This document shows, piece by piece, positions 1 to 64,000 of a stretch of DNA of 64,000 nucleotides. This DNA comes from a bacterium (GTDB lineage: Bacteria; Patescibacteriota; Gracilibacteria; UBA1369; PNNO01), in contig PNNO01000001.1 of the NCBI GenBank assembly GCA_013824265.1, positions 41,051-105,050 on the forward strand, written 5' to 3'. Both the position numbers and the translations under genes were made by a program. The stretch's first letter is position 1. The number at the start of each line of letters is the position of its first letter. Under the pieces are notes generated by a model. That model had not been told where the DNA came from. It saw only the letters and a program-made list of their open reading frames with translations, and searched no databases.

Positions 1-1
1 G

Positions 2-130
2 CAAATAATACTTTTTACATACATCATAAAAGTTATTATAGCCTTAATGGACACACCTTTTATTTACCTATCAAAAATGTGGCCGTTCAGACCACATCTT
101 AAGGAAGAGACCGTAGAAAAAAATCAGTAA
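2..130 (+). CDS. 3' end of a membrane protein gene that runs off the window start; possibly a YhhQ/VUT (queuosine precursor transporter) family C-terminus
   Basis: Frame 2 is open from the window edge to TAA at 128-130. It translates as QIILFTYIIKVIIALMDTPFIYLSKMWPFRPHLKEETVEKNQ. The hydrophobic helix with an ALxDTPFxY-type ending resembles DUF165/YhhQ as I recall it. The fragment is too short to be sure. Confidence 0.3.
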   Translation, partial: QIILFTYIIKVIIALMDTPFIYLSKMWPFRPHLKEETVEKNQ

Positions 131-325
131 TTACTTCATTCTTTTCTTAAGAATTCTAAGACCATGAGCAGAAACCTTCATGGTTTCCCATTTCCCTGTT
201 TCAGGATTTAAAACTTTCTTCTTAAAAATATTAGGAAGAAATCTTCTCTTTGTCTTACGATTCGAGTGACTCACATTATGACCACTAGATGGTCCTTTTC
301 CGGTTATTTGGCATACGTTTGACAT
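131..325 (-). CDS. rpmB: 50S ribosomal protein L28
   Basis: From the internal Met the product is [61 protein letters not shown], a typical bL28 signature. The ORF-track start at 391 adds 22 non-conserved residues and lies upstream of the putative promoter. Confidence 0.9.
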
Positions 326-359
326 ATCGTTTCGTTTAAGTTCATTTAAATGCCCCTGT

Positions 360-387
360 ATTGTACTCAAAAAATATAAAAATGCAA
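360..387 (-). promoter_or_regulatory. Putative sigma70-type promoter for rpmB
   Basis: On the minus strand TTGCAT (382-387) is followed by a 16-nt spacer and TACAAT (360-365). The predicted transcription start is about 28 nt upstream of the ATG at 325. Confidence 0.35.
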
Positions 388-395
388 GCACCGTA

Positions 396-1055
396 TTGTT
401 TCAAGCTCCAAAATATGGTAAAATGATACGAAAACTAAAAACAAAAAGTATGTTTACAGATCCAAATACAGACAAGGAAAGAAGCCTCAATGCAGGTAGT
501 ACCGGCCAAGAACAACCGGCAGACTTACCTGCAGAAATTACAAATCCACTCACAGAAACAAATACTCGCGCTGGAGAAGTAATAGGCAAAACCGGAGAAC
601 TTATGCTTTTAAGAAACGAACAACTGCCGAGATTAATACAAGATCAATTCTTGGCTCAGCAAAGTTTTGAAAACGGAGTAATCCCAAGTCAGCTACCAAT
701 GCACAATAAGGTTCAAGAAATGTTTAACAAAGTTCAAATAGACCAGCTTAAAAAAATACAAAATATTATAAACGCCGAAGAAAAAGCAAAACTTACCGAG
801 ATAAAAGCAGGAAACCTTGACGCAGTAGAAAAAGTTTCGGAATTCAACAGGAACAGACTCCTCGAATATTCAAAAACGGGAGCAAAAGCAATTGGATTTA
901 CTGCGAAATATCTTGCCATGGGTGGGCTTTGGGTAACAAAAATCGGGCTTTTAGCAGCAAAAGAAACATTTAAAGCGGCAGCCGACATCTGGTACTCACT
1001 ATGGGGTGCTCACCGTGATTACAGAGAAAAATATCCTAACCAAGATCAAATATAA
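396..1055 (+). CDS. Hypothetical protein with a disordered N-terminus and a hydrophobic/amphipathic C-terminal segment
   Basis: The ORF is 219 aa and its stop overlaps the next start (TAATG). I recognise no family. The C-terminal stretch [28 protein letters not shown] looks membrane-associated. Confidence 0.5.
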
Positions 1056-1291
1056 TGGACAAACTACTATTCTTACATCGCGAAATAAAACACGTTCTTG
1101 AGGTAATCGGATACTTTTCCGATGACGAAAGACGGCAGATGACAGCGGCGATAGCAAACTCGAGTTATGAAGATCTTGTAAAATTACTAAAAAAGCTTTA
1201 TAAGGTTGAAAGACAGTATTTTGAGTTTCGATTAAAAGACGCTGAAAATACCGACAAATTCTTACAAACCTTAAAACCAGCCCATGACTAA
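1055..1291 (+). CDS. Hypothetical small helical protein
   Basis: The ORF is 78 aa and is translationally coupled to the upstream ORF by a 1-nt overlap. I recognise no family. Confidence 0.45.
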   Translation: MDKLLFLHREIKHVLEVIGYFSDDERRQMTAAIANSSYEDLVKLLKKLYKVERQYFEFRLKDAENTDKFLQTLKPAHD

Positions 1292-1415
1292 TAGAAGCTC
1301 ATCTAAGCAACACGGAGTGCATAGCACAAACCAGCAACGTCCTAAAAGCAAGCTTAGAAACCGCCGAAATAAGGCAAAAGCCCGCGCAAGACGTGAAGCA
1401 GTAGTTTCAAAATAA
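1284..1415 (+). CDS. Candidate 43-aa Arg/Lys-rich peptide, below the ORF-track cutoff
   Basis: An ATG at 1284 lies inside the last codons of the preceding ORF, and the stop is TAA at 1413-1415. The product is MTNRSSSKQHGVHSTNQQRPKSKLRNRRNKAKARARREAVVSK. It is the only open frame in an otherwise unexplained 186-nt gap. There is no SD and no recognised family. Confidence 0.25.
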   Translation: MTNRSSSKQHGVHSTNQQRPKSKLRNRRNKAKARARREAVVSK

Positions 1416-1477
1416 TTTTTCCTTTATTAATTGATTAAGGAAAGTTAAGATAAAAAAGCCAAGTAAACCTAATATGC

Positions 1478-2395
1478 ATGGCTTTTTTCAATGGTAAAAA
1501 AAGGCGCAAGATAAAAGCTTCCTCAAAAAGCAGGATACAGGAGATAAGATCTCCTTATTCACACAGGAAGTTATTATTCAGAAAAAGGCTCCCAAAAAAA
1601 GCCGGCAAAGCAACAAGATATTCGGGAGAATTGAAGTTTTCGTATAGAAAAGGATTCCCATTAAAAAAATGGGCTCTTATAGTTGGCCTTCCGATACTGA
1701 CTATTTTTATCATTTATACGACTATTTTTAGCAACTTTTTCCAGACGGAGAAATGGCGCATTTATGGCGACGACATAGTGCAGGAAAACTCAAAATTCGA
1801 TGAGTTTTTGCGTGTCTATAAAAACAAAAACCTGGTTTTTATAGATTCCGGAAAGATAGAAAGGACAATTAAGGCTCAATATCCTGAAATCGAAACAATA
1901 AAAATTAAAAAAGTTTTTCCCGACACACTCGTTATGGAATACAAAAATTATGATGAAACGGCAAATATCTTTAATATTGTAGGAGATACACAGAAAAAAT
2001 TCATAATAAACGAAATAGGGCTTCTTGTTGAACAAGACTACGAGAACCCAAATCTGCCCTACATAAAGGTAAAAACGGAAAAAGCACTGGAACTAAATGA
2101 GTATGGGCTCCCAAAGGAGACATTGGAGTACATTTTGGATGCAGTTTACGATTACGAAGAACTTTTTGGCATGAAAATTATTGATGCCGAATATTGGAAA
2201 AGAGAAAAAGAGATACATTTAAAAACCGAGAGAGATTTTACAATCTGGCTTGATACAAACCTCACGCTACAGGAGCAATTTAGCAAACTCAAAGACGCCA
2301 TCCCAAAATTGAACATTTATACGGAGAATCTTGAATACATTGATTTGAGAATCTCTAGCATAAATGGCGAACGTGTGATATTTAAAAGTAGGTAA
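1478..2395 (+). CDS. FtsQ/DivIB-like cell division protein (POTRA domain)
   Basis: The protein has a basic N-tail and one TM helix (WALIVGLPILTIFIIYTTIF). A POTRA-like segment follows (VFIDSGKIERTIKAQYPEIETIKIKKVFPDTLVMEY). An sbp-like gene comes next, as in Firmicutes division clusters. Confidence 0.6.
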   Translation: MAFFNGKKRRKIKASSKSRIQEIRSPYSHRKLLFRKRLPKKAGKATRYSGELKFSYRKGFPLKKWALIVGLPILTIFIIYTTIFSNFFQTEKWRIYGDDIVQENSKFDEFLRVYKNKNLVFIDSGKIERTIKAQYPEIETIKIKKVFPDTLVMEYKNYDETANIFNIVGDTQKKFIINEIGLLVEQDYENPNLPYIKVKTEKALELNEYGLPKETLEYILDAVYDYEELFGMKIIDAEYWKREKEIHLKTERDFTIWLDTNLTLQEQFSKLKDAIPKLNIYTENLEYIDLRISSINGERVIFKSR

Positions 2396-2418
2396 GAACA
2401 TTTTAAAATAAGCATCTT

Positions 2419-2784
2419 ATGATTTGGGCATTACTTGGAATACTTATCGGAGTATTGGCCGGATTAGCAATAAATATCCCTATTCCAATTGAATTAACAA
2501 GATACACGGCCGTTATAAGCATCGGCATTCTGGATGCGCTTTTTGGAGCAATAAGGGCTGAAGTTACAAAAGATCATTACAACGCGGTAATATTTTTAAC
2601 CGGACTGTTTTTTAATGTAATCCTCGCGATAGGAATAACTTATCTGGGAGACAAGCTTGGCCTGGACCTATATCTTGCAGCAACCGTAGTCTTTACGTTC
2701 AGGATATTCTCAAATGTCGGGATAACCAGAAGAGCTATATTACAAAACCTTTTGCAAAAACGTAAACAGAAAAAGGCGTTTTAG
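2419..2784 (+). CDS. sbp: Small basic membrane protein (Sbp / DUF1290 family)
   Basis: The 121-aa protein is multi-TM with a basic tail. The segments RYTAVISIGILDALFGAIRAE and GLDLYLAATVVFTFRIFSN resemble DUF1290. The position right after the ftsQ-like gene fits. Confidence 0.6.
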   Translation: MIWALLGILIGVLAGLAINIPIPIELTRYTAVISIGILDALFGAIRAEVTKDHYNAVIFLTGLFFNVILAIGITYLGDKLGLDLYLAATVVFTFRIFSNVGITRRAILQNLLQKRKQKKAF

Positions 2785-2805
2785 CGCATTATAAAGCCAG
2801 TTTTG

Positions 2806-2834
2806 TTGACTAAGAAAAATTGGTTTGATATAAT
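2806..2834 (+). promoter_or_regulatory. Putative sigma70-type promoter
   Basis: TTGACT (2806-2811) is followed by a 17-nt spacer and TATAAT (2829-2834), about 30 nt upstream of the ATG at 2865. Confidence 0.45.
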
Positions 2835-2864
2835 ATACACAATATAAACATAACAAAAATAAAC

Positions 2865-3437
2865 ATGAGTAAAATTTCTAAAATTGCGTTGCTTCAAGAA
2901 ATGCTGGAAAGCGCTGAATCAAGTATTCGAAGTGCAAAGCAATTGCTTATTGAACTTGGTGGAAGTAAAAGCGATTTAAGCGAGAAATACAAGAAATCCG
3001 CCGCCGATTTAAGCATGTCCGACTCCCCTGAAGGAAAAGTCGTCGAAGGTGTATTTGACGGACAATCAATGATAGGACCTGATAAAAGGACTTACCCAGT
3101 TCCCGCTAACTATGCCAGTAAATCGAAGCTTGTGCCGGGAGATGTTCTTAAATTAACAATTCAGGATGACGGATCGTTTATTTACAAGCAAATAGGTCCT
3201 ACGGAAAGAAAGAAAATAGTCGGGCTTCTTACTCAGGAAGATGGTCAATATAAGGTTATAACTCAAGGAAAAGCCTACAAAGTTCTTCTTGCTTCCGTTA
3301 CATATTTTAGAGCTGAAGTTGGAGACAAGGTAACTATTATCGTGCCTGACCTTGAAGATAGCGAATGGGGCGCAATTGAGAATGTTCTGCCAAAAACGGA
3401 TGACGACGAAGATTATGACGATTTAACCACATTCTAA
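2865..3437 (+). CDS. Hypothetical protein with an N-terminal helix, a beta-rich core and an acidic C-terminal tail
   Basis: The ORF is 190 aa and ends in KTDDDEDYDDLTTF. I recognise no family. Confidence 0.5.
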   Translation: MSKISKIALLQEMLESAESSIRSAKQLLIELGGSKSDLSEKYKKSAADLSMSDSPEGKVVEGVFDGQSMIGPDKRTYPVPANYASKSKLVPGDVLKLTIQDDGSFIYKQIGPTERKKIVGLLTQEDGQYKVITQGKAYKVLLASVTYFRAEVGDKVTIIVPDLEDSEWGAIENVLPKTDDDEDYDDLTTF

Positions 3438-3449
3438 TTTTATTTTAAA

Positions 3450-3851
3450 ATGGATGAATCAAAACAAGCCGAGGTTGTTACAATAAAACAGGCTGTTGAA
3501 AAAGTTAAAAACTGGATCGAAGAAAAAGATTTTGAAAAAGTTAAGCAAGGTTGCGAAGAGATTTTGTCTGTAGAAAAGGAAAATGTCGAGGTTAAAAGCC
3601 TTCTGAATTTGGCAAAAAAAGAACTTGGAGAGAAACCCATAACAGCTGTGCCGGTTGTTAAGCCGACACCGCAAGTTGAGACGGAACTTAAAAAAGAAGT
3701 TTCAAAACAAATAGTTCAAAAGAAATCACACATTGGCAAAATTATACTTACAATTTTGTTGTTAGCTGTCACGGGAGGCCTTGTGTTTGCCTTTATTAGC
3801 GGATGGCTAAACCCTTTATTCGAACGACTACTGGGATTATTTGGTTTATAA
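3450..3851 (+). CDS. Hypothetical tail-anchored membrane protein
   Basis: The 133-aa protein has a charged helical N-terminal half and a C-terminal TM helix (IGKIILTILLLAVTGGLVFAFISGW). Confidence 0.5.
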   Translation: MDESKQAEVVTIKQAVEKVKNWIEEKDFEKVKQGCEEILSVEKENVEVKSLLNLAKKELGEKPITAVPVVKPTPQVETELKKEVSKQIVQKKSHIGKIILTILLLAVTGGLVFAFISGWLNPLFERLLGLFGL

Positions 3852-3861
3852 AAAATTCCCG

Positions 3862-4836
3862 ATGAAATTTTCTTGGACAAATGTTGACCGTCCGATTGTT
3901 GCGCTTGCTCCAATGGAAGGATATACGGATTCGGCTTTTAGACAACTTGTAAAAACTTATGCTCCGGGTGTTATTTGCTTTACCGAATTCACAAGCGCCG
4001 ACGCTTTAAAATACAACAGCCAAGTTTCCAAAAACAAAATCACGATAGATAAACTTGAACAACCCGTTGTTGTTCAGCTTTTTGGCAAATATCCGGAACA
4101 TTTTATAGAGGCGGCAAAACAAGTTGAACAAATGGGCGCTGCGGCCATAGACATAAATATGGGATGCCCGGCAAGGAAAGTTATAGCGTCGGAACACGGA
4201 TCTGCATTAATGAAAAATCCTGATCTGGCAGCTGAGATAGTAAATGTATTATCAAACAGCACTTCGTTGGAAGTTTCAGTTAAAACTCGTATTGGATTTG
4301 CAAATTTTGATGAGAATTATTTCTTCTCCTTCTGTGAAAAATTGGTGGCGGCTGGAGCAAAACTACTAACAATACATGGAAGAACTACAAAACAGGGATA
4401 TTCCGGAAAAGCTGACTGGAATCCGGCTTATGAGCTAAAAAAACGCATTAATATACCGGTTATCGGGAATGGAGACGTCGATTCCCCGGAGTCTGCTGTC
4501 GAAAAACTTAAAAATTTGGACGGAGTTATGATTGGTAGGGCAACTTTTGGAAATCCACTCATAATGAAAAGTATTTACGACACCTTTTACCCGGGAAAGA
4601 AGGAGGATTATCCCCTTCCAAACTGGTTTGAACTGGCAAAAAAGCACATAGATTTGAGCGTTAAAACAAAAGGAGAAAAGCGTGGAATGATCGAGATGAG
4701 AAAGCATTTGGCAATGTATTTTAGAGGCTTTCCGAACGCTTCGGAATACAGAAACAAGCTTGTAAGAGTTGAAACACGGGATGAAGCTTTTAAACTTATC
4801 GAAGAAATAAAAGAGTTCGCATCCGCTCAAAACTAG
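3862..4836 (+). CDS. dus: tRNA-dihydrouridine synthase
   Basis: The Dus family signature is present (VALAPMEGYTDSAFRQL, INMGCPARKV, TIHGRT). I chose the ATG at 3862 because the TTG at 3841 overlaps the upstream gene. Confidence 0.9.
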   Translation: MKFSWTNVDRPIVALAPMEGYTDSAFRQLVKTYAPGVICFTEFTSADALKYNSQVSKNKITIDKLEQPVVVQLFGKYPEHFIEAAKQVEQMGAAAIDINMGCPARKVIASEHGSALMKNPDLAAEIVNVLSNSTSLEVSVKTRIGFANFDENYFFSFCEKLVAAGAKLLTIHGRTTKQGYSGKADWNPAYELKKRINIPVIGNGDVDSPESAVEKLKNLDGVMIGRATFGNPLIMKSIYDTFYPGKKEDYPLPNWFELAKKHIDLSVKTKGEKRGMIEMRKHLAMYFRGFPNASEYRNKLVRVETRDEAFKLIEEIKEFASAQN

Positions 4837-4909
4837 CTCGCGATAAGATTTTGCTCGCACTTGAGTCTCGCAAAGCTCGCCTCTGTCCCTTTTCTAAGCC
4901 TTATTTAGA

Positions 4910-4938
4910 TTGATACTGTAGTTATTTTGTGATATAAT
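4910..4938 (+). promoter_or_regulatory. Putative extended -10 promoter upstream of pilT
   Basis: TTGATA (4910-4915) is followed by a 17-nt spacer and TGaTATAAT, with TATAAT at 4933-4938. The -10 element ends only 3 nt before the ATG at 4942. If this promoter is used, the true pilT start may be the ATG at 4975. Confidence 0.4.
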
Positions 4939-4941
4939 TGT

Positions 4942-6024
4942 ATGATTAATTTAGACATAAAAACAAACACACAAATGACGCTTCAATTAGACAAAATCTT
5001 TAGGACAGCGCTGCAATATAAAGCTTCGGATATATACATAATCACCGGATCAAGACCTATTTTGAGAATAAATGGCGACTTAATCCAGATTAAAGAGCAT
5101 GAGCCGCTGTCAAAAAAAATGGCCGAAGAATATCTTCTTGAGATAATGAACGACCAGCAAAAACAGCAATTTCAAAAGTCGCTGGATTTGGATTTTTCGA
5201 TAGATATAGAGTCAGTGGCAAGATTCAGGGTAAATATGTTCGTTCAAAGAAAAGGAATAGGCGCGATATTCAGGGTTATTCCGAACAAGACTTTTACAAT
5301 GGATGAGCTAAATTTGCCTGAACAATTACGCAAAATTCCAAACTTTCCAAACGGCCTTGTGATTGTAACCGGACCTACAAGTTCTGGTAAATCAACGACA
5401 CTTGCGGCACTGGTAAATGAAATAAACACTACATCCTCCAAGCATATAATTACGATTGAGGATCCGATAGAGTTTATACATGACAACAACAAATCTGTTG
5501 TAGATCAGCGCGAAGTTGGGAATCATACGTTAAGCTTCCAAAAAGCTTTAAAAGCGTCTCTACGCGAAGATCCGGATGTAATCTTGATCGGAGAAATGAG
5601 AGATCTTGAGACGATTTCCCTTGCCATAACGGCAGCTGAAACGGGACATTTGGTATTTGCAACTCTGCACACAAGCGGAGCGGCAAAATCCATAGACCGT
5701 ATTATTGACGCATTTCCACACGAACAACAAAACCAAATAAGAGCACAGCTTGCAGAAAGTTTAAAAGCTGTAATTTGGCAAAATTTATTAAAAACAAAAG
5801 ACGGGAAAGGCAGAATTGGTGCTTATGAAATACTTTTCGGCAACCACGCAGTGGCAAACATGATTAGAAAAGGAAACACTCATCAAATTGATTCTGTAAT
5901 TGAAACAAGCACTCAGGAAGGCATGCAATCAATGAAAAAATGTCTAACCGACCTTATTGAAGCCGATTTGGTTGATGAACAGGAGGCACTTACATTTTTA
6001 CCACCTGAAATGGATGTTCAATAA
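4942..6024 (+). CDS. pilT: Type IV pilus retraction ATPase PilT
   Basis: The N-terminus reads ASDIYIITGSRPILRINGDL. Walker A (GPTSSGKSTT), the Asp box (EDPIEF), Walker B (ILIGEMRD) and the His box (ATLHT) are all present. An alternative start (MTLQLDKIF) is at 4975. Confidence 0.9.
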   Translation: MINLDIKTNTQMTLQLDKIFRTALQYKASDIYIITGSRPILRINGDLIQIKEHEPLSKKMAEEYLLEIMNDQQKQQFQKSLDLDFSIDIESVARFRVNMFVQRKGIGAIFRVIPNKTFTMDELNLPEQLRKIPNFPNGLVIVTGPTSSGKSTTLAALVNEINTTSSKHIITIEDPIEFIHDNNKSVVDQREVGNHTLSFQKALKASLREDPDVILIGEMRDLETISLAITAAETGHLVFATLHTSGAAKSIDRIIDAFPHEQQNQIRAQLAESLKAVIWQNLLKTKDGKGRIGAYEILFGNHAVANMIRKGNTHQIDSVIETSTQEGMQSMKKCLTDLIEADLVDEQEALTFLPPEMDVQ

Positions 6025-6493
6025 ATTAATATCAAAATTAGTTTTATTCCTGATAGTTGTCGGTATCTCGGCACCGCTTGTTTTTGCTCAGTGGACAACA
6101 GAAACTTCAACAACTCCAACAGATACAACTCTAATAGATGCAAAAGCAAAAGAAGATAAACTTGGCAGTTTTAAAGTTAGTGATTGGCTAAAAATACCCG
6201 ATGGGCAAACATATCTTGATTCAGGAACTCCTAAAGATGGGACTAAGACAACATTAAAAAACGGACTTGTATACTTTGTAATAAAAATTATCGAGTTACT
6301 CACGAAAATAATTGGATCATTTGCACTACTTTTTCTTATCACGGGAGGCTTAATCCTTATGGCTTCACACGGAAATTCACAATTACAAACAAGAGGTAAG
6401 CAAATGATTTTGTATTCAATCTTGGGAATAGTAATCGCATTCGGATCTCTTATTATAGTTACTTTTGTTCAATCATTATTTTTCACGGCGTAA
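6014..6493 (+). CDS. T4SS-pilin-like (TrbC/VirB2-type) small secreted membrane protein, paralog 1 of 5
   Basis: The protein has a signal peptide (MFNKLISKLVLFLIVVGISAPLVFAQ) and a Thr-rich ectodomain. A C-terminal two-TM hairpin carries the loop motif ITGGLILMASHGNSQLQTRGKQMILYSILGIVIA. Its start overlaps the pilT stop. Confidence 0.6.
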   Translation: MFNKLISKLVLFLIVVGISAPLVFAQWTTETSTTPTDTTLIDAKAKEDKLGSFKVSDWLKIPDGQTYLDSGTPKDGTKTTLKNGLVYFVIKIIELLTKIIGSFALLFLITGGLILMASHGNSQLQTRGKQMILYSILGIVIAFGSLIIVTFVQSLFFTA

Positions 6494-7057
6494 ATGATTA
6501 AAAAAATCATAGCATCAATCAGTTTATTCGTTTTTATAGGGTTAATGGCACCTATGGCTTTTGCGCAAACAGGCACTACAACACCTGCCAAGGTGACATG
6601 TGCAGACGTTCAATCTGCTCAATCGAGCGGAATTTACGTAATTTTGGAAGAACCATTGGGAGGACCTGATGCAGTTTATTGCTTTAGAGTTTGTAAAATA
6701 CTAGATCCAAAGGATAAAAATACGACAAACCTTTGTAAAATTCAAGAAAAATGTGAAGGCGGAGGAAACCTGGGAACTAACGTCAGCTGCCAGAGAATTC
6801 AAATTCTACAGGCGGATTCGGGAAGTAACTTGATCTTTAAATACGTAAGAATGATTTATTTGTGGGCAGCCGGAACAATAGGAATAATATCAGTTTTCAC
6901 ACTTGTATACAGCGGCATTGGGATATCAGCTGCCGGAGGAGATTCAGCAAAAATAGACGAATTTAAAAACAGAATAATGCAATCTTTGTTGGGACTTATT
7001 GTTTTGTTTTTATCCGGATTAATACTTTACACTATTAACCCAACTTTCTTTGTATAA
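6494..7057 (+). CDS. T4SS-pilin-like small secreted membrane protein, paralog 2 of 5 (Cys-rich ectodomain)
   Basis: The protein has a signal peptide (LMAPMAFAQ) and an ectodomain with eight Cys by my count. The C-terminal hairpin reads SGIGISAAGGDSAKIDEFKNRIMQSLLGLIVLFLSG. It starts the base after the previous stop. Confidence 0.55.
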   Translation: MIKKIIASISLFVFIGLMAPMAFAQTGTTTPAKVTCADVQSAQSSGIYVILEEPLGGPDAVYCFRVCKILDPKDKNTTNLCKIQEKCEGGGNLGTNVSCQRIQILQADSGSNLIFKYVRMIYLWAAGTIGIISVFTLVYSGIGISAAGGDSAKIDEFKNRIMQSLLGLIVLFLSGLILYTINPTFFV

Positions 7058-7514
7058 GGCAATTAAACAATTAGCAATCGTCCTTATTCTTTGCGCAATT
7101 GCCCTGCAGTTCGCCATGCCTGTTGTTTTTGCTCAGGGTACAACACCCACGCCTCCCGCAACTCCGGCGGCAACTTCAACTACCCAAACTACAGTTTCCC
7201 CTACAATACCAAACATATCTACTCTACCTGGACCAAATTCAAGCCATAAACTTGAAGATACCAGTATATATCTAACATCAAATTTACTGCCTCATGTAGC
7301 AAGAACAGTTACGGGACTTGCTATAACACTTTCCGTAATATTTATAATCTTTGGATCGATACAATTTTTAACCGCATATGGAAATGAGGAAAAATTGGGA
7401 AATGCAAAAAAAGCGATAACATTTGCGGTAATAGGACTAATAATAAGCCTGCTTTCATTCTCGATTGTTCAGATTATTTTCTTCACGGGATTCCAGGTAA
7501 CTCAAATAAAATGA
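7050..7514 (+). CDS. T4SS-pilin-like small secreted membrane protein, paralog 3 of 5 (Pro/Thr-rich ectodomain)
   Basis: The start is TTG and overlaps the previous stop. The protein has a signal peptide (FAMPVVFAQ) and the stretch GTTPTPPATPAATSTTQTT. The hairpin reads IFGSIQFLTAYGNEEKLGNAKKAITFAVIGLIIS. Confidence 0.6.
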   Translation: MYKAIKQLAIVLILCAIALQFAMPVVFAQGTTPTPPATPAATSTTQTTVSPTIPNISTLPGPNSSHKLEDTSIYLTSNLLPHVARTVTGLAITLSVIFIIFGSIQFLTAYGNEEKLGNAKKAITFAVIGLIISLLSFSIVQIIFFTGFQVTQIK

Positions 7515-7930
7515 TAATATTAAAAAAGATACAAACGGGAATTTTTGTGACAATAACATTCTTACTTATGTTTAATATTGTTAATGCTCAAAATAGCACG
7601 ACAAACAGACCAAATCTGGACGACTTAATATACACATTTACAACGGAAGGAAACGACGTAACTTCAACAGATTACATAGCTTCACTACCAAGCTCGGATC
7701 CTGGACTTGTTTTAGGACAAATTACATACTATGCACTAGTTGTTGCGAACATACTTGCTTTCATTTCTTTTCTCGCTTCAGGCGTATTTATGTTGATTTC
7801 ACAAGGCAATGACGAACAGCTGGGGAAAGCAAAAAGCATTTTAACTTACACGGTTTTAGCAATGGTAATTTGCGCATTGGCTCTTGCCTTGGTTACCGGA
7901 ATTACCAAGCTTCAATTCTTCAACCCTTAA
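7511..7930 (+). CDS. T4SS-pilin-like small secreted membrane protein, paralog 4 of 5
   Basis: An ATGA overlap links it to the upstream gene. The protein has a signal peptide (LLMFNIVNAQ). The hairpin reads LASGVFMLISQGNDEQLGKAKSILTYTVLAMVIC. Confidence 0.6.
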   Translation: MIILKKIQTGIFVTITFLLMFNIVNAQNSTTNRPNLDDLIYTFTTEGNDVTSTDYIASLPSSDPGLVLGQITYYALVVANILAFISFLASGVFMLISQGNDEQLGKAKSILTYTVLAMVICALALALVTGITKLQFFNP

Positions 7931-7936
7931 AAGATC

Positions 7937-8374
7937 ATGTTCAAAAAACTACTTACATTACTGTTTATTATAATAATTGGACTTGCGATTGTTCCAATGA
8001 CAAACGCGCAAAGAACAATTGATCCAAGCTTAAAACCGACCAACTCTCCGGGAGTACCGGGAACAGGTAGCGAAGAAGATTGCAAAAAAGCCGGAGGCAC
8101 CTGGAACAAAGAATCTCAATTATGCGCGGGTTTTGAAGACGAACCGATAAATGCCTTCATCCAAATACTGGCCGGAGCGGTACTTATGCTTTCCGGTGGA
8201 ATAGCTGTAATTGTTATTTCTGTTGGAGGAATTATGTATGTAACCTCAATGGGCAATCAACAACAACTTGAATTCGCAAAAAGCACACTAACTTACGGAG
8301 TAATCGGAATGCTTGTAATAATATTCTCATACTTCATTGTCAGATGGGTCCTACAAATAGTTATAGGGCTCTAG
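7937..8374 (+). CDS. T4SS-pilin-like small secreted membrane protein, paralog 5 of 5
   Basis: The protein has a signal peptide (AIVPMTNAQ) and an ectodomain with two Cys. The hairpin reads ISVGGIMYVTSMGNQQQLEFAKSTLTYGVIGMLVI. Confidence 0.6.
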   Translation: MFKKLLTLLFIIIIGLAIVPMTNAQRTIDPSLKPTNSPGVPGTGSEEDCKKAGGTWNKESQLCAGFEDEPINAFIQILAGAVLMLSGGIAVIVISVGGIMYVTSMGNQQQLEFAKSTLTYGVIGMLVIIFSYFIVRWVLQIVIGL

Positions 8375-9895
8375 CTAATTCGAATTTTCTATTCGCGGAA
8401 ACAATGGATCAACTTTACCGAGCTTTGTTCCTTCATTTAAAGTTCCCCATCTTTCAGCATCCCCAAAATTATCCGAAACAGATTTCTGATTAAGTCCATT
8501 TAGTATTTTCTCCGCAGCCTCAGGTATAAAAGGATAAAGAGCGTTCCCGACATGTCTTAACATTTCCAGCAAATTATATAAAATATCCTTTAATTTTTCC
8601 TGATCCTCCTTGGCAACGGACCATGGTTTTTCATCTTCAATATATTTATTGGCACCATCAACGTGATCAATAACCTCCTCAATAGCCTTCTTTAAATTAA
8701 ATTGATTCATTGCATCATGGTATTTCTCCCACATTGCCGAATATTTTACGGTAAAATTTTCATCTTTAGCGGATCTTCTTGGAACAACTCCGTCAAAATA
8801 TCTATTGGTCATGGAAAAAACACGATTAACCAAATTACCCAGATTGTTTGCCAGATCACTATTATAAAGCTCTTCAAATCTTTCAACCGTGAAATCTCCA
8901 TCATCAACCGTTGGAATTTCGCGAAGAAGATAATAACGCAATGAATCTCTTCCGTATTTTTCCGAAATATCAACTGGAGAAATTACATTTTGAAGAGACT
9001 TGCTCATTTTATGTCCTCCGGACGTTATAAATCCGTGCACATAAATGCTTTTTGGAAGCTCAAGTCCCGCAGAGAGAAGCATTCCAATCCAAATCCCCGC
9101 ATGAAATCTTAAAATATCTTTTCCGATCACATGAACATCCGCCGGCCAATATTTTTCGAATAAAACTCCTTCATGCTCATAATCCAAAGCGGTTATATAG
9201 TTTGAAAGAGCATCACACCAAACATACATTGTCTGATCCGGATCATTTGGGACATCAATCCCCCATTTTAATGATTCCTTTGGACGCGAAAAACTAATAT
9301 CAGTAAGCCCGTCTTTAAGTACATTCAAAAATTCTTTCTTTCTGGATTTAGGTAAAATCAACAGCTTATCGGATTCAATAAGCTGTTCGATTTCTTTTGA
9401 ATATTTAGAGAGTCTGAAAAAATAATTCTCCTCGGAAAACTTATGAGCAGGTTTTTTATGAATAGGACAATTCCCATCAACAAGATCTTTTTCGGTAACA
9501 TAAGCTTCACATCCACTACAATAAAATCCTTCATATTTATCTTTATAAATATCACCATTTTCAAGAAGCTTCATCCACAATTTGCCGGCCCCTGATTTAT
9601 GCCTATCTGAAGTTGTCCTTATAAAATCGTCATAAGACAAATTAAGCTGATCTTTTAAATCCATATTCAATTTGGCGATCATATCAACATGTTCCTGTGC
9701 AGTCATTCCAAGATCAACCGCAGTGTCCGCTATCTTCATTCCATGCTCATCAGTACCCGTCAAAAAATAAACATCATCACCTATCATGCGATGATATCTT
9801 GCAAGTGCATCCGCCTGAATGGCTTCCATTGCAAAGCCTATGTGTGGCGCAGAATTTGCATAAGGAATTGCTGTCGTCACATAAAAACGCTCCAT
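8375..9895 (-). CDS. metG: Methionyl-tRNA synthetase (short form, no C-terminal tRNA-binding domain)
   Basis: The N-terminus is FYVTTAIPYANSAPHIGFAME (HIGH region). The KMSKS motif is present as HKMSKSLQNV, and a Cys-rich knuckle reads CSGCEAY...CPIH. Confidence 0.92.
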   Translation of the reverse strand: MERFYVTTAIPYANSAPHIGFAMEAIQADALARYHRMIGDDVYFLTGTDEHGMKIADTAVDLGMTAQEHVDMIAKLNMDLKDQLNLSYDDFIRTTSDRHKSGAGKLWMKLLENGDIYKDKYEGFYCSGCEAYVTEKDLVDGNCPIHKKPAHKFSEENYFFRLSKYSKEIEQLIESDKLLILPKSRKKEFLNVLKDGLTDISFSRPKESLKWGIDVPNDPDQTMYVWCDALSNYITALDYEHEGVLFEKYWPADVHVIGKDILRFHAGIWIGMLLSAGLELPKSIYVHGFITSGGHKMSKSLQNVISPVDISEKYGRDSLRYYLLREIPTVDDGDFTVERFEELYNSDLANNLGNLVNRVFSMTNRYFDGVVPRRSAKDENFTVKYSAMWEKYHDAMNQFNLKKAIEEVIDHVDGANKYIEDEKPWSVAKEDQEKLKDILYNLLEMLRHVGNALYPFIPEAAEKILNGLNQKSVSDNFGDAERWGTLNEGTKLGKVDPLFPRIENSN

Positions 9896-9944
9896 AATAA
9901 ATAGTTAATAACTCCCAATCATTCTAGCCGCATATGTAAAAGAT

Positions 9945-11120
9945 TCAAGAGGATGGTGTAAACCCTGCAGGATTTTCTTTACTTTTCTCGGTAACATCCG
10001 TTCGATAAAGTGAGAAGTTGAATACCGGCAAAAATCCTTCCGGCCTTATAAATGCCTCTATCTGTTGACGCAATTTCCCATAAGATCCGGTTGATTTTAT
10101 TTTTGCAAATTCACGAATAATTTCTTCATTAGGAACAATAATTCTATAGTAGATTTTAGCCTGTTGTTCCTTTGTTACACCGGGCTTTTCCTGAAGCACA
10201 TCAGGATTAAATATATTTGTAAGTGTAAGATAATTTGTTTTGTGACCTGACAAAAACTGACTAATCATAATTGGATCCGATTGAGTTGGGTCAAGAGGAT
10301 CCCAAATTTTTGATTGAGTTGTATAAGTTAGAGTTATGGGGTCAAATTCAAATACATAAGATTCACGTGCCCACTCCCAAAGAGAACCATTACAGGTTCC
10401 ATTATAAATAATTTCGCTGTCAGGATCTTTAAACGATCCACTGCTTTCCGCAGTTCCCAAGCAAGTCGGCTTCGTTGGAGTACTACCTACAAAAACCGGC
10501 ATATAATCACCTATAGATTCAGTATAAAAACTTTTTCCATCCGGAGCATCACTGGTTTTTATACCAGTAATTTTCCATCTCAGCATGTCTATATAAAGAT
10601 TTGTAACGGCGGCACTATATTGAGGAGCAACCTCAGCATCAATAAAAAATTCTATTCTGAAATTTTTAATTTCCAGGATATCCCCATCTTCACCAACTGT
10701 AAATAACGGAACACTTATACTCTCGCTTAAATCAAGAACGTTATATTGATATTGTTTTGGAGAATCCTGTGCAATTTCCTTATTTATAATTTCAGTATCA
10801 ACATACGGATATGTATGTGTTCTGTTTTCAATTGAATATTCAAATGTCAAATCTTCATCAAGTTTGAAATCGCCATAAATTCCTTTATACATTCCTCCTT
10901 CAGTTTCATACCCCGGAAGATTTTGATTTAAATCCAAAAGTGCACTTTCTATGCCGGACTCAGCCGCATAATAAGCCTTTCCGGAATTTATAATATCATT
11001 TGTTATTCTTACTTCTCTTATTACAAGGTTACTTAATCCAAGAGCAAGAGTCATAAGTATACCCATTATCAAAAATGCGATTATAAGCGCGCTACCTTTT
11101 TGTGTTTTATTTATATTCAT
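9945..11120 (-). CDS. PilX-like type IV pilus minor component with a large C-terminal domain
   Basis: The N-terminus KGSALIIAFLIMGILMTLALGLSNLVIREVRI is typical of the PilX N-terminal domain. It is the last gene of the minor-pilin block. Confidence 0.6.
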   Translation of the reverse strand: MNINKTQKGSALIIAFLIMGILMTLALGLSNLVIREVRITNDIINSGKAYYAAESGIESALLDLNQNLPGYETEGGMYKGIYGDFKLDEDLTFEYSIENRTHTYPYVDTEIINKEIAQDSPKQYQYNVLDLSESISVPLFTVGEDGDILEIKNFRIEFFIDAEVAPQYSAAVTNLYIDMLRWKITGIKTSDAPDGKSFYTESIGDYMPVFVGSTPTKPTCLGTAESSGSFKDPDSEIIYNGTCNGSLWEWARESYVFEFDPITLTYTTQSKIWDPLDPTQSDPIMISQFLSGHKTNYLTLTNIFNPDVLQEKPGVTKEQQAKIYYRIIVPNEEIIREFAKIKSTGSYGKLRQQIEAFIRPEGFLPVFNFSLYRTDVTEKSKENPAGFTPSS

Positions 11121-11123
11121 ATG

Positions 11124-11798
11124 CTACAAATTTGTTTGATGATCATAGACTCTTGAAGAAATGGTTGTTTGTAAATCCAGCTCAAAATTACCCGCCTGTT
11201 CATTTGTACTTCTTATTGTCGTATAAATACTCACAGCAGGCTGAAACTGAATTGCCCCGCAACCTATATTATTTGGATCAAATGGATCAACAAGTGGAGA
11301 AGCCTCAAAAACAAAATTATTTATCTCTATGTTTTTTAAAACTATCTCCGCGTAACCTTCTTCAAAACCATCGGCGCTGGTCCAAAAAAAAGTTTCCGGA
11401 TCTTTCTGTTCTTTATAATAATAAAGTTTCTTTTTCCCCTCCTGAATATCATCTTCAACCAAGAATACGGTTCTTTGAGTGCCCTCGTTATCAACAAGCG
11501 CAATATAATTTGATTTGGAAACACCGTTGAGCTCCAAACATCCGGCGGAAGTTGCAGTTTGACTAACAACTGAAACCGGACAACCATAATCAACCGTTTT
11601 AGATCTAACCTCGCTACCAATTAAATCAAAGATATATCTCATTTCCGAATAAACGGCCCTTACCGCATTTGCTTCCCTTTGAGACCTTGCAATATCAAGA
11701 TAAGCGCTACTCACTGATGTTATAAAAATCATAAAAATCGTGATTGCAACAAGCACTTCTATTAAAGTAAATCCTTTTTGTGTCTTTGTTTTTATCAT
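11124..11798 (-). CDS. Prepilin-type minor pilin, PilW-like
   Basis: A class III signal is present: KG|FTLIEVLVAITIFMI, with Glu at +5. Confidence 0.65.
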   Translation of the reverse strand: MIKTKTQKGFTLIEVLVAITIFMIFITSVSSAYLDIARSQREANAVRAVYSEMRYIFDLIGSEVRSKTVDYGCPVSVVSQTATSAGCLELNGVSKSNYIALVDNEGTQRTVFLVEDDIQEGKKKLYYYKEQKDPETFFWTSADGFEEGYAEIVLKNIEINNFVFEASPLVDPFDPNNIGCGAIQFQPAVSIYTTIRSTNEQAGNFELDLQTTISSRVYDHQTNL

Positions 11799-11805
11799 AT
11801 GTACT

Positions 11806-12453
11806 TTAATTTTCAGACTTCCAGTCGGTTAAAATTGTAGGTACTCTTATAGACTTTGTAACACCTCTCTCGTCCCATTCAACAACTGCCGTAATTCCGA
11901 TTTTCAAAGCATCGGCGTCTTCATCCGAAGCTTCTTGGTACGGAACTGTTTTTATCTCAACCCACCTTTTAAACCCGCTAAAATTTGCACCAATTTGATG
12001 AGTATATTCGGTATAATTAGAGACTCCTCCATAATAAAGTTTACTACCTTCGTCGGAGTAAATAGAGATTTCCCATGGAGCTGCGTATCTTACAGTTTCA
12101 ACACTGTTAACAAATTCCAATGGTTGAGTACACTCATCACCTTTGAAAAGTGAATGTTTTTTCCCGATTATATATTTACCGTCTTCAAAAAAATTCTCGC
12201 CAAAGAAATTATATTTATCGCTTCCTCTCCAATTTTGATTTTGAAGCCAATTACTATCCCTTACATTTCTAAATCCTTCCAAAGCCTCTTGTGCAAGGTT
12301 GTAAGCAATTATTCTATTAACATTGTTTCTGTTGGCACGCATAGATGAAACAAGAAGATTGGTTGCAGTTAGAATAATTAAAACAACAAGTGAAATTGCC
12401 ACAATTACTTCCGGTATGGAAAATCCTCTTTTTTTATTGTAATTATTATTCAT
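11806..12453 (-). CDS. Prepilin-type minor pilin, PilV-like
   Basis: A class III signal is present: RG|FSIPEVIVAISLVVLI, with Glu at +5. I chose the start at 12453 (MNNNYNKKRGF), which overlaps the upstream stop by 8 nt. Confidence 0.65.
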   Translation of the reverse strand: MNNNYNKKRGFSIPEVIVAISLVVLIILTATNLLVSSMRANRNNVNRIIAYNLAQEALEGFRNVRDSNWLQNQNWRGSDKYNFFGENFFEDGKYIIGKKHSLFKGDECTQPLEFVNSVETVRYAAPWEISIYSDEGSKLYYGGVSNYTEYTHQIGANFSGFKRWVEIKTVPYQEASDEDADALKIGITAVVEWDERGVTKSIRVPTILTDWKSEN

Positions 12454-13054
12454 TTTGAACAAATGTTTGTGAATAAACACTTCCCGTTAAAACATTAAAT
12501 ATAACTTCCCTCTTATTTAAATCTTCATCTGAATCCGGATAGCCAATTACTATTCTAAGTTCAGGATTACCTTGTACGACTGCCGGCTTTTCAAATTCTA
12601 TATTCCCATCGGGCGGTGCGAAAAAAATCTGCATTTCTTCACCAATATCATTTCCGTAAAATAATAAATCTTTAACGACAATATCTTTTTCCTTATCTAT
12701 GAGCAGTAATTGCTTTGCATTTTGAATGTCACATTGAGACCCCTCCTGTTTCAATCTGTCATAATTGGCTGTAAGTGGAGTAACAAACTCTCCCTCTTTA
12801 ACAATAAATCCAAAACATAAGGAAGTCGCATCGGCAATTTTGGAATCATTTTCCTGGTAATAACCAGCACGTGTTTTATCACGCGCTTCAACAATTGTTG
12901 ATTGTAAATAATTAACGGCTATATCCAACTTAACCTTCTTTCTAACAACACCGTAACTTGAAACCCCAATCAAAATAACAAGACTTATAACCGCAAGGAC
13001 TATAAGTATTTCAACCAAAGTAAAACCTTTTTTTTTTGAATTTGATACTGACAT
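12446..13054 (-). CDS. Prepilin-type minor pilin, FimT/FimU/GspH-like
   Basis: A class III signal is present: KKG|FTLVEILIVLAVISLV. The following helix YLQSTIVEARDKTRAG is typical of the GspH/FimT family. Confidence 0.65.
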   Translation of the reverse strand: MSVSNSKKKGFTLVEILIVLAVISLVILIGVSSYGVVRKKVKLDIAVNYLQSTIVEARDKTRAGYYQENDSKIADATSLCFGFIVKEGEFVTPLTANYDRLKQEGSQCDIQNAKQLLLIDKEKDIVVKDLLFYGNDIGEEMQIFFAPPDGNIEFEKPAVVQGNPELRIVIGYPDSDEDLNKREVIFNVLTGSVYSQTFVQNE

Positions 13055-14277
13055 TAAACAAGCTTAGTTAAATCAAATATCGGCATAAGTATTGCCAAAG
13101 CAAGTAGCGCAACAACTATACCAACGAACAAAATCATCAATGGTTCAAAAAGCGAAGTTAGTCTTTTAAGTGAATTATCTATCTCTCTATCGTAATGATC
13201 TGCGATCTTTTGTGAAATAGACCCAATGGCCGCAGTTCCCTCGGCAATATTTAACATCTGAGTAACGGTTTCCGGAAAAAGAAAAGGGGCATCCTCAAGA
13301 TTCGTTGAAATCTTTTCACCGGCTTGAACTTTTTTAATCACTTCCCAAATCTTAACTCTGTAAGGTGCACTATTAATTGAGCCACCTATAATTTGAAGTG
13401 TCTTTAAAACAGGCAATCCGGATTCAACCAATATTCCAAGCAGACTTATGAAACGTAAAACCAAAACTTTTCTCATTAAAGAACCTACAACTGGAATACG
13501 AAGTTTAAAATAATCACTTTGAAATTTACCAACCTCGGTTCCCCTGTAAACTTTGTAGAGTAAATAAATTACTAAAACTACAATCGCTACAAGCCACCAA
13601 TAACTTCCAATAAATCCGCTTATCCCAATAAGAATTTTTGTAGCCGTAGGGAATTGATCCTGTGAAAGACCTCCCTCTTCCAACAAATTTATAAGAGTTG
13701 GAACTATCCATATCATCATGGCGGTAGCAACTCCAAGCAAAACAAGAAGAACTATCATCGGATAAGTTGCGGCCGTAATAAGTTTAACCTGCAAAGCATG
13801 ACTTTTCTCAGTCTGCTCGGAAAGTTTGAAAAGCATTTTATTTAAATTTCCGGCAGCTTCTCCGGCCTTTATAACTCCAAGTTCGGCATCCGTAAAAACA
13901 TCCGGGAATCGAGCCATCGAATCCGAAAGAGAAGCCCCGCTGGAAGTTGAATATGACAATGTATTTAAAATTCTTTGAAACCTTAAATTTTCAGTTTTGT
14001 TGGCAAGCACTTTTAAAGTTTGTAGCATAGGAATACCGGCATCTATCATTACTGCCATTAAATGAAAGAAGTATGCCTTTTCTTTTAGGCTGACCCCTGT
14101 GTTATCAATAAAAAAATCGTTCAGTTTTGTAAAAATTGAAGCTTTTCTATTATCATAAACACCATAAATTGCCGTTTCTTTTTTCTTTGTTCCCCTTTTG
14201 GAAATGCCCGAAAGAAGCGACTTTACTTTGTCACTGGATTCATCCTTTCCTTTTTGATCGTCATATTGATTAGACAT
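13054..14277 (-). CDS. pilC: Type IV pilus platform protein PilC (GspF family)
   Basis: Two GspF-type repeats are present, each with a TM segment. Examples are FFHLMAVMIDAGIPMLQTL and VLRFISLLGILVESGLPVLKTL. Confidence 0.88.
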   Translation of the reverse strand: MSNQYDDQKGKDESSDKVKSLLSGISKRGTKKKETAIYGVYDNRKASIFTKLNDFFIDNTGVSLKEKAYFFHLMAVMIDAGIPMLQTLKVLANKTENLRFQRILNTLSYSTSSGASLSDSMARFPDVFTDAELGVIKAGEAAGNLNKMLFKLSEQTEKSHALQVKLITAATYPMIVLLVLLGVATAMMIWIVPTLINLLEEGGLSQDQFPTATKILIGISGFIGSYWWLVAIVVLVIYLLYKVYRGTEVGKFQSDYFKLRIPVVGSLMRKVLVLRFISLLGILVESGLPVLKTLQIIGGSINSAPYRVKIWEVIKKVQAGEKISTNLEDAPFLFPETVTQMLNIAEGTAAIGSISQKIADHYDREIDNSLKRLTSLFEPLMILFVGIVVALLALAILMPIFDLTKLV

Positions 14278-14298
14278 GAATTTGTTTTAAGTTAGACA

Positions 14299-14844
14299 CT
14301 AAAGATAATAAGCCCCTATGTTAAGGCTCATGTTTTCAAGCCCATTCTCAAGAACCTGAACGCCCATTGTGTTAACGCTGAATTTTCGCCCATCTTTTTC
14401 AAGAGCCTTTAGAAAATTAATAAGATTTTTGTGGGTACCCGAAACATTGGTAGTAATCGAAAGAACACTGTAATTACCACCTTTATTGTTACTTACGCCA
14501 AAGCTAAGAGAATTTATGGTTGCTTCATTTTCCTCTGAATATTTTGCCAATGTGCGAATAATTTCTCCCTGCTCAAGGTCCTCCGGAATTAAATTTAAGA
14601 CATCGTTCTGTGTAACTTCTCCGCCACTAAAAGAATCTTTAACGGACTGCAATCTGCTAAGTTCGCTTTTAACTTTATTCAATTGAGTTTCCTTTTGCGT
14701 AAGATCAGCCTTTAATTGATCAAACGAATCTTTCTTTGGAAAAACAAAGATAAATAATCCTACAACCGCCACAACAAGTAGGACGACGGACAAAACCCTA
14801 GAGAAACTAAAATTAGATTGAATTGGTTTTTGTTCGATAGACAT
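14299..14844 (-). CDS. PilO-like pilus assembly protein
   Basis: The architecture is an N-terminal TM helix, a coiled coil (LKADLTQKETQLNKVKSELSRLQ) and a small alpha/beta domain. The gene sits between the pilN-like gene and pilC. Confidence 0.5.
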   Translation of the reverse strand: MSIEQKPIQSNFSFSRVLSVVLLVVAVVGLFIFVFPKKDSFDQLKADLTQKETQLNKVKSELSRLQSVKDSFSGGEVTQNDVLNLIPEDLEQGEIIRTLAKYSEENEATINSLSFGVSNNKGGNYSVLSITTNVSGTHKNLINFLKALEKDGRKFSVNTMGVQVLENGLENMSLNIGAYYL

Positions 14845-14863
14845 ATTTTTTTATTTTTAATTA

Positions 14864-15454
14864 TTATTTTCTTGGGACATCTACGCCTTCCTCTGCAGAA
14901 TTCCCCTCCGTATATGAAGGCTTATAAGTAACGTTTAAAATAAAAGAAAGAATTGTTTCTTCATTTTCTGAAACACTTTTACTAATTGAAGGAACAAAGG
15001 CCTCTGCAAAATCGGGATTTTCATTAAATGCATCTATTGTCTTTGCAACGGAATTCAAAAGCTCACGAACATCGGTTGAAGGATAAGTTCTGCCATTAAG
15101 AGTAAGTCTCCCACCTTCTGCGCCACTGTAAGAAGTAAATTCAACAAGCGCACGCAAGGCAACAAGATCCTTTGGGGTTATATTAACAATTGCTCCCATA
15201 ACTTCCGACCATTCAACCTCACTTGAAGAAATAACTTCAAGCGCAGAAACCGCGTTTTGCGCGGAAACAATGTCGTTTGATTTTAAATCTTCCAGTTGAT
15301 TGCTTATTTCAGCTATTTGCTGATCGACATTTTTTATTTGATCATTTATAGCTCCGGCCTGTGAATTGTAATAACCAAACCCAAGCGCGACGCCAAGAAC
15401 AAATATAAAAGCCAAGAAAAGAATGAACGGGAATTTTTTTGTTGAATGTTCCAT
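14864..15454 (-). CDS. PilN-like pilus assembly protein
   Basis: The architecture is an N-terminal TM helix, a coiled coil (IKNVDQQIAEISNQLEDLK) and a periplasmic domain. It is the first gene of the minus-strand pilus block. Confidence 0.45.
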   Translation of the reverse strand: MEHSTKKFPFILFLAFIFVLGVALGFGYYNSQAGAINDQIKNVDQQIAEISNQLEDLKSNDIVSAQNAVSALEVISSSEVEWSEVMGAIVNITPKDLVALRALVEFTSYSGAEGGRLTLNGRTYPSTDVRELLNSVAKTIDAFNENPDFAEAFVPSISKSVSENEETILSFILNVTYKPSYTEGNSAEEGVDVPRK

Positions 15455-15535
15455 AATTGCGATTTTTTATTTTTATTTTGTTTATCTGTACATTATACTA
15501 TTAAATCTAAGGGAAATCAATAAAGGAAGCGACAA

Positions 15536-15886
15536 ATGGGATCTCAAAAACGGTCAAAAAATTCACAGGAAAGAAAGAATTTTATAATGAAAAATGAGTC
15601 TTTTGCGTGTAACTACTGCGGAAAAGAGAATGATCCGTTAAAAGGCGGGTGCAGAAATCACTGCAAATACTGTCTTTATTCAAAACATGTTGATGACAAA
15701 ATCCCCGGAGACAGAGAAAGCAAATGCGGCCAATTAATGCAACCTTTAGAGTTGGACAATTCCGGATCAAAAGGATATGTAATTGTTCATAAATGCACCA
15801 AATGCGGCAAAGAGATAAGAAATAAAACAGCCCCGGACGACTCAATTGAGGCAATTATCGCACTAAGTAAACATAAAGAGCTATGA
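15536..15886 (+). CDS. RNHCP domain zinc-ribbon protein
   Basis: The product contains CNYCGKENDPLKGGCRNHCKYCLYSKHVD...HKCTKCGK, with the literal RNHC motif and paired CxxC motifs. An alternative start is at 15587. The stop overlaps the tilS start (ATGA). Confidence 0.7.
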   Translation: MGSQKRSKNSQERKNFIMKNESFACNYCGKENDPLKGGCRNHCKYCLYSKHVDDKIPGDRESKCGQLMQPLELDNSGSKGYVIVHKCTKCGKEIRNKTAPDDSIEAIIALSKHKEL

Positions 15887-17235
15887 ACACCACCGTTTTA
15901 AAACATATAGTTGAGAATATACGGCCAAAAAGCACGGTCATTCTGGCTTTTTCAGGAGGACCTGATTCCATTTATCTATTCCATCAGCTTTTGGAAGCCA
16001 AAAAAAAGCTTTCTTTTAAAATCGTACTTGCACACTTAAATCATAAATTAAGAGGCAAAGAAAGTGACGCAGATGAGAATTTTTGTCTAATTTTCGCCAA
16101 AAACAACAATACTCCAATTGAAATCGAAGAGAAAAATATCTCAAGCATAAAGGGAAATTTGGAAGATAACGCAAGAAAGTTTAGATACGTTTTTCTGGAA
16201 GAAGTAAGGAAAAAATATAAGGCCGATTTCATCCTCACGGCTCATCATCTTGATGACAATATCGAAACGTTTTTGATGAATTTCCTAAGAGGATCTGGAC
16301 TAAAAGGCCTTAGTGGCATGCAAATAAAGTCTTCAAAGATACTCAGGCCGCTTCTTGAAACCACAAAAGATGAAATACTGAAATATTTAAAGAAAAATTC
16401 CATAAAATTCCGTACGGATAAAACTAACTTTGACGATTCATATACAAGAAACAATATAAGAAAAAATATCCTGCCACTTTTGAAGAAGATTCAACCATCC
16501 TTAAAAGACGTATTTTTGCGTAACTGGGAAACGCTTTCCGAAACACAGCGATTCATAGACAAAGAAGCCGAGAAATGGATTTTAAAAAACATGAAAAAAC
16601 AGTACAAAGTGCCAATAAAAACATTCAAAAATGTTGATAAATTTATGCAAACCGTGATTATAAAAAATCTTTTCAATTTGTATCACAAAACAAACGATAA
16701 TCTTTCCAAAGACATGGTGGAAAGGGCTCAAAAAATAATAAATGAGGAAAAGACGGGTAAAAATGTACCTTTTGGCAAAAATACTTTACTGATTATAAAC
16801 TATGATTCATTTGAAATAACCGCAGGCAGTAAGCAAAAACAACTTCCCCGCAAGAAGCTTGAAATCCCCGGAGAAACAACGTATTCAAATATAAAAATAT
16901 CATCAAAATTATTGAAAGAAATCCCGAAGAATCTTTCAAAAGATGTTTATATAGATTACTCAAAATGTAATTTACCCTTATATGTAAGAGGAAAAAAGGA
17001 TGGTGATAAATTTAAGAACATCGGTATGAAAGGAACTCAAAAATTGCAGGATTTTTTCGTTAACAAAAAGATTCCAAATAATAAGAGACACCTTATTCCC
17101 CTTATTGTAGACAAAAATGACGAGATAATAGCTGTCGGAAGCATGGCTGTATCCGATCTTCACAAAATAACGACCAATACCAAAAAAATCATAGCTGTTA
17201 GCTTTGAACCTGCACTTGAAAACAAGCAGAAATAA
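15883..17235 (+). CDS. tilS: tRNA(Ile)-lysidine synthetase
   Basis: The PP-loop is present (ILAFSGGPDSIYL), followed by LAHLNHKLRG and TAHHLDDNIETFLMN. The C-terminal TilS domain is also present. Confidence 0.9.
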   Translation: MNTTVLKHIVENIRPKSTVILAFSGGPDSIYLFHQLLEAKKKLSFKIVLAHLNHKLRGKESDADENFCLIFAKNNNTPIEIEEKNISSIKGNLEDNARKFRYVFLEEVRKKYKADFILTAHHLDDNIETFLMNFLRGSGLKGLSGMQIKSSKILRPLLETTKDEILKYLKKNSIKFRTDKTNFDDSYTRNNIRKNILPLLKKIQPSLKDVFLRNWETLSETQRFIDKEAEKWILKNMKKQYKVPIKTFKNVDKFMQTVIIKNLFNLYHKTNDNLSKDMVERAQKIINEEKTGKNVPFGKNTLLIINYDSFEITAGSKQKQLPRKKLEIPGETTYSNIKISSKLLKEIPKNLSKDVYIDYSKCNLPLYVRGKKDGDKFKNIGMKGTQKLQDFFVNKKIPNNKRHLIPLIVDKNDEIIAVGSMAVSDLHKITTNTKKIIAVSFEPALENKQK

Positions 17236-17273
17236 AGTAAACTGTAACTACTTTACTAACATATAAATTTGTC

Positions 17274-19142
17274 ATGGATTCAAAAATTAAACTTCCTCAA
17301 AACAAACCGAGGAACAGCTTTTTCTACCTCATAATGGCAGCTTTAATTATAACTGCAGTTGTAATTATTTTTAATCCCGGAGACGGTTCAACAAAGAAGG
17401 TAAGTATGAATACCTTCATAGAACAGGTGAAAAACGCCGAAGTTAAGTCGATTGAAGTGAAAAATGAAAGGATAAACATCACCCTTGTTGATGACACAAA
17501 AGAGTTCGCTTTTAAGGAAAAAGGTGAGACTTTAAGAGAAATTCTTCAGGGAGTCCCAAGTGACGTCGTTAATGACATAGATACGCAAATAGTTTCAACG
17601 GAAGGGGAAGAGCTTTGGTACAGCTTACTTATGAGTATAGTTCCATTCCTTCTTATAATAGGTTTCTTTGTCTTTATGATGAGACAGGCGCAAAGTAGCA
17701 ACAACCAGGCCATGTCTTTTGGTAAAAGTAAGGCCAGACTTACGGATAAAGAGAAGAACAAAACAACATTTAAAGATGTTGCGGGTGCAAAAGAAGCAAA
17801 AGAAGAACTCATAGAAATAGTTGATTTCCTTAAAACTCCTGCAAAATACACTCAAATGGGAGCCAAAATTCCAAAGGGAGTAATTTTGGTAGGAGGACCT
17901 GGAACAGGAAAAACCTTGCTTGCAAGAGCTGTTGCGGGAGAAGCAAACGTTCCTTTCTTTAACATTTCCGGCTCCGAATTCGTGGAAATGTTCGTGGGAG
18001 TTGGAGCAAGCCGCGTGAGAGACTTATTTAAAAAAGCAAAAAGAAATGCACCGGCGATAATTTTTATTGATGAAATTGACGCAGTAGGAAGGCAACGCGG
18101 CACAGGACTTGGAGGAGGACATGACGAACGAGAACAAACTTTAAATCAAATTCTTACCGAAATGGACGGATTTGAAAAAGACACAAACGTTATTGTAATG
18201 GCGGCAACAAACAGACCGGATGTTCTTGATCCGGCCCTTATGAGACCGGGACGTTTCGACAGAAGAATTGTTGTTGATATGCCGGACCTTGAAGACCGCG
18301 AAGCTATACTTGGCGTACATTCAAAAGGTAAACCTCTAACAAAACTGGTTGATTTAAAAAATATAGCACGACAAACCTCAGGCTTTTCAGGAGCAGATCT
18401 TGAAAACCTTATGAACGAAGCTGCAATTCTTGCGGCAAGAAGAGCAAAGAAAACAATTTCGATGAAGGAACTTCAGGAATCAATAGAGAAGGTTATGATG
18501 GGCCCTGAGAGAAAATCCAGAGTTCTTTCCAAACATGAAAAAGAAATTACCGCTTACCACGAAAGCGGGCATGCTATTGTTGGACACATGCTTCCAAATT
18601 GCGATCCGGTACACAAGATTTCGATAATTTCACGCGGAATGGCCCTTGGAGTAACCTGGTTTTTACCTGAAGAAGACAAACATCTTTATACAAGAAGTAA
18701 GTTCACGGACGAACTTGTAAGTCTTCTTGGAGGATATTGCGCGGAAGAACTTGTCTTTGGAGAAATGACAACAGGCGCTTCAAACGACCTTGAAAGAGCA
18801 ACCAGTATAGCCAGAAACATGGTTACTCAATATGGTATGAGCGAACTTGGACCGGTTATTTACGGAGAGAGAAATCATGAAGTATTTATTGGAAGAGATT
18901 TTGGACACGTTAAAAACTATTCCGAAGAGATGGCCAAAAAAATCGATGCTCAAATAAACAACTTTATAGACATTGCCTATAAAAAAGCAAAAGAACTTTT
19001 GAGCAAGAACAGACCACTTCTTGATAGGATTGCAAAAAGCCTTATAGAAAAAGAAACTTTAACCGGAGAGGAATTTGCATCTTTCTTTGGAGAAATTAAA
19101 GTTCCAAAAAAAGTAATGTATTCAAAAAGCACTATAAAATAA
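17274..19142 (+). CDS. ftsH: ATP-dependent zinc metalloprotease FtsH
   Basis: The protein has two TM helices, a AAA module ([26 protein letters not shown]) and an HESGH zinc site. Confidence 0.95.
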
Positions 19143-19153
19143 GGACCACTCTC

Positions 19154-19555
19154 ATGAAAAAAATATTATCAAAACAACCACCTGTCGTTTCTCAAAGCCT
19201 TTACGATGAAGATTCAATCGATGGACAATTGGCCTTGGATGTTTACCAGACAAGTTCACACATTGTTATTTTAGCCCCTATAGCAGGCGTTAAAATCGAG
19301 GATATGTCCGTTGAGATCAGCGATGATGTTCTTACGATAAAAGGACATCGTCACATGGAAAACACTGTACAGGAAGAGAACTATTTCACTCAGGAATGCT
19401 TTTGGGGCGACTTTTCAAGATCCATCGTACTTCCTGCGTCGGTTGATACAAATAGTATAAGCGCAGATTTTAAAGATGGCGTACTTGAAATTAAGATACC
19501 AAAAGTTGAGAAAATAAGATCAAAGGTCATTCGAATTAAAACTTCTAAAAAATAA
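19154..19555 (+). CDS. Hsp20/alpha-crystallin family small heat-shock protein
   Basis: An alpha-crystallin domain is present, ending in FKDGVLEIKIPK. Confidence 0.8.
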   Translation: MKKILSKQPPVVSQSLYDEDSIDGQLALDVYQTSSHIVILAPIAGVKIEDMSVEISDDVLTIKGHRHMENTVQEENYFTQECFWGDFSRSIVLPASVDTNSISADFKDGVLEIKIPKVEKIRSKVIRIKTSKK

Positions 19556-19557
19556 TT

Positions 19558-20430
19558 ATGTATAAACCTATAAGAAAAGCGGTACTTCCGGCTGCAGGTT
19601 TTGGAACCCGTTTTTTACCTGCCACAAAAGCTCAGCCAAAAGAAATGTTGCCTATAGTTGATAAACCGGTAATACAATATCTTGTCGAAGAAGCTGTCGC
19701 ATCCGGAATTGAAGAAATAATAATCATAACAGGAAGCAGTAAGAGGGCCATAGAAGACCACTTTGACTATAACTTTGAGCTGGAATACATGCTTGAGAAA
19801 AAAGGAAAAACAGATCTTCTTAAAAAAGTCCAAGACGTAAGAGACTTGGCTAAATTTGTTTATGTAAGACAGTCAATGCCAAGAGGAGATGGGGACGCAA
19901 TAATGAGAGCAAGAGATGTTGTTGGAGATGAACCATTTGCGGTTCTATTTGGAGACGACCTGGTTGACCACGAAATCCCGGCACTAAAACAGCTCATAAA
20001 CGTATATGAAAAGACAGGAACAAGCGTTATCGGTTTAACAAAAGTTCCAAAAGAGGACGTTAATAAATACGGCGTTGTGGGAACAAAATCATCAAACGGA
20101 AGAATCCACGTAATAGAGTCTCTTGTTGAAAAGCCAAACCAAAAAGATGCTCCTTCGGACCTGGCAATTATAGGCAAATACATTGTAACTCCGGAGATTT
20201 TTGAAGCCCTTGATAAAGCTTCCGCATCAAAAGATGACGAGATAAGACTTATAGACGGATTCAGAACCCTAATACATACACAGGAAATTTACGGTTATGA
20301 AATTGAGGGGAAAAGATATGACACCGGAGACACCCTTGGATTTATCAAAGCTACACTTGATTTTGCTCTCAAAAGAAAAGAGCTTTCATCAGACTTAAAA
20401 GAGTATATAAGGTCTCTTGATTTGAAATAG
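19558..20430 (+). CDS. galU: UTP--glucose-1-phosphate uridylyltransferase
   Basis: The N-terminal signature LPAAGFGTRFLPATKAQPKEMLPIVDKP is present. Confidence 0.9.
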   Translation: MYKPIRKAVLPAAGFGTRFLPATKAQPKEMLPIVDKPVIQYLVEEAVASGIEEIIIITGSSKRAIEDHFDYNFELEYMLEKKGKTDLLKKVQDVRDLAKFVYVRQSMPRGDGDAIMRARDVVGDEPFAVLFGDDLVDHEIPALKQLINVYEKTGTSVIGLTKVPKEDVNKYGVVGTKSSNGRIHVIESLVEKPNQKDAPSDLAIIGKYIVTPEIFEALDKASASKDDEIRLIDGFRTLIHTQEIYGYEIEGKRYDTGDTLGFIKATLDFALKRKELSSDLKEYIRSLDLK

Positions 20431-20476
20431 GCATTTGAGGTATAATTACCTGAAATAAAAAAATAAAAACAAAAAC

Positions 20477-21085
20477 ATGTCTGAAGAACGCAATTTTCTT
20501 ATTCAGGAAGCGGAGCAGCTTAAAATGGACGGGAATCACGCTGAAGCTATTGCTCAGTGCGAAAAGATACTTTATTCAGACCTAAATTGCACTGAAGCAT
20601 ATGAGGAAATAGGAGACAACTATTTGAGTCTTCGCGAATACGACAAAGCAAAAAAAGCATTAACTCAGGCTGTTAAGACAAATGCAAGAAGCGCAAATGC
20701 AAACTACCTGCTTGGTTTTATGTATTCGGCAATCGGAGATTTTAAAAAATCAGTTAAATATTTGGAAATAGCGGACGGATATGAAGCAAATCATCCTGAA
20801 ATTCTAAGATGTCTTGGATGGTCTTTATACCATGATGGGCAGAGACAACGAGGAATAGTCCTTTTGGAAAGAGCTCTTGCTTTAAGCCCTCAGGACTCAC
20901 TTATTCTTAGCGACCTTGGTGTTTGCTACCTAAATAGCAAGAAATTCGACCGCGCTTCGATTCTTTTTAGAAACATACTTGAAATAGAGCCTAATAACGA
21001 AAAGGCAAAAGAATGCCTTAATGCGGTAAGATTTTTCAAACACGAATATACAAAGCTTAAAGAGAAAAACAATAAACTCTCTTAA
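20477..21085 (+). CDS. Tetratricopeptide repeat protein
   Basis: The sequence shows repeated 34-residue TPR-like units with an A/Y/L periodicity, for example AYEEIGDNYLSLREYDKAKKALTQA. Confidence 0.7.
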   Translation: MSEERNFLIQEAEQLKMDGNHAEAIAQCEKILYSDLNCTEAYEEIGDNYLSLREYDKAKKALTQAVKTNARSANANYLLGFMYSAIGDFKKSVKYLEIADGYEANHPEILRCLGWSLYHDGQRQRGIVLLERALALSPQDSLILSDLGVCYLNSKKFDRASILFRNILEIEPNNEKAKECLNAVRFFKHEYTKLKEKNNKLS

Positions 21086-21106
21086 AAAGCTTAAAAACTT
21101 CCATTC

Positions 21107-21134
21107 TTGCGTAATATACGCAAAATCGTATAAT
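21107..21134 (+). promoter_or_regulatory. Putative promoter of the RNase P RNA gene
   Basis: TTGCGT (21107-21112) is followed by a 16-nt spacer and TATAAT (21129-21134). The predicted start, 7 nt downstream, coincides with the first base of the P1 stem at 21141. Confidence 0.5.
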
Positions 21135-21140
21135 GTCTTA

Positions 21141-21517
21141 GCTGACTCTTGAGATTTTGTGATCGCCGTGGCTTTTAGCCAAGGAGGAAAGTCCGAACAC
21201 CACAGAATAGGGTAACTGGTAACGCCAGCCGCCGTTTATAGCAATATAGACAGCAGGGAAAGTGCCACAGAGACAATACTATGCCCGCTTGCGGGCAGAA
21301 AGGTGAAAAGCCCCTTTTAGAGGGGAGACCCCGAGTAATCGGGATCACTAGGCAAACCCTACCCGGTGCAAGGTGGGATGGTAGTAAGGGAATTTACCTC
21401 ATTCTAAGGTCCCCTTCTACCCACCGCTAGACTCATTGTGCGAGCAATATGAGTTAGATAGATGATCACGCTCTCGAAAGAGAGAACAGAATTCGGCTTA
21501 CAATTTCTTTAGTCAGC
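21141..21517 (+). ncRNA. rnpB: RNase P RNA (bacterial type)
   Basis: The conserved P4 strands are present: GAGGAAAGTCCGAACACC near the 5' end and ACAGAATTCGGCTTACA near the 3' end. The terminal P1 pairing is GCTGACT (21141-21147) with AGTCAGC (21511-21517). There is no ORF in this 450-nt gap. Confidence 0.9.
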
Positions 21518-21539
21518 ACTGTAAGTATAAAGAAAAATC

Positions 21540-22967
21540 ATGAAGAAAGCAGAAATTTTGTTTGGTATCCTTCGAATTCCGATTGATATTATCATGACGG
21601 TTTTAGCGTTTGTTTCTGCATACCATCTAAGAACTCTTCCAAACTTAATCCCCGGAGTTACTCTTAAACTGGACCTTTCTTCATTCCCGCCTTTAAATCA
21701 ATATATTCAATTCAGTACGATAGCCGGACTGTTTTTGTTCGTGCTTTTCGCGTTTTACGGCATGTACCAATTAAAATCCTCGTCACGCATTGGCCAGGAA
21801 ATCGGAAAAATCATAAAAATTTCGACTTTTTGGATATTAATAATAATCGCATACTTCTTTGTTATAAGAGAATTTCCTTTTTCACGCCTAACAATAGGGT
21901 ACAGCTTTGTCCTTACTATTCTTTTTATTTCTTTAGGAAGAGTTTTTATTAACTTTGTTCAGCATTTACTTCTTAGAATGGGCATAGGAAGAAGGAGACT
22001 TTTATTCATAGGAGAAAACCAAATCTCTGAAGATCTTACGGCGATTTACAAGAACGATCCGCGATTTACCGTTGTTGGTGTTATTGGCGAGAATCAATTG
22101 AATGATTTAATCGAAATAATAAAAAAGAAAAGAGTTGAAGAAATAATTCAGACAAAATCCGACATAAGTTCAACACATGCCAAGGATATTTTAGATGTTT
22201 GCCGTGAACATCATCTGCATTATCATTTTGTTCCTGACCTTGTACAGGTGCAAAGAACAAACATAGAAATGTCATCCATAGAAGGAATTCCTTTGATTTC
22301 ATTAAAGCCAACACCACTTGATGGCTGGGGAAAAGTTATAAAAAGGATATTCGATATAACCGGCGCACTTTTTGGAATTATAATTCTGTCCCCTATCCTT
22401 CTTATAACGGCTATCGCAGTAAAGATTGATTCAAAAGGGACAATTATTTTTAAATATTTGGATGATGGATCACGTGTTAAACGCGTTGGACAGTACGGGA
22501 AATTGTTCGACTTCTACAAGTTCAGATCAATGATTCCAAACACACACAACCTAAGATATACCGAGCTGGCTGATCAAAACATAAGAAAAGGAACCCCAAT
22601 GGTAAAAATAAAGGATGATCCACGCGTTACAAGAGTGGGTAAATTCATAAGAAAATGGAGCATTGACGAGCTTCCTTCGCTTTGGAACGTGCTTAAAGGA
22701 GATATGTCGTTGGTTGGACCACGTCCTCATTTACCTGAAGAAGTGGCACAATACAAGAAACATCAGAAATTCGTTCTTGCTCTTAAACCTGGAATAACCG
22801 GTCCTGCACAAGTTTCGGGCAGAAGTAATTTGGATTTTGAAAAAGAAATACAACTGGATACGTATTATATAGAGAACTGGTCTATTTGGTTTGATATAAA
22901 GATAATTATGAAAACGATAAGTGTTGTTTTAAACGGAAAGGCCGCTAAAGAGGCCAAAGATGTTTAA
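21540..22967 (+). CDS. Polyprenyl-phosphate sugar phosphotransferase (WbaP/exopolysaccharide-priming type)
   Basis: The N-terminal half is multi-TM. The C-terminal bacterial sugar transferase domain reads KRIFDITGALFGIIILSPILL...FYKFRSM...DELPSLWNVLKGDMSLVGPRP. Confidence 0.85.
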   Translation: MKKAEILFGILRIPIDIIMTVLAFVSAYHLRTLPNLIPGVTLKLDLSSFPPLNQYIQFSTIAGLFLFVLFAFYGMYQLKSSSRIGQEIGKIIKISTFWILIIIAYFFVIREFPFSRLTIGYSFVLTILFISLGRVFINFVQHLLLRMGIGRRRLLFIGENQISEDLTAIYKNDPRFTVVGVIGENQLNDLIEIIKKKRVEEIIQTKSDISSTHAKDILDVCREHHLHYHFVPDLVQVQRTNIEMSSIEGIPLISLKPTPLDGWGKVIKRIFDITGALFGIIILSPILLITAIAVKIDSKGTIIFKYLDDGSRVKRVGQYGKLFDFYKFRSMIPNTHNLRYTELADQNIRKGTPMVKIKDDPRVTRVGKFIRKWSIDELPSLWNVLKGDMSLVGPRPHLPEEVAQYKKHQKFVLALKPGITGPAQVSGRSNLDFEKEIQLDTYYIENWSIWFDIKIIMKTISVVLNGKAAKEAKDV

Positions 22968-23051
22968 TCTTTGAGTTTATCCTTGAGAAAGCGGGTTTAA
23001 TTCACTAAAATAGACTGGTAGCTTTGAAATATTTAATGAAAACAACTTAAC

Positions 23052-25700
23052 ATGTTACATAGAATTATAGACATCATAATTGGCGACCAGAATAAAAAGG
23101 CCGTTAAAAAGCTTGAACCGATTGTAAACAAAATCAATGAACTGGAAAAACAATATAGTGAACAACTAACAAAGGATGAAGATTTTCCCGCAAAAACGGA
23201 AGAATTAAAGAGCAGACTTAGAGCAGGAGAAACGGTTGACGATATAACGGCAGAAGCCTTTGCCCTTGTAAAAGCGGCCTGCAGAAGACTTGTTGGAAGA
23301 AAGTGGCAGGTAAGAGGAAATGAAACAACATGGGAAATGATTCCGTACGATGTGCAACTTATCGGAGGATTGGTTTTGCACAAAGGAAACATAGCCGAAA
23401 TGAAAACAGGTGAAGGTAAAACCTTGGTATGTACTATGCCGGTTTATCTTAACGCTCTTACCGAAAAAGGAGTTTTTGTTGTAACTGTAAACGATTACCT
23501 TGCTCATCGTGATGCCGAATGGATGAGTGGTTTATACAAATTTTTAGGCTTAACAATAGGAGTAATTACTCATGATCAATCCCCTAACGAGAAGAAAGCC
23601 GCATATGCATGCGATATTACATACGGAACAAACAATGAATTTGGGTTTGATTATTTAAGAGACAACATGGCTACGAGCACCGAACAACTCGTACAAAGAA
23701 ATCTTCATTACGCGATAGTGGATGAAGTTGACTCCATTTTAATTGATGAAGCCCGAACTCCGCTTATTATTTCCGCACCGGCAGAAGAATCAACAAATAA
23801 ATATCAAAAATATTCTCAACTTGTAAAACAGTTAAAGGAAAATGTTGATTTTAATATAGATGAAAAGGCCCGAGCTGCAACTTTGAGCGAGGAAGGAATT
23901 AAGAAAATGGAAAATCTGCTTGGTGTTGAAAATATATTCACGGAAGCGGGATTTCTTGAAGTTCATCACATAGAGCAGGCTTTAAAAGCTTCAGCTATAT
24001 TTAAAAACGACATTGATTACGTTATTCGCGACGGAGAAATAGTTATAGTTGATGAATTTACGGGACGATTAATGCCGGGAAGAAGATATTCGGAAGGTCT
24101 TCATCAGGCCATAGAAGCAAAAGAAGGAGTTGAGATAAAAAGAGAGAGCAAAACACTTGCGACAATTACGTTCCAAAATTATTTCAGATTATTTGATAAA
24201 CTCGGCGGAATGACAGGTACGGCGGAAACCGAGGCTGAGGAGTTCCTAAAGATTTATGGGCTTGATACAATCGTAATTCCAACAAATCAGCCGGTAACAA
24301 GAGAGGATAAACCTGATGCAATTTATAAAACCCATAAAGCAAAATACTTGGCCGTAGCTACAAAAACAAAAGAAATGCATGCCAAAGGACAGCCTGTTTT
24401 GATAGGTACGATATCTATCGAAAAATCCGAAATAATGAGTAAGCTCCTTAAAATGCAGGGCGTTCCGCACAGTGTATTGAATGCAAAATTCCACGAGAAA
24501 GAAGCTGAAATAATAGCAAATGCCGGTCAGCCCGGAGTAGTTACAATAGCTACAAACATGGCGGGCCGAGGTACGGATATTAAGCTTGGGAAAGGTGTTG
24601 CCGACCTTGGAGGACTTTGTGTGATAGGAACAGAAAGACACGAAAGCAGACGTATAGACAACCAGCTTCGTGGACGAAGTGGACGTCAGGGGGATAAAGG
24701 TATGAGCCAATTCTTTGTATCTACGGAAGACGAACTCATGAGACTTTTTGGAGGAGAAAGAGTTCAAAGCATGATGAACATGCTAAAAATTCCGGATGAC
24801 ATGGCGATTGAAAACAAAATGATTTCACGCTCAATAGAAAGTGCGCAGAAAAAAGTTGAAGGACGAAACTTTGACATAAGAAAACACCTTGTTGAATATG
24901 ACGACGTGATAAATCATCACAGAACAATAATATACAAGAAAAGACGCGAAGTTCTTGAAAGTGAAAATATAAAAAATGAAATAATAATTCTTATTGAACA
25001 AGAAGTTGAGAATATGATTTCAATGCACGCAAGCGGACCTCTTGAAAACTGGAATTACAATGAAATCGCGGAAACAGTAAGAGCTATACACAGAAATCCT
25101 TCAAAGAATTTTAATGTTGATGATATTTCATCAATCAAAAGTCATGAAGAATTAATAGAGAGAATTAAACTTTATTTCTTTGATGAATATGAGGAAAGAG
25201 AAAAAATGGTTCCGGATCCGCGACTTTTAAGACACATTGAAAAGAGCATCTATCTGCATGTAATCGACACTTTGTGGATGGAGCACATAACAAATTTAAA
25301 CAGCCTAAGAGAAAGCGTATCTCTTAAAGGGTACGGACAAAGAGATCCGTTAATTGAATATAAACAGGAAGCATTTGTTGCATTTGATAAGTTGATGGGA
25401 ACGATAAGTTCAAGCACCGTTAATACATTGTTCAAAGTTGATATTGAAAGACAGGCTCCGGTTCGCATTATCCAGGCAGATCAGCCGGCTGGAATAATGA
25501 CAAACGAAGGTGATATAAAAGAAGTCCTTTCCGGACATGAAGGCGGAGGATCAAATCTAATGAGAGCAATGATGGCCGCGCAGGCAAAGAAGAATGCGAA
25601 TCAAATAAGGCAAATTGATCCAAGATTCAAAGATGCGGGAAGAAACGACGTATGCCCATGCGGAAGTGGCAAAAAATTCAAGAAATGTCACGGAGCTTAA
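23052..25700 (+). CDS. secA: Preprotein translocase ATPase SecA
   Basis: The DEAD-like motor motifs are present (MKTGEGKTL, VDEVDSILIDEARTPLIIS, TNMAGRGTDI). The C-terminal zinc motif is CPCGSGKKFKKCHG. Confidence 0.95.
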   Translation: MLHRIIDIIIGDQNKKAVKKLEPIVNKINELEKQYSEQLTKDEDFPAKTEELKSRLRAGETVDDITAEAFALVKAACRRLVGRKWQVRGNETTWEMIPYDVQLIGGLVLHKGNIAEMKTGEGKTLVCTMPVYLNALTEKGVFVVTVNDYLAHRDAEWMSGLYKFLGLTIGVITHDQSPNEKKAAYACDITYGTNNEFGFDYLRDNMATSTEQLVQRNLHYAIVDEVDSILIDEARTPLIISAPAEESTNKYQKYSQLVKQLKENVDFNIDEKARAATLSEEGIKKMENLLGVENIFTEAGFLEVHHIEQALKASAIFKNDIDYVIRDGEIVIVDEFTGRLMPGRRYSEGLHQAIEAKEGVEIKRESKTLATITFQNYFRLFDKLGGMTGTAETEAEEFLKIYGLDTIVIPTNQPVTREDKPDAIYKTHKAKYLAVATKTKEMHAKGQPVLIGTISIEKSEIMSKLLKMQGVPHSVLNAKFHEKEAEIIANAGQPGVVTIATNMAGRGTDIKLGKGVADLGGLCVIGTERHESRRIDNQLRGRSGRQGDKGMSQFFVSTEDELMRLFGGERVQSMMNMLKIPDDMAIENKMISRSIESAQKKVEGRNFDIRKHLVEYDDVINHHRTIIYKKRREVLESENIKNEIIILIEQEVENMISMHASGPLENWNYNEIAETVRAIHRNPSKNFNVDDISSIKSHEELIERIKLYFFDEYEEREKMVPDPRLLRHIEKSIYLHVIDTLWMEHITNLNSLRESVSLKGYGQRDPLIEYKQEAFVAFDKLMGTISSSTVNTLFKVDIERQAPVRIIQADQPAGIMTNEGDIKEVLSGHEGGGSNLMRAMMAAQAKKNANQIRQIDPRFKDAGRNDVCPCGSGKKFKKCHGA

Positions 25701-25713
25701 AAATCGAGCTTTA

Positions 25714-26709
25714 TTAATCGTTGTACCCTTCAGGATTGGAACTGTGCCAAGTCCAAGCGGTTTTGATTATATCGTCAATTGAAGTATATTTTGGCATCCA
25801 GCCAAGAACATCTTTTGCTTTTGTGCTGTCCGCAACAAGCACGGCAGGATCCCCTTCTCTTCTTTCGCCTTCAACAACATTTATATTTTTACCGGTTATT
25901 TTTTTCGCGGAATCTATTACCTGTTTTACCGAGAAACCTTTTCCATTTCCCAAATTAAACACATCGCTTTTTTCACTTTCAAAAAGTTTGTTAAGAGCAA
26001 GAACATGTGCGTCTGCAAGATCGTTAACATGGATATAATCCCTTACACAAGTCCCATCAGGCGTATCATAATCAGTTCCAAAAACTTTAATCTCATCCAT
26101 TTTCCCAAGCGCGGCTTTAAGTACAAGCGGAATTAAATGTGTTTCCGGAGAATGATCCTCTCCTATTTCTCCGCTTTCATCAGCTCCGGAAGCGTTAAAA
26201 TACCTAAGAGCTATATACTGCAAATCGTAACTTTTCTTATACATTTCCAAAATATTCTCGAAAATAAGCTTTGTAACACCATAGTTGTTAACAGGCTTTA
26301 ACGGATGATCCTCTTTTATCAAATCCTGTACCGGATCGCCATAAACGGCAGCAGTTGAAGAAAAAATAAACTTCTTAACTCCATGTCTAAGCATTTCATT
26401 TAAAAGATTAAAACCGTTTACGCAATTATTTGCAAAAAATTCGGCAGGCTTTTTCATTGAAATTCCAGCTTCTATGAATGCGGCAAAATGCATCACCGCA
26501 TCATAACGGTTTTCATCAAAAATATTTTTTAAAGATGCCAAGTCCCCCAAATCAACTTTATGGAAAACAACACCCTTTGGAATACTACGAGAATGCCCGT
26601 TAATAAGGCTGTCGAGGATAGATACTTTGTATCCTTCATCAATCAATTTGCGTACCACATGAGAACCAATATAGCCGGCACCACCGGTTACAAGAATATT
26701 TTTATCCAT
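25714..26709 (-). CDS. galE: UDP-glucose 4-epimerase
   Basis: A Rossmann motif is present (ILVTGGAGYIGSH), together with the SDR catalytic YGVTK. Length and context fit GalE. Confidence 0.88.
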   Translation of the reverse strand: MDKNILVTGGAGYIGSHVVRKLIDEGYKVSILDSLINGHSRSIPKGVVFHKVDLGDLASLKNIFDENRYDAVMHFAAFIEAGISMKKPAEFFANNCVNGFNLLNEMLRHGVKKFIFSSTAAVYGDPVQDLIKEDHPLKPVNNYGVTKLIFENILEMYKKSYDLQYIALRYFNASGADESGEIGEDHSPETHLIPLVLKAALGKMDEIKVFGTDYDTPDGTCVRDYIHVNDLADAHVLALNKLFESEKSDVFNLGNGKGFSVKQVIDSAKKITGKNINVVEGERREGDPAVLVADSTKAKDVLGWMPKYTSIDDIIKTAWTWHSSNPEGYND

Positions 26710-26714
26710 ATAAA

Positions 26715-28991
26715 TTAATCAATCAAAATGTCGCGCGGCTTTGCCCCGTTTGAAGGACCGATAACGCCTTTTTCTTCAAGGATATCCAAAAGTCTGGCAG
26801 CCCTTGCATATCCAACTTTTAATCTTCTTTGCAGTAAAGAGGCTGAAGCTTTTCTGTTTTCCACTATTATTTTCATAGCTTCTTCATACAAATCGTCATC
26901 GTCGGCTCCGGATGAAGAATCGGGAATTCCGTTTAATCTCTGTCCCGCAACACGGGTTGAAATAACTTCATCGTTAAACTCCGGAGCAGAAGTTAACTTA
27001 ACTCTGTTTGTAACTTTTTCAATTTCCTTGCTTGAGACATAAATACCTTGAACACGTGTTGGCTTTGCCTTGCCGCTTGCAAGATAAAGCATGTCTCCTT
27101 TTCCCAAAAGATCTTCAGCTCCAATTCCGTCCAAGATTGTCCTGGAATCAATTGAAGAGCTAACCGCAAAAGCTATTCTTGTAGGGATATTTGCTTTAAT
27201 CAAACCCGTAATAACATCTACCGAAGGCCTTTGTGTAGCTATAACAAGGTGCATTCCAACAGCTCTGGCCATCTGCGCTATTCTGCAGATTGAAGCCTCC
27301 ACTTCTTTTCCGGATGACATCATAAGGTCAGCAAGCTCGTCTATAACAACAACTATCGTGCTCATCTTTTCTTCGATTGCCGGATCAGCGTTGTAATCGG
27401 TTATGTTTCTTTTCGCATTATCAGCGCATCGCTGATACCTTCTGTTCATTTCAGCCACACACCATCTAAGCGCCAATGCGGCCTTTTCAGGGTCATTTAT
27501 AACCGGTGTAAGAAGATGTGGGATGCTGTTGTAGTCTCTAAGTTCAACTTTTTTAGGATCTATAAGAATAAGTTTTAAATCGACCGGCGAATTTTGATAA
27601 AGCAGAGAAAGAAGGAAAGTATTCATTCCCACTGATTTTCCGCTACCTGTTGCACCTGCTATAAGAAGATGTGGCATTTGCTGTAAATCAGCAATAATCG
27701 GCTTACCCGCAACATCTCTACCAAGAGGGAATTTAAGCATTGAATCCCCTTCTTTAAATTCCGCGCTCTCAATAATTTCACGCAAATGAACCGTAGACCT
27801 GTGCTGATTTGGAACTTCTATTCCAACAAGCGATTTACCCGGGATAGGAGCTTCTATACGAATTGAAGGCGCCGCCAAAGCAAGAGCCAAATCGTTTTTC
27901 AAAGAAGTGATTTTTGAAAGTTTTACTCCCTCATCCGGCTTAAGAGTGTACTGAATTACAGTTGGACCAACGTGTATATCCTGCATTGAAACCTGAATAC
28001 CAAACTGCTCCAACTTACTCCTTATAAGCTCGGCATTGCTTGTTAAAACATCATCGTCCGATTCAATTTTTAAAACTTCGCTGTCCAACAAATCAAGTGA
28101 AGGAAATTCCCATTCGGAATAATCCGGATCTTCAACTTCGCTACCAATAGGATGCTTTTCCATCTTAAGAGTTGCTTCGTCCTCAGCTTCCTCAGAATCT
28201 TCATCCTCATTATCATCTTCCGATCCGGCAAATTCGGAAACAACAGTTGGCCTGTTTATCCTTATATTCGTATCTTTTGTACCATATAGAGCTCTTAAAA
28301 CATCGTCGCTGGCAACACTAACATTATCCGCGCTTATATCATCGTTCTCTTCTTCTTCATCATTATCAACTTCTGTCTCCTTTTTATCTCTTTTGGATTC
28401 AACTTTTCTAATTTCCGGTTTAAATATTTTTGCAATCTCGGCCAAAGAAACTTCAAAAGTTAAAAGAATGGAAATAATTCCAAGTGAAACAAAGACCACG
28501 GCAGCTCCAACATTGCCTATATTAAGCCATGCTCTCATAAAAAAGTTCGTAACAAAACCTACATATCCTCCATATTGTCCCAGTCGAGCAACTTCATGAA
28601 GTTTTTCTATCGGAACAGCCAAATGAATAATGCTTAACACCGACACAACCATAAAAGAAATTCCAACTATTTTTGTAATTCCAAAATTAATCGTACGTGC
28701 AAAAAAGAGCATAAATGAAACAAGAAGGAATATCGGAGGAAGAATAAATATTCCCCAGCCAAGAGTAGGATTTAAAAGATCCATCAAAAGATCTCCAATT
28801 ATTCCGAAAGCTCCTTTAATACTAAGAAAAGTAATGGCTGCCAGTGCAAAATAAATTACAGCCCAAATCTCCCTTAGAACAGACTGTTTAACATCAAATC
28901 CGCTGGACGTGGACTTTCTTCTTGTGGCTTTGGATGAAGATATATTGCCGCGTGAAGTTCTCTTAACCTTTCGTGTTCTTCTTTGACCCAT
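26715..28991 (-). CDS. ftsK: DNA translocase FtsK/SpoIIIE
   Basis: The protein has N-terminal TM helices and an acidic linker. The motor has Walker A (IAGATGSGKSV) and VVIDELADLMM. The C-terminal gamma winged helix reads ASASLLQRRLKVGYARAARLLDILEEKG. Confidence 0.93.
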   Translation of the reverse strand: MGQRRTRKVKRTSRGNISSSKATRRKSTSSGFDVKQSVLREIWAVIYFALAAITFLSIKGAFGIIGDLLMDLLNPTLGWGIFILPPIFLLVSFMLFFARTINFGITKIVGISFMVVSVLSIIHLAVPIEKLHEVARLGQYGGYVGFVTNFFMRAWLNIGNVGAAVVFVSLGIISILLTFEVSLAEIAKIFKPEIRKVESKRDKKETEVDNDEEEENDDISADNVSVASDDVLRALYGTKDTNIRINRPTVVSEFAGSEDDNEDEDSEEAEDEATLKMEKHPIGSEVEDPDYSEWEFPSLDLLDSEVLKIESDDDVLTSNAELIRSKLEQFGIQVSMQDIHVGPTVIQYTLKPDEGVKLSKITSLKNDLALALAAPSIRIEAPIPGKSLVGIEVPNQHRSTVHLREIIESAEFKEGDSMLKFPLGRDVAGKPIIADLQQMPHLLIAGATGSGKSVGMNTFLLSLLYQNSPVDLKLILIDPKKVELRDYNSIPHLLTPVINDPEKAALALRWCVAEMNRRYQRCADNAKRNITDYNADPAIEEKMSTIVVVIDELADLMMSSGKEVEASICRIAQMARAVGMHLVIATQRPSVDVITGLIKANIPTRIAFAVSSSIDSRTILDGIGAEDLLGKGDMLYLASGKAKPTRVQGIYVSSKEIEKVTNRVKLTSAPEFNDEVISTRVAGQRLNGIPDSSSGADDDDLYEEAMKIIVENRKASASLLQRRLKVGYARAARLLDILEEKGVIGPSNGAKPRDILID

Positions 28992-29077
28992 AAATGTAGA
29001 ATAATTAGAAGTCGCAGATTAAATTTAGACACAAAACGGCTAAAATTGCAAGCAAGCAACTTACAAATAAACAAAAT

Positions 29078-29107
29078 TTGTCAATTTTGCCGGCCTGCTG
29101 GTATGAT
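29078..29107 (+). promoter_or_regulatory. Putative extended -10 promoter for gltX
   Basis: TTGTCA (29078-29083) is followed by an 18-nt spacer and TGgTATGAT, with TATGAT at 29102-29107. The ORF-track TTG start at 29078 is this -35 element. Confidence 0.45.
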
Positions 29108-29131
29108 ACAAACCGATTTAATAGCACCATT

Positions 29132-30715
29132 ATGATTAGAACTCGATTCGCTCCTTCACCAACGGGATATTTGCATGTTGGAGGCTTACGTACGGCACTT
29201 TACAACTATCTATACGCAAAAAAGAACGATGGTACTTTTATCCTAAGAATAGAAGATACCGATCAAAAACGTTATGTAGAGGGCGCAACGGAGCATTTAA
29301 TGGAAATGATGAACTGGGCGGGACTTAATTACGACGAAGGTCCTGACAAAGAAGGTAAATTTGGACCATACATACAATCTGAAAGAACTGAAACTTACAG
29401 AAAATATGCACAGGAACTTTTGGATAAAAAAGCGGCATACAGATGTTTTTGCACGCAGGAAAGACTTGATGAAATGAGGCTTAATCAGGAGAAACAAAAG
29501 AAAGCACCAATGTACGACAGACACTGTTTATATTTAACGGAAGAGGAAGTACAGAAAAAACTGGACGAAGGAGCTCCTTTTGTAATAAGACAAAAAGTCC
29601 CGTCTTCTGAAGTTGTAAGATTTGATGACAAGATAAGAGGAAAAGTTAGTTTCGCCGGAAATACGATAGACGATCAGGTTTTGATAAAATCAGACGGCTT
29701 TCCTACTTACCACCTTGCAAACGTTGTAGATGATCATCTAATGGAAGTAACACATGTAATCAGAGGAGAAGAATGGCTTCCAAGCACTCCAAAACACATA
29801 CTTCTTTATAAAGCTTTTGGATGGCAGCATCCGGAATTTGCTCATATTCCGCTTCTGTTAAACAAAGACAGAAGTAAATTAAGCAAAAGACAGGGAGATG
29901 TATCTGTTGAAGAGTACATAAAAAAAGGCTATTCAAAGGAAGCAATAATAAACTTTATAGCTTTCCTTGGCTGGCATCCCGGAGGAGCCGAGGAGAACGA
30001 AATATTCACTCTTGAAGACTTAAGCTCTCAATTCACGCTTGAGAAAGTGCACAAAGCGGGAGCAATTTTTGATATTGAAAAACTTGAATGGTTTAACTGG
30101 CAATGGAACAGAAAGAGATATCATGAGAAATTAAGCGCCATAGCAAAAGAAATTGACCCAAAAGTGTTAATAGAAAACCCTAAAAAGGGAGAGTTTATTT
30201 ATACTTTTGATGATAAGAAAAATCAATCGGCTTTCTCTCGAAAAAAAGCTGAAACATTGCTTGAGATATGCAAAGATTACATTGATGAAAAGTACAAAAA
30301 CGATGAAGATATTTTGAATAAAACACTTGTCACGGTTGAAGAAAAAATATTAAGAAATCCGAAGGAAATAAACGAGAATATAAGCTTTTATTTTGGAATC
30401 GGAGAATATGAAAAAGAGCTACTTACACACGAAAAAATGAAGGTTGATTTTGAAATGGCAAAGACTGCCCTGGAAAAATCATTGGAAGTACTTGAAGATC
30501 TTGATGATTTTGATTCTGAAGGTAAAATACAGGAAGTTTTACTTAAATTGGTAGAAAAACTTGGAGTCAAAAACGGTCAAATTTTATGGCCGATTAGATC
30601 CGCACTTACCGGACTTCAGTTTTCTCCCGGAGTATTCGAAATTATAAGCGTACTTGGAAAAGAAGAAACCCTGAATCGCATAAAGAAGGGACTTTCAAAG
30701 CTTGAAAATCAATAA
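29132..30715 (+). CDS. gltX: Glutamyl-tRNA synthetase
   Basis: The product begins MIRTRFAPSPTGYLHVGGLRTALYNY (HIGH region). The KMSKS-type motif is present as SKLSKRQG. Confidence 0.92.
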   Translation: MIRTRFAPSPTGYLHVGGLRTALYNYLYAKKNDGTFILRIEDTDQKRYVEGATEHLMEMMNWAGLNYDEGPDKEGKFGPYIQSERTETYRKYAQELLDKKAAYRCFCTQERLDEMRLNQEKQKKAPMYDRHCLYLTEEEVQKKLDEGAPFVIRQKVPSSEVVRFDDKIRGKVSFAGNTIDDQVLIKSDGFPTYHLANVVDDHLMEVTHVIRGEEWLPSTPKHILLYKAFGWQHPEFAHIPLLLNKDRSKLSKRQGDVSVEEYIKKGYSKEAIINFIAFLGWHPGGAEENEIFTLEDLSSQFTLEKVHKAGAIFDIEKLEWFNWQWNRKRYHEKLSAIAKEIDPKVLIENPKKGEFIYTFDDKKNQSAFSRKKAETLLEICKDYIDEKYKNDEDILNKTLVTVEEKILRNPKEINENISFYFGIGEYEKELLTHEKMKVDFEMAKTALEKSLEVLEDLDDFDSEGKIQEVLLKLVEKLGVKNGQILWPIRSALTGLQFSPGVFEIISVLGKEETLNRIKKGLSKLENQ

Positions 30716-30756
30716 TCTCGGGGGTAATATATTAACCACATCGAAAATATAAAAAT

Positions 30757-31053
30757 ATGAACTACGAAGATTTAAAAGAATTGGTGCGATACCTAAAGAA
30801 GGTAACAAAATGCTCCGAATGTAACAGCCATTTTGTTAATGACGACATATCCGTATTGGCAACAATACCGCTGGAAGCCATATTTCAGTTAAACTGCCAA
30901 AAGTGCAGCAATACAATGCTTGTAAATATAGGCATAAAACACGAAAGAGACCACCGGGCAATTGTAACGGAGCAGGACGTAAAAGAAATGCATAACTTTC
31001 TGGATAACTTTAATGGAGATTTCAAAGGCCTTTTTAATCACTCAAAAAAATAA
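30757..31053 (+). CDS. Hypothetical zinc-ribbon protein
   Basis: The 98-aa product has two CxxC pairs (CSECNSHF ... CQKCSNTM). I recognise no family. Confidence 0.5.
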   Translation: MNYEDLKELVRYLKKVTKCSECNSHFVNDDISVLATIPLEAIFQLNCQKCSNTMLVNIGIKHERDHRAIVTEQDVKEMHNFLDNFNGDFKGLFNHSKK

Positions 31054-31055
31054 CC

Positions 31056-31328
31056 ATGAAAAAAACACTTATCACAACCATAATCGCCATTTGTTTAATG
31101 GGATTTACGGGATGCGCAGAGGCAAATGAACTTGCGAACGATGCTACAAATTCATTCAACAACCTTAAAGAAGGAGTAACCGAGGTAAAAGAAAATGTAG
31201 ATAATACGGTTAATACCGTTAAAGATGGAGTAAACACAGTAAAAGAAACCGCTGAAAATGTTGGAGACACTGTTAATAAGGTAAACGACGCTACAAAAAG
31301 CGTTTCAAATCTAACGAATAATGAATAA
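31056..31328 (+). CDS. Small lipoprotein with repetitive Val/Asn/Lys/Thr helical repeats
   Basis: A lipobox is present (LMGFTGC). The mature part is repetitive (VKENVDNTVNTVKDGVNTVKETAENVGDTVNKVND). Confidence 0.55.
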   Translation: MKKTLITTIIAICLMGFTGCAEANELANDATNSFNNLKEGVTEVKENVDNTVNTVKDGVNTVKETAENVGDTVNKVNDATKSVSNLTNNE

Positions 31329-32175
31329 ATATAAAGTACAATTTCATGCTCACACGGGAAGCGATCCTTCCGATTGCATATTCCATAGTGACAAGGATCT
31401 TATAGATCGTGCGGCACATCACAATTATGATGTACTGGCTATTACATGCCATGATAAAGTTGTCCACACTGAAGAACTTAAAGAATATGCGGCGGGAAAA
31501 GGCATATTGCTAATTTCCGGAATCGAAAAAACAGTTAGTGGAAATCACGTGGTCATTGTAAATGCAACAATGGAAATTGAATCGGTTAAAACCTTTAAGG
31601 ATCTTGAGATTTATAAACAGAAAAATCCGGATTCTCTTATATTTGCACCACATCCGTACCATCCTTTGCCAATAAGCGTAGTAAGCCTTGGAAAAAATCT
31701 TGATAAAAATATCCATCTTTTCGATGCAATAGAATGGAGTTGTTTTCATACAAAACACTTCAAATTTAACGCCAAAGCACAAAAAAAAGCTGCCGAATTT
31801 GGACTTCCAATGATAGCAACCGGAGACAATCATGCACTTAGGTACCTTGATTACACATACTCCATTGTTAACGCGCCAAGCAAAACGGTAAAAAACATTA
31901 TAAATGCTATAAAAAAAGGTGATCTTGAAATAAAAACAAGACCAATGAACTTTATGATGCTTGCAGGCATGACTGGGAGACTTTTAGTTTTGGAATATTT
32001 AAGGAAACTTTACAAATTTATCTTCAGGACCAAGGCGCAAAAAAAGACTGTCGAATTTGGAACACCAAAATACCTTGATCACACTTATTCGATTATTAGG
32101 GCCACAAGCAAAACCGTACATGGCATTATAAATGCGGTAAAAAGAGGTGAATTCAGATCAAAACAAAGCCAATAA
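31321..32175 (+). CDS. PHP-domain metal-dependent phosphoesterase with a duplicated C-terminal segment
   Basis: PHP motifs are present (QFHAHTGSDPSD, ITCHD, FAPHPYH, ATGDNH). The C-terminal extension repeats residues about 152-205 in degenerate form. Confidence 0.75.
   Translation: MNKYKVQFHAHTGSDPSDCIFHSDKDLIDRAAHHNYDVLAITCHDKVVHTEELKEYAAGKGILLISGIEKTVSGNHVVIVNATMEIESVKTFKDLEIYKQKNPDSLIFAPHPYHPLPISVVSLGKNLDKNIHLFDAIEWSCFHTKHFKFNAKAQKKAAEFGLPMIATGDNHALRYLDYTYSIVNAPSKTVKNIINAIKKGDLEIKTRPMNFMMLAGMTGRLLVLEYLRKLYKFIFRTKAQKKTVEFGTPKYLDHTYSIIRATSKTVHGIINAVKRGEFRSKQSQ
31774..31935 (+). repeat. Copy 1 of an intragenic duplication within the PHP gene
   Basis: This copy encodes KAQKKAAEFGLPMIATGDNHALRYLDYTYSIVNAPSKTVKNIINAIKKGDLEIK. 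Confidence 0.7.
32032..32160 (+). repeat. Copy 2 (degenerate, with an internal deletion) of the intragenic duplication within the PHP gene
   Basis: This copy encodes KAQKKTVEFGTPKYLDHTYSIIRATSKTVHGIINAVKRGEFRS. It lacks the MIATGDNHALR metal-site segment. Confidence 0.7.
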
Positions 32176-32202
32176 ACTCCCCTTTTGACCAGCTTTTATA
32201 CA

Positions 32203-32231
32203 CTGTTCTAAAAGGCCTTTTTGTGATATAA
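32203..32231 (+). promoter_or_regulatory. Putative extended -10 promoter for the pta-ackA-AMP salvage block
   Basis: The element is TGaTATAAT, with TATAAT at 32226-32231. The -35 (TGTTCT at 32203-32208) is weak. It lies about 30 nt upstream of the ATG at 32263. Confidence 0.35.
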
Positions 32232-32262
32232 TCATAAGAGAAAAAAATAATAGAAAAACAAA

Positions 32263-33276
32263 ATGAAAAATTTCATAAAGCACATAAAAGGCTTGGCAAA
32301 GAAAAATCCGCAAAGAGTGGTCTTGCCGGAAGGCTTTGAACCGCGTGTTTTGCAAGCCGCGGCAAAGGTATTAAAGGAAAAAACCGCAGTACCAATTCTG
32401 ATCGGCAACAAGGACCAGATAAGGGAAATCTGTAAGAAGGAAGGGATAAAACTTCCTATAGAAAAAATTGAGATAGTGGATCCCAAATCAAAGAAAAGAG
32501 AATTTTATGCGGAAAAATTTTATGAAATGAGAAAAGATAAAGGCGTAACAAAGGATCAAGCCTTAAAAATTGTTGAAGATTTCAACTATTTTGGAACAAT
32601 GATGGTTCAGCTGGATGAAGCGGACGGAATGGTTTCCGGAACCACATATTCAACGGCTGAAACAATAAGACCGGCTCTGCAGATAATAAAAACAAAAGAA
32701 AAATTTCACAAAGTTTCAGGTGTGTTCTTTCTTGTTCTGGAAAACAAACTTTTGCTTTTTGCTGATACCGCAGTTGTTATAGAGCCAAACTCATACGAAC
32801 TTGCGGACATAGCAATTGATACAGCAGAGACTGCAAAAAAGTTCTGCCTTGAGCCAAAAATAGCAATGCTTTCATTTTCAACAGCGGGATCGGCAAATCA
32901 TCCAAACGTAGACAAGGTAAGAGAAGCCACCGCAATGGTTAAAGCACAGCATCCCGAGCTTATAATTGACGGTGAAATGCAAGTTGATGCGGCATTAGTT
33001 CCGGAGGTTTCAAAAAGAAAGTTTCCGAATTCGGCACTTAAAGGAGATGCAAATATACTTATTTTCCCAAGTCTTGAAGCGGGAAACATAGCATACAAAC
33101 TTGTGGAAAGACTTGCAGGAGCAAAAGCAATAGGTCCGATACTTCAAGGCTTAAGAAAGCCGATAAATGATCTATCAAGAGGATGCAGTTACAAAGATAT
33201 AGCTAATCTTGTGGCATTTAATTCAATTTTGGCGCTCGACGAAGAAGTACCATGTCACCATCTAAAAAAACTTTAA
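32263..33276 (+). CDS. pta: Phosphate acetyltransferase (PTA_PTB domain only)
   Basis: The product starts with a typical Pta catalytic domain (RVVLPEGFEPRVLQAAAKV). It also contains GMVSGTTYSTAETIRPALQII and ends with KDIANLVAF. Confidence 0.9.
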   Translation: MKNFIKHIKGLAKKNPQRVVLPEGFEPRVLQAAAKVLKEKTAVPILIGNKDQIREICKKEGIKLPIEKIEIVDPKSKKREFYAEKFYEMRKDKGVTKDQALKIVEDFNYFGTMMVQLDEADGMVSGTTYSTAETIRPALQIIKTKEKFHKVSGVFFLVLENKLLLFADTAVVIEPNSYELADIAIDTAETAKKFCLEPKIAMLSFSTAGSANHPNVDKVREATAMVKAQHPELIIDGEMQVDAALVPEVSKRKFPNSALKGDANILIFPSLEAGNIAYKLVERLAGAKAIGPILQGLRKPINDLSRGCSYKDIANLVAFNSILALDEEVPCHHLKKL

Positions 33277-33286
33277 GACCTTAAGC

Positions 33287-34465
33287 GTGAATATACTAAT
33301 CGTAAATGCAGGCTCGTCATCACTTAAATTTCAGCTTATAAAAGCTGATGAAACTTTTGAAACACTTTACGAAGGAATTGTAGACGGAATTGGAAGGGCA
33401 TCATGTTTTTTTACCGCATCGGCAGGAACAAAATCGGTAACCTACAAAAAACGAATTCCCGATCATGCCAAAGCTTTAAACGAAGCGGTAAGTATTTTAT
33501 TTGAATTTGGAGTTATAAAAAGTCTAAAAGAAATTGATGCTGTCGGTCACAGGGTTGTTCACGGCGGAGAAAAATATACAAAAGCAACAAAACTAACAGT
33601 GCCCGTAGTAAGAAATATAGAAGCAATAGCTGAACTTGCACCGCTTCATAATCCCGCAAACCTACAGGGAATATATGCCTCAATGGAAATAATAACTCAT
33701 GCTCCGCACATAGCGATTTTTGATACCGCATTTCACCAAACACTTCCGGAAAAAGCCTACAAATACGCTTTACCTGAAGACTGGTACAAAGATTACCACA
33801 TAAGAAAATATGGATTTCATGGTACGAATCACAAATATATTGCACATCAGACTTATACACTCATTGGAAAAAACAAAGGAAAAATTATCACATGCCACTT
33901 GGGAAATGGCTCAAGTATAAGCGCCATAAAAGACAATGTTTGCGTTGAAACAAGCATGGGATTTACACCGCTCGAAGGAATTCCGATGGGAACACGAAGC
34001 GGATCAATCGATCCGGCAATTCCCCTATACATGATGGACAAATTAAAAATCGATTCAAAAAAAATGGATACGATACTTAATAAAAATTCTGGAATTTTAG
34101 CGATAAGCGACTTAAGTTCGGATGTTCGTGATATCTGGGAAAGAGCTCAAAAAAACAATAAAAAAGCACTCTATACTCTTGAAAAACTGGCGTATGAAAT
34201 AGCGCTTAAAATTGGGGCTTATGCTGCAGCCATGGATGGACTTGATGCAATTACATTTACAGCCGGCATAGGAGAAAATGCATGGTATTTAAGAAGGGAT
34301 ATTTGTTCTTACCTCAATCATTTGGGGGTTAAATTGGACAGTAGAAAAAATCGTTCAAATGCAGCGCAAATCCAAGATGAAGAAAGCAAAGTTAAAATAT
34401 TCGTAATAAAGGCCAACGAAGGAAAACAAATGGCCCGTGAAGTGTTTAATTTTTTAAATAAATAA
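33287..34465 (+). CDS. ackA: Acetate kinase
   Basis: The start is GTG. The product contains ILIVNAGSSSLKFQL, VGHRVVHGG, FDTAFHQTLP and GFHGTNHKY. Confidence 0.93.
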   Translation: MNILIVNAGSSSLKFQLIKADETFETLYEGIVDGIGRASCFFTASAGTKSVTYKKRIPDHAKALNEAVSILFEFGVIKSLKEIDAVGHRVVHGGEKYTKATKLTVPVVRNIEAIAELAPLHNPANLQGIYASMEIITHAPHIAIFDTAFHQTLPEKAYKYALPEDWYKDYHIRKYGFHGTNHKYIAHQTYTLIGKNKGKIITCHLGNGSSISAIKDNVCVETSMGFTPLEGIPMGTRSGSIDPAIPLYMMDKLKIDSKKMDTILNKNSGILAISDLSSDVRDIWERAQKNNKKALYTLEKLAYEIALKIGAYAAAMDGLDAITFTAGIGENAWYLRRDICSYLNHLGVKLDSRKNRSNAAQIQDEESKVKIFVIKANEGKQMAREVFNFLNK

Positions 34466-34481
34466 AATAACCCATAAAATC

Positions 34482-35969
34482 ATGAATTCTTTCAAACCAA
34501 AGAAGATACCTATCCGCATTGGAAATAGATATGTCGCAATTTTGAATGAAAAGATGGCAAAAGAAATTGATGTAAGAGCATCGGAAAGGATAGACCTTAT
34601 TGTTGGCAAAAAAGAACTTACCGCACTTGTCGACGTAACTGGAAATCATGACTTAAAAGATAATGAAATTGGTTTGTTCGCTGAGACATGGGACAAACTT
34701 GGAATAAAATCAACTGATAAAATTCATGTTAAAATTTCTCCAAAACCTGAATCAGATAAATACATAAAAGAAAAACTTGAAGGCAAAGAATTGAATCAAA
34801 AGGAAATAGATGCAATTGTGAAAGACATCGTAAATGATGATTTGTCCGATATTGAAATGACTTACTTTGTAGCAGGATGTTTTACAAGAGGTCTTTCGGA
34901 CAAAGAAACTGCAGATTTAACAAGAGCGATAGTAAAACACGGAGGACAGATTACTTTTAAAGACAAAATAGTAATGGACAAACATTGTATAGGCGGAGTT
35001 CCGGGAAACAGAACCACTATGATTGTTGTTCCGATGATTACCGCTTTGGGCTATACAATGCCAAAAACATCATCAAGAGCGATTACAAGTCCTTCAGGTA
35101 CCGCAGATACAATGGAGGTTGTTGCAAACGTAGTAAATGATGTTAAAAAATTGAAGAAAATCGCCAACGATGTTGGCGGGTTTATAACATGGGGAGGCGG
35201 GGTTGATCTTGCCGCAGCAGATGACAAACTAATCAGAGTAAGATATCCATTAAAACTTGATCCTGAGGGTATGCTCTTGGCATCAATTATGGCGAAAAAG
35301 TATTCGGTATCTTCAACACACGTGCTTATAGATATTCCGGTAGGCCCTCAAGGTAAAGTAAAAACAACAAAAGAAGCCAACAATCTTAAGAAAAGATTTC
35401 TTCGCATCGCAAAAATGCTTGGAATGAAAATGAAAGTTGTTATAACAAGCGCGGCACAACCTATAGGATACGGCATTGGCCCACTGCTTGAAGTTGAAGA
35501 CGTAATAAAAGTCTTAAAAAATGAGCATGATGCCCCTAAGGATCTAAGGGATAAAGCAATCATGCTTACAACCGAACTTTTATTCCTTACCGGGAAATAT
35601 AGCTTAAAATACAGCGCAAAAAAGGCCGCTACAAACGTTTTGAAATCCGGAAAAGCATGGGAGCAGTTTCAAAGAATAGTAAAAGCTCAAGGGAAGAAAA
35701 AAATGCCTAAACGCGGTGAGCATACATTTATTGTGCGCGCAGGAAAAGATGGGCGCATAAGTGAAATTCAGAACAAACTTGTCGCCAATATAGCAAGAAC
35801 CGCAGGTGCGCCTCAAGATCCGGGAGCAGGTGTTTACACGCATAAAAAGCTCGGCCAAAAGGTAAAAAAAGGCGAAGCACTATTTACAGTTTACGCTTAC
35901 AATAAAACTCGCATAGATCAGGTAAAAGAAATGGAATATAAAGAAGTTTATATAATAAAAAACCGTTAA
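34482..35969 (+). CDS. AMP phosphorylase (archaeal-type thymidine phosphorylase family, with an N-terminal extension domain)
   Basis: The protein is about 495 aa. An N-terminal domain of roughly 85 aa precedes the glycosyltransferase-3 core (HCIGGVPGNRTTMIVVPM, TSSRAITSPSGTADTME), as in Thermococcus-type AMP phosphorylase. Confidence 0.8.
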   Translation: MNSFKPKKIPIRIGNRYVAILNEKMAKEIDVRASERIDLIVGKKELTALVDVTGNHDLKDNEIGLFAETWDKLGIKSTDKIHVKISPKPESDKYIKEKLEGKELNQKEIDAIVKDIVNDDLSDIEMTYFVAGCFTRGLSDKETADLTRAIVKHGGQITFKDKIVMDKHCIGGVPGNRTTMIVVPMITALGYTMPKTSSRAITSPSGTADTMEVVANVVNDVKKLKKIANDVGGFITWGGGVDLAAADDKLIRVRYPLKLDPEGMLLASIMAKKYSVSSTHVLIDIPVGPQGKVKTTKEANNLKKRFLRIAKMLGMKMKVVITSAAQPIGYGIGPLLEVEDVIKVLKNEHDAPKDLRDKAIMLTTELLFLTGKYSLKYSAKKAATNVLKSGKAWEQFQRIVKAQGKKKMPKRGEHTFIVRAGKDGRISEIQNKLVANIARTAGAPQDPGAGVYTHKKLGQKVKKGEALFTVYAYNKTRIDQVKEMEYKEVYIIKNR

Positions 35970-35978
35970 CTTTAAAAC

Positions 35979-36839
35979 ATGCAATATAACGAAATTGTAG
36001 AAAAAATTAAATCGCTCGAAATTCAGGGAGCGGAAAACATAGCAATAGCGGCAGTTGAAGCTTTTGCACTTAAGTTAAAAGAAACTCAGGATTATGCAGA
36101 GCTTAAGAAAAGCTATAAAGAGCTTAAAGCTACAAGGGCAACCGAACCGGGGCTTAGAAACGCCCTAAGATACTGTCTTGAAAACTACAAAGAAAATCCT
36201 GACGTAGCAGCCTTTGTGATTAATCATTTCAAGGAATCAAAAGAAAAAATTGCCGAATACGGAGCAAAAAAAATCCACGACGGAATGAAAGTTTTCACTC
36301 ATTGTCATTCGTCTACAGTAAGGGCAATAATAGAAAAGGCATTTGAGCAGGGCAAAAAATTTGAAGTTTATAACACCGAAACCAGACCAAAATTCCAGGG
36401 CAGAAAAACAGCTACAAAGCTTGCTGAAAAAGGCATACCTGTAACACATTTTGTCGACAGTGCCGGAAGATCAATGCTTCGCAAAGCCGACATTTTCCTT
36501 TTTGGCTGCGACGCAATAAGTTCAGAAGGAAAGCTAATCAACAAAATAGGAACCGAAATGCTTGCGGAATGCGCACACGACTGCAGAATTCCGGCTTATT
36601 CATGTACAAATTCATGGAAGTTTGATCCACACACATTGTATGGATTCGACGAAGAAATAGAACAGAGAAGTCCAAACGAAGTGTGGGAAAATCCTCCAAA
36701 AGGAGTAAAAATCTACAATCCCGCATTCGAAATAACAGCGCCTGACATCTTTACTGGCGTAATAACTGAACTTGGCATATACAAACCCGAGTCGCTTGTA
36801 TACGCCGTAAAAGACGCATATCCATGGATATTTAAATAG
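35979..36839 (+). CDS. Ribose-1,5-bisphosphate isomerase (eIF-2B alpha/beta/delta-like family)
   Basis: IF-2B family motifs are present (VFTHCHSSTV, TETRPKFQGR, LFGCDAISSEGKLINKIGT). The gene lies directly downstream of AMP phosphorylase. Confidence 0.75.
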   Translation: MQYNEIVEKIKSLEIQGAENIAIAAVEAFALKLKETQDYAELKKSYKELKATRATEPGLRNALRYCLENYKENPDVAAFVINHFKESKEKIAEYGAKKIHDGMKVFTHCHSSTVRAIIEKAFEQGKKFEVYNTETRPKFQGRKTATKLAEKGIPVTHFVDSAGRSMLRKADIFLFGCDAISSEGKLINKIGTEMLAECAHDCRIPAYSCTNSWKFDPHTLYGFDEEIEQRSPNEVWENPPKGVKIYNPAFEITAPDIFTGVITELGIYKPESLVYAVKDAYPWIFK

Positions 36840-36903
36840 AACTTTAACTTCCAATTTTAAACTTTGGGGGTTAGAATATCGCTGATATTTTTTGTATTTA
36901 AAA

Positions 36904-38025
36904 ATGAAAAAGAAAAATATTCTCATACTTTACGCAAAGATGGGAAAAGGACATTTTAGCGCCAGCATGGCAACAAAAGAAGCGCTTGAACTTCTTTATG
37001 GAGATAAAGTTAACGTAATAATGGCTGATTTTTTCCAGCTATTATCAAAGGGTGTTAGTAATACAACGCAAAAAATGTATGACGGATCGGTTAAGTTCAT
37101 CCCCTCTTTTTATAAAGCTTTTTTTGAACTTACAGACAGCGTATGGACAATTAAGTTTCTAAATGCAATAAGTTATATATCTCTTCAGTCAGCCATGAAG
37201 AAGCTTCTAAAAGAAACCGAGCCCGACATATTAATCTCTACATTTCCAATATGGGATTATGGCGTGGCCCAGTTTTGGAAGGAGCAACATCCCGATTCAA
37301 AATTCGTAAATATAATTACGGATTCAATCTCAATTCACAAAGCCTGGTTAATAGCCGATTCCGACTACAGAATAGTGCCAAACGAAGACACAGCCAAAGT
37401 ATTAATGAATGAAGGAGTCCCGTCAGAAAAAATAAAAATTCTAGGATTCCCTGTTAGCCTGGAATTCATTAAAGAAATAGACAAAAAAGCCATACTCAAG
37501 AATCTTGAATTAAATCCTAATCTTTATACGGTCTTATTGTTTGCAACAATGGGAGATAATAAAAGGAATCTTAAGATATTCAATAAAGTAATCGACGGGA
37601 AACGCGACTACAATGTTATAGGCGTTATGGGAAGAAACAAGTCTCTTATGCCAAAAATCGAACACTTAAAAAATCAAAAAAACGTTGCTATTCTTGAATG
37701 GACGAACAATGTTCCCGACCTTATGAAAGCAAGTGACCTTATATTAACAAAAGCCGGCGGGGCAACCATAATGGAGTGTATAGCAGCAAAAAAACCAATG
37801 ATAATAACTCATGTAATACCGGGGCAAGAAGAAGGAAATGCAATACTAATAGAAAAACATAACCTTGGAATAGTTCTAAAAAAAGGCAAAAAAGGAATTG
37901 ATGAGATTCCCTCTCACATATCAACAATAAGAAAAGAAAGCCAAAAATACTCAGCGGCTCTAAAGGAGCAAAGCAACCCGAGAGCAGCTTTAAAGATAGC
38001 GGAATTTATAAATTCACTACTTTAA
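36904..38025 (+). CDS. MGDG-synthase-like / GT28 diacylglycerol glycosyltransferase
   Basis: The product starts KKNILILYAKMGKGHFSASMA (MGDG_synth N-terminal domain). The C-terminal GT28 motif is LILTKAGGATIMECIAAKKPMII...PGQEEGNA. Confidence 0.75.
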   Translation: MKKKNILILYAKMGKGHFSASMATKEALELLYGDKVNVIMADFFQLLSKGVSNTTQKMYDGSVKFIPSFYKAFFELTDSVWTIKFLNAISYISLQSAMKKLLKETEPDILISTFPIWDYGVAQFWKEQHPDSKFVNIITDSISIHKAWLIADSDYRIVPNEDTAKVLMNEGVPSEKIKILGFPVSLEFIKEIDKKAILKNLELNPNLYTVLLFATMGDNKRNLKIFNKVIDGKRDYNVIGVMGRNKSLMPKIEHLKNQKNVAILEWTNNVPDLMKASDLILTKAGGATIMECIAAKKPMIITHVIPGQEEGNAILIEKHNLGIVLKKGKKGIDEIPSHISTIRKESQKYSAALKEQSNPRAALKIAEFINSLL

Positions 38026-38030
38026 AAGTA

Positions 38031-39962
38031 TTAAATTCCAACTTCATAAAGCTTTTGAGAATCAACAACGTAAAGTTTGTTTGATCCCTTATCGAAGAAG
38101 ATATCTTTCATTTCTCCGATACCGTCAAATACGTATTGTCCGCTATAAGATGCTCCACCCGTATCCAAATCTTTATTCAAAACCAAAACTCTGTTTTTGG
38201 AAGGTTCAAGTATGAATATTTTATCCAAATCAAGTTCAGTATAAATTTTTGTTGGAGCGGCAATAACATCCAAAGGCGCTTCTGATACAACAAAGTCTGT
38301 TTTTGTTCCTCTATCAAATTTTGCAATTTCTCCGTTTGTTTGAAGAACATAAACATATCCGTCTATGGCGATATCAATTACATCGCCAAGTTCACCGCTT
38401 GTAATATATTGCTCCGCATTACCATAAGCTTCTCTATTCTTAACATATTTCCAAATTTGCTTTGTAGTTGGATCAAGCAGATACATTTTGCCGTTGTACA
38501 CATCCATAGCTATAGCGCTGTGAAATGATCCGTCCGGAGTATCCATAAACTGGAAACGCCCGTCTACATAATAAATAATCTTTCCATTCTTTGTTGCAAA
38601 AATCAGTGCATTATTATTACTGTCATAAGCACCGGCAACAACGGTTTCGTTATCATCAATAGTTATAGGATTTTCAACCTGATCAAGAAGAATTCTATAA
38701 AGAGCATTGTATTCAAAAGCAAAAACCTGATCTTTGTAAGGTATTAATCCAAGAATGCTTACGTTTTCCCTCTTTGTAGATAAATCCGCAACAACACGTG
38801 GGGCACTAACGTATGTAACATTGTCGAGTTTGGTTTTTTCTTCCTGAATCAATCCAAGTAGTTCATTTGCTTTACTTCTGTGATATCCGGAATTAAGCAC
38901 TTCAACAGCCTTCTGTTGGGCATCAGTTAGAATATCCGCAGCAGCGTCCTTATTACTTCTTCCACGAAGACTTGCCGTATTTATCTCCTCCTGAACCTGC
39001 ACAAGGATTTCATCCAATTTTTCTATTTCCCTTTGTGTAGCCCCGCTGTTTTTAACGTACCAAATAACGGCAGTAAGCAAAACTATTACTATTATTAATA
39101 ATGCCAAAATTTTATCCTTGGTCATTTGTTTTGATGTCATTCCTTTTAATACATTGTTCATGTAATGAACTATTCTGTCTCCAATTCCGTTAAATACAGC
39201 TCCGATTTTATTTGGCTTTAGACGTAAATGTTGAGCCCTTTCAGGTTTTTCATCTTCCAAATATTCACGCACGCCTGTGATTTCTTTATTTGTTAACTCG
39301 CTAAGCCCCTCATGAAAAGTCATTCCAATAATACCGATTTTACTTAGAATTTCAGGAGAAAGTGCATCTTTAAGATCACCAAGAGATCCCACAAGATCCT
39401 GTGATTTTAACGTTTGTATAAAGTCACTCTTTGAAATATATCTAAGAAGTCTTGTTGTGCTAAAAAGAATAAAGTCCCCCGGCTCAATTGTACCGCTGGC
39501 TATATTCGCAAAAGTTTCATCTTTTTGAACGGAATGATCGGAAAGTCCCTCGGAAATAATACTGCAATATCTCTTTCTTAGAAGATAAGCTTCAGCATCT
39601 CCGGTTTGTGAAAGATGAAGCTCATTACCTGCAACAACCCCCATTATCACGTGTAGATTACCAATAAAGTGAGACACCGTTTCCGCCTTAAACGCGTTAA
39701 TCGCAGTGTTTACTTCCTTTAAAGCGTCTTCAAATCTTGTATACACGTCCTTTTCAAGATCGGAAAAGAAAATTTTGCGTGCGGAATCAAAAATGGTTTC
39801 CGCAATAAGCTCCGCGTCGGCGGGATTATTTTGAATTTCAACGTTGACGAAAAGTTGTCCGGCATCTTCTTCCCCTTCTCCAAGATCATATGAATAATTC
39901 TCAAGGAAACTGCCTTCTTCCTTTCCTACAAAGAGAAATTCGAATTGATTTCGTAGTTTCAT
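38031..39962 (-). CDS. Hypothetical bitopic protein: degenerate PP2C-like cytoplasmic domain, one TM helix, extracytoplasmic beta-propeller-like repeats
   Basis: The N-terminal region resembles a PPM fold (VVAGNELHLSQTGDAEAYLLR, DFILFSTTRLL), but I did not see the acidic metal motifs. The TM helix is ILALLIIVIVLLTAVIWYV. The C-terminus has repeated strand motifs (MYLLDPTTKQIWKY, VYVLQTNGEIAKFD, IFILEPSKNRVLVL, LYVVDSQKLYEV). Confidence 0.5.
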   Translation of the reverse strand: MKLRNQFEFLFVGKEEGSFLENYSYDLGEGEEDAGQLFVNVEIQNNPADAELIAETIFDSARKIFFSDLEKDVYTRFEDALKEVNTAINAFKAETVSHFIGNLHVIMGVVAGNELHLSQTGDAEAYLLRKRYCSIISEGLSDHSVQKDETFANIASGTIEPGDFILFSTTRLLRYISKSDFIQTLKSQDLVGSLGDLKDALSPEILSKIGIIGMTFHEGLSELTNKEITGVREYLEDEKPERAQHLRLKPNKIGAVFNGIGDRIVHYMNNVLKGMTSKQMTKDKILALLIIVIVLLTAVIWYVKNSGATQREIEKLDEILVQVQEEINTASLRGRSNKDAAADILTDAQQKAVEVLNSGYHRSKANELLGLIQEEKTKLDNVTYVSAPRVVADLSTKRENVSILGLIPYKDQVFAFEYNALYRILLDQVENPITIDDNETVVAGAYDSNNNALIFATKNGKIIYYVDGRFQFMDTPDGSFHSAIAMDVYNGKMYLLDPTTKQIWKYVKNREAYGNAEQYITSGELGDVIDIAIDGYVYVLQTNGEIAKFDRGTKTDFVVSEAPLDVIAAPTKIYTELDLDKIFILEPSKNRVLVLNKDLDTGGASYSGQYVFDGIGEMKDIFFDKGSNKLYVVDSQKLYEVGI

Positions 39963-40073
39963 TTTTACCAGGTTTAAACTTCATTTTTATCTTGGTAAAA
40001 CATAACTTAAAAGATAAATAAGTTCAAGCCTCAGTGACGAGCGGGAACAAGACTCCTTGAATAAAATTACCCG

Positions 40074-40103
40074 TTGACACTAACCTTGCTAATAAAGTAT
40101 CAT
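40074..40103 (+). promoter_or_regulatory. Putative promoter for rpmH-rnpA-yidC-jag
   Basis: TTGACA (40074-40079) is followed by an 18-nt spacer and TATCAT (40098-40103). It lies about 60 nt upstream of the rpmH ATG. Confidence 0.45.
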
Positions 40104-40167
40104 CCTGTCGCTACCAGAGTTGAGCTTCAGCGAAACTCGTTTTAAAGTCCATTACACCCTTTAAATA

Positions 40168-40311
40168 ATGCTTGGAAAACTTAAGAAGAAAAAACGGCTT
40201 CGAACACACGGCTTTTTGAAGAGAATGAGCACAAAAGACGGCGTAAATGTTATAAATGCAAGAAGAAGAAAAGGAAGAAAGAAATTGACTGTGATTAAAA
40301 AGCTGAAATAA
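40168..40311 (+). CDS. rpmH: 50S ribosomal protein L34 (below the ORF-track cutoff)
   Basis: I translated this by hand. The product is [47 protein letters not shown], which carries the bL34 signature (RTHGF..RM.T..G..V...RR.KGRK.LT). It lies directly upstream of rnpA. Confidence 0.9.
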
Positions 40312-40324
40312 GGCGTCTTAATTT

Positions 40325-40675
40325 ATGATTGCTCAAAAATTCCGCCTACAGAGATGGCGGGTACAAAAACTCTTGAAGCAACCGAACAACAAGAAGATCG
40401 GATTTTTTATTGTAAAATATCTTTCAAACAAGGTTGCGCGTAACCGTTGGAGCGTTGTTGTGAGTAAAAAAATAGAAAAGACCGCAGTCGCCAGAAATTT
40501 AAAAAGAAGACAAGTTTACGAGGCCATAAGGCTAACCGATAAAGATATAGCGGAATGCAAACAGGGTTTTGACGTCTTACTAATACCGCACAAACAGATT
40601 GTGACTTGCAATTATCAAAAAATACATCAGAATGTTAGAGATATATTCAAATTCTTATCATCAATAGGCTCATGA
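40325..40675 (+). CDS. rnpA: RNase P protein component
   Basis: This is a basic 116-aa protein in the conserved position between rpmH and yidC. It contains KIEKTAVARNLKRRQVYEAIR (RNR-like motif). Its TGA stop overlaps the yidC ATG. Confidence 0.8.
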   Translation: MIAQKFRLQRWRVQKLLKQPNNKKIGFFIVKYLSNKVARNRWSVVVSKKIEKTAVARNLKRRQVYEAIRLTDKDIAECKQGFDVLLIPHKQIVTCNYQKIHQNVRDIFKFLSSIGS

Positions 40676-41925
40676 AACGACAATTCATACTTTTCGGACT
40701 TTTTTTTATTGCCCTTCTTCTAATATTTAGAGGCTGTAACGGAAACACAGACCTTGAGGCAAATCTTGCAGGTGGTGATCTTGGAATTTCAATGCTAAGT
40801 ACCGAGTACAAGCTGGACAATCTTGTTACCGTAAGGCTAAGAAACAACACCTCGTCGGATATAAAAATAGAAAATGACTGTCCGCGTGAACCACTTAACG
40901 TTTATAGATACAATAACGGAGAATGGATTCAACTTGAATCTGAGCCAAAAATTGCATGCAACACAACCGAGAGTTTTGTTATTAAACCCGGAGAAGATTT
41001 TAATGTGGATTATAAATCATGGAATCATTCGCTTTTTCACGAAATAGGAAGATATAAAATTGGCGCAAATCTAATAACGGAGAGTGGCGTTCAGGAATTT
41101 CAGTCAAACGAATTCACGGTAGGCGGAAAATCCTGGTTTGGCTACGTATGGGGAACTTTCCTTTATCAACCAATCTACAACTCTCTAATTTATCTTGTAA
41201 GCATAGTTCCAAACTACAACCTTGGAATTGCAATTATATTGCTCACAATCATTCTTCGATCCATCTTGTTCATTCCTTCACAAAGAGGTCTTGAATCACA
41301 AAGAAAACTACAGGATCTTCAGCCTAGAATTAAAAAAATTCAGGAAAAATTCAAGGGAAATCAGGAGAAAATCGCACAGGAAACGTTTGCCCTTTATAAA
41401 GAGTATAAAGTTAATCCCTTTGGAAGCTGTCTCCCATTATTAATACAGCTCCCTATTCTTATAGCCTTGTTTTACGTTATAAGTTCAGGTCTTAATCCGG
41501 ACAATGTATACATGTTATACGAGCCACTAAAAGGATTTGATCTTTCGTTAATAGATTCGAACTTTTTTGGACTTTTAAATCTTCAGAAGATAGATATTTT
41601 TGTTCTGCCTTTAATAGTTGCCGGGCTTCAATTTTTCCAAATGAAGCTTTCTATGGCCAAGAAAAATAAAGAGAAAGCGGAAGAAAACAACAAGGATGAT
41701 AAGAAGAAAAAGACCGGAGATGAAATGCAAATGGCAAGCCAGATGATGGTTTATGTAATGCCGGTAATGATCGCGCTTTTCACTGCATCAGTGCCTTCCG
41801 GCGTTGGACTTTATTGGGGAACATCAACCGCATTTGGAATACTTCAACAGCTTTATGTAAACAAGAAGGTTGCAAGCAAGCATCAAAAAAATGAAGCCCA
41901 AGTTCGGGTTATAGAAAAAAAGTAA
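40672..41925 (+). CDS. yidC: Membrane protein insertase YidC with an N-terminal extracytoplasmic beta-rich domain
   Basis: The YidC/Oxa1 core is present (GIAIILLTIILRSILFIPSQRGLESQRKLQDLQPRIKKIQEKFKGN ... NPFGSCLPLLIQLPILIALF). A Lys/Glu-rich cytoplasmic loop is also present. Confidence 0.88.
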   Translation: MKRQFILFGLFFIALLLIFRGCNGNTDLEANLAGGDLGISMLSTEYKLDNLVTVRLRNNTSSDIKIENDCPREPLNVYRYNNGEWIQLESEPKIACNTTESFVIKPGEDFNVDYKSWNHSLFHEIGRYKIGANLITESGVQEFQSNEFTVGGKSWFGYVWGTFLYQPIYNSLIYLVSIVPNYNLGIAIILLTIILRSILFIPSQRGLESQRKLQDLQPRIKKIQEKFKGNQEKIAQETFALYKEYKVNPFGSCLPLLIQLPILIALFYVISSGLNPDNVYMLYEPLKGFDLSLIDSNFFGLLNLQKIDIFVLPLIVAGLQFFQMKLSMAKKNKEKAEENNKDDKKKKTGDEMQMASQMMVYVMPVMIALFTASVPSGVGLYWGTSTAFGILQQLYVNKKVASKHQKNEAQVRVIEKK

Positions 41926-41985
41926 TTTGCTGTTATAATACTGTTTGAAAACACCTATATCTATTTAATTAATATATTATAAAAG

Positions 41986-42456
41986 ATGAAGATTGAAGCT
42001 GTACTAAAAGATACTCTCGAACAGATGCTTATAAGACTTGAAGCTCCTTTCGAAAACGTAGTGGTCGAAAAAGAAGATCAAAACGGCACAGATTTGTATA
42101 AACTTAACATTGAGACGGAAGATCCAAGCATGCTAATTGGATTCCACGGAGAAAATATCCATTCTCTTCAACATTTGTTAAAAGTTATTGCCTGGAAAAA
42201 AACCAATGAGGAATTCAATATTCTTTTGGATGTAGACAACTACAGACAAAGACAGGAAGAAAACGTTATCAGCCTAACGGAAAGAAAAATTGAGTTGGCA
42301 AAAAAGACAAGAAAGACACAGATACTTCCTCCAATGTCACCATACTTCAGAAGAGTGGTTCATCTTCACATAGCAAGCGCCGGACACAAAAACATCAAGA
42401 CTGAAAGTATTGGAGATGGAGATCACAGACAGGTCACTATTGTGTATGAAGATTAA
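41986..42456 (+). CDS. jag: Jag/KhpB-like RNA-binding protein (KH + R3H)
   Basis: An R3H motif is present (LPPMSPYFRRVVHLHIA). The gene sits in the conserved position after yidC. Confidence 0.8.
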   Translation: MKIEAVLKDTLEQMLIRLEAPFENVVVEKEDQNGTDLYKLNIETEDPSMLIGFHGENIHSLQHLLKVIAWKKTNEEFNILLDVDNYRQRQEENVISLTERKIELAKKTRKTQILPPMSPYFRRVVHLHIASAGHKNIKTESIGDGDHRQVTIVYED

Positions 42457-43411
42457 TAAATACATATCGGGGATTCTTGTATTAATTGGATTTGTATCTT
42501 CCGTACATTTTGCTTTTGCTCAGGAAGAAGTTTTGCCTGTGGAAGCGGTATACACCGATGTTGACACCGGTCATCCGGAATATGTGGCGATTAAGTATAT
42601 GTCGGAAAATGGGATTGTAAGCGGATATCCTGACGGCACTTTTAAACCTGACAACTTAATTAACAGAGCCGAAGCTTTAAAGATAATTCTTGAAGCAAAT
42701 AAAATTATCGATCCCGTTTATATAAAAGATAATACACTTGGCGGAGCGTCTTTTAATGCAGAAAATCTTCCATTTACCGATATTTACAAAAGTTTATGGT
42801 ACTACCCTTACATTAAAAAAGGTCTTGAAGAAGGGATTATAAATGGATATCCCGATGGAACTTTTAAACCGTCACAAACGGTAAACAGAGCTGAAAGTTT
42901 TAAAATGGCAATGGGAAGCGACAAAATTGTTTTACCTGAAGTTACGGAAAATCCATTTGCCGATGTTTACAAAGATCAATGGTTTGCGCCATATTTTCTT
43001 GAAGCAAAATTCAGAGAAATAGTTTATATAAACATGCAAAATTGTGTTAATCCGGGCAAAGAAATGACAAGATCTCATTTCACCGAACTTGTTTATAGAT
43101 ACATAAGAAGTAAAGAAGGTCATAAATTTGGCAAAGCAAGTTATTATAGCGATTATCTTGAAGGGAACGGAACATCTTCCGGTGAACCTTACCGGGCCGC
43201 AGAGCTTACAGCCGCACATTTAACTCTTCCTTTCGGAACAGTCGTCAGAGTAACAAATCTTGCAAACGGAAAGTCTGTAGATGTTAGAATTAATGACAGA
43301 GGCCCTTATGTAACAGGCAGATCAATCGATCTTTCCAAAACAGCCTTTGGAACAATAGCAAGCCTTGGTAGTGGAATAATCTACATTGAGTACCAAATCG
43401 TAACACAATAA
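42446..43411 (+). CDS. Secreted SLH-domain protein with a C-terminal RlpA-like double-psi beta-barrel (lytic transglycosylase-like)
   Basis: The protein has a signal peptide (VLIGFVSSVHFAFAQ) and two SLH-type repeats (GIVSGYPDGTFKPDNLINRAEALKII; GIINGYPDGTFKPSQTVNRAESFKMA). The RlpA/DPBB signature follows (GKASYYSDY..GNGTSSGEPY...AAHLTLPFGTVVRVTNLANGKSVDVRINDRGPY). I chose the start at the ATG at 42446. Confidence 0.75.
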   Translation: MKINKYISGILVLIGFVSSVHFAFAQEEVLPVEAVYTDVDTGHPEYVAIKYMSENGIVSGYPDGTFKPDNLINRAEALKIILEANKIIDPVYIKDNTLGGASFNAENLPFTDIYKSLWYYPYIKKGLEEGIINGYPDGTFKPSQTVNRAESFKMAMGSDKIVLPEVTENPFADVYKDQWFAPYFLEAKFREIVYINMQNCVNPGKEMTRSHFTELVYRYIRSKEGHKFGKASYYSDYLEGNGTSSGEPYRAAELTAAHLTLPFGTVVRVTNLANGKSVDVRINDRGPYVTGRSIDLSKTAFGTIASLGSGIIYIEYQIVTQ

Positions 43412-43419
43412 TAATACAC

Positions 43420-43755
43420 ATGGGTGAAGATCTGATAAGAAGAAAGTATGGAAGCAAAGTTATAAGAAATCGCAAACCACTTTCACAGGAGATAAAAAAA
43501 GCGCTTGTCACTTTAACTCTTGGACTTGTGCTTATTACGGTTGTTTTAAGTATTGTTTTTCTTCTTAACACAAGCAATTCAGCGCAAAAAGGATATGTGC
43601 ATTCACAACTTATTTTACAAAACGAGGAGCTGGACAATATAAACAAGGAACTTAAAATGAAAGTTATGGAGGCACGTTCAATGCTTCATCTTGAAGAAAC
43701 AAATCAAGTTGATGACATGCTTAAGCCGGAAAGTACAATGATTATAGAAGATTAA
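43420..43755 (+). CDS. Hypothetical bitopic protein, FtsL-like architecture
   Basis: The 111-aa protein has a basic N-tail, one TM helix (LVTLTLGLVLITVVLSIVFLL) and a short coiled coil (LILQNEELDNINKELKMKVMEA). Confidence 0.4.
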   Translation: MGEDLIRRKYGSKVIRNRKPLSQEIKKALVTLTLGLVLITVVLSIVFLLNTSNSAQKGYVHSQLILQNEELDNINKELKMKVMEARSMLHLEETNQVDDMLKPESTMIIED

Positions 43756-43760
43756 AGTGT

Positions 43761-43788
43761 TTGACTTTAAATCCCTTTTCTATATAAT
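43761..43788 (+). promoter_or_regulatory. Putative promoter for tRNA-Glu
   Basis: TTGACT (43761-43766) is followed by a 16-nt spacer and TATAAT (43783-43788). It lies about 22 nt upstream of the tRNA 5' end. Confidence 0.45.
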
Positions 43789-43810
43789 TTCCCTTGCTGT
43801 TCAACAATAA

Positions 43811-43885
43811 GGTCCCATCGTCTAGTGGTTAGGACATCAGGTTTTCATCCTGAAAAGAGGGGTTCGATTCCCCTTGGGACTACCA
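43811..43885 (+). tRNA. tRNA-Glu (anticodon UUC), CCA encoded
   Basis: I folded the cloverleaf by hand. The acceptor stem pairs GGTCCCA with TGGGACT. The anticodon stem pairs TCAGG with CCTGA around the loop TTTTCAT (anticodon TTC). The T arm is AGGGG-TTCGATT-CCCCT, and the 3' end is ACCA. Confidence 0.9.
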
Positions 43886-43924
43886 ACGAAGTCTTAGTGC
43901 TTCTAAAAGAAGCTTTGAGGCTTT

Positions 43925-46900
43925 TTAGTTATGCCTTGCCCTGTAATAGACCACTAAGTTCCAGTCATCAATATTCTGATTACAGTTGTTGTCTATTCCC
44001 CATAACACGTATTGGTCCCCGGCAACATCTATATTTAATGCATTACTGTTATGTGCCTGTCCGGTAAGTGTGGCAGCCACAGTGCTTTCAAGAGAGTAAT
44101 TATCATCATTAGCATTGCTTCCGGTAGACCATATTTCAATATCAAAAGATCCGCTGGTACAAGCATCGTCATCTTCAGAAAAACCATAACCTGTTATGGT
44201 AATATTTCTAGGGACATAGAAACCTAAATCCGTCGCGGTATCGGGACCAAGCGCATCTCCCCAATCGACATTACAGTTCGCACTACTTCCGGGATCAGCC
44301 CCCGCATTACAAGTTCCCGTATCTTCACCAAACATAACAGACTCGGAAACCGACAGCCATTTGGTTCTTGTTCCATCACATATATACAAAAGCCCTGTGT
44401 CTGTATCCATCCATTGTCTTCCGGAAACACCAGCAGTACAAGCAACAGGAGGATTGGCACTTTGCTCAGTTCTAAATGAAAGCTGATTATCAAATGTAGA
44501 AATCAATCCTGCGGCACTATTCCATCCAAACAATCTGTTCAAATCCGTACCAAACTGAAGCGTAACATTTCCACCGCTTCCATCCTGATCAAGTATAAAA
44601 TTATCAGCATCTGTACCACTTATGGAAGTTGAACCACTCTCGTCAATCCTGTTCCAATCCGCAGCGCCAACGGCACTATCAACCAAAATCCAGCTTTGCT
44701 TGGAAACGGTATTTATCCAAACAGTACCAACATAATAGCCATCATTTCTATCATCGTTTACAGTTGGATCTGCAGTTGCCCTGTGGTTGCTAACATCATT
44801 TTTACTGTTTGTACTTGCATCGGAAATTACAGTCGTAACATTTGTAAATCTATTCTCCTGAAGATGATTCCTTTCCTGCGTAGCAGCGCTTAAACTAATA
44901 CCAACGTCCCAAGGATTTGTACCACCTGATATATTATTATTTGAAAAAGCGTTATCGTCCGCGTCACCCTCAACCAAGAAACCATAAGTAGTTCCCGCAG
45001 GATTGGAAGAACCTAAAACGGAATTATTTTCGAATGAATTTCTGTGCACCTGAGTATTGGTTGTATCCCCCACCACGAATCCATACATAAACCCAACTCC
45101 GCCGTTTGCTTCTCCATCAATAATATTTGCATTAAATATACTGTCTACCGTGCTGGAACCGCCTGTAAGACTAAAAGTATCTATACCTATACCAATTGCC
45201 GTTGCAGACAAAGAACCGCTAAACACATTCGCATTCATGTTAACGTTACTAACATCCCCCATAAATATTCCGTAAGCACCCGTCCCGCCAACACCCATTC
45301 TGGAAGCTCTGTTGTTAAATAATGAGCTATCATCCGCACCAACAAACACGTATCCGGTCTCCCTTATATAATCAACGTTGTTTCCTTCCACAAGGGCATT
45401 TTGCACTCTGTTTCCATAACCCCAAACACCATTAATACGTGCGTCGGAAGTAACATGAATTCCATCTGTAAAATAATTTCCGGCACCATTACCAAAAACT
45501 CTTACATTCTTTATAACAGGCCTAACAAGATCACTTGCACTGCCGTCAAGAAATTGTATGCCGATTCGTGCCGCCGCATCTCCACTACCCGAAGCCCCGG
45601 CCTTTTTCTGGACCGTAACATTATATATTTGATTATCATTTCCTCCGGCGACTCTAATGCCGTGGATTTCGGAAGACACTTCCAATTTGAAATCTTTTAA
45701 AACAACGTCATTTGAAGGAGCTGTCCCATTTGTTGCGCCAATTTGAATTGCCGCAGTAGAATCTGCTATCCCGGCAAAACCGGACGCCGATATTATGGAA
45801 GAATCTCCATATCCAACTAGTTGTATACTGTCACCATTTATTGTAATTGGCTGAGTTATTGAATGAGTGCCTGGCAAAATTGTTATCAACCCACCTTTCC
45901 CTGTAAACTCAAGACTGTCTATTGCGCCCTGTAAATTCATGTCCGGAGAAACTATAATTGAATTTGAAGGAACAGATTTTATTATTCCGGTCGTATTAAC
46001 ATTTCCACCGGCAACAAGGCTTACACTCCAATCAGACATCTGAAGGGACTTATCCGCACTTCTGCTGTCAACGAATATCGTGGAAGTTGGATTTAAATTT
46101 CCGCCAGCTATTGTTTTTAATATTTTTCCAAGACCAGCAGACTCATAACATTTTATAAATTTCATTACCACGGTAGGAGCCGTGCCGGCGGTACTGTCGA
46201 TTAACGAATCTCCGCTGTCCTGAATATCAAAATCAACCCACTCAAAAGCAAGAGCATTTGATCCTGCCGCAACATCAATCGCCATTGAAGCGTCAATTGC
46301 ATTTATATCAAGCTTTAAATTTTTAAAAGCCGTGTCAAAAGAATCTATCTGCCCCGCACCTGAAATCTGAATTATAGTGTTACTATCATCTTTCCCAATT
46401 AGCGTTATATTTCTTAAATTAACCGGATTTGTTATTTGATGTGTCTGAGCCGCAAGAAGCATTATTCCTCCGGAAAGCGTATTTAAATACCCGGCAGCAT
46501 TTGCTATGGTTGCATAATCCGAATTAACCGTACCAACAGTGATAACCTTTGAAGCACTTGTAGCAATTTCAGTTATATCAATCCAGTCTGTGCCATCACA
46601 AACATAAGTTTTTTTATCAACTGTGTTGTGGTACATACGCCCCGGATATGTATTGTTGCAAAGAGGATCACTGGCTGCGTTCTCAACACGGAAATCTTTT
46701 ATTTGATTCCCCTCAAGACTTAAATTGGCATTAAACGAGAAAGATGAATCTACGCTGTCCCAAATTAAATATTTATTAATTGCACTACCAAACTGGAGCT
46801 TTATATCTCCACCCGTATCATCCCCGTCAATTACAAAAATATTGTCGATTTCGTCCTGCTTATCTGTATTAATAACCGTTGTTCCTTGCGCATAAACAGA

Positions 46901-46966
46901 CGTTGCCTGTAAAATAAGCACCGTAAGTATAATTCCTGTTTTTTTAAAAAATCCTTCCAATTTCAT
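43925..46966 (-). CDS. Large secreted right-handed beta-helix protein (pectate-lyase/tailspike-like) with terminal DDTGGD-LQFG modules
   Basis: The protein has a signal peptide (ILTVLILQATSVYAQ). Its long central region has G/N/V/I-rich repeats of about 22-25 residues typical of parallel beta-helices (for example NNVDYIRETGYVFVG, ADDSSLFNNRASRMG, GIFMGDVSNVNMNANVFSG). The N-terminal 130 aa are collinear with the neighbouring 346-aa protein, and a related module recurs near the C-terminus. Confidence 0.65.
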   Translation of the reverse strand: MKLEGFFKKTGIILTVLILQATSVYAQGTTVINTDKQDEIDNIFVIDGDDTGGDIKLQFGSAINKYLIWDSVDSSFSFNANLSLEGNQIKDFRVENAASDPLCNNTYPGRMYHNTVDKKTYVCDGTDWIDITEIATSASKVITVGTVNSDYATIANAAGYLNTLSGGIMLLAAQTHQITNPVNLRNITLIGKDDSNTIIQISGAGQIDSFDTAFKNLKLDINAIDASMAIDVAAGSNALAFEWVDFDIQDSGDSLIDSTAGTAPTVVMKFIKCYESAGLGKILKTIAGGNLNPTSTIFVDSRSADKSLQMSDWSVSLVAGGNVNTTGIIKSVPSNSIIVSPDMNLQGAIDSLEFTGKGGLITILPGTHSITQPITINGDSIQLVGYGDSSIISASGFAGIADSTAAIQIGATNGTAPSNDVVLKDFKLEVSSEIHGIRVAGGNDNQIYNVTVQKKAGASGSGDAAARIGIQFLDGSASDLVRPVIKNVRVFGNGAGNYFTDGIHVTSDARINGVWGYGNRVQNALVEGNNVDYIRETGYVFVGADDSSLFNNRASRMGVGGTGAYGIFMGDVSNVNMNANVFSGSLSATAIGIGIDTFSLTGGSSTVDSIFNANIIDGEANGGVGFMYGFVVGDTTNTQVHRNSFENNSVLGSSNPAGTTYGFLVEGDADDNAFSNNNISGGTNPWDVGISLSAATQERNHLQENRFTNVTTVISDASTNSKNDVSNHRATADPTVNDDRNDGYYVGTVWINTVSKQSWILVDSAVGAADWNRIDESGSTSISGTDADNFILDQDGSGGNVTLQFGTDLNRLFGWNSAAGLISTFDNQLSFRTEQSANPPVACTAGVSGRQWMDTDTGLLYICDGTRTKWLSVSESVMFGEDTGTCNAGADPGSSANCNVDWGDALGPDTATDLGFYVPRNITITGYGFSEDDDACTSGSFDIEIWSTGSNANDDNYSLESTVAATLTGQAHNSNALNIDVAGDQYVLWGIDNNCNQNIDDWNLVVYYRARHN

Positions 46967-46980
46967 TTTGTTTTACTAAA

Positions 46981-48021
46981 TTACTCAAGGTGAATTATAG
47001 CATCCAGAAAACCTCCACTGCAAGCTGTTACAGCAGATCCAATGATTTTCGTAGAACTCCCTCCGGCCTTTGCTGCGCCCACAACCGAGGATGTTTGTAT
47101 AAGCTCTCCAACATTAACGGCCCCGGTACACATAACTGTCCCTTTTCCTATCAAAATTGCATTAACGATTTCTCCGTGAGCCGTATCATTTACTGCAACC
47201 CCTATTGGCTGATCATTTTGAGAAACAGTTAACATAACCGCATTAACTTCAGTCGGATCAATTTGTAAAACATGCCCGGCTAAAATAGTGTTTCCAACAC
47301 CTTCCTGCCCATTATTAAAACTAACAACAAACCCACCTTCGCCAACCGACACATCTCCATTTTCAATATTAAGCCCACCAACAGCATATATATTACTCCA
47401 TCTAAGATCTTCCGAGCCCAAAGAATACATATTATCAACAGCCGGAAGAAGATCTCCATCAACTTTTAACCCATCGGAAAGATAAAATCTGCCTTCCGAA
47501 TCATCCCAAACCAAATATTCATTCAATAGATCTCCAAACTGCAATACAACATCTCCCCCGGTATCATCCTGGTCCAAAACGAAAGTATTACTATCAACAC
47601 CGGTGATGGCTGATCCTGCAGGGATATCTATTTGCTCCCAGTCAGTCCCATTACAAATATATGAATTTAAATTGACCGTATTGTGATATAACCGCCCTAT
47701 TGCCGACCCGTCGCAAGTAGGAATAGATGACAAATTATCTATTCTAAAATTCTTAATTTCGTTTCCCTGTAAATAAACATCGTCGTTAAAAGAAAAATAA
47801 TCACTTGCACTGTCCCATTCCAAATATTTATCAAGAGTTCCTCCGAATTGAAGTTTTATATCTCCACCGGTGTCATCAGCGTCCAGAACAAGAGTGTTAT
47901 CAAGCTGCTCAATATCAGTGTTTATTAAGAGCACGCCCTGCGCATATACAACAACGTTTCCAACACAAATCATCATAATGATTTGAGAAAATGCCAATAT
48001 TGTTTTTATTTTTGTATTCAT
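46981..48021 (-). CDS. Secreted protein sharing the DDTGGD-LQFG N-terminal module, with a tail-fibre-like C-terminal region
   Basis: The protein has a signal peptide (MMICVGNVVVYAQ). Module 1 covers aa 44-132 and a half module covers aa 147-183. The motif YSLGSEDLRWSNIY follows, and then a Gly/Val-rich beta domain. Confidence 0.6.
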   Translation of the reverse strand: MNTKIKTILAFSQIIMMICVGNVVVYAQGVLLINTDIEQLDNTLVLDADDTGGDIKLQFGGTLDKYLEWDSASDYFSFNDDVYLQGNEIKNFRIDNLSSIPTCDGSAIGRLYHNTVNLNSYICNGTDWEQIDIPAGSAITGVDSNTFVLDQDDTGGDVVLQFGDLLNEYLVWDDSEGRFYLSDGLKVDGDLLPAVDNMYSLGSEDLRWSNIYAVGGLNIENGDVSVGEGGFVVSFNNGQEGVGNTILAGHVLQIDPTEVNAVMLTVSQNDQPIGVAVNDTAHGEIVNAILIGKGTVMCTGAVNVGELIQTSSVVGAAKAGGSSTKIIGSAVTACSGGFLDAIIHLE

Positions 48022-48146
48022 AAATTCAAATAATCTATAGATTATAACATAAAATCAGTTTTTTTGGAATACCAAATACTACCAAACGGGAGCTTGGAGA
48101 TTAAAAAAACAACATAAAAACAGACCACTGACACCCTCCATTTTAC

Positions 48147-49493
48147 TTATTTTAAAAGACGACTCTCTATTCCTTTCGCATATTTTCTAATCATATGATC
48201 TGTAATTGTTCCTGTTTTGCAGATTTCGGAATAAACCTGACTACTGGATTTTGGAATTCTTTCAAATGTCCTGTGACTCATAGATAACAAACCAAACGGT
48301 TGAGTGTACCCTTCCGCCCATTCAAAATTATCCATAAAAGACCAATATAAATATCCTTTAACATCCACCCCTTCACGCATAGCTCTATTTACAGCATCCA
48401 AATGCCTTATTATGTAAGAAATCCTTTGCGTATCATCAAGCGTGGAAATTCCGTTTTCCGAAACAAAAATAGGCTTTCTTGCTTTTCTGTAAATAATTTT
48501 CAAAAGATAATAAAGTCCCTCCGGAAAAACCTCCCAATTAAACAAAGTTCTCTCTATCCCTTCTCCGGCATGCGCTTTCATATGAAGCGGAGATTTAAAA
48601 ATCGAAAATTTACAGCTACATCTAAAATAATAATTTACTCCAATAAAATCCAAACTTTCCTTTACGCTGTGAATCTTTCCAAAGCCAAATAAAAGCGGAG
48701 ACCTACCAGTATAAAAAGGCTTAAAATAAAGTTTATTATAAAAATATTGATATGCCCGCGACAAGAATCTGTCCATCATGCTTTCCTTATTGTCCGGATC
48801 AAACCAGACAAGACTTTTTGCAAAACCAACTTCCGGATTTCCCCAACCATTGTTTCTGTATTCCTCTTTTATAATTTGATAAGCATCAATATGAACATGT
48901 AAAAGCTCCTTTAAAACTTTAAGAGATTTTATAATGCTGCGTTCTCCCGGAGGCCAAAGCCCTTCCCAGTAACCAAAACTTGTATAAACATAAGGCTCGT
49001 TTATAGTCATCCAATATTTAACAAGATCCCCAAGTTCACTTACAATTCTTCTTACGTATCTGTTAAAAATCTTTCTTCCGTCGGGATTTAAAAAACCACC
49101 CTGCTTTGCAAACCAATAAGGCAAAGTAAAGTGAAAAAGCGTAACCATGGGCTCTATCCCCTGCTTTCTTAATTCCAAAAGAACATTCCTGTAATGATTT
49201 ATTTCCGTTTTATTAAAATGCCCTTCCGTTGGCTCTATCCTGCTCCATTCAATTGAAAGTCTGTGCATGGAATGATGCATTGTCTTCATCATCGCAAAAT
49301 CTTTTTTATAAAGATCATAATGATTACATGCATCTCCGGAGACCTGCCGATTTAAAACTTTCCCACGTTGCTCCCACTCCCACCAATCATTAAAAATATT
49401 CTGCCCTTCAACCTGATGAGCTGACATTGAAGTTCCCCAATAAAAACTTTTTGGAAATTTTATTTCGTAATGTTTTTTTTCTTTTTTCTCCAT
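48147..49493 (-). CDS. Glycoside hydrolase family 1 (beta-glucosidase/beta-galactosidase type)
   Basis: The GH1 start is present (FPKSFYWGTSMSAHQVEG). The acid/base motif is TINEPYVY and the nucleophile motif is FVSENGIS. Confidence 0.88.
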   Translation of the reverse strand: MEKKEKKHYEIKFPKSFYWGTSMSAHQVEGQNIFNDWWEWEQRGKVLNRQVSGDACNHYDLYKKDFAMMKTMHHSMHRLSIEWSRIEPTEGHFNKTEINHYRNVLLELRKQGIEPMVTLFHFTLPYWFAKQGGFLNPDGRKIFNRYVRRIVSELGDLVKYWMTINEPYVYTSFGYWEGLWPPGERSIIKSLKVLKELLHVHIDAYQIIKEEYRNNGWGNPEVGFAKSLVWFDPDNKESMMDRFLSRAYQYFYNKLYFKPFYTGRSPLLFGFGKIHSVKESLDFIGVNYYFRCSCKFSIFKSPLHMKAHAGEGIERTLFNWEVFPEGLYYLLKIIYRKARKPIFVSENGISTLDDTQRISYIIRHLDAVNRAMREGVDVKGYLYWSFMDNFEWAEGYTQPFGLLSMSHRTFERIPKSSSQVYSEICKTGTITDHMIRKYAKGIESRLLK

Positions 49494-49565
49494 TTTGTAT
49501 TACTAGCTGTTGCCTTAAAGTATAGCAAATTTTACAATAGAGTCGAACTTTAAAAACAAAGCATT

Positions 49566-50087
49566 ATGGATCTACAATCAAAAAAAGTAATTATGATAAT
49601 AGCGCCGGAAAACTTCCGTGATGAAGAATATTTTCATGCGCGCGAAGCTCTTGAGAAAAGAGGAGTAAAAGTTGAAGTCGCAAGCACGCAGAAAAAAGCG
49701 GTAAGCGGAATTGAACATAAAGAAATTGAAGTTGATAAACTTGTAAGCGAAATAGACTCAAGTTACGACGCGATAGCTTTTGTTGGAGGCGGAGGGGCAA
49801 AGGTTTATTTTGAAAACGAAAAGGCTTTAGCTCTGGCAAAAACTTACTACGAAAGCGGAAAGATTGTAGCGGCAATCTGTATAGCACCTTTAATTCTTGG
49901 ACACGCCGGAATAATGCACGGGAAAAAAGCAACATGCTGGGAAAGCCACCAAGCGGAATTGGAAAACTTTGGAGCACACTTTACAGGAGAACTCGTTACC
50001 GTTGACGGAAAAATTATAACCGGAAACGGCCCAAAAGCAGCCTACAAATTTGGAGAAGCTATTGCTGACGCTCTTTATATTTTTTAA
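49566..50087 (+). CDS. DJ-1/PfpI family protein
   Basis: The fold is class I glutamine amidotransferase-like, with a nucleophile elbow (VAAICIAPLILGHAG). Confidence 0.85.
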   Translation: MDLQSKKVIMIIAPENFRDEEYFHAREALEKRGVKVEVASTQKKAVSGIEHKEIEVDKLVSEIDSSYDAIAFVGGGGAKVYFENEKALALAKTYYESGKIVAAICIAPLILGHAGIMHGKKATCWESHQAELENFGAHFTGELVTVDGKIITGNGPKAAYKFGEAIADALYIF

Positions 50088-50235
50088 GCTTATTGATAAA
50101 CTATAAAAATAAACCCTCCATATAGCCTGATTTTGGCTTATCGTACAATCATTTTGTTCAACAACCACTCATGTACCTACATGTATTTACCCGCGGCGAT
50201 TTTGCCCCTTTTTACCATACCGACTTTTCCGAAAA

Positions 50236-50283
50236 ACACCATATGTTGTATTTGGCCAAAAAGATATACGCTACATATACGGA
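50236..50283 (+). promoter_or_regulatory. Candidate tandem NrdR boxes upstream of the ribonucleotide reductase gene
   Basis: ACACCATATGTTGTAT (50236-50251) matches the remembered NrdR consensus acaCwAtATaTwGtgt at 13 of 16 positions. ACGCTACATATACGGA (50268-50283) matches at 11 of 16. The box starts are 32 bp apart, which is the known tandem spacing. Confidence 0.35.
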
Positions 50284-50468
50284 ATTTTTGCAACTAAACT
50301 TTGGGTTTTAATATTGCAATCAATTATTACGGTGACTATAGTCTAAATTGCATTATTCATTCGCGCTCAACAAGGCTTTCTAAAAACGGCCTGTATTGGA
50401 TGGAGGTAAAGCTCCTTGTCTTTATTTTTGCACCTCCTCGTATATCTCTTTAACCATTGAAAGCAAAC

Positions 50469-52979
50469 ATGTCCCCAATCAAAAAAATCCAGAAACGCGA
50501 CGGTCGAATTGTTGATTTTGACCAAGACAGAATCGCTCAGGCCATATGGAAAGCGGCACAAGCCGTTGGCGGAACCGATCCTTCGGAGGCTGAAAAAATT
50601 TCAAATCAGGTTGCAGCCGTTCTGGAAGTTTTCTTTAAAACCGATGACCAAATTCCAACTGTAGAACAAATACAAGATTTGGTTGAAAAGATTCTTATCG
50701 AGGGAGGACATGCAAAAACGGCGAAAGCTTACATCATATATAGACAAAAACGTGCTGAAGAAAGAGAAGAAAAAGAGGCAATTCTTGGATATGGAAACGG
50801 AGACGCTTCATTAAACTTTTCAACAAACGCACTTAAAGTACTTGAAAAAAGATATCTATTAAAAGACGATCAAGGTAATGCGCTTGAGACTCCCGAAGAC
50901 ATGTTAAGACGTGTTTCAAGAGCCGTCGCTTCAGCTGAAAAAAATTATGGTGGAAACGAACACGAGACGGAAGAAAAATTCTTTGAGATGATAAAAGAAC
51001 TTGAATTCCTGCCAAATTCTCCAACCCTTATGAATGCCGGAACCGAGATTGGACAGCTTTCCGCATGCTTTGTTCTTCCGGTTGAAGATTCAATGGAAGG
51101 AATTTTCGAAAGTTTAAAGGACGCAGCTCTTATACATAAAAGCGGAGGAGGAACAGGGTTTTCTTTCACAAGATTAAGACCTTCAAATGACCTTGTTCAT
51201 TCAACAACAGGGGTTTCATCCGGACCGGTTTCTTTTATGAAGGTTTTTGATGCCGCAACAGACGTTATTAAACAGGGAGGGAAAAGACGCGGAGCAAATA
51301 TGGGAATTTTAAAAATAGATCATCCGGATATTTTGGATTTCATCCAGATGAAGGCCGACATGAAAACTCTACAGAACTTTAACATCTCTGTTGCAGTTAC
51401 GGATAAATTCATGGAAGCTCTTGAAAAAGACGGAGAATATGACCTTATAAACCCACGCGACGGCCAACCTGTACAAAGCATGAGAGCAAGAATGGTTTGG
51501 GATATTATCCTTTCAAACGCATGGAAAAATGGTGATCCTGGACTTTTGTTCATCGACGAGATAAACAGAAAAAACACATGTCCTCATCTTGGAGAAATTG
51601 AAGCTACAAACCCATGCGGAGAACAACCTCTTCTAGCTTACGAAAGTTGTAATCTTGGATCAATAAATCTAAATAAATTCGTAAATGAAGATTCTACGGA
51701 TATAGACTGGGATAAGCTTAGAGAAACAGTACATTTGGCAGTACACTTTTTGGATAACGTAATCGATATAAATCATTATCCAATAAATAAGATTGCGGAA
51801 AAAACAAGAAGTACAAGAAAAATCGGACTTGGATTAATGGGATTTGCAGACATACTTTATCAATTAAAAATTAAGTACGACAGTGAAGACGGAATAAAAT
51901 TCGGAGAGCAAGTTATGCAGTTTATAGATTCTGAAGCAAGAAAAAAATCAATGCTACTTGCTGAAGCACGCGGTACATTCCCTGCGTACGAAGGCTCCGT
52001 ACACGACAAAAAAGGAATCAAAATGAGAAATACATGTGTGACAACAGTTGCCCCAACCGGAACAATCGGAATGCTTGCTGAAGCATCCGGAGGACTTGAA
52101 CCTAACTTCGCCATATCATTCATCAAGAATGTTATGGATGGAACCGAACTTGTTTACACAAATAAATATTTTGAAGAAGCTGCGCAAAAATACGGTTTCT
52201 TCTCAAGAGAACTTATGCGTGAAATAGCAAAAGTAGGATCTGTACAAAACTTTGAAGAGATCCCTCAAGAAATTAGAGACGTGTTTGTTACAGCTCAGGA
52301 TATTGCACCTGAATGGCACATAAGAATGCAGGCTGCCTTCCAAAAGCACGTTGATTCGTCCGTTTCAAAAACAATCAACTTCCCTACCGAAGCACAAATA
52401 AATGACATCGAAGATGCTTACAAATTGGCTTACAAACTTGGATGTAAAGGTGTGACGATATACAGAGACAAGAGCCGTGAATCTCAAGTTCTAAACATTG
52501 GAAAGGTTAATAAGAAAAAAGAAGAAGCTGTAGCACCAAAACCTGTGCAAAAATCTATTCCTGTCCAGGAAGTTTTGCAATCAGAAACAGTTCATACTCA
52601 CAGCGTTGAAGAAAAACATGTTGCAAGTGAACCACGTGCACACGGAAGAGTTGAATCAAGCGTACAAAATGCGCAAGAAGTAATGCTTCCATTTGTTAAC
52701 GATAACGATTTCGAAAAAGCACAAAACAATGAAAGTTCTTTTCAGAAAAACAATTCATCCGAGTATGGTTCAATGGTAGAAGAGTTTACTCTTCCTCCAA
52801 TACAGCCACAAAGAGAGTCAAGATCTATTGGAGCTGTGAGCGTTATTACACAGCCAAAAATGCTGACTAAAAAAGAAATGATGGAAGGAAAAATTTGTCC
52901 TGAATGCGGTACCTCTTTACAAATTGGTGAAGGATGCATATTATGCCTTGGGTGCGGGTTCTCAGCGTGTAGTATTTAG
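50469..52979 (+). CDS. nrdJ: Class II (adenosylcobalamin-dependent) ribonucleotide reductase with an N-terminal ATP-cone and a C-terminal zinc ribbon
   Basis: The ATP-cone is present (IKKIQKRDGRIVDFDQDRIAQAIWKA). The catalytic core contains LSACFVLPVEDSMEGI, TNPCGEQPLLAYESCNLGSINL and VSKTINFP. The C-terminal zinc ribbon is CPECG...CILCLGCGFSACS. An alternative TTG start is at 50457. Confidence 0.88.
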   Translation: MSPIKKIQKRDGRIVDFDQDRIAQAIWKAAQAVGGTDPSEAEKISNQVAAVLEVFFKTDDQIPTVEQIQDLVEKILIEGGHAKTAKAYIIYRQKRAEEREEKEAILGYGNGDASLNFSTNALKVLEKRYLLKDDQGNALETPEDMLRRVSRAVASAEKNYGGNEHETEEKFFEMIKELEFLPNSPTLMNAGTEIGQLSACFVLPVEDSMEGIFESLKDAALIHKSGGGTGFSFTRLRPSNDLVHSTTGVSSGPVSFMKVFDAATDVIKQGGKRRGANMGILKIDHPDILDFIQMKADMKTLQNFNISVAVTDKFMEALEKDGEYDLINPRDGQPVQSMRARMVWDIILSNAWKNGDPGLLFIDEINRKNTCPHLGEIEATNPCGEQPLLAYESCNLGSINLNKFVNEDSTDIDWDKLRETVHLAVHFLDNVIDINHYPINKIAEKTRSTRKIGLGLMGFADILYQLKIKYDSEDGIKFGEQVMQFIDSEARKKSMLLAEARGTFPAYEGSVHDKKGIKMRNTCVTTVAPTGTIGMLAEASGGLEPNFAISFIKNVMDGTELVYTNKYFEEAAQKYGFFSRELMREIAKVGSVQNFEEIPQEIRDVFVTAQDIAPEWHIRMQAAFQKHVDSSVSKTINFPTEAQINDIEDAYKLAYKLGCKGVTIYRDKSRESQVLNIGKVNKKKEEAVAPKPVQKSIPVQEVLQSETVHTHSVEEKHVASEPRAHGRVESSVQNAQEVMLPFVNDNDFEKAQNNESSFQKNNSSEYGSMVEEFTLPPIQPQRESRSIGAVSVITQPKMLTKKEMMEGKICPECGTSLQIGEGCILCLGCGFSACSI

Positions 52980-53005
52980 TATCATCTAACCCCCCTTTGC
53001 TTGAG

Positions 53006-55120
53006 ATGTCTAACGAAACAAGAAACCAAGCTACAGAGGTAGCTGACCTTATAAATAGAGACCTTGCGGGAGATATTTCCGAAGGAAGAGACATTCTTGA
53101 AAAACAGGGAGAACTTCGTGAAAAGATAAATTCAAGCAACCTTCTAAGCGAGTCGGACAAAGACGTTTGGAATAGAAAACTTGAGAGCGCACAAAGCAAC
53201 CTTTCAGAAAGCAATATACGCTCTTTAAATGAAGAGTTTACAAAAGAGCAAAAGGAAATAAAGAGGATGGTTGATACGTATACGCGCAAAGTACTCGATA
53301 GCAAAGAGGAAGCTTTTGCCGTAGATTCTACAAGAGGAATAGATACGGCAACGGACTATTTAAAATGGTTCGAAACTCTTTCCTATAGCGACAAACAAAA
53401 TGCTTTAAACAAACTTGATTCTGAAATTGATGAAAGAAAAGAACTTAGAAATAAACTTCTAAAAAGATTCGACAGGAAAGATGTCGTTAAAATGCGTCGA
53501 AGTGAGATGAAGGATAAGTTAAAAGAACTTGAATTCATTGAAGAAAATGTGGCTCATTATAAATCTCTGCTTCAAAAAGACGCGGTTTTGTTTCATGACA
53601 TAAATCTTTATCTTGAAGCTTTTGAAGACTTAACACCAAGAGAACAGAGTGAATGGATTCGTAAATATGAAACTGAAATAGCGACGCCAAGAAGAGAACT
53701 TGTTGAGAAACACGACGAGTTACCTGCGCGTTTTAGAAGTTCAAATTTCCTTAAAATGCCAAGCAGAAAAAAACAGGAATATCTTGATATGGTAGAAGAT
53801 AAAATTGAAAAGGAATATATGTCCCAGATAAAAAAAATACCCGAGGATATCTGGTCTGAAGATTCAAAAAGGTTCGCAATCGATGACTTTATGAAATTGG
53901 ATACAGTTATAAAGAAAGCTCAATGGCTTGAGTTTCTTCCAAAAGCAATTAAGGCGGAAGAAAAGCTATCCGGAAAATACAAAGAATCAAAATTCAGCGA
54001 AGTAAGAGAAATGTCCGAATACTCAACAAGGAATTGGGAAAGAGCTCGTTTTGAACAAAAAGAACAAATGTTAAAAGCTATGGAAGCGGAAGTTATGCTA
54101 CTTGATACTTTTAAATCCATACTTGATAAATCCGTGAAAGATAAGGTTATAAGCGAAAAAACAAGAGACCGCTATTTGGAAATGTATAATGACGGTACTT
54201 TGAGTGAAAGAAGAATCGAAGTGAAAAGTATTATGATAGCTTTAAGTCCGCGAAGATCGTTATTACGCGATTTTGAGAAATTAACACCGGAGACAAGAAA
54301 GAAATTTGAAGACTTTTATGAAAGAGGTCACAAGGCAAGACTTGAAATATATAAAAGCGCAAAAACTTTCGAATCCGAGGAGGTGTCAGATGAAAAAGAT
54401 TTAAAAGATAAAAATAATCCTGAATCACTTGAGCAAAGTGAAGTGATGCAGATAGTTAAAAAACTTCAAACACAAGCTGAAAATAACGAGCAGATAGGCA
54501 ATCTTGAAAAAGCACTTGGCTTGCACGAAGCGGTACTTGCGATGCATCCGGAAAACGAACTAAGCAAGAAAAAAGTGGATCAATTAACTATGGAGCTTGA
54601 TGCTTTGGAGACAGCTTCTGACAAAACTGTTCTTGATGCAGTTGCAAAACATGTCGGGGGAAGTAGCAGTGCGCAAAGAGAAATCAAATATATAAAGTTA
54701 TCACAGGAAATTATAGAAGATAAAGAAGATGTAATCGCTCACTCACACGGAAATGAGCGTCTTGGCAAACAACATACCCATTTGGAAGGAGATTCTTTTG
54801 AAAGCGAAGTCTATGAAGAACTTGTTGCACAATCCGGAGGACAAAAAGTTATAGACGATGAATGGGAAGCAAAAAGGGTTCAAAAAATTGATGTTGGGAA
54901 ACTTGGAACGGGTTCAAACGATGCCACGCAAGTTGAAAAAGATTTAAAGATACTATCAAGTCAGGAAAATCTTGATAACGCACAGCTTTACGATTCCGAT
55001 ACAGGTAAAATTCTAACATTGCATGAAGCAAAACTAAGACTCGCAAAAAGAGAAGAACGTTTTGCTAAAAAAATAGGTAGTGACGTAACAGGTTCTATGG
55101 ACAGGAAAATGGCCGCATAA
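53006..55120 (+). CDS. Hypothetical highly charged helical-repeat (coiled-coil-like) cytoplasmic protein
   Basis: The protein is about 700 aa and Lys/Glu/Asp-rich, with no signal peptide or TM helix. A loosely repeated helical unit recurs at least six times. I recognise no family. I chose the ATG at 53006; the TTG at 52997 is also possible. Confidence 0.55.
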   Translation: MSNETRNQATEVADLINRDLAGDISEGRDILEKQGELREKINSSNLLSESDKDVWNRKLESAQSNLSESNIRSLNEEFTKEQKEIKRMVDTYTRKVLDSKEEAFAVDSTRGIDTATDYLKWFETLSYSDKQNALNKLDSEIDERKELRNKLLKRFDRKDVVKMRRSEMKDKLKELEFIEENVAHYKSLLQKDAVLFHDINLYLEAFEDLTPREQSEWIRKYETEIATPRRELVEKHDELPARFRSSNFLKMPSRKKQEYLDMVEDKIEKEYMSQIKKIPEDIWSEDSKRFAIDDFMKLDTVIKKAQWLEFLPKAIKAEEKLSGKYKESKFSEVREMSEYSTRNWERARFEQKEQMLKAMEAEVMLLDTFKSILDKSVKDKVISEKTRDRYLEMYNDGTLSERRIEVKSIMIALSPRRSLLRDFEKLTPETRKKFEDFYERGHKARLEIYKSAKTFESEEVSDEKDLKDKNNPESLEQSEVMQIVKKLQTQAENNEQIGNLEKALGLHEAVLAMHPENELSKKKVDQLTMELDALETASDKTVLDAVAKHVGGSSSAQREIKYIKLSQEIIEDKEDVIAHSHGNERLGKQHTHLEGDSFESEVYEELVAQSGGQKVIDDEWEAKRVQKIDVGKLGTGSNDATQVEKDLKILSSQENLDNAQLYDSDTGKILTLHEAKLRLAKREERFAKKIGSDVTGSMDRKMAA

Positions 55121-55171
55121 GCTGGCAAATTAGCCTGTTTTATGCTAGAATTGTCTGAAGATCACTAATAA

Positions 55172-55702
55172 ATGTTAATGGAGATACTGCTTGTTCTAAT
55201 ACTTATTTTTACGCTGCTGTTTATTGCAACGGCGCTTGTTAGCCTTATTTTACGCGTACCTTATGTCCCTACGAAAAAACGCGTAATGCTGGAAATAATA
55301 AAACAATCTGGGCTTAAAGAAGGCCAGACATTCCTGGATCTTGGTTGTGGTGACGGAAGAATGCTTATTGAGGCCGAAAAATCTACAAAAGTTAATGCAA
55401 TAGGTTACGAGATTGCTCCGCTCGTTTATATTCTTGCGATTGTAAGAAAAATCTTAACCGGATCAAAGGCGAAGATAAAATTTAAAAACTTCTTTAATGA
55501 AAATCTAGAGAAAGCTGATGTTATTTTTTGTTATCTAATGCCTGCGGAACTTGAGAAGCTGGCCAAAAAAATAAAGAGTGAATGCAAAAAAGGCACACGC
55601 GTGATAAGCAACACATTTCATATTCAAGGGCTGGAACCTTTTAAAGTAATACAAAAAAATGAAAAAACAAAAATCCCAACGCTCTATTTCTACGAAGTAT
55701 AA
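55172..55702 (+). CDS. TM-anchored class I SAM-dependent methyltransferase, aKMT/FAM173-like (putative protein lysine methyltransferase), paralog 1
   Basis: The protein has an N-terminal TM helix. The following sequence is VPYVPTKKRVMLEIIKQSGLKEGQTFLDLGCGDGRMLIEA ... GTRVISNTFHIQGLEP ... LYFYEV. This is collinear with the crenarchaeal aKMT sequence as I recall it. Confidence 0.65.
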   Translation: MLMEILLVLILIFTLLFIATALVSLILRVPYVPTKKRVMLEIIKQSGLKEGQTFLDLGCGDGRMLIEAEKSTKVNAIGYEIAPLVYILAIVRKILTGSKAKIKFKNFFNENLEKADVIFCYLMPAELEKLAKKIKSECKKGTRVISNTFHIQGLEPFKVIQKNEKTKIPTLYFYEV

Positions 55703-56312
55703 AAACGTGGCAGACTTTTTGGCCTTCATTGGCATGAGTGTAATAGTTTTGAGTGTTGTTTATATTACAACGCCAAAAACTGCGGATCCGCTTACAATAG
55801 TGCTTTTTATATTACTAATTATCCCAACGATTATAGCGCTTGTTTCAGGCGCTCCGTTTGTTCCAACCCCAATGCATATTGGCAGAAAAATGCTGGAAAT
55901 CGGAAAAATAAAACAAGGAGAAAAAGTAGTTGATATAGGGTGCGGAGACGGAAGACTTGTGTACATGGCAGCAAATGAATTTGGAGCAAAAGCAATTGGC
56001 TACGAGCTATCCCCCGTTGTTTATGCAATAGCCAAAGTAAGACAACTTTTATGGCGGTCCAAGGCTAAAATTAAGTTCGGAGATTTTAGAATGCACAATC
56101 TCAGTGATGTTGACTGCATAGTTACATACATGCTTCCAGACACCTTGAAGAAATTCATTCCAAAATTTGAAAGAGAACTTAAATCCGGATCAAAAATAAT
56201 CTCATACGCTTTTAAAATAGGAGATTGGCAACCTATTCATGTTGAACCTTCATCGGCGGAGGAAAACAGGTCTAAAATATTTGTATACGAAATAGGCAAG
56301 CAAGCAAATTAA
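55659..56312 (+). CDS. TM-anchored class I SAM-dependent methyltransferase, aKMT/FAM173-like, paralog 2
   Basis: The product contains APFVPTPMHIGRKMLEIGKIKQGEKVVDIGCGDGRLVYMAA ... GSKIISYAFKIGDWQP ... IFVYEI. The start is uncertain: the ATG at 55659 overlaps paralog 1 by 44 nt, and the ATG at 55734 is the alternative. Confidence 0.65.
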   Translation: MKKQKSQRSISTKYKNVADFLAFIGMSVIVLSVVYITTPKTADPLTIVLFILLIIPTIIALVSGAPFVPTPMHIGRKMLEIGKIKQGEKVVDIGCGDGRLVYMAANEFGAKAIGYELSPVVYAIAKVRQLLWRSKAKIKFGDFRMHNLSDVDCIVTYMLPDTLKKFIPKFERELKSGSKIISYAFKIGDWQPIHVEPSSAEENRSKIFVYEIGKQAN

Positions 56313-57710
56313 GTAGTAAGCTACCGCCCAATAGTGATTAAACCACTCAACTTCATATGCAGCCATAGGTAAGCCCGCGAGCAGCTTTGTTATAAATATG
56401 GCAACTTGAAGCATAAGCCACGCAGGCATTGCAAAAACAAAACCCAGATTAAAAGAGATAGCGCTTAAAATGGCCGCAATAAAACCAAAAAACATTGCGA
56501 ACGGAATAAAAGGCACAATTAAAATATTCGCGACCGGAGAAATTAAAGAGAACCTTCCAAAGTTGGATAAAATTACAGGAAGAGCAAATATTTGAGCGCT
56601 AAGCGTCATTGCACAAGCTTCTCTTATACCAAATTTTTCAGGCAGAAATTTAACAAAAGAAATTATTTTATTCCCAACCAGTATAAGTCCGAGTGTCGCT
56701 AAAAAAGAAAGCTGAAAGCCAACATCGTAAAGAAGCGTCATTGGATTCCAAAGAACCATAACAAATGCGGAAATCAAAAGCGCATTTATAACTTTGGACT
56801 GCCTGCCAAACCAAAGTGCCATAACCGAAACAATACCCATAATTGAAGCCCTTACCACAGCCGCGGAAGCCCCCACGAAGATTGTAAATAAGATTATAAA
56901 AAGTATTACAAAAGGAACCTTAACTTTCCTTGAACTGGACTTAAAAAGCGAAGAAATCAAAATAATTATAAGTGATATATTGTAGCCGGAAATGGCTATT
57001 ATATGCGTAAGCCCGGTTATGTTAAAAGCCTCAAGAAGTTCATCCGGAATCCCCTTTCGAGAACCTGTTAAAAGGCCTGCTTCAAAGCTTGCGGAAGGTT
57101 CCGGAAACAACCTGTTTAACTGAAATTCAAACGAATCCTTAAAAGAAAACAATAAACCTTTAAATTTAAAACCCGAATCTTTTAGCCCGCCAATATATGG
57201 ATTTTGCATTATTGAGTATACCGAAGAAAGAGATAGATAATTTCTGTAGGAAAAACCCTCAAACTCCGGAGGTTCAACCAGCATTCCACTGACCTCAACC
57301 TGCTCACCGTAATCAAATTCAGGATACAAAGGATAAGGAACAAGCACCCTTCCATGCACCTTCTTCCATTCACCGCCTATGGAAATATCACTTACATCAA
57401 TTACGTAATTAACCTTTTCACGTCGCCTGTCCGGATCTAAAACTATAACGCCATGCACTTTGATATTTTCTTTTTCATTTCTGTAATAATGGATCGATTC
57501 GCCATCTATAACCGGCAAAGAAATCCAATATCTTGCCATTCCAAAGGCAAAAAACAAAATACAAATCGAAATAATTTTGAATTTTCTAATTATTATAAGT
57601 CCCCAGAAAATCAACATTCCGGAAAACAGAAAATCGGCTTTTAATGTTGGCGCAAAAGCAATCCCAACAAGGAAAGAAATACACCCGCAAATTATATAAA
57701 TACTTTTCAT
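56250..57710 (-). CDS. comEC: ComEC/Rec2 DNA internalisation channel (OB/DUF4131 + competence domain, no metallo-beta-lactamase domain)
   Basis: The protein is multi-TM with an N-terminal OB-like insert (VHGVIVLDPDRRREKVNYVIDV...HGRVLV). The competence domain signature is GLTHIIAISGYNISLI. Confidence 0.85.
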   Translation of the reverse strand: MKSIYIICGCISFLVGIAFAPTLKADFLFSGMLIFWGLIIIRKFKIISICILFFAFGMARYWISLPVIDGESIHYYRNEKENIKVHGVIVLDPDRRREKVNYVIDVSDISIGGEWKKVHGRVLVPYPLYPEFDYGEQVEVSGMLVEPPEFEGFSYRNYLSLSSVYSIMQNPYIGGLKDSGFKFKGLLFSFKDSFEFQLNRLFPEPSASFEAGLLTGSRKGIPDELLEAFNITGLTHIIAISGYNISLIIILISSLFKSSSRKVKVPFVILFIILFTIFVGASAAVVRASIMGIVSVMALWFGRQSKVINALLISAFVMVLWNPMTLLYDVGFQLSFLATLGLILVGNKIISFVKFLPEKFGIREACAMTLSAQIFALPVILSNFGRFSLISPVANILIVPFIPFAMFFGFIAAILSAISFNLGFVFAMPAWLMLQVAIFITKLLAGLPMAAYEVEWFNHYWAVAYYLICLLAYFVYKYFRPVFLRR

Positions 57711-57864
57711 GTCACAATCATACCGACACTAAATAAACCTTTTATTAAACAATTATTAAAAACTTATTTACGACCTGTTGGGAAACATTGACAACACCAC
57801 CTGCTTTACATTTTGTCAAAAATGTTGTTTTATAACATCTTTCATTAAATTGACCAAATAAAAT

Positions 57865-58593
57865 ATGTACAGCCTTATACAACTGCTAACAAAAATCGGG
57901 CTTACGGAAAAAGAAGCAAAAGCTTATCTGATAAGCCTAAAAGTTGGGACAAATCCGGCCAGCGTTATAGCAAGCAGGTCCGAGTTAAACAGATGCACCA
58001 TGTATTCCCTGTTGGAATCGCTTATTAAAAAAGGACTAATGTACGAGATAGAAAAAGATACGATAAAATATTTTACCCCAATAAGCCCAAGACAATTATT
58101 AATGTGGGTTGAAGAAAAACAACGCGACCTTTCGTACCATAAAAATGAAATATTATCACATATCTCCGAATTGGATTCTTTAAGACACCCCAATCAGGTT
58201 CTACCGGAAATAAGATCTCATTCTGGAAAACCCGGCATAAACAAGCTATATAACGACGCCATAAGTGAACCATTCTTGTTAATAAGCGCAGAGCCCATAG
58301 AAAAACCACATCAATTTTTTGGCCAATATGCATCAATGTTTTTAAACGAAAAGAAAACCATACATCTAACGATAAGAAAAAAGAATGAAGTGATCAATCT
58401 AACCTTAAAAACGCACAAAGACCTTGAATCTATACCAAATTGCAGACCTCTGGAAATAATAGGCAAATATAAGCTTTTCATTCTGGACGACGAAGATCAT
58501 TACGGCATAGAAATAAAACAAGACAGAATTATAAGTGGACATCAGGAGCAATTTCACTATCTTTGGAACATAAAAAAAGACCCCAGACCATAA
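57865..58593 (+). CDS. TrmB-family transcriptional regulator
   Basis: An N-terminal winged HTH is present (LTKIGLTEKEAKAYLISLKVGTNPASVIASRSELNRCTMYSLLESLIKKGL), typical of TrmB-like regulators. Confidence 0.7.
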   Translation: MYSLIQLLTKIGLTEKEAKAYLISLKVGTNPASVIASRSELNRCTMYSLLESLIKKGLMYEIEKDTIKYFTPISPRQLLMWVEEKQRDLSYHKNEILSHISELDSLRHPNQVLPEIRSHSGKPGINKLYNDAISEPFLLISAEPIEKPHQFFGQYASMFLNEKKTIHLTIRKKNEVINLTLKTHKDLESIPNCRPLEIIGKYKLFILDDEDHYGIEIKQDRIISGHQEQFHYLWNIKKDPRP

Positions 58594-58623
58594 AAATGGT
58601 TGGGGCCCTTTAAAATAGCAATA

Positions 58624-59625
58624 TTACTCAAGAGTTGTTGTATCCATACTCTCAAAACCTTCCATTCCTTCAACTCCTTCTAAACCTTCCAAGTCATAAT
58701 CCATCATTGCTGCGTCATCAAACTCAGTATAGTCGGTAGCTGTTGGATCTGTAACTGCTCCCCCGAACATAAGCATTGCGATATCTTCCTCCGTTAATGT
58801 CTTTTTGTAATCAGGAGTCTTAACATCGTCTGATTTTGTTGGGTTAAGCTTGTATGAAATCTCAACGTTTCCGTTCATTTCAGGATCTGTAAGTTTCATT
58901 GTTCCGCTAAATCCTGTCAAAACCATTTCGTTTACAGCAACATAAACATCTCCAGTCATTGTAGCTGCATCAAGGAAAGCCTGTGTGTCAGCCATGTCAG
59001 CAGCTTCAACCATACCAAGAAGCATTTCTTCATCGATATCAGCTGTAAAATGGTAACTCTTTACTCCAAGCATATCAGCAGTTCCCTTGTATTGAATGTT
59101 TGTGAATGGAAGGTCATCTCCTTCGCTGTAATCCATCTGTGTCATTTGACCGGATTCAAGAACTTCTGCCGGCTTAACGAAAGAAAGCATAACCCATTCA
59201 CCCATATAATCCTTAAGCATAGTATCAATAAGTCCCTGAGTAGCTTCATCGGAAACTTTTACTCCTGAAACAAGAGCGAAAACTCCGTCCTTATTTACTC
59301 GAAGTTCAATATCTCCCTTAGCACTGTCTTTATTCATGCTTCCATCAACATTCATTTTCATAGACATTTTTTCTTCATCCTGAGTTCCGGAAATACTGAA
59401 CGTTCCCTTTAGGCTGTTCTGTTCTCCATCAACCTCACCTTTTAGATCAGCAGTCATGTTCATTTCAAAAACAGACTTGGTGATCTCTCCTTGGTTAAGA
59501 AGGGCCGCCTTAATAACATCTTCAGGTGATTTACCTGATGGAAGTCCCTCTTCTCCGCATCCTGTGGCTGTCACAAAAAGTCCAGCTACAAGCCCTAGAA
59601 GAGCAACTTTAGAAAGCGCTTTCAT
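58624..59625 (-). CDS. Hypothetical acidic, Met-rich lipoprotein
   Basis: A lipobox is present (LFVTATGCG). I count about 26 Met in 333 aa. The acidic C-terminal tail reads DYDLEGLEGVEGMEGFESMD. I recognise no family. Confidence 0.55.
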   Translation of the reverse strand: MKALSKVALLGLVAGLFVTATGCGEEGLPSGKSPEDVIKAALLNQGEITKSVFEMNMTADLKGEVDGEQNSLKGTFSISGTQDEEKMSMKMNVDGSMNKDSAKGDIELRVNKDGVFALVSGVKVSDEATQGLIDTMLKDYMGEWVMLSFVKPAEVLESGQMTQMDYSEGDDLPFTNIQYKGTADMLGVKSYHFTADIDEEMLLGMVEAADMADTQAFLDAATMTGDVYVAVNEMVLTGFSGTMKLTDPEMNGNVEISYKLNPTKSDDVKTPDYKKTLTEEDIAMLMFGGAVTDPTATDYTEFDDAAMMDYDLEGLEGVEGMEGFESMDTTTLE

Positions 59626-59774
59626 ACTTGCATTTGGTTAAGAATTGAAAGTCGAGCAAATTGTAATGAAAACATAATTCAAAGTCAAAATTCTGAACTT
59701 TCCTATTCCATGCTAAAGCGGTATTATATCAAAGCGTATTTTTCACGTGTTTCTTTAAAACCAATAATACAAGT

Positions 59775-62228
59775 ATGAGAGCCAAAAAATACATTGGAGC
59801 CCTATGCGTTTTAATTTTATCATCAACAGTTTCTCAAAGCGTTTTAGCGTCAACTTTTTCAGACGTGCCATACAGCCATCCATACAGCACCTCAATATCT
59901 TTTCTGGAATCTTATGGAGTAATAAAAGGATATGAAGACGGCACTTACAGGCCGGATTCCCTAATAAATAGAGCCGAATTTTTAAAAATAGCGCTTGAAG
60001 CCACAAAAGTGGAACTCGACAATGCAACTTCAACGGGATTCACGGACGTCGACGAATCAGCCTGGTATGCCCCATATTTAAGAAAAGCAAAATCCGAAGG
60101 ATGGATTCAAGGGTATCCGGATGGGACTTTTAAACCGAATCAGGAAATAAACAAAGTTGAAGCCCTAAAGATGCTTGGTGAAATTCAAGCTTGGGACAGA
60201 CTAACCGCTCCTGAAGTTCCAGAGGCTGCATTTAAAGACACATACCGGTTCGTATGGTATTCGCCATATGTTTATTTTGCCAAAGAAAACAACCTGCTCT
60301 TTGAGGAGACCGAGTATCTGTATCCGGACCAAAAAATAAACAGAGGCTACATGGCCGAACTTGTATATAGGACGACAACAAAAAATGTAATAAATTACGA
60401 GCCAAATAAAACCGCAGAAGATAAAATTATCGAAGAGAAACAGGTTGAAACGCCATCGACATTTAAAATGATAGGAGCTGATTATTTTGATGACATAACT
60501 CTTGAAAACGACATTCCAAACGTAATGTATAAAAACGAAATATACCTTCTAAAAGGCACTTTTGACCAAGGTTTAAATGTTGATGACACATTTGCTTTCC
60601 TTTCAAAAAATAACGGAGGATCAAACGAATATAAGCATTTTTTTGGAACGGTTAATAACGGAGAATTCTTAATACCTGTGGTATTTAGAGAAGCCGGAGT
60701 TTTTAATTTGGGAATAGTTCCGGGTCTTTCCGGAGAAAGTAAAATATCCGAAATAACAGTCCTTGATGGAATCCCAAAAAGCGGCACAACAACAAACAAC
60801 GACATCCCAAAATCAATAAAGCCTTTATTTAAGAATGATACGACAAATGTTTCCTGGGAAAGCACACAAAACAATATATTTAGAATTTATTTCATACAGG
60901 ATCAAACTATGCACTCATATATAGTGAGAGGCAGAAAGACTTTGGATGCGATCTATAATGATTTTAAATTTTTCAAAGAAGGAAGCGTTAAAATAAGAGT
61001 ATACGGAGCACAGGCGGACTCACTTTATCCGGTAGCAATAAAATCAAAATGGGCTGTAAGTGCAGACACAACATTTGAGGCAATCAAACACAACTTTAGA
61101 CTTGTTTATGACGACTCGATAACCTATTCGACAATCCCGGAGATACTTTCTTCCGTGCAAAAAATATACGTATCGGGAACAACACACGAGTCAATTTTTA
61201 CCAATGGCGCGATAATAACACCATCGGGAAATGTTGATAACTTTGAGATAAAAACAGATGATGATTTATCTGAATATTATGGGAATGATGTAATAGAGGG
61301 TGGATCAAATTTTTCATTTATATACGAGCCATCCGAGACCGGAACTTACATTTTGGAAATAAACAATCTTAGTGGATCCGCTGTTGTTAATATCCCGATT
61401 TACATTGGAAATTCAATCCCGCTAATTCCTGATTTTTTTGACCTTCAAGACCCTTTTGAAAAAACCGAAAATCTTGACCTTGAGGCATCCAGAAAAGAAC
61501 TTCTGGACTATATAAACATTGAACGCCAAAATTATGAACTAACACAAATTAAAATTGTTTCACAGCTTAATACTTTGGCACAAAACCATACGAACGACAT
61601 GGTTAATAACGACTTTTTTGCGCATGTAAATCCTGACGGAGAAACACCAAACGACAGAAGAAAAAATCTTTCAATATACACGGATGTTGGAGAAAATCTG
61701 GCAATGGCACCAACCGTTTATTTTGCACATGAAGCGCTTATGAGAAGCGCGATACACAGAAAGAATATTTTAACTTCTTACTGGGATACGGTTGGAATAG
61801 GAATAACAAAAAATGACGAAGGACAGCTTGTGATAGCCGAAGAATTCTCACACGAACCATGGACTGACCAAGATCTGCAGAAATTTGAATATTATCTTTT
61901 GGATAATTTAAATGAGGGAAGAAGCTCTACTCTTCATTTGGACGCCAATCTACAAAGCGTCGCACATGATTGGTCCGAAGATATGATCACACAAAATTAT
62001 TTTTCGTTTATTTCTCCTGCTGGCGAAAATCTGATTGATGTGGTACAAGATAGTGGCGTTGCCGAAGAAGGAAGAGCCTATATATTGAAGGAAGGTTCAA
62101 TAGAATCTTTACTTGAACAACTGATTGAAGAAAGCGATGTAACGCAGGAGCAGTGGTCAAAAATAGGGTTCGGATTATCACAGGATCTTTGGAGCACTCT
62201 CTATCTAACGGTAATATTCACACAGTAA
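59775..62228 (+). CDS. Secreted SLH-domain protein with two C-terminal CAP/SCP (PR-1-like) domains
   Basis: The protein has a signal peptide and three SLH-type repeats (for example GVIKGYEDGTYRPDSLINRAEFLKIAL and WIQGYPDGTFKPNQEINKVEALKML). A beta-rich middle region follows. Two CAP-like modules come last (INIERQNYEL...LAQNHTNDMVNNDFFAHVNPDGETPNDR...GENLA; NEGRSSTL...VAHDWSEDMITQNYFSFISPAGE). Confidence 0.7.
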   Translation: MRAKKYIGALCVLILSSTVSQSVLASTFSDVPYSHPYSTSISFLESYGVIKGYEDGTYRPDSLINRAEFLKIALEATKVELDNATSTGFTDVDESAWYAPYLRKAKSEGWIQGYPDGTFKPNQEINKVEALKMLGEIQAWDRLTAPEVPEAAFKDTYRFVWYSPYVYFAKENNLLFEETEYLYPDQKINRGYMAELVYRTTTKNVINYEPNKTAEDKIIEEKQVETPSTFKMIGADYFDDITLENDIPNVMYKNEIYLLKGTFDQGLNVDDTFAFLSKNNGGSNEYKHFFGTVNNGEFLIPVVFREAGVFNLGIVPGLSGESKISEITVLDGIPKSGTTTNNDIPKSIKPLFKNDTTNVSWESTQNNIFRIYFIQDQTMHSYIVRGRKTLDAIYNDFKFFKEGSVKIRVYGAQADSLYPVAIKSKWAVSADTTFEAIKHNFRLVYDDSITYSTIPEILSSVQKIYVSGTTHESIFTNGAIITPSGNVDNFEIKTDDDLSEYYGNDVIEGGSNFSFIYEPSETGTYILEINNLSGSAVVNIPIYIGNSIPLIPDFFDLQDPFEKTENLDLEASRKELLDYINIERQNYELTQIKIVSQLNTLAQNHTNDMVNNDFFAHVNPDGETPNDRRKNLSIYTDVGENLAMAPTVYFAHEALMRSAIHRKNILTSYWDTVGIGITKNDEGQLVIAEEFSHEPWTDQDLQKFEYYLLDNLNEGRSSTLHLDANLQSVAHDWSEDMITQNYFSFISPAGENLIDVVQDSGVAEEGRAYILKEGSIESLLEQLIEESDVTQEQWSKIGFGLSQDLWSTLYLTVIFTQ

Positions 62229-62238
62229 AGTCTGCATC

Positions 62239-63819
62239 ATGGATTTTAAAACCAGACGAATAAGGTATAAAAAGAGTTTTTTAAAGAGCCTTTACGAAAA
62301 AGTCGTCTCAAAATTTTCCACATTATTCACACGTAAAAGCAAGAAACAAAAGCATACTGCGGGTCTTTTTATAGCAATAATCGTAATTGTAATTCTTTTC
62401 TTTTATGGATGTGAAGCTATAATTTCAAAAATCGGAGTTATAAATGTAATAGGAATTTTTGGAGAACAATTAAAAACAGATTCCTATGGCAATACAAACG
62501 TACTTTTACTTGGTGCCGGAGGAGAAGGTCACGACGGAGAATATCTTACAGATACAATAATCGTGGCTAGCATAGATCAAAGCAACAAACTTGTTCCCAT
62601 GCTTTCCATCCCACGTGATTTTTATGTTGATGTTGATGAATTGGGAGGAGGCATGAGAATAAACAACGTATATGAACTTGGAAAAGATAAATACGGAACA
62701 GAAATTGGGATACAACTTGTCGAAGAAGCCATAGAAGATATAACTGGGGTTGAAATACATTACCACGTTCTTATAAATTTTAACGGTTTCAAAGACATAG
62801 TGGACAGCCTTGGTGGCGTTGAAATCTATGTTGATGAGGCAATTTACGACCCCTACTATCCCCTTGGTGAAACAATTCAGTATCAAACATTTTCTCTTCC
62901 TGCCGGACTACAAGAATTGGATGGAGATACGGCTTTAAAATATGCAAGAAGCAGAAAAACAACCAGCGACTTTGACAGATCAAGAAGGCAACAAAAGCTT
63001 CTGTTTGCAATAAAAGACAAAGCAATGTCAAAAGGGGTACTTCTTAATCCGGGGAAGATAAAAGACCTTTATTCATCGGTTGACGCAAACATAGAAACAA
63101 ATTTTTCAATCAGAAATATAATTGAGCTTGCGAAAATATCACAGGACTTTAATAAAGAAAACCTTATTACAAAGGTAATAACAGATGATCCCACCTCTTG
63201 CGGAGGATTCCTATATGTACCCGAAAGAGACTTTTTTGGAGGCGCTTACGTGCTTGTTCCAATCGGAAATAATTACGATTTTATTCATCAGTATGTTGAT
63301 CTTAATTTCCACTATCCTGAAATCAGTAAAAATCCTCTAAGATTTCAGATATTAAACGGAACAAAAACAGCAGGAATAGCAGGAGAAGCAAAGGCAATGC
63401 TGGACAGACTTTGTTTTGACGTAGTTAGGTTTGGCAACGCGCAAAGCCAGGATATTGAAAAAACAACTTTGTTTTATAAAGCACCAACAACAACTCCGGA
63501 AGAAAACAAATCCAAAGAAACTCCGGAAGCTCTAAACTTTTTAAAACAATTAATACCCGGAGAAATAAGCACTCAAATTCCATCAATATACTATGAATCT
63601 CAATATATAAGCGAAGCAAACGTTATAATAGAACTTGGAGAAGATTACGTTGGAAGCCGCCCTGAAGATATTTTTTACCAGTACTACCCAAGTGCCACAC
63701 CGGCAACAACGGAAACAACCGAAACTGAGGGCGATGAAACAACTGACGCCACTGGAACTGACACTGTCGAAACAACCGCAGAAACTCCCACAGAAACAAC
63801 CGCACCAGATGGAGTCTAA
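62239..63819 (+). CDS. LytR-CpsA-Psr (LCP) family wall-polymer ligase with a LytR_C-like domain and a Thr/Glu-rich tail
   Basis: The protein has an N-terminal TM helix. The LCP core is present (TDTIIVASID...MLSIPRDFYV...INNVY...ALKYARSRKTTSDFDRSRRQQ). The C-terminal tail reads ATPATTETTETEGDETTDATGTDTVETTAETPTETTAPDG. Confidence 0.82.
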   Translation: MDFKTRRIRYKKSFLKSLYEKVVSKFSTLFTRKSKKQKHTAGLFIAIIVIVILFFYGCEAIISKIGVINVIGIFGEQLKTDSYGNTNVLLLGAGGEGHDGEYLTDTIIVASIDQSNKLVPMLSIPRDFYVDVDELGGGMRINNVYELGKDKYGTEIGIQLVEEAIEDITGVEIHYHVLINFNGFKDIVDSLGGVEIYVDEAIYDPYYPLGETIQYQTFSLPAGLQELDGDTALKYARSRKTTSDFDRSRRQQKLLFAIKDKAMSKGVLLNPGKIKDLYSSVDANIETNFSIRNIIELAKISQDFNKENLITKVITDDPTSCGGFLYVPERDFFGGAYVLVPIGNNYDFIHQYVDLNFHYPEISKNPLRFQILNGTKTAGIAGEAKAMLDRLCFDVVRFGNAQSQDIEKTTLFYKAPTTTPEENKSKETPEALNFLKQLIPGEISTQIPSIYYESQYISEANVIIELGEDYVGSRPEDIFYQYYPSATPATTETTETEGDETTDATGTDTVETTAETPTETTAPDGV

Positions 63820-64000
63820 CATTAGATTACAAAAATATATCGCAAGTTGCACAGGTTTTTCTCGCCGAAAAGCGGAAGAATTTATTGATAGTGGCAGAAT
63901 TAAAATAAATGGGAAAAAGGTTAACACGCAGGGCATAAAAATAGATCCGACAAAAGACATCGTAGAATTTGACGGCAAAAAAATTACAACCAGCGAAGAG
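63809..64000 (+). CDS. Pseudouridine synthase (RsuA/RluB family), N-terminal S4 domain; truncated by the window end
   Basis: I translated this by hand. The product is MESNIRLQKYIASCTGFSRRKAEEFIDSGRIKINGKKVNTQGIKIDPTKDIVEFDGKKI, a typical S4 domain start. The ATG overlaps the last codons of the LCP gene. Confidence 0.75.
   Translation, partial: MESNIRLQKYIASCTGFSRRKAEEFIDSGRIKINGKKVNTQGIKIDPTKDIVEFDGKKITTSEE

Follow-up and report, generated by a model that had tools for sequence, protein, structure and literature searches.

Tandem arrays of divergent VirB2-like pilins have already been published for Patescibacteria (Wang 2023; Quinonero-Coronel 2025), with 441 arrays of 2-11 genes recorded in 383 assemblies and a mean identity between paralogs of ~25% (Quinonero-Coronel 2025, PMC12102498). 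According to the same survey, pilins lie within 20 genes of virB4 in 1135 of 1948 assemblies, leaving ~42% not near virB4, and type IV secretion system (T4SS) parts are dispersed in Gracilibacteria. The pilin array of Southlakia is essential (PMC10633639; PMC12857230). The locus described here shares with these arrays (Southlakia epibionticum SEML1_0006-0019, the Sec-secreted array of TM7x, and the 441 surveyed arrays) the Pfam family PF18895, a Sec signal peptide, and a monoderm lineage, as well as a composition of tandem, sequence-divergent, structurally alike paralogs, the hairpin identity between the five paralogs being 16-28% here compared with the ~25% mean. However, it lies in a pilT block beside a type IV pilus (T4P) operon rather than in or near a virB4 cluster; the Southlakia array is found inside its T4SS cluster, and virB2 and pilT of TM7x are ~60 genes apart. 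The initial annotation regarded the combination as "not a described system," a statement that goes too far, as multi-paralog VirB2-like arrays are on record (PMC12102498, PMC10633639, PMC12857230). What appears to be new is the clade-conserved pilT-array block, the ancient and order-conserved set of paralogs, and their position between pilT and the T4P operon; the Peribacteria lineage is probably absent from the published array survey.

In the window, that is, the whole 64-kb stretch of DNA analyzed, pilT (4942-6024, plus strand) is followed on the same strand by five consecutive small open reading frames, here termed pil1 (6014-6493), pil2 (6494-7057), pil3 (7050-7514, with a TTG start), pil4 (7511-7930), and pil5 (7937-8374), all confirmed at the coordinates first assigned to them. 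The real start of pilT is probably M12 (4975), a position that fits the N-termini of its relatives. The genes are packed tightly, with an overlap of 11 nt between pilT and pil1, abutment of pil1 and pil2, overlaps of 8 nt (pil2/pil3) and 4 nt (pil3/pil4), and a gap of 6 nt between pil4 and pil5. At its 3' end, the block is bounded by the convergent methionyl-tRNA synthetase gene metG (8375-9895, minus strand), which is context outside the system and whose stop codon abuts that of pil5. The array is placed between pilT and a T4P operon (9945-15454, minus strand), which lies 1.6 kb downstream on the opposite strand and encodes a PilX_N protein, three N_methyl (minor-type) pilins, PilC, PilO, and a PilN-like protein; this neighboring operon was absent from the initial annotation. 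The only gap of any size ahead of the block contains a promoter-like site (4910-4938, plus strand; TTGATA-17-TATAAT with an extended TG, 11/12 consensus positions), which precedes the annotated pilT ATG by 3 nt and the likely start at 4975 by ~37 nt. This site is the top-scoring of 20 consensus matches against a chance expectation of 18.4, and it is therefore suggestive only. Within the block, such a site occurs only upstream of pilT, and an array without a promoter-like site of its own would be odd for genes encoding a major filament subunit.

The product of pilT belongs to the PilT/PilU family of retraction ATPases for type IVa pili (PF00437, E 1.2e-49; TIGR01420, 453.9 bits, cut-off 319), with intact Walker A (GPTSSGKST), Asp box (EDPIE), Walker B (VILIGEMRD), and His box (GHLVFATLH) motifs and with AVANMIR as a variant of the AIRNLIRE motif. 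It shares 47-54% identity with the products of PilT-encoding loci from other phyla of bacteria, predominantly Proteobacteria. The canonical PilT identity proposed for the linked ATPase was hence borne out, with VirB11 reaching only ~60 bits. DotB of Dot/Icm, TraJ of IncI plasmids, and VirB11 belong to the same ATPase superfamily and set a precedent for PilT-type hexamers acting together with T4SSs, which raises the question of whether this hexamer might assist pilin extraction or insertion for a T4SS pilus, beside or instead of T4P retraction. PilT-family ATPases serve T4SSs elsewhere, the monoderm-type T4SS of Patescibacteria has pilins without VirB11, the second and third NCBIfam matches of the protein are DotB and plasmid TraJ, and the operon linkage is conserved. 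We nevertheless regard such a role as very improbable: the score exceeds the PilT cut-off by a wide margin and falls well short of those for VirB11 (59.7/250 bits), DotB (165/463), and TraJ (150/368), the PilT-specific AIRNLIRE-like helix is kept, and other Patescibacteria arrays have no linked PilT. No T4SS partner was found in the window.

Each of the five pil proteins begins with a signal peptide that has a basic n-region and an A-x-A-type site, continues with a variable ectodomain, and ends in a pair of hydrophobic helices, in keeping with the layout first described. All five matched the T4SS_pilin family PF18895 in a Pfam HMM search, and four exceeded its gathering score of 26.6 bits, which upholds their assignment to this family of the candidate phyla radiation: pil1 (159 aa; signal peptide up to VFA↓Q, where the arrow marks cleavage, a ~58-aa ectodomain, and the two-helix hairpin; 28.3 bits; 100% identity to NCBI C0416_00260), pil3 (154 aa; 29.2 bits), pil4 (139 aa, with the shortest ectodomain of the five; 27.4 bits), and pil5 (145 aa; 30.6 bits). 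The remaining protein, pil2 (187 aa; 23.9 bits), was a clear paralog by a purpose-built hairpin HMM (E 4e-27). The mature proteins span 113-163 aa and carry 0-6 Cys per ectodomain: the ~90-aa ectodomain of pil2 has 6, and that of pil5 has 2 flanking a small beta hairpin. The ectodomain of pil3 is Pro/Thr/Ser-rich, with S/T/P making up 60% of the first 40 mature residues. In the AF2 model of pil5 (mean pLDDT 77.5), residues 70-103 and 108-143 form the hairpin helices with pLDDT ~90. The loop motif initially reported had no literal match in any of the five proteins; the looser pattern G-[ND]-x(6,7)-[AGF]-K is present in 5/5. The best interpretation of "A-Q" is a cleavage site for signal peptidase I, xxA↓Q, in which Q would be mature residue +1, a residue retained in only about half of the relatives. 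Consistent with the earlier exclusion of type IV pilins, neither the prepilin motif G↓[FM]-x-x-x-E (regular expression search) nor the Pfam domain N_methyl (PF07963) was detected in any of the five, and the three pilins on the minus strand (11124-13054) were the only place where G↓F-x-x-x-E appeared.

Ties to canonical VirB2 are weak. The TrbC/VirB2 family PF04956 (gathering score 27.9 bits) matched only pil1 among the five proteins searched, at 14.6 bits (E 0.039); weak precomputed PF04956 matches exist for the pil5 orthologs P0019, P0031, and P0037, and the Mycoplasma ICE pilin-like family NF045849 gave sub-threshold matches to the pil proteins. VirB2/TrbC proteins, such as Agrobacterium VirB2, share with the window proteins two hydrophobic helices, a short basic loop, and cleavage at A↓Q, a site without exception among the eight VirB2/TrbC proteins compared, and hhalign against these eight was collinear across 62 columns (E 0.0013). 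Sequence similarity does not reach the family thresholds (14.6 bits; hhalign probability 18.5%), and the window proteins differ in a loop 7 residues longer, in an ectodomain of 36-90 aa ahead of the hairpin, and in genes that are not flanked by virB1 and virB3. No match was obtained in a PDB sequence search with a pil protein. In Foldseek, the conjugation pilin of A. pernix (8dfu) ranked second, with a TM-score on the target of 0.65; this pilin belongs to the archaeal Ced/Ted pili, which likewise combine a helical-hairpin pilin with a VirB4-based system and an organism having no outer membrane. However, the structural match is non-significant (E=2) and proves no relationship because the two-helix hairpin is too simple a fold.

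Comparison with relatives revealed a gene-for-gene correspondence. Array gene i matched pil_i at 9 loci from genomes and 14 from metagenomes, the first gene of every related array had pil1 as its best match, positional orthologs of pil2 (31-79% identical) were present in most related arrays, and those of pil3 and pil4 were likewise found in related arrays. The five paralogs are ancient and conserved in gene-for-gene order. The dN/dS values of pil1-5 were 0.08-0.18 compared with 0.01-0.03 for pilT, dus, and ftsQ (0.01 for pilT), showing that the pil genes are under purifying selection and are evolving 5-10 times faster than pilT. Conservation among orthologs reached 57-70% in the hairpins and 28-42% in the ectodomains, and the loop Lys was invariant within the strongly conserved hairpin. 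Ortholog lengths varied from 120 to 351 aa; in some orthologs, the ectodomain is expanded, up to 345-351 aa, and includes a Cys-rich DUF4215 repeat, and some relatives carry Pro/Thr-rich tails after the second transmembrane helix. The tandem divergent virB2 copies of Bartonella and Anaplasma offer a further parallel, but those arrays are thought to serve antigenic or host-range variation, a reading also applied to the surveyed Patescibacteria arrays, whereas here positional orthology is strict across the clade and every copy has a conserved ortholog with a dN/dS of 0.08-0.18.

These data also bear on the possibility that the hairpin proteins are non-polymerizing, membrane-anchored surface proteins, with the hairpin serving only as an anchor or small oligomeric module and the ectodomains acting as adhesins or receptors independent of both T4SS and T4P. 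The mature lengths, with real ectodomains in place of the ~70-aa hairpin-only VirB2, the expanded ectodomains and post-TM2 tails of the orthologs, the array's want of its own promoter-like site, and the lack of a T4SS found nearby all fit this explanation, and fold searching yields no information on a hairpin of two bare helices. Anchoring, however, needs neither five order-conserved paralogs nor a conserved hairpin with an invariant loop Lys, and family members elsewhere sit in T4SS clusters and are essential there. We consider purely surface-anchored proteins unlikely.

The pilT-array block was found in every relative with a PilT at least 65% identical and enough downstream DNA (~25 loci), so that the adjacency noted in the initial annotation is indeed kept in related genomes. 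In all of these relatives, the junction is tight, its extremes being an overlap of 11 nt and a gap of 18 nt, and the T4P operon is collinear with the block. The block was absent in relatives with a PilT of at most 60% identity: the distant Peribacteria L007 and L108 (PilT 58-60% identity) have kept dus-pilT with no adjacent array. The adjacency was also absent in four other Patescibacteria lineages, and neither L087 nor L090 showed it. The tight pilT junction and the position between two T4P gene sets are more than would be expected of a random location. They raise the possibility of a direct coupling to T4P, in which the hairpin proteins would be accessory components binding PilC or PilT at the platform or would form a distinct PilT-driven filament or complex. 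The operon-like block in all ~25 loci, its tight junctions, the promoter-like site restricted to the region upstream of pilT, the minor-pilin/PilC/PilO/PilN operon on the other side of the array, and the lack of a T4SS found nearby speak for such a coupling. However, the whole neighborhood from L28 to FtsH is collinear within one Peribacteria clade, and the pilT-array adjacency therefore counts as roughly one evolutionary event, inherited in a collinear region and missing beyond it. The coupling to a T4P motor advanced at first, which was drawn from gene order alone, is unsupported. Furthermore, the cytoplasmic loop has only ~10 residues and therefore little surface for an ATPase, and the slow evolution of PilT beside pil genes evolving several times faster gives no sign of co-adaptation, which also counts against it. 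We know of no T4P system with Sec-cleaved two-TM subunits, a further point against direct coupling, which we judge quite improbable.

The search for T4SS machinery agreed with the initial annotation in that VirB4, VirB6, and VirD4 were not detected in the 64-kb window. Homologs of VirB4, TraC-like proteins, PrgI, and TrbL_3 were found neither in the window nor in the examined Peribacteria loci, and T4SS ATPase or channel genes did not occur in the ~20 kb around the block in ~10 relatives. The rnpA-yidC neighborhood, beside which many Patescibacteria classes have T4SS genes, holds no T4SS gene here, and a search for VirB4 fragments returned Parcubacteria-type fragments only. In another Patescibacterium (L087), a VirB4/TraC-like/PrgI cluster and a TrbL_3 gene are located at distances of 4-10 kb from a T4SS_pilin homolog. 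A conventional T4SS may perhaps be absent from the genome, in which case the five subunits would form a filament or membrane complex tied to the T4P apparatus, with a PilT-family protein as its motor or regulator; we think this improbable, and if true, the union of T4SS-type subunits with a T4P-type ATPase would be a previously undescribed hybrid.

On balance, we lean toward a known pilin array that has a lineage-specific location, is co-transcribed with pilT, and is served by a putative T4SS encoded elsewhere. Under this arrangement, each preprotein would be exported by Sec and cleaved by signal peptidase I, leaving a membrane helical hairpin whose basic G-N-x6-A-K loop would be cytoplasmic and whose variable, partly disulfide-bonded N-terminal domain would lie outside. 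The five distinct subunits may together build a short pilus or stub of heteromeric composition, one or two of them as major components and several as minor or tip components, with the ectodomains decorating the surface and possibly contacting the host cell. The putative T4SS, of the monoderm type (MPF-FATA-like) and encoded at another place in the genome, would drive assembly. The linkage to pilT would then reflect lineage-specific gene placement and might at most co-regulate pilus retraction with the contact apparatus, with no mechanical coupling.

As inferred from gene order, the pilT link would represent a new genomic context for described pilin arrays, kept across one clade. Growth on the host requires both type IV pili and the pilin-bearing T4SS in the one Patescibacterium that is open to genetic manipulation, and a clade in which pilT and the array stand together beside the pilus operon leads to the hypothesis that the two machines are co-regulated or, less likely, mechanically linked. 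If a T4SS is found elsewhere in the genome, the finding would become an annotation note on a lineage missed by the published survey. That five divergent paralogs are conserved so strictly, gene for gene, argues for distinct subunits of one assembly rather than interchangeable antigenic variants, a reading that bears on the interpretation of all such arrays.

The source of the window is a Candidatus Peribacteria genome: its PilT shares 89% identity with that of a Peribacteria MAG, and the product of the first array gene, pil1, is 100% identical to NCBI C0416_00260. ORF coordinates and PF18895 matches confirmed the block of pilT and five tandem hairpin genes described in the initial annotation. 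The pilT ORF as called (4942-6024, +) is followed on the same strand by five small overlapping or abutting genes, pil1 (6014-6493), pil2 (6494-7057), pil3 (7050-7514), pil4 (7511-7930), and pil5 (7937-8374), hereafter the array, and the pil5 stop codon touches that of the convergent metG (8375-9895, -). The pilT start as called (4942) probably lies 11 codons ahead of the true one; the start that agrees with those of relatives is M12, at 4975. Between dus and pilT sits the top-scoring sigma-70-like site of the region (TTGATA-17-TATAAT with TG, 4910-4938), its -10 element ending at 4938, and neither a comparable promoter-like match nor a notable terminator-like site was found between pilT and pil5. 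This promoter-like site is a consensus match only, and a single transcript running from pilT to pil5 is therefore inferred.

PilT scored 453.9 bits on TIGR01420 (cut-off 319) and far under the respective cut-offs of the VirB11, DotB, and TraJ profiles, and its Walker A and B motifs, Asp box, His box, and AIRNLIRE-like helix were all intact; it is a canonical PilT. These family scores exclude a VirB11 misannotated as PilT. The placement of pilT directly before T4SS_pilin-family genes could also be read as a VirB11/DotB-like helper role in a T4SS pilus, which we regard as highly improbable.

Scores on the PF18895 T4SS_pilin profile (gathering score 26.6 bits) were 28.3, 23.9, 29.2, 27.4, and 30.6 bits for pil1 to pil5, placing the set in this family, with pil2 under the gathering score. 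The kinship to VirB2/TrbC-type pilins proposed in the initial annotation was thus borne out in part, as all five proteins matched PF18895 but only pil1 matched TrbC/VirB2 PF04956, at 14.6 bits, a score short of family membership. Three of the five also gave sub-threshold matches to a Mycoplasma ICE pilin-like family. Each protein begins with a signal peptide that ends in xxA|Q, continues with an ectodomain of ~36-90 residues, rich in Cys in pil2 and in Pro and Thr in pil3, and closes with a C-terminal hairpin whose two long hydrophobic helices flank a G-[ND]-x6-7-[AGF]-K loop; the stricter loop motif first put forward had no literal match in any of the five, but this loop was present. In the AF2 model of pil5, helices 70-103 and 108-143 were confident and the ectodomain was of low confidence. 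The A-x-A-Q cleavage site is invariant in eight real plasmid VirB2/TrbC proteins, whose A|Q cut the array proteins share, and hhalign of the array profile against the profile of these eight was collinear over 62 columns with a probability of only 18.5%. A profile search of PDB sequences returned no solved pilin and only transmembrane-helix noise (e.g., MacB, MCT1), and Foldseek gave no significant match, the A. pernix conjugation pilin ranking second (E=2). The relation to classical VirB2 therefore appears weak but consistent.

Just past metG lies a type IV pilus (T4P) operon (9945-15454, -) encoding a PilX_N protein, three N_methyl pilins, PilC, PilO, and a PilN-like protein, so that the array has T4P genes on both sides; this operon was absent from the initial account. 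The window also contains a gene for the ComEC competence channel (PF03772; 56250-57710, -), and DNA-uptake machinery therefore accompanies the T4P genes in the same genome. A motif search found no type IV prepilin motif in any of the five array proteins, which rules them out as type IV pilins, in agreement with the initial annotation. Flanked as they are by T4P genes, they could instead form a T4P accessory complex, the reading originally proposed, although we consider it quite unlikely.

The adjacency was examined in relatives with an HMM of the hairpin derived from the paralogs, metagenome contigs being found by a PilT scan. In every locus with PilT identity of at least 65% and enough downstream DNA, an array lay directly 3' of pilT, the junction varying between an 11-nt overlap and an 18-nt gap. 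These loci comprised genome contigs (L001, L003, L005, L006), assemblies reached via pilin homologs (L081-L086, L088, L089), and metagenome contigs (L091-L097, L099, L101-L103, L105-L107). The neighborhood was collinear from L28 ... FtsQ-like, DUF1290, two unknowns, Dus, PilT, and the five pilin genes to the convergent MetRS, the T4P operon, RNHCP, TilS, and FtsH, and for this reason the adjacency represents essentially one inherited event. It was absent from two Peribacteria-like loci (L007, L108) with PilT identity of 58-60%, the former retaining dus-pilT. Among other Patescibacteria, L087 has a single pilin at a distance of 4-10 kb from genes for VirB4, TraC-like, PrgI, and TrbL_3 proteins, and L090 has an array 3' of a solute-binding protein gene, both without pilT adjacency; in TM7x, ~60 genes separate virB2 from pilT, and the Southlakia array is embedded in the T4SS cluster with no pilT adjacency.

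Each array gene best matched the window gene at the same position in nine genome and 14 metagenome loci, with one exception: a metagenome locus with 82% identical PilT (L096:2118-3841), where only pil3-, pil4-, and pil5-like genes follow pilT, reflecting either the loss of pil1 and pil2 or an assembly artefact. Hairpin identity averaged 57-70% between orthologs versus 16-28% between paralogs, and ectodomain identity between orthologs was 28-42%. Ortholog lengths spanned 120-351 aa; in L089, the pil1 ortholog (7357-8394) reaches 345 aa, its ectodomain containing a Cys-rich DUF4215 repeat, and the pil3 ortholog reaches 351 aa. The ectodomains are modular and expandable. In the most divergent arrays (L005:13228-13788, L107:11574-14019), several paralogs bear Pro/Thr/Glu-rich tails past the second helix, and such proteins would have extracellular extensions at both hairpin ends. 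Compared with the closest relative (L091, PilT 98.6% identical), pil1-5 showed 73-88% amino acid identity and dN/dS of 0.08-0.18, versus 96-99% and 0.01-0.03 for pilT, dus, and ftsQ. These values mark pil1-5 as real and constrained yet fast-evolving, a pattern that fits surface-exposed subunits with distinct roles rather than interchangeable variation cassettes. Antigenic-variation cassettes are ruled out by positional orthology and dN/dS well under 1, and spurious ORFs by purifying selection and ~25 syntenic loci. Alternatively, the five could be non-polymerising surface proteins in which the hairpin does no more than anchor variable surface domains in the membrane, an explanation that we find unlikely.

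Elsewhere in the window, two adjacent secreted proteins of 1013 and 346 aa without a Pfam match (43925-48021, -), which may be lineage-specific surface proteins, have a common N-terminal module of ~100 aa (…DDTGGDIKLQFG…YHNTV…C.GTDW…), a further copy of which lies close to the C-terminus of the larger. A 284-aa ORF (31321-32175, +) ends in ~45 residues that duplicate a segment further inside (KAQKK..EFG.P…TYSI…SKTV..IINA.K.G), which points to partial tandem duplication at its 3' end. A tandem, overlapping pair of paralogous genes (176 and 217 aa) lies at 55172-56312 (+).

Consistent with the initial annotation as regards VirB4, VirB6, and VirD4, no gene for these, PrgI, or TraC-like proteins was found in the 64-kb window. 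A VirB4-fragment HMM and the TraC-like, PrgI, and TrbL_3 proteins of L087 matched nothing in either the window or 20 Peribacteria loci, and the N-terminal fragment of L087 VirB4, used as query in a homolog search, returned short Parcubacteria-type fragments only. FtsK (26715-28991) was rejected as a T4SS coupling protein, having the full FtsK architecture of 4TM, alpha, motor, and gamma. T4SS genes near origin-proximal genes such as rnpA-yidC-jag have been reported for many Patescibacteria classes; in the window, this cluster (40325-42456, +) has no adjoining T4SS gene, and directly upstream of it lies a 643-aa protein without a Pfam match (38031-39962, -).

Pilin arrays themselves had already been described, so that the original interpretation is supported in part: the array and its pilT adjacency stand, but not the novelty of the array. 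Wang et al. 2023 (PMC10633639) reported an essential series of predicted pilins within the Southlakia T4SS cluster. A Patescibacteria T4SS survey using PF18895 and PF04956 (Quinonero-Coronel et al. 2025, PMC12102498) reported 1,948 VirB4-positive assemblies with VirB2-like pilins, located near virB4 in 1,135 of these, and 441 arrays of 2-11 genes each with ~25% identity, the T4SS components being dispersed in the class Gracilibacteria; a 2025 review (PMC12857230) restates the same points. None of the three mentions PilT adjoining pilin arrays, and the one paper found to cover Patescibacteria, VirB2, and PilT together treats them separately. The survey probably left out the Peribacteria lineage, because its genomes were chosen via the NCBI "Patescibacteria group," outside which NCBI puts Peregrinibacteriota and Peribacteria, and because the portion of its supplementary genome table consulted holds no Peribacteria names. 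The pilT context of the array is clade-conserved and previously unremarked. We lean slightly toward a Peribacteria version of the known pilin array, in which lineage-specific gene placement would cause co-transcription with pilT and the proteins would assemble into a heteromeric surface structure via a T4SS encoded elsewhere in the genome. Should closed Peribacteria genomes with the pilT-array operon prove VirB4-free, the finding would become far more interesting.

What the first reader, a model, noticed from the sequence alone, without database searches (positions are those of the whole stretch)
43925..48021. Two adjacent secreted proteins share a collinear 130-aa N-terminal module, one carrying a ~600-aa beta-helix: a tailspike-like surface system next to a GH1 glycosidase
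The 1013-aa and 346-aa proteins align position for position over their first 130 residues or so. The signal peptide ends at ...YAQG. Residues 49-54 are DDTGGD in both proteins, followed by IKLQFG, KYLxWDS, FSFN, GNxIKxFR, then a Cys...Cys pair around YHNTV..(K/N)xY(V/I)C(D/N)GTDW. A diverged copy of the same module recurs near the C-terminus of the large protein (nt about 44348-44599: FILDQDGSGGNVTLQFG...LLYICDGTRTKW). A half copy occurs in the small protein (nt about 47473-47583). Between the modules the large protein has long parallel beta-helix-type repeats, as in pectate lyases and phage tailspike depolymerases. The genes are 14 nt apart and lie downstream of a GH1 enzyme on the same strand. 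For a putative episymbiont, a shared docking module with exchangeable glycan-binding or glycan-cleaving heads could act on host surface polysaccharide. I know of no described system with this module.
Basis: partly seen in the sequence, partly recalled or inferred. Interest (0 to 1): 0.65.

Follow-up and report, generated by a model that had tools for sequence, protein, structure and literature searches.

The report
Secreted phage-fibre-like surface proteins, CPR bacterium
Two neighbouring genes of a Peregrinibacteria (CPR) bacterium encode exported, fibre-like surface proteins, one with a long beta-helix body, that share an undescribed ~95-residue N-terminal module built from phage-tail-fibre-like repeats; they are candidate attachment proteins, with no sign of a working link to the glycosidase gene next door.

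Summary
The two ORFs share a collinear N-terminal module (51% identity, E 5e-39). A full second copy lies in the large protein and a half copy in the small one. Residues 140-719 of the large protein model with high confidence as two tandem right-handed beta-helices.

These are cellular, Sec-exported genes in a housekeeping neighbourhood of a Peregrinibacteria genome, not a prophage. No Pfam, NCBIfam or PDB entry covers the module, yet 5,556 protein clusters carry it, usually directly after a signal peptide. Its two halves also occur as separate repeats, for example 19 times in an Arthrobacter phage minor tail protein. Its partner domains are mostly kinds known to form trimers or bind ligands: BclA_C/C1q heads, collagen, lectins.

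The beta-helix body is the conserved part (50-65% identity). The C-terminal tip, and the gene content of this tRNA-Glu-bounded slot, are what vary. In relatives, module genes form clusters of 2-6, often beside a specific SLH-domain protein that is absent from this window. GH1 adjacency is local synteny only.

Best reading: trimeric surface fibres that bind, and possibly cleave, a glycan. I rate this a new variant of a known kind. The biochemical function is inferred, not shown.

The parts
46886..46966 (-). Large protein, residues 1-27: predicted Sec signal peptide ending VYA|QG
   Evidence: Hydrophobic N-terminus followed by a small-x-small motif, read directly from the sequence. Homologues conserve 'A(Y)AQG'. 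No lipobox Cys and no LPXTG. Inferred; no predictor was run.
46556..46855 (-). Large protein, residues 38-137: N-terminal module (half 1 DDTGGDIKLQFG..YLIWDS..FSFN; half 2 GNQIKDFRVEN..C..GRMYHNTV..TYVCDGTDW)
   Evidence: HMM E 3e-39. 51% identical to the small protein's N-terminus. Cys103/Cys123 pair covaries across the family.
45947..46549 (-). Large protein, residues 140-340: first, short right-handed beta-helix domain
   Evidence: 10-residue pLDDT block means 84-95. It begins with the same cap-type motif as the second domain (..GGIMLL.A.TH.I...V.L.NITLIGK). Conserved 37-91% across the family, typically 50-65%.
44810..45934 (-). Large protein, residues 345-719: main right-handed parallel beta-helix with an Asn ladder and a conserved polar patch (H435 R438 D444 K454 D474 R482 R489 Y498 D501 H504 D532 E536 R553)
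   Evidence: pLDDT block means 91-98. Foldseek matches to tailspikes, PfbA, AlgE4 and NosD. The family profile hits the N-cap of the Geobacillus virus E2 tailspike 7chu_A at E 4.7e-5. Invariant and near-invariant residues.
44630..44809 (-). Large protein, residues 720-779: neck resembling module half 2 (PTVNDDRNDGYYVGTVWINT...GAADWNRID)
   Evidence: Weak HMM match. tblastn gives 39-47% identity to annotated tail fibre or tail proteins of Rhizobium, Pseudomonas and Dinoroseobacter phages.
44342..44617 (-). Large protein, residues 784-875: internal second copy of the module, with Cys843/Cys863
   Evidence: HMM E 9e-13. BLASTP to the small protein's module E 5e-9. Weak Mtd_N hit at 853-866, below Pfam's cutoff.
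43928..44329 (-). Large protein, residues 880-1013: Cys-rich beta-rich tip domain, part of an exchangeable 'module + tip' cassette
   Evidence: Among homologues it is either present at 59-96% identity or replaced altogether. The cassette also exists as stand-alone 300-365 aa proteins and behind other N-termini. pLDDT block means 43-77, so the fold is not settled.
47938..48021 (-). Small protein, residues 1-28: predicted Sec signal peptide ending VYA|QG
   Evidence: Read from the sequence; conserved AYAQG in homologues. Inferred.
47623..47916 (-). Small protein, residues 36-133: N-terminal module
   Evidence: HMM E 7e-40. About 52% identical, signal peptide included, to the N-termini of large-protein orthologues in close relatives.
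47455..47598 (-). Small protein, residues 142-189: extra copy of module half 1 only
   Evidence: HMM E 1e-11, profile positions 8-56. 45% identical to large protein residues 42-90.
46984..47478 (-). Small protein, residues 182-346: phage-tail-fibre-like distal part (YSLGSEDLRWSNIY stalk motif, then a C-terminal domain)
   Evidence: phrog_19602 'tail fiber protein' E 1e-8 over residues 192-333. 33-35% identity to the Campylobacter phage CP21-group tail fibre. Weak End_tail_spike and Phage_cement_2 hits. Weak fold matches to gpD, SHP and phi29 gp8.5 base, from a poor model.
48041..48049 (-). TGtTATAAT extended -10-like box 19 nt upstream of the small gene's ATG
   Evidence: Read. The box is conserved upstream of whichever module gene comes first in this slot in relatives L001, L003 and L004. 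Function not shown.
43811..43885 (+). tRNA-Glu(UUC) at one border of the variable slot
   Evidence: ARAGORN. The same tRNA borders the slot in L001, L003, L004, L007 and L010.

Best explanation
The two genes encode Sec-exported, fibre-like cell-surface proteins of a Peregrinibacteria (CPR) bacterium. They belong to a large, unannotated family defined by a ~95-residue module that normally follows the signal peptide.

Proposed anatomy of the large protein, from the cell outward:
- signal peptide;
- module, stabilised by one disulfide;
- two stacked right-handed beta-helices forming a rigid body, with a conserved polar groove;
- a tail-fibre-type neck;
- a second module copy;
- a Cys-rich tip.

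The small protein uses the same signal peptide and module, followed by a phage-tail-fibre-like distal part.

Proposed mechanism:
- After export the chains assemble, most likely as homotrimers.
- The N-terminal module lies nearest the cell and mediates assembly or attachment to the envelope.
- The beta-helix groove binds, and possibly cleaves, a conserved polysaccharide.
- The exchangeable distal domain supplies ligand specificity, for contact with another cell or with the organism's own envelope.
- Variation arises by swapping C-terminal cassettes, and whole genes, in a slot bounded by tRNA-Glu.

Shown here: homology, fold, architecture, distribution, synteny and mosaicism. Inferred: export, trimer state, envelope attachment, and glycan binding or cleavage.
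For: Module:
- The covarying Cys pair (125 both, 99 neither, 2 single) fits an extracytoplasmic disulfide.
- 5,556 representative clusters match the module at E<=1e-3, and 102 at E<=1e-30.
- 79 of 94 near-full modules start within the first 75 residues, and 70 of those proteins have a hydrophobic N-terminus.
- No Pfam, NCBIfam or PDB sequence family covers it.

Fibre nature:
- Among 74 module proteins the partner domains are BclA_C (17), collagen (4), C1q (2), DUF2793 (3), F5/8-C, H-lectin, CBM5/12, Lcl_C, Phage_fiber_rpt, BppL_N and Gp53-like_C.
- From general knowledge, these are largely trimer-forming or ligand-binding modules.
- Module half 2 occurs 19 times in a 4,266-aa Arthrobacter phage minor tail protein.

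Beta-helix:
- The model is high-confidence.
- It gives tailspike, adhesin, epimerase and NosD fold matches.
- The profile matches the tailspike 7chu N-cap.
- The body is 50-65% identical across the family, with a conserved polar patch spanning positions 435-553.

Cellular rather than viral:
- The locus is syntenic with RnpA-YidC-Jag-SLH/DPBB-tRNA-Glu on one side and GH1-DJ1-RNR on the other in relatives.
- No relative was found in IMG/VR viral contigs.

Mosaicism and slot variation:
- Searches show the cassette swapping.
- The slot holds the large gene only (L001, L003), the small gene only (L004), or both (window).

Family context:
- Relatives carry clusters of 2-6 co-directional module genes.
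- A specific ~330-aa SLH-domain protein is often immediately adjacent.
- The reverse test, seeded on that SLH protein, found module genes in 13 of 28 loci of at least 6 kb, 7 of them directly adjacent.
Against: - No experiment, and no multimer model, supports trimerisation or envelope attachment.
- Neither protein has an SLH domain, LPXTG motif or lipobox, so how it would stay on the cell is unknown. It could simply be released.
- The module's halves also occur as internal and tandem shaft repeats, so the N-terminal copy need not be a docking domain.
- Paralogous modules within one locus are usually no more alike than modules from different genomes: the nearest neighbour is in the same locus in only 10 of 57 cases. 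That gives no support for co-evolution with one shared partner.
- The SLH partner protein is absent from this 64-kb window.
- No catalytic motif of any known beta-helix enzyme family was recognised, and no beta-helix Pfam model hits any of 48 family members even at E<=1.
- The small protein's model is poor (pLDDT 55.6).
Confidence: 0.55

Rival explanations
1. These are envelope-maintenance or S-layer-associated proteins. The highly conserved beta-helix would act on the organism's own secondary cell-wall polymer or surface glycan, as a remodelling enzyme or structural spike, rather than on a host.
For: - The beta-helix body is far more conserved than is usual for host-range determinants (50-65% identity from Peregrinibacteria to Moranbacteria and Parcubacteria).
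- Module-gene clusters are recurrently adjacent to SLH-domain proteins, which are cell-wall-polymer binders.
- In the window an SLH+DPBB (RlpA-like) gene lies two small genes away.
- Published Peribacteria genomes show heavy investment in surface polymers (PMC4736985).
Against: - Exchangeable lectin, C1q and tail-fibre-like distal domains, together with strain-level presence or absence in the slot, fit an outward-facing recognition role better.
- There is no SLH domain in the proteins themselves.
- The specific SLH partner is not in this window.
Confidence: 0.2
2. This is a secreted polysaccharide depolymerase working with the neighbouring GH1 beta-glucosidase as a small nutrient-acquisition locus. 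The beta-helix enzyme would cut a polymer outside the cell and GH1 would finish the oligosaccharides inside.
For: - The genes are on the same strand as GH1 and close to it.
- The fold is shared with many polysaccharide lyases and hydrolases.
- A conserved polar patch lies on consecutive coils.
Against: - GH1 adjacency is confined to close relatives (L001, L003, L004, L007, L008, L010, L026). No GH1 was found in the more distant loci.
- In L001 and L004 an oppositely oriented VanY gene separates them.
- The GH1-small intergenic region holds a terminator-like hairpin and a separate conserved promoter-like box.
- No transporter or regulator is linked.
- The fibre-type partner domains are not typical of nutritional enzymes.
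Confidence: 0.1
3. These are leftover or domesticated phage tail-fibre and tailspike genes (prophage remnant or tailocin component) rather than a cellular surface system.
For: - Several segments are homologous to phage tail fibres.
- The beta-helix fold is that of tailspikes.
- The slot borders a tRNA gene.
Against: - Both proteins start with Sec-type signal peptides, which virion proteins lack.
- No other phage gene or integrase lies in the slot or its flanks, in the window or in relatives.
- The large-protein family is conserved and syntenic across a CPR lineage.
- It was not found in 2.9 million IMG/VR contigs by the pattern scan.
Confidence: 0.05

Closest known systems
Phage tailspikes and beta-helical depolymerases (P22 gp9, CBA120 TSP3, Geobacillus virus E2 ORF18, phi29-type pre-neck appendage)
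   Same: Both have a right-handed parallel beta-helix body of several hundred residues with the same type of N-cap motif. Both carry short neck elements homologous to tail-fibre segments and show a modular, mosaic build.
   Different: The window protein is encoded in a cellular housekeeping context and starts with a Sec signal peptide where tailspikes have a virion-binding domain. Here the beta-helix is the conserved part and the C-terminal tip is the variable one, whereas in tailspikes the N-terminus is usually conserved and the beta-helix variable. Sequence identity is only about 12%, and there is no sequence-family membership.
PfbA of Streptococcus pneumoniae and similar beta-helical bacterial surface adhesins
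   Same: Both are exported cellular proteins whose main body is a right-handed beta-helix. PfbA is among the top fold matches (4mr0, 3zpp).
   Different: From general knowledge, PfbA is LPXTG-anchored and monomeric. The window protein has no LPXTG, carries the N-terminal module, and has a second beta-helix and a distal tip cassette.
BclA-type collagen-like surface filaments (Bacillus exosporium nap) and Legionella Lcl
   Same: These are exported trimeric fibres with an N-terminal region that, from general knowledge, targets the protein to a surface layer, and a globular C1q/TNF-like head. 17 of 74 module-bearing relatives carry BclA_C and 4 carry collagen repeats.
   Different: The two window proteins have neither collagen repeats nor BclA_C. 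The N-terminal module is unrelated in sequence to the BclA N-terminal targeting motif.
Mtd (Bordetella phage BPP-1 major tropism determinant) N-terminal domain, Pfam PF18454
   Same: The motif G-x-x-Y-x-(D/N)-T...Y-x-C-D-G of module half 2 gives weak Mtd_N hits (E 0.03 to 0.001). From general knowledge, Mtd_N is a trimer-forming element.
   Different: All hits fall below Pfam's cutoff. There are no template/variable repeat pairs at the locus, and no search for a reverse transcriptase was made. The rest of Mtd (C-type lectin fold) is not present.

Membership tests
Pectin-lyase-fold / right-handed parallel beta-helix superfamily | Right-handed three-sheet parallel beta-helix fold | tested here: met
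   AlphaFold2 10-residue pLDDT block means are 84-98 over residues 140-719. Foldseek probability 1.0 to many beta-helix structures, TM-score (target-normalised) up to 0.67 for AlgE4. Asn ladder at 529, 552, 580, 614, 648, 677 and 705.
Pectin-lyase-fold / right-handed parallel beta-helix superfamily | Match to a curated sequence family (Beta_helix, Pectate_lyase_3, NosD, GH28 and similar) | tested here: not met
   No such Pfam family hits the window protein or any of 48 family members at E<=1. NCBIfam gives nothing. The only sequence signal is a profile hit to the N-cap of 7chu_A, E 4.7e-5.
Pectin-lyase-fold / right-handed parallel beta-helix superfamily | Carbohydrate-active catalytic site | not testable with these tools
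   A conserved polar patch (H435...R553) is seen.
Phage tailspike / tail fibre (virion receptor-binding protein) | Encoded among phage structural genes | tested here: not met
   Neighbours are RnpA, YidC, Jag, SLH/DPBB, tRNA-Glu, GH1, DJ-1 and RNR, syntenic in relatives. No relative found in IMG/VR.
Phage tailspike / tail fibre (virion receptor-binding protein) | Sequence homology to tail-fibre modules | tested here: met
   phrog_19602 E 1e-8 and phrog_8309 E 7e-7. tblastn hits to Campylobacter, Rhizobium, Pseudomonas and Dinoroseobacter phage tail proteins. Module half 2 repeated in the Arthrobacter phage minor tail protein.
Phage tailspike / tail fibre (virion receptor-binding protein) | Homotrimeric assembly | not testable with these tools
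   Only single-chain prediction was available. The trimer state is inferred from partner domains.
SLH-anchored S-layer / cell-wall proteins | SLH repeats in the protein itself | tested here: not met
   No SLH hit in either protein. SLH occurs only in neighbouring genes.
Sortase-anchored or lipoprotein surface proteins | C-terminal LPXTG motif, or a lipobox Cys after the signal peptide | tested here: not met
   A regular-expression search found no LPXTG-like motif. The residue after the predicted cleavage site is Gln, not Cys.
BclA/collagen-like surface filaments | Collagen G-X-Y repeats and a BclA_C/C1q head | tested here: not met
   No run of 4 or more G-X-Y repeats and no BclA_C hit in the window proteins. 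Both are present in other module-bearing proteins.
DGR target proteins (Mtd-like) | Mtd_N above threshold, a C-type-lectin variable region, and a template repeat with reverse transcriptase nearby | tested here: not met
   Mtd_N scores 14.5 bits against a cutoff of 26.3. No direct repeat involving the locus exists in the window. No search for a reverse transcriptase was made.
Glycan-utilisation locus coupled to GH1 | Conserved co-occurrence and co-transcription with the glycosidase | tested here: not met
   GH1 is adjacent only in close relatives. A terminator-like hairpin and a separate promoter-like box lie between the genes.

The most novel reading that the evidence does not exclude
The module marks a dedicated, multi-component attachment apparatus of CPR bacteria (Peregrinibacteria, Gracilibacteria and relatives). 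Operons of 2-6 different phage-fibre-derived proteins would all use the same N-terminal module to dock onto a cell-wall-anchored base, namely the ~330-aa SLH protein with a conserved C-terminal domain. They would present exchangeable glycan-binding or glycan-cutting heads to a host cell. Parts of the kit, such as the tip domain, are also found in archaea, where the tip sits behind a FlaF-like N-terminus.
Probability: 0.18. Interest if true: 0.8.

Novelty: new variant of a known kind. Interest (0 to 1): 0.5.

Why it matters
How CPR bacteria outside the Saccharibacteria recognise and hold on to other cells is essentially unknown. Their large exported proteins are mostly annotated 'hypothetical'.

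This locus gives a concrete and testable handle:
- a widespread module (thousands of protein clusters) that flags a class of secreted fibre proteins;
- a strongly conserved beta-helix body with a candidate binding or catalytic groove;
- exchangeable tips and a strain-variable genomic slot;
- in relatives, a recurrent SLH-anchored neighbour that could be the cell-side partner.

If confirmed, the module would be a useful marker for annotating surface-interaction genes in CPR genomes. It would also be a starting point for finding hosts or ligands.

Tried and rejected
- Recent gene conversion between the two N-termini. Rejected: DNA identity is 61%, the longest exact run is 14 nt, and differences are spread along the alignment.
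- Concerted evolution of modules within a genome, as evidence for one shared docking partner. Not supported: the nearest neighbour is in the same locus in only 10 of 57 cases. Paralogue positions form orthologous lineages.
- Diversity-generating retroelement target. Rejected: there is only a sub-threshold Mtd_N hit, and no repeats involve the locus.
- Prophage or tailocin remnant. Rejected on context, signal peptides and absence from IMG/VR.
- GH1-coupled system. Rejected on distribution and the intergenic signals.
- Assignment of the beta-helix to a known enzyme family. Failed: Pfam on 48 members, NCBIfam, and PDB by sequence gave only an N-cap match.
- Assignment of the module to a solved structure. 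Failed.
- Fold of the small protein. The model is too poor (pLDDT 55.6), so the gpD/SHP/gp8.5-like matches (E 0.1-0.5) are only a hint.
- Viral-contig scan with the module alignment. Could not run, because no stretch was conserved enough.
- Pfam on 10 cluster paralogues from relatives. No family was found for any.
- Literature. Four full-text searches found no description of this module or cluster. The Peribacteria genome paper only notes large, strain-variable extracellular proteins.

Full report
**1. What is in the sequence**

The region holds two minus-strand ORFs 14 nt apart: 43925..46966 (1013 aa) and 46981..48021 (346 aa). A GH1 gene (48147..49493, Pfam E 3.6e-88) lies 125 nt upstream on the same strand. 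A tRNA-Glu gene (43811..43885, plus strand) lies just past the 3' end of the large gene.

BLASTP aligns residues 13-138 of the large protein with 14-138 of the small one at 51% identity, with one gap, E 5e-39. I built an HMM from 95 homologous N-termini and searched all six frames of the window. It finds the module only in these two genes:
- large protein 38-137, E 3e-39;
- large protein 784-875, E 9e-13;
- a weak second-half-only match at large protein 720-779;
- small protein 36-133, E 7e-40;
- a first-half-only copy at small protein 142-189, E 1e-11.

At the DNA level the two 5' regions are only 61% identical, with differences spread throughout and a longest exact run of 14 nt. This is an old protein-level similarity, not a recent conversion tract.

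Both proteins begin with a basic, then hydrophobic, segment ending V-Y-A|Q-G, and homologues conserve it. Neither has a lipobox Cys, an LPXTG motif or collagen repeats. Export by Sec is therefore inferred from the sequence.

**2. The module**

An alignment of 27 diverse copies (A3) shows two halves. Half 1 reads ..D.DDtgGD..LQFG..l...L.WD.....F.f..d. Half 2 reads .N.i.n.r.EN....P.C.....G..Y.NT....tYvC.G..W..i.

The two Cys residues covary. Among 226 near-full modules, 125 have both, 99 have neither and 2 have one. The internal copy in the large protein keeps the pair with the same spacing (843/863). This is the pattern of a structural disulfide and fits an extracytoplasmic location.

No Pfam, NCBIfam or PDB sequence entry covers the module. 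The only signal is a sub-threshold Mtd_N hit on the G..Y.DT...Y.CDG stretch.

A profile search of 1.84 billion representative proteins finds 5,556 clusters at E<=1e-3, 802 at E<=1e-10 and 102 at E<=1e-30. Of the 139 best new hits:
- 94 carry a near-full module;
- in 79 of these it starts within the first 75 residues;
- 70 of those also have a hydrophobic N-terminus.

So the canonical architecture is signal peptide, then module, then a variable remainder.

The halves also occur alone as tandem arrays, up to about 20 per protein. One such protein is a 4,266-aa 'minor tail protein' of Arthrobacter phages Mimi and Racecar, with 19 half-2 stretches.

Across 74 module proteins the recognisable partner domains are BclA_C (17), collagen (4), DUF2793 (3), C1q (2), F5/8 type C, H-lectin, CBM5/12, Lcl_C, Phage_fiber_rpt, BppL_N and Gp53-like_C. 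From general knowledge of these families they are largely trimer-forming fibre elements and ligand-binding heads. That is the basis for inferring that module proteins are trimeric fibres.

**3. The large protein**

AlphaFold2 with a 74-sequence alignment gives mean pLDDT 81.6. Most 10-residue blocks between 140 and 719 average 90 or more (range 84-98). The modules (55-85) and the tip (43-77) are less certain.

The secondary structure shows two beta-rich solenoid domains, 140-340 and 345-719. Each begins with a cap-like motif (..GG.i.L.pGtH.i...l.i....i.i.G.G).

Fold and sequence comparisons:
- Foldseek against PDB returns only right-handed beta-helix proteins. Examples are Geobacillus virus E2 ORF18, PfbA, CBA120 TSP3, P22 tailspike, AlgE4 (best target-normalised TM 0.67), NosD, GH87 and inulin fructotransferases, all at about 12% identity.
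- The viral library returns tailspikes, pre-neck appendages and 'pectate lyase superfamily' proteins.
- By sequence, only the N-cap of 7chu_A is detected (E 4.7e-5).
- No beta-helix Pfam model hits any of 48 family members, even at E<=1.

Fold membership is therefore met and sequence-family membership is not.

The near-invariant Asn residues at 529, 552, 580, 614, 648, 677 and 705 are spaced one coil apart, a classical Asn ladder. A set of near-invariant polar residues (H435, R438, D444, K454, D474, R482, R489, Y498, D501, H504, D532, E536, R553) spans roughly five consecutive coils. I read this as a conserved binding or catalytic groove. That is an inference, because coordinates could not be inspected.

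**4. The small protein**

After the module and the extra half 1 come a 'YSLGSEDLRWSNIY' stretch and a C-terminal domain. These match a PHROG of tail fibre proteins (phrog_19602, E 1e-8) and the C-terminal part of the Campylobacter phage CP21-group tail fibre (33-35% identity over 120 residues).

Weak hits to End_tail_spike and Phage_cement_2, and weak fold matches to gpD, SHP and the phi29 gp8.5 base, point the same way. They rest on a poor model (pLDDT 55.6) and are only hints.

**5. Family, taxonomy and mosaicism**

The large protein has at least 84 relatives, nearly all unnamed. In species-representative genomes they come mostly from Peregrinibacteria, Peribacteria and Gracilibacteria MAGs, with some Moranbacteria and Parcubacteria.

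Conservation by region differs sharply:
- beta-helix body: typically 50-65% identity;
- N-terminal module: 23-67%;
- last 230 residues (module copy plus tip): either retained at 59-96% or replaced outright.

The 'module + tip' cassette also exists in other forms:
- as stand-alone 300-365 aa proteins, sometimes encoded on the same contig as a large-family member;
- on an archaeal contig (prefoldin, L5e, S5, L30 neighbours), where the tip follows a FlaF-like N-terminus.

What is exchangeable is thus the distal end, not the beta-helix.

**6. Genomic context**

In close relatives the flanks are syntenic: RnpA-YidC-Jag-SLH/DPBB-a 111-aa protein-tRNA-Glu on one side and GH1-DJ-1-RNR on the other. 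The slot between them varies:
- L001: large gene only, with VanY, a histidine phosphatase and an HTH gene;
- L003: large gene only, with three other genes;
- L004: small gene only;
- the window: both.

The small protein's first 131 residues, signal peptide included, are about 52% identical to the N-terminus of large-protein orthologues. Whichever module gene comes first in the slot is preceded by a conserved TGnTATAAT box; in the window it lies at 48049..48041, minus strand.

GH1 has no export signal. It is followed by a terminator-like hairpin (48082..48097). It is adjacent only in close relatives. I found no evidence of a functional link.

No phage genes occur in or near the slot. Pattern scans of 2.9 million viral contigs found no relatives of either protein.

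**7. Wider neighbourhood in relatives**

In many more distant loci, module genes sit in co-directional clusters of 2-6. A recurring order is a gene of about 450 aa, one of about 570 aa, then a large-type gene of about 900-1050 aa. None of ten such paralogues has any Pfam domain.

The only non-module family that recurs near them is an SLH-domain protein, found in 24 of 38 loci. More precisely, it is a ~330-aa protein with three SLH repeats and a conserved ~130-residue C-terminal domain, 50-75% identical between loci. It is often the immediately adjacent gene.

As a reverse test I seeded a metagenome scan with that C-terminal domain alone. Of 28 loci of at least 6 kb, 13 contain module genes, and 7 have one directly adjacent. 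The association is real but not obligate.

This partner gene is not present in the 64-kb window. The window holds other SLH proteins at 42410..43411 and 59775..62228.

**8. Interpretation**

The best-supported reading is that these are cellular, exported, probably trimeric fibre proteins assembled from phage-fibre-type modules.
- The N-terminal module has a strong positional preference directly after the signal peptide. That fits a role in assembly or in attachment at the cell-proximal end.
- The beta-helix is a rigid, conserved body with a likely glycan-binding or glycan-cleaving groove.
- The distal cassettes provide variable specificity.

The SLH association in relatives suggests that the fibres belong to the cell envelope.

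Several points remain untested: whether the target is another cell, as the symbiotic lifestyle proposed for Peribacteria in PMC4736985 would suggest, or the organism's own surface polymers; whether the beta-helix is catalytic; and whether the module docks on anything.

Within-locus modules are not systematically more alike than between-genome ones. This removes one possible argument for a shared docking partner.

**9. Novelty and verdict**

Beta-helical adhesins, tailspike-like depolymerases and fibre proteins with exchangeable heads are all known kinds. What is new here:
- the module itself, which is widespread but undescribed;
- the sequence family of the beta-helix body;
- the clustered, slot-variable genomic organisation in a CPR lineage, and its link to a specific SLH protein.

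I rate it a new variant of a known kind, interest 0.5.

Noticed in passing
L007 2870-3862; L017 18380-19459; L020 1746-2732; L024 1392-2381; L027 11715-12722; L036 13869-16002; L038 10885-11874; L039 11512-13523; L040 11554-13565; L043 7353-8393: A specific ~330-aa protein (three SLH repeats plus a conserved ~130-residue C-terminal domain with no Pfam match) lies immediately beside module-gene clusters in many relatives. A reverse search seeded on that domain found module genes in 13 of 28 metagenome loci of at least 6 kb. The gene is absent from the 64-kb window.
   Followed up: partly
L042 5521-6597 (protein P0267); also P0265: The Cys-rich tip domain of the large protein, with the preceding half-2 motif, occurs on a contig with archaeal markers (prefoldin, ribosomal L5e, S5, L30). 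There it is fused behind a FlaF_Ig-like, archaellum-type N-terminus (Pfam E 2e-5, below cutoff). This suggests domain sharing between CPR bacteria and archaea.
   Followed up: partly
window 43811-43885 and the slot 43925-48146; L001, L003, L004, L007, L010: tRNA-Glu(UUC) is a fixed border of a strain-variable slot. Its content differs between close relatives: large gene, small gene or both, plus VanY, a histidine phosphatase and an HTH gene in some. No integrase was seen.
   Followed up: partly
window 48041-48049 (minus strand); L001, L003, L004 upstream of the first module gene: A TGnTATAAT extended -10-like box is conserved upstream of whichever module gene comes first in the slot, only about 19 nt before the ATG in the window. 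That implies a very short leader.
   Followed up: partly
L043 (contig DAOWGG010000076.1); proteins P0109, P0248, P0249: The best-scoring module protein (1449 aa, 7 module stretches) belongs to a cluster whose NCBI members are labelled Pacearchaeota. Its contig, however, carries bacterial-type S7 and S12 genes and an SLH gene, so the label is probably a binning error.
   Followed up: no
window 42410-43411 and 59775-62228: Two SLH-domain proteins lie within 64 kb. One is fused to an RlpA-like DPBB domain, the other is 817 aa. SLH-mediated wall anchoring therefore seems common in this organism.
   Followed up: no
window 44001-46000: The large gene has higher G+C (0.42) than the window average (about 0.37) and strongly negative GC skew. 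This may simply reflect its Gly, Ala, Asn and Asp-rich composition and minus-strand coding.
   Followed up: no
L013, L017, L020, L021, L024, L035-L040: Module-gene clusters in distant relatives keep a recurring gene order: about 450 aa with an internal module, about 570 aa with an N-terminal module, then a large beta-helix type of 900-1050 aa. Paralogue positions behave as separate orthologous lineages. None of ten paralogues tested has a Pfam domain.
   Followed up: partly
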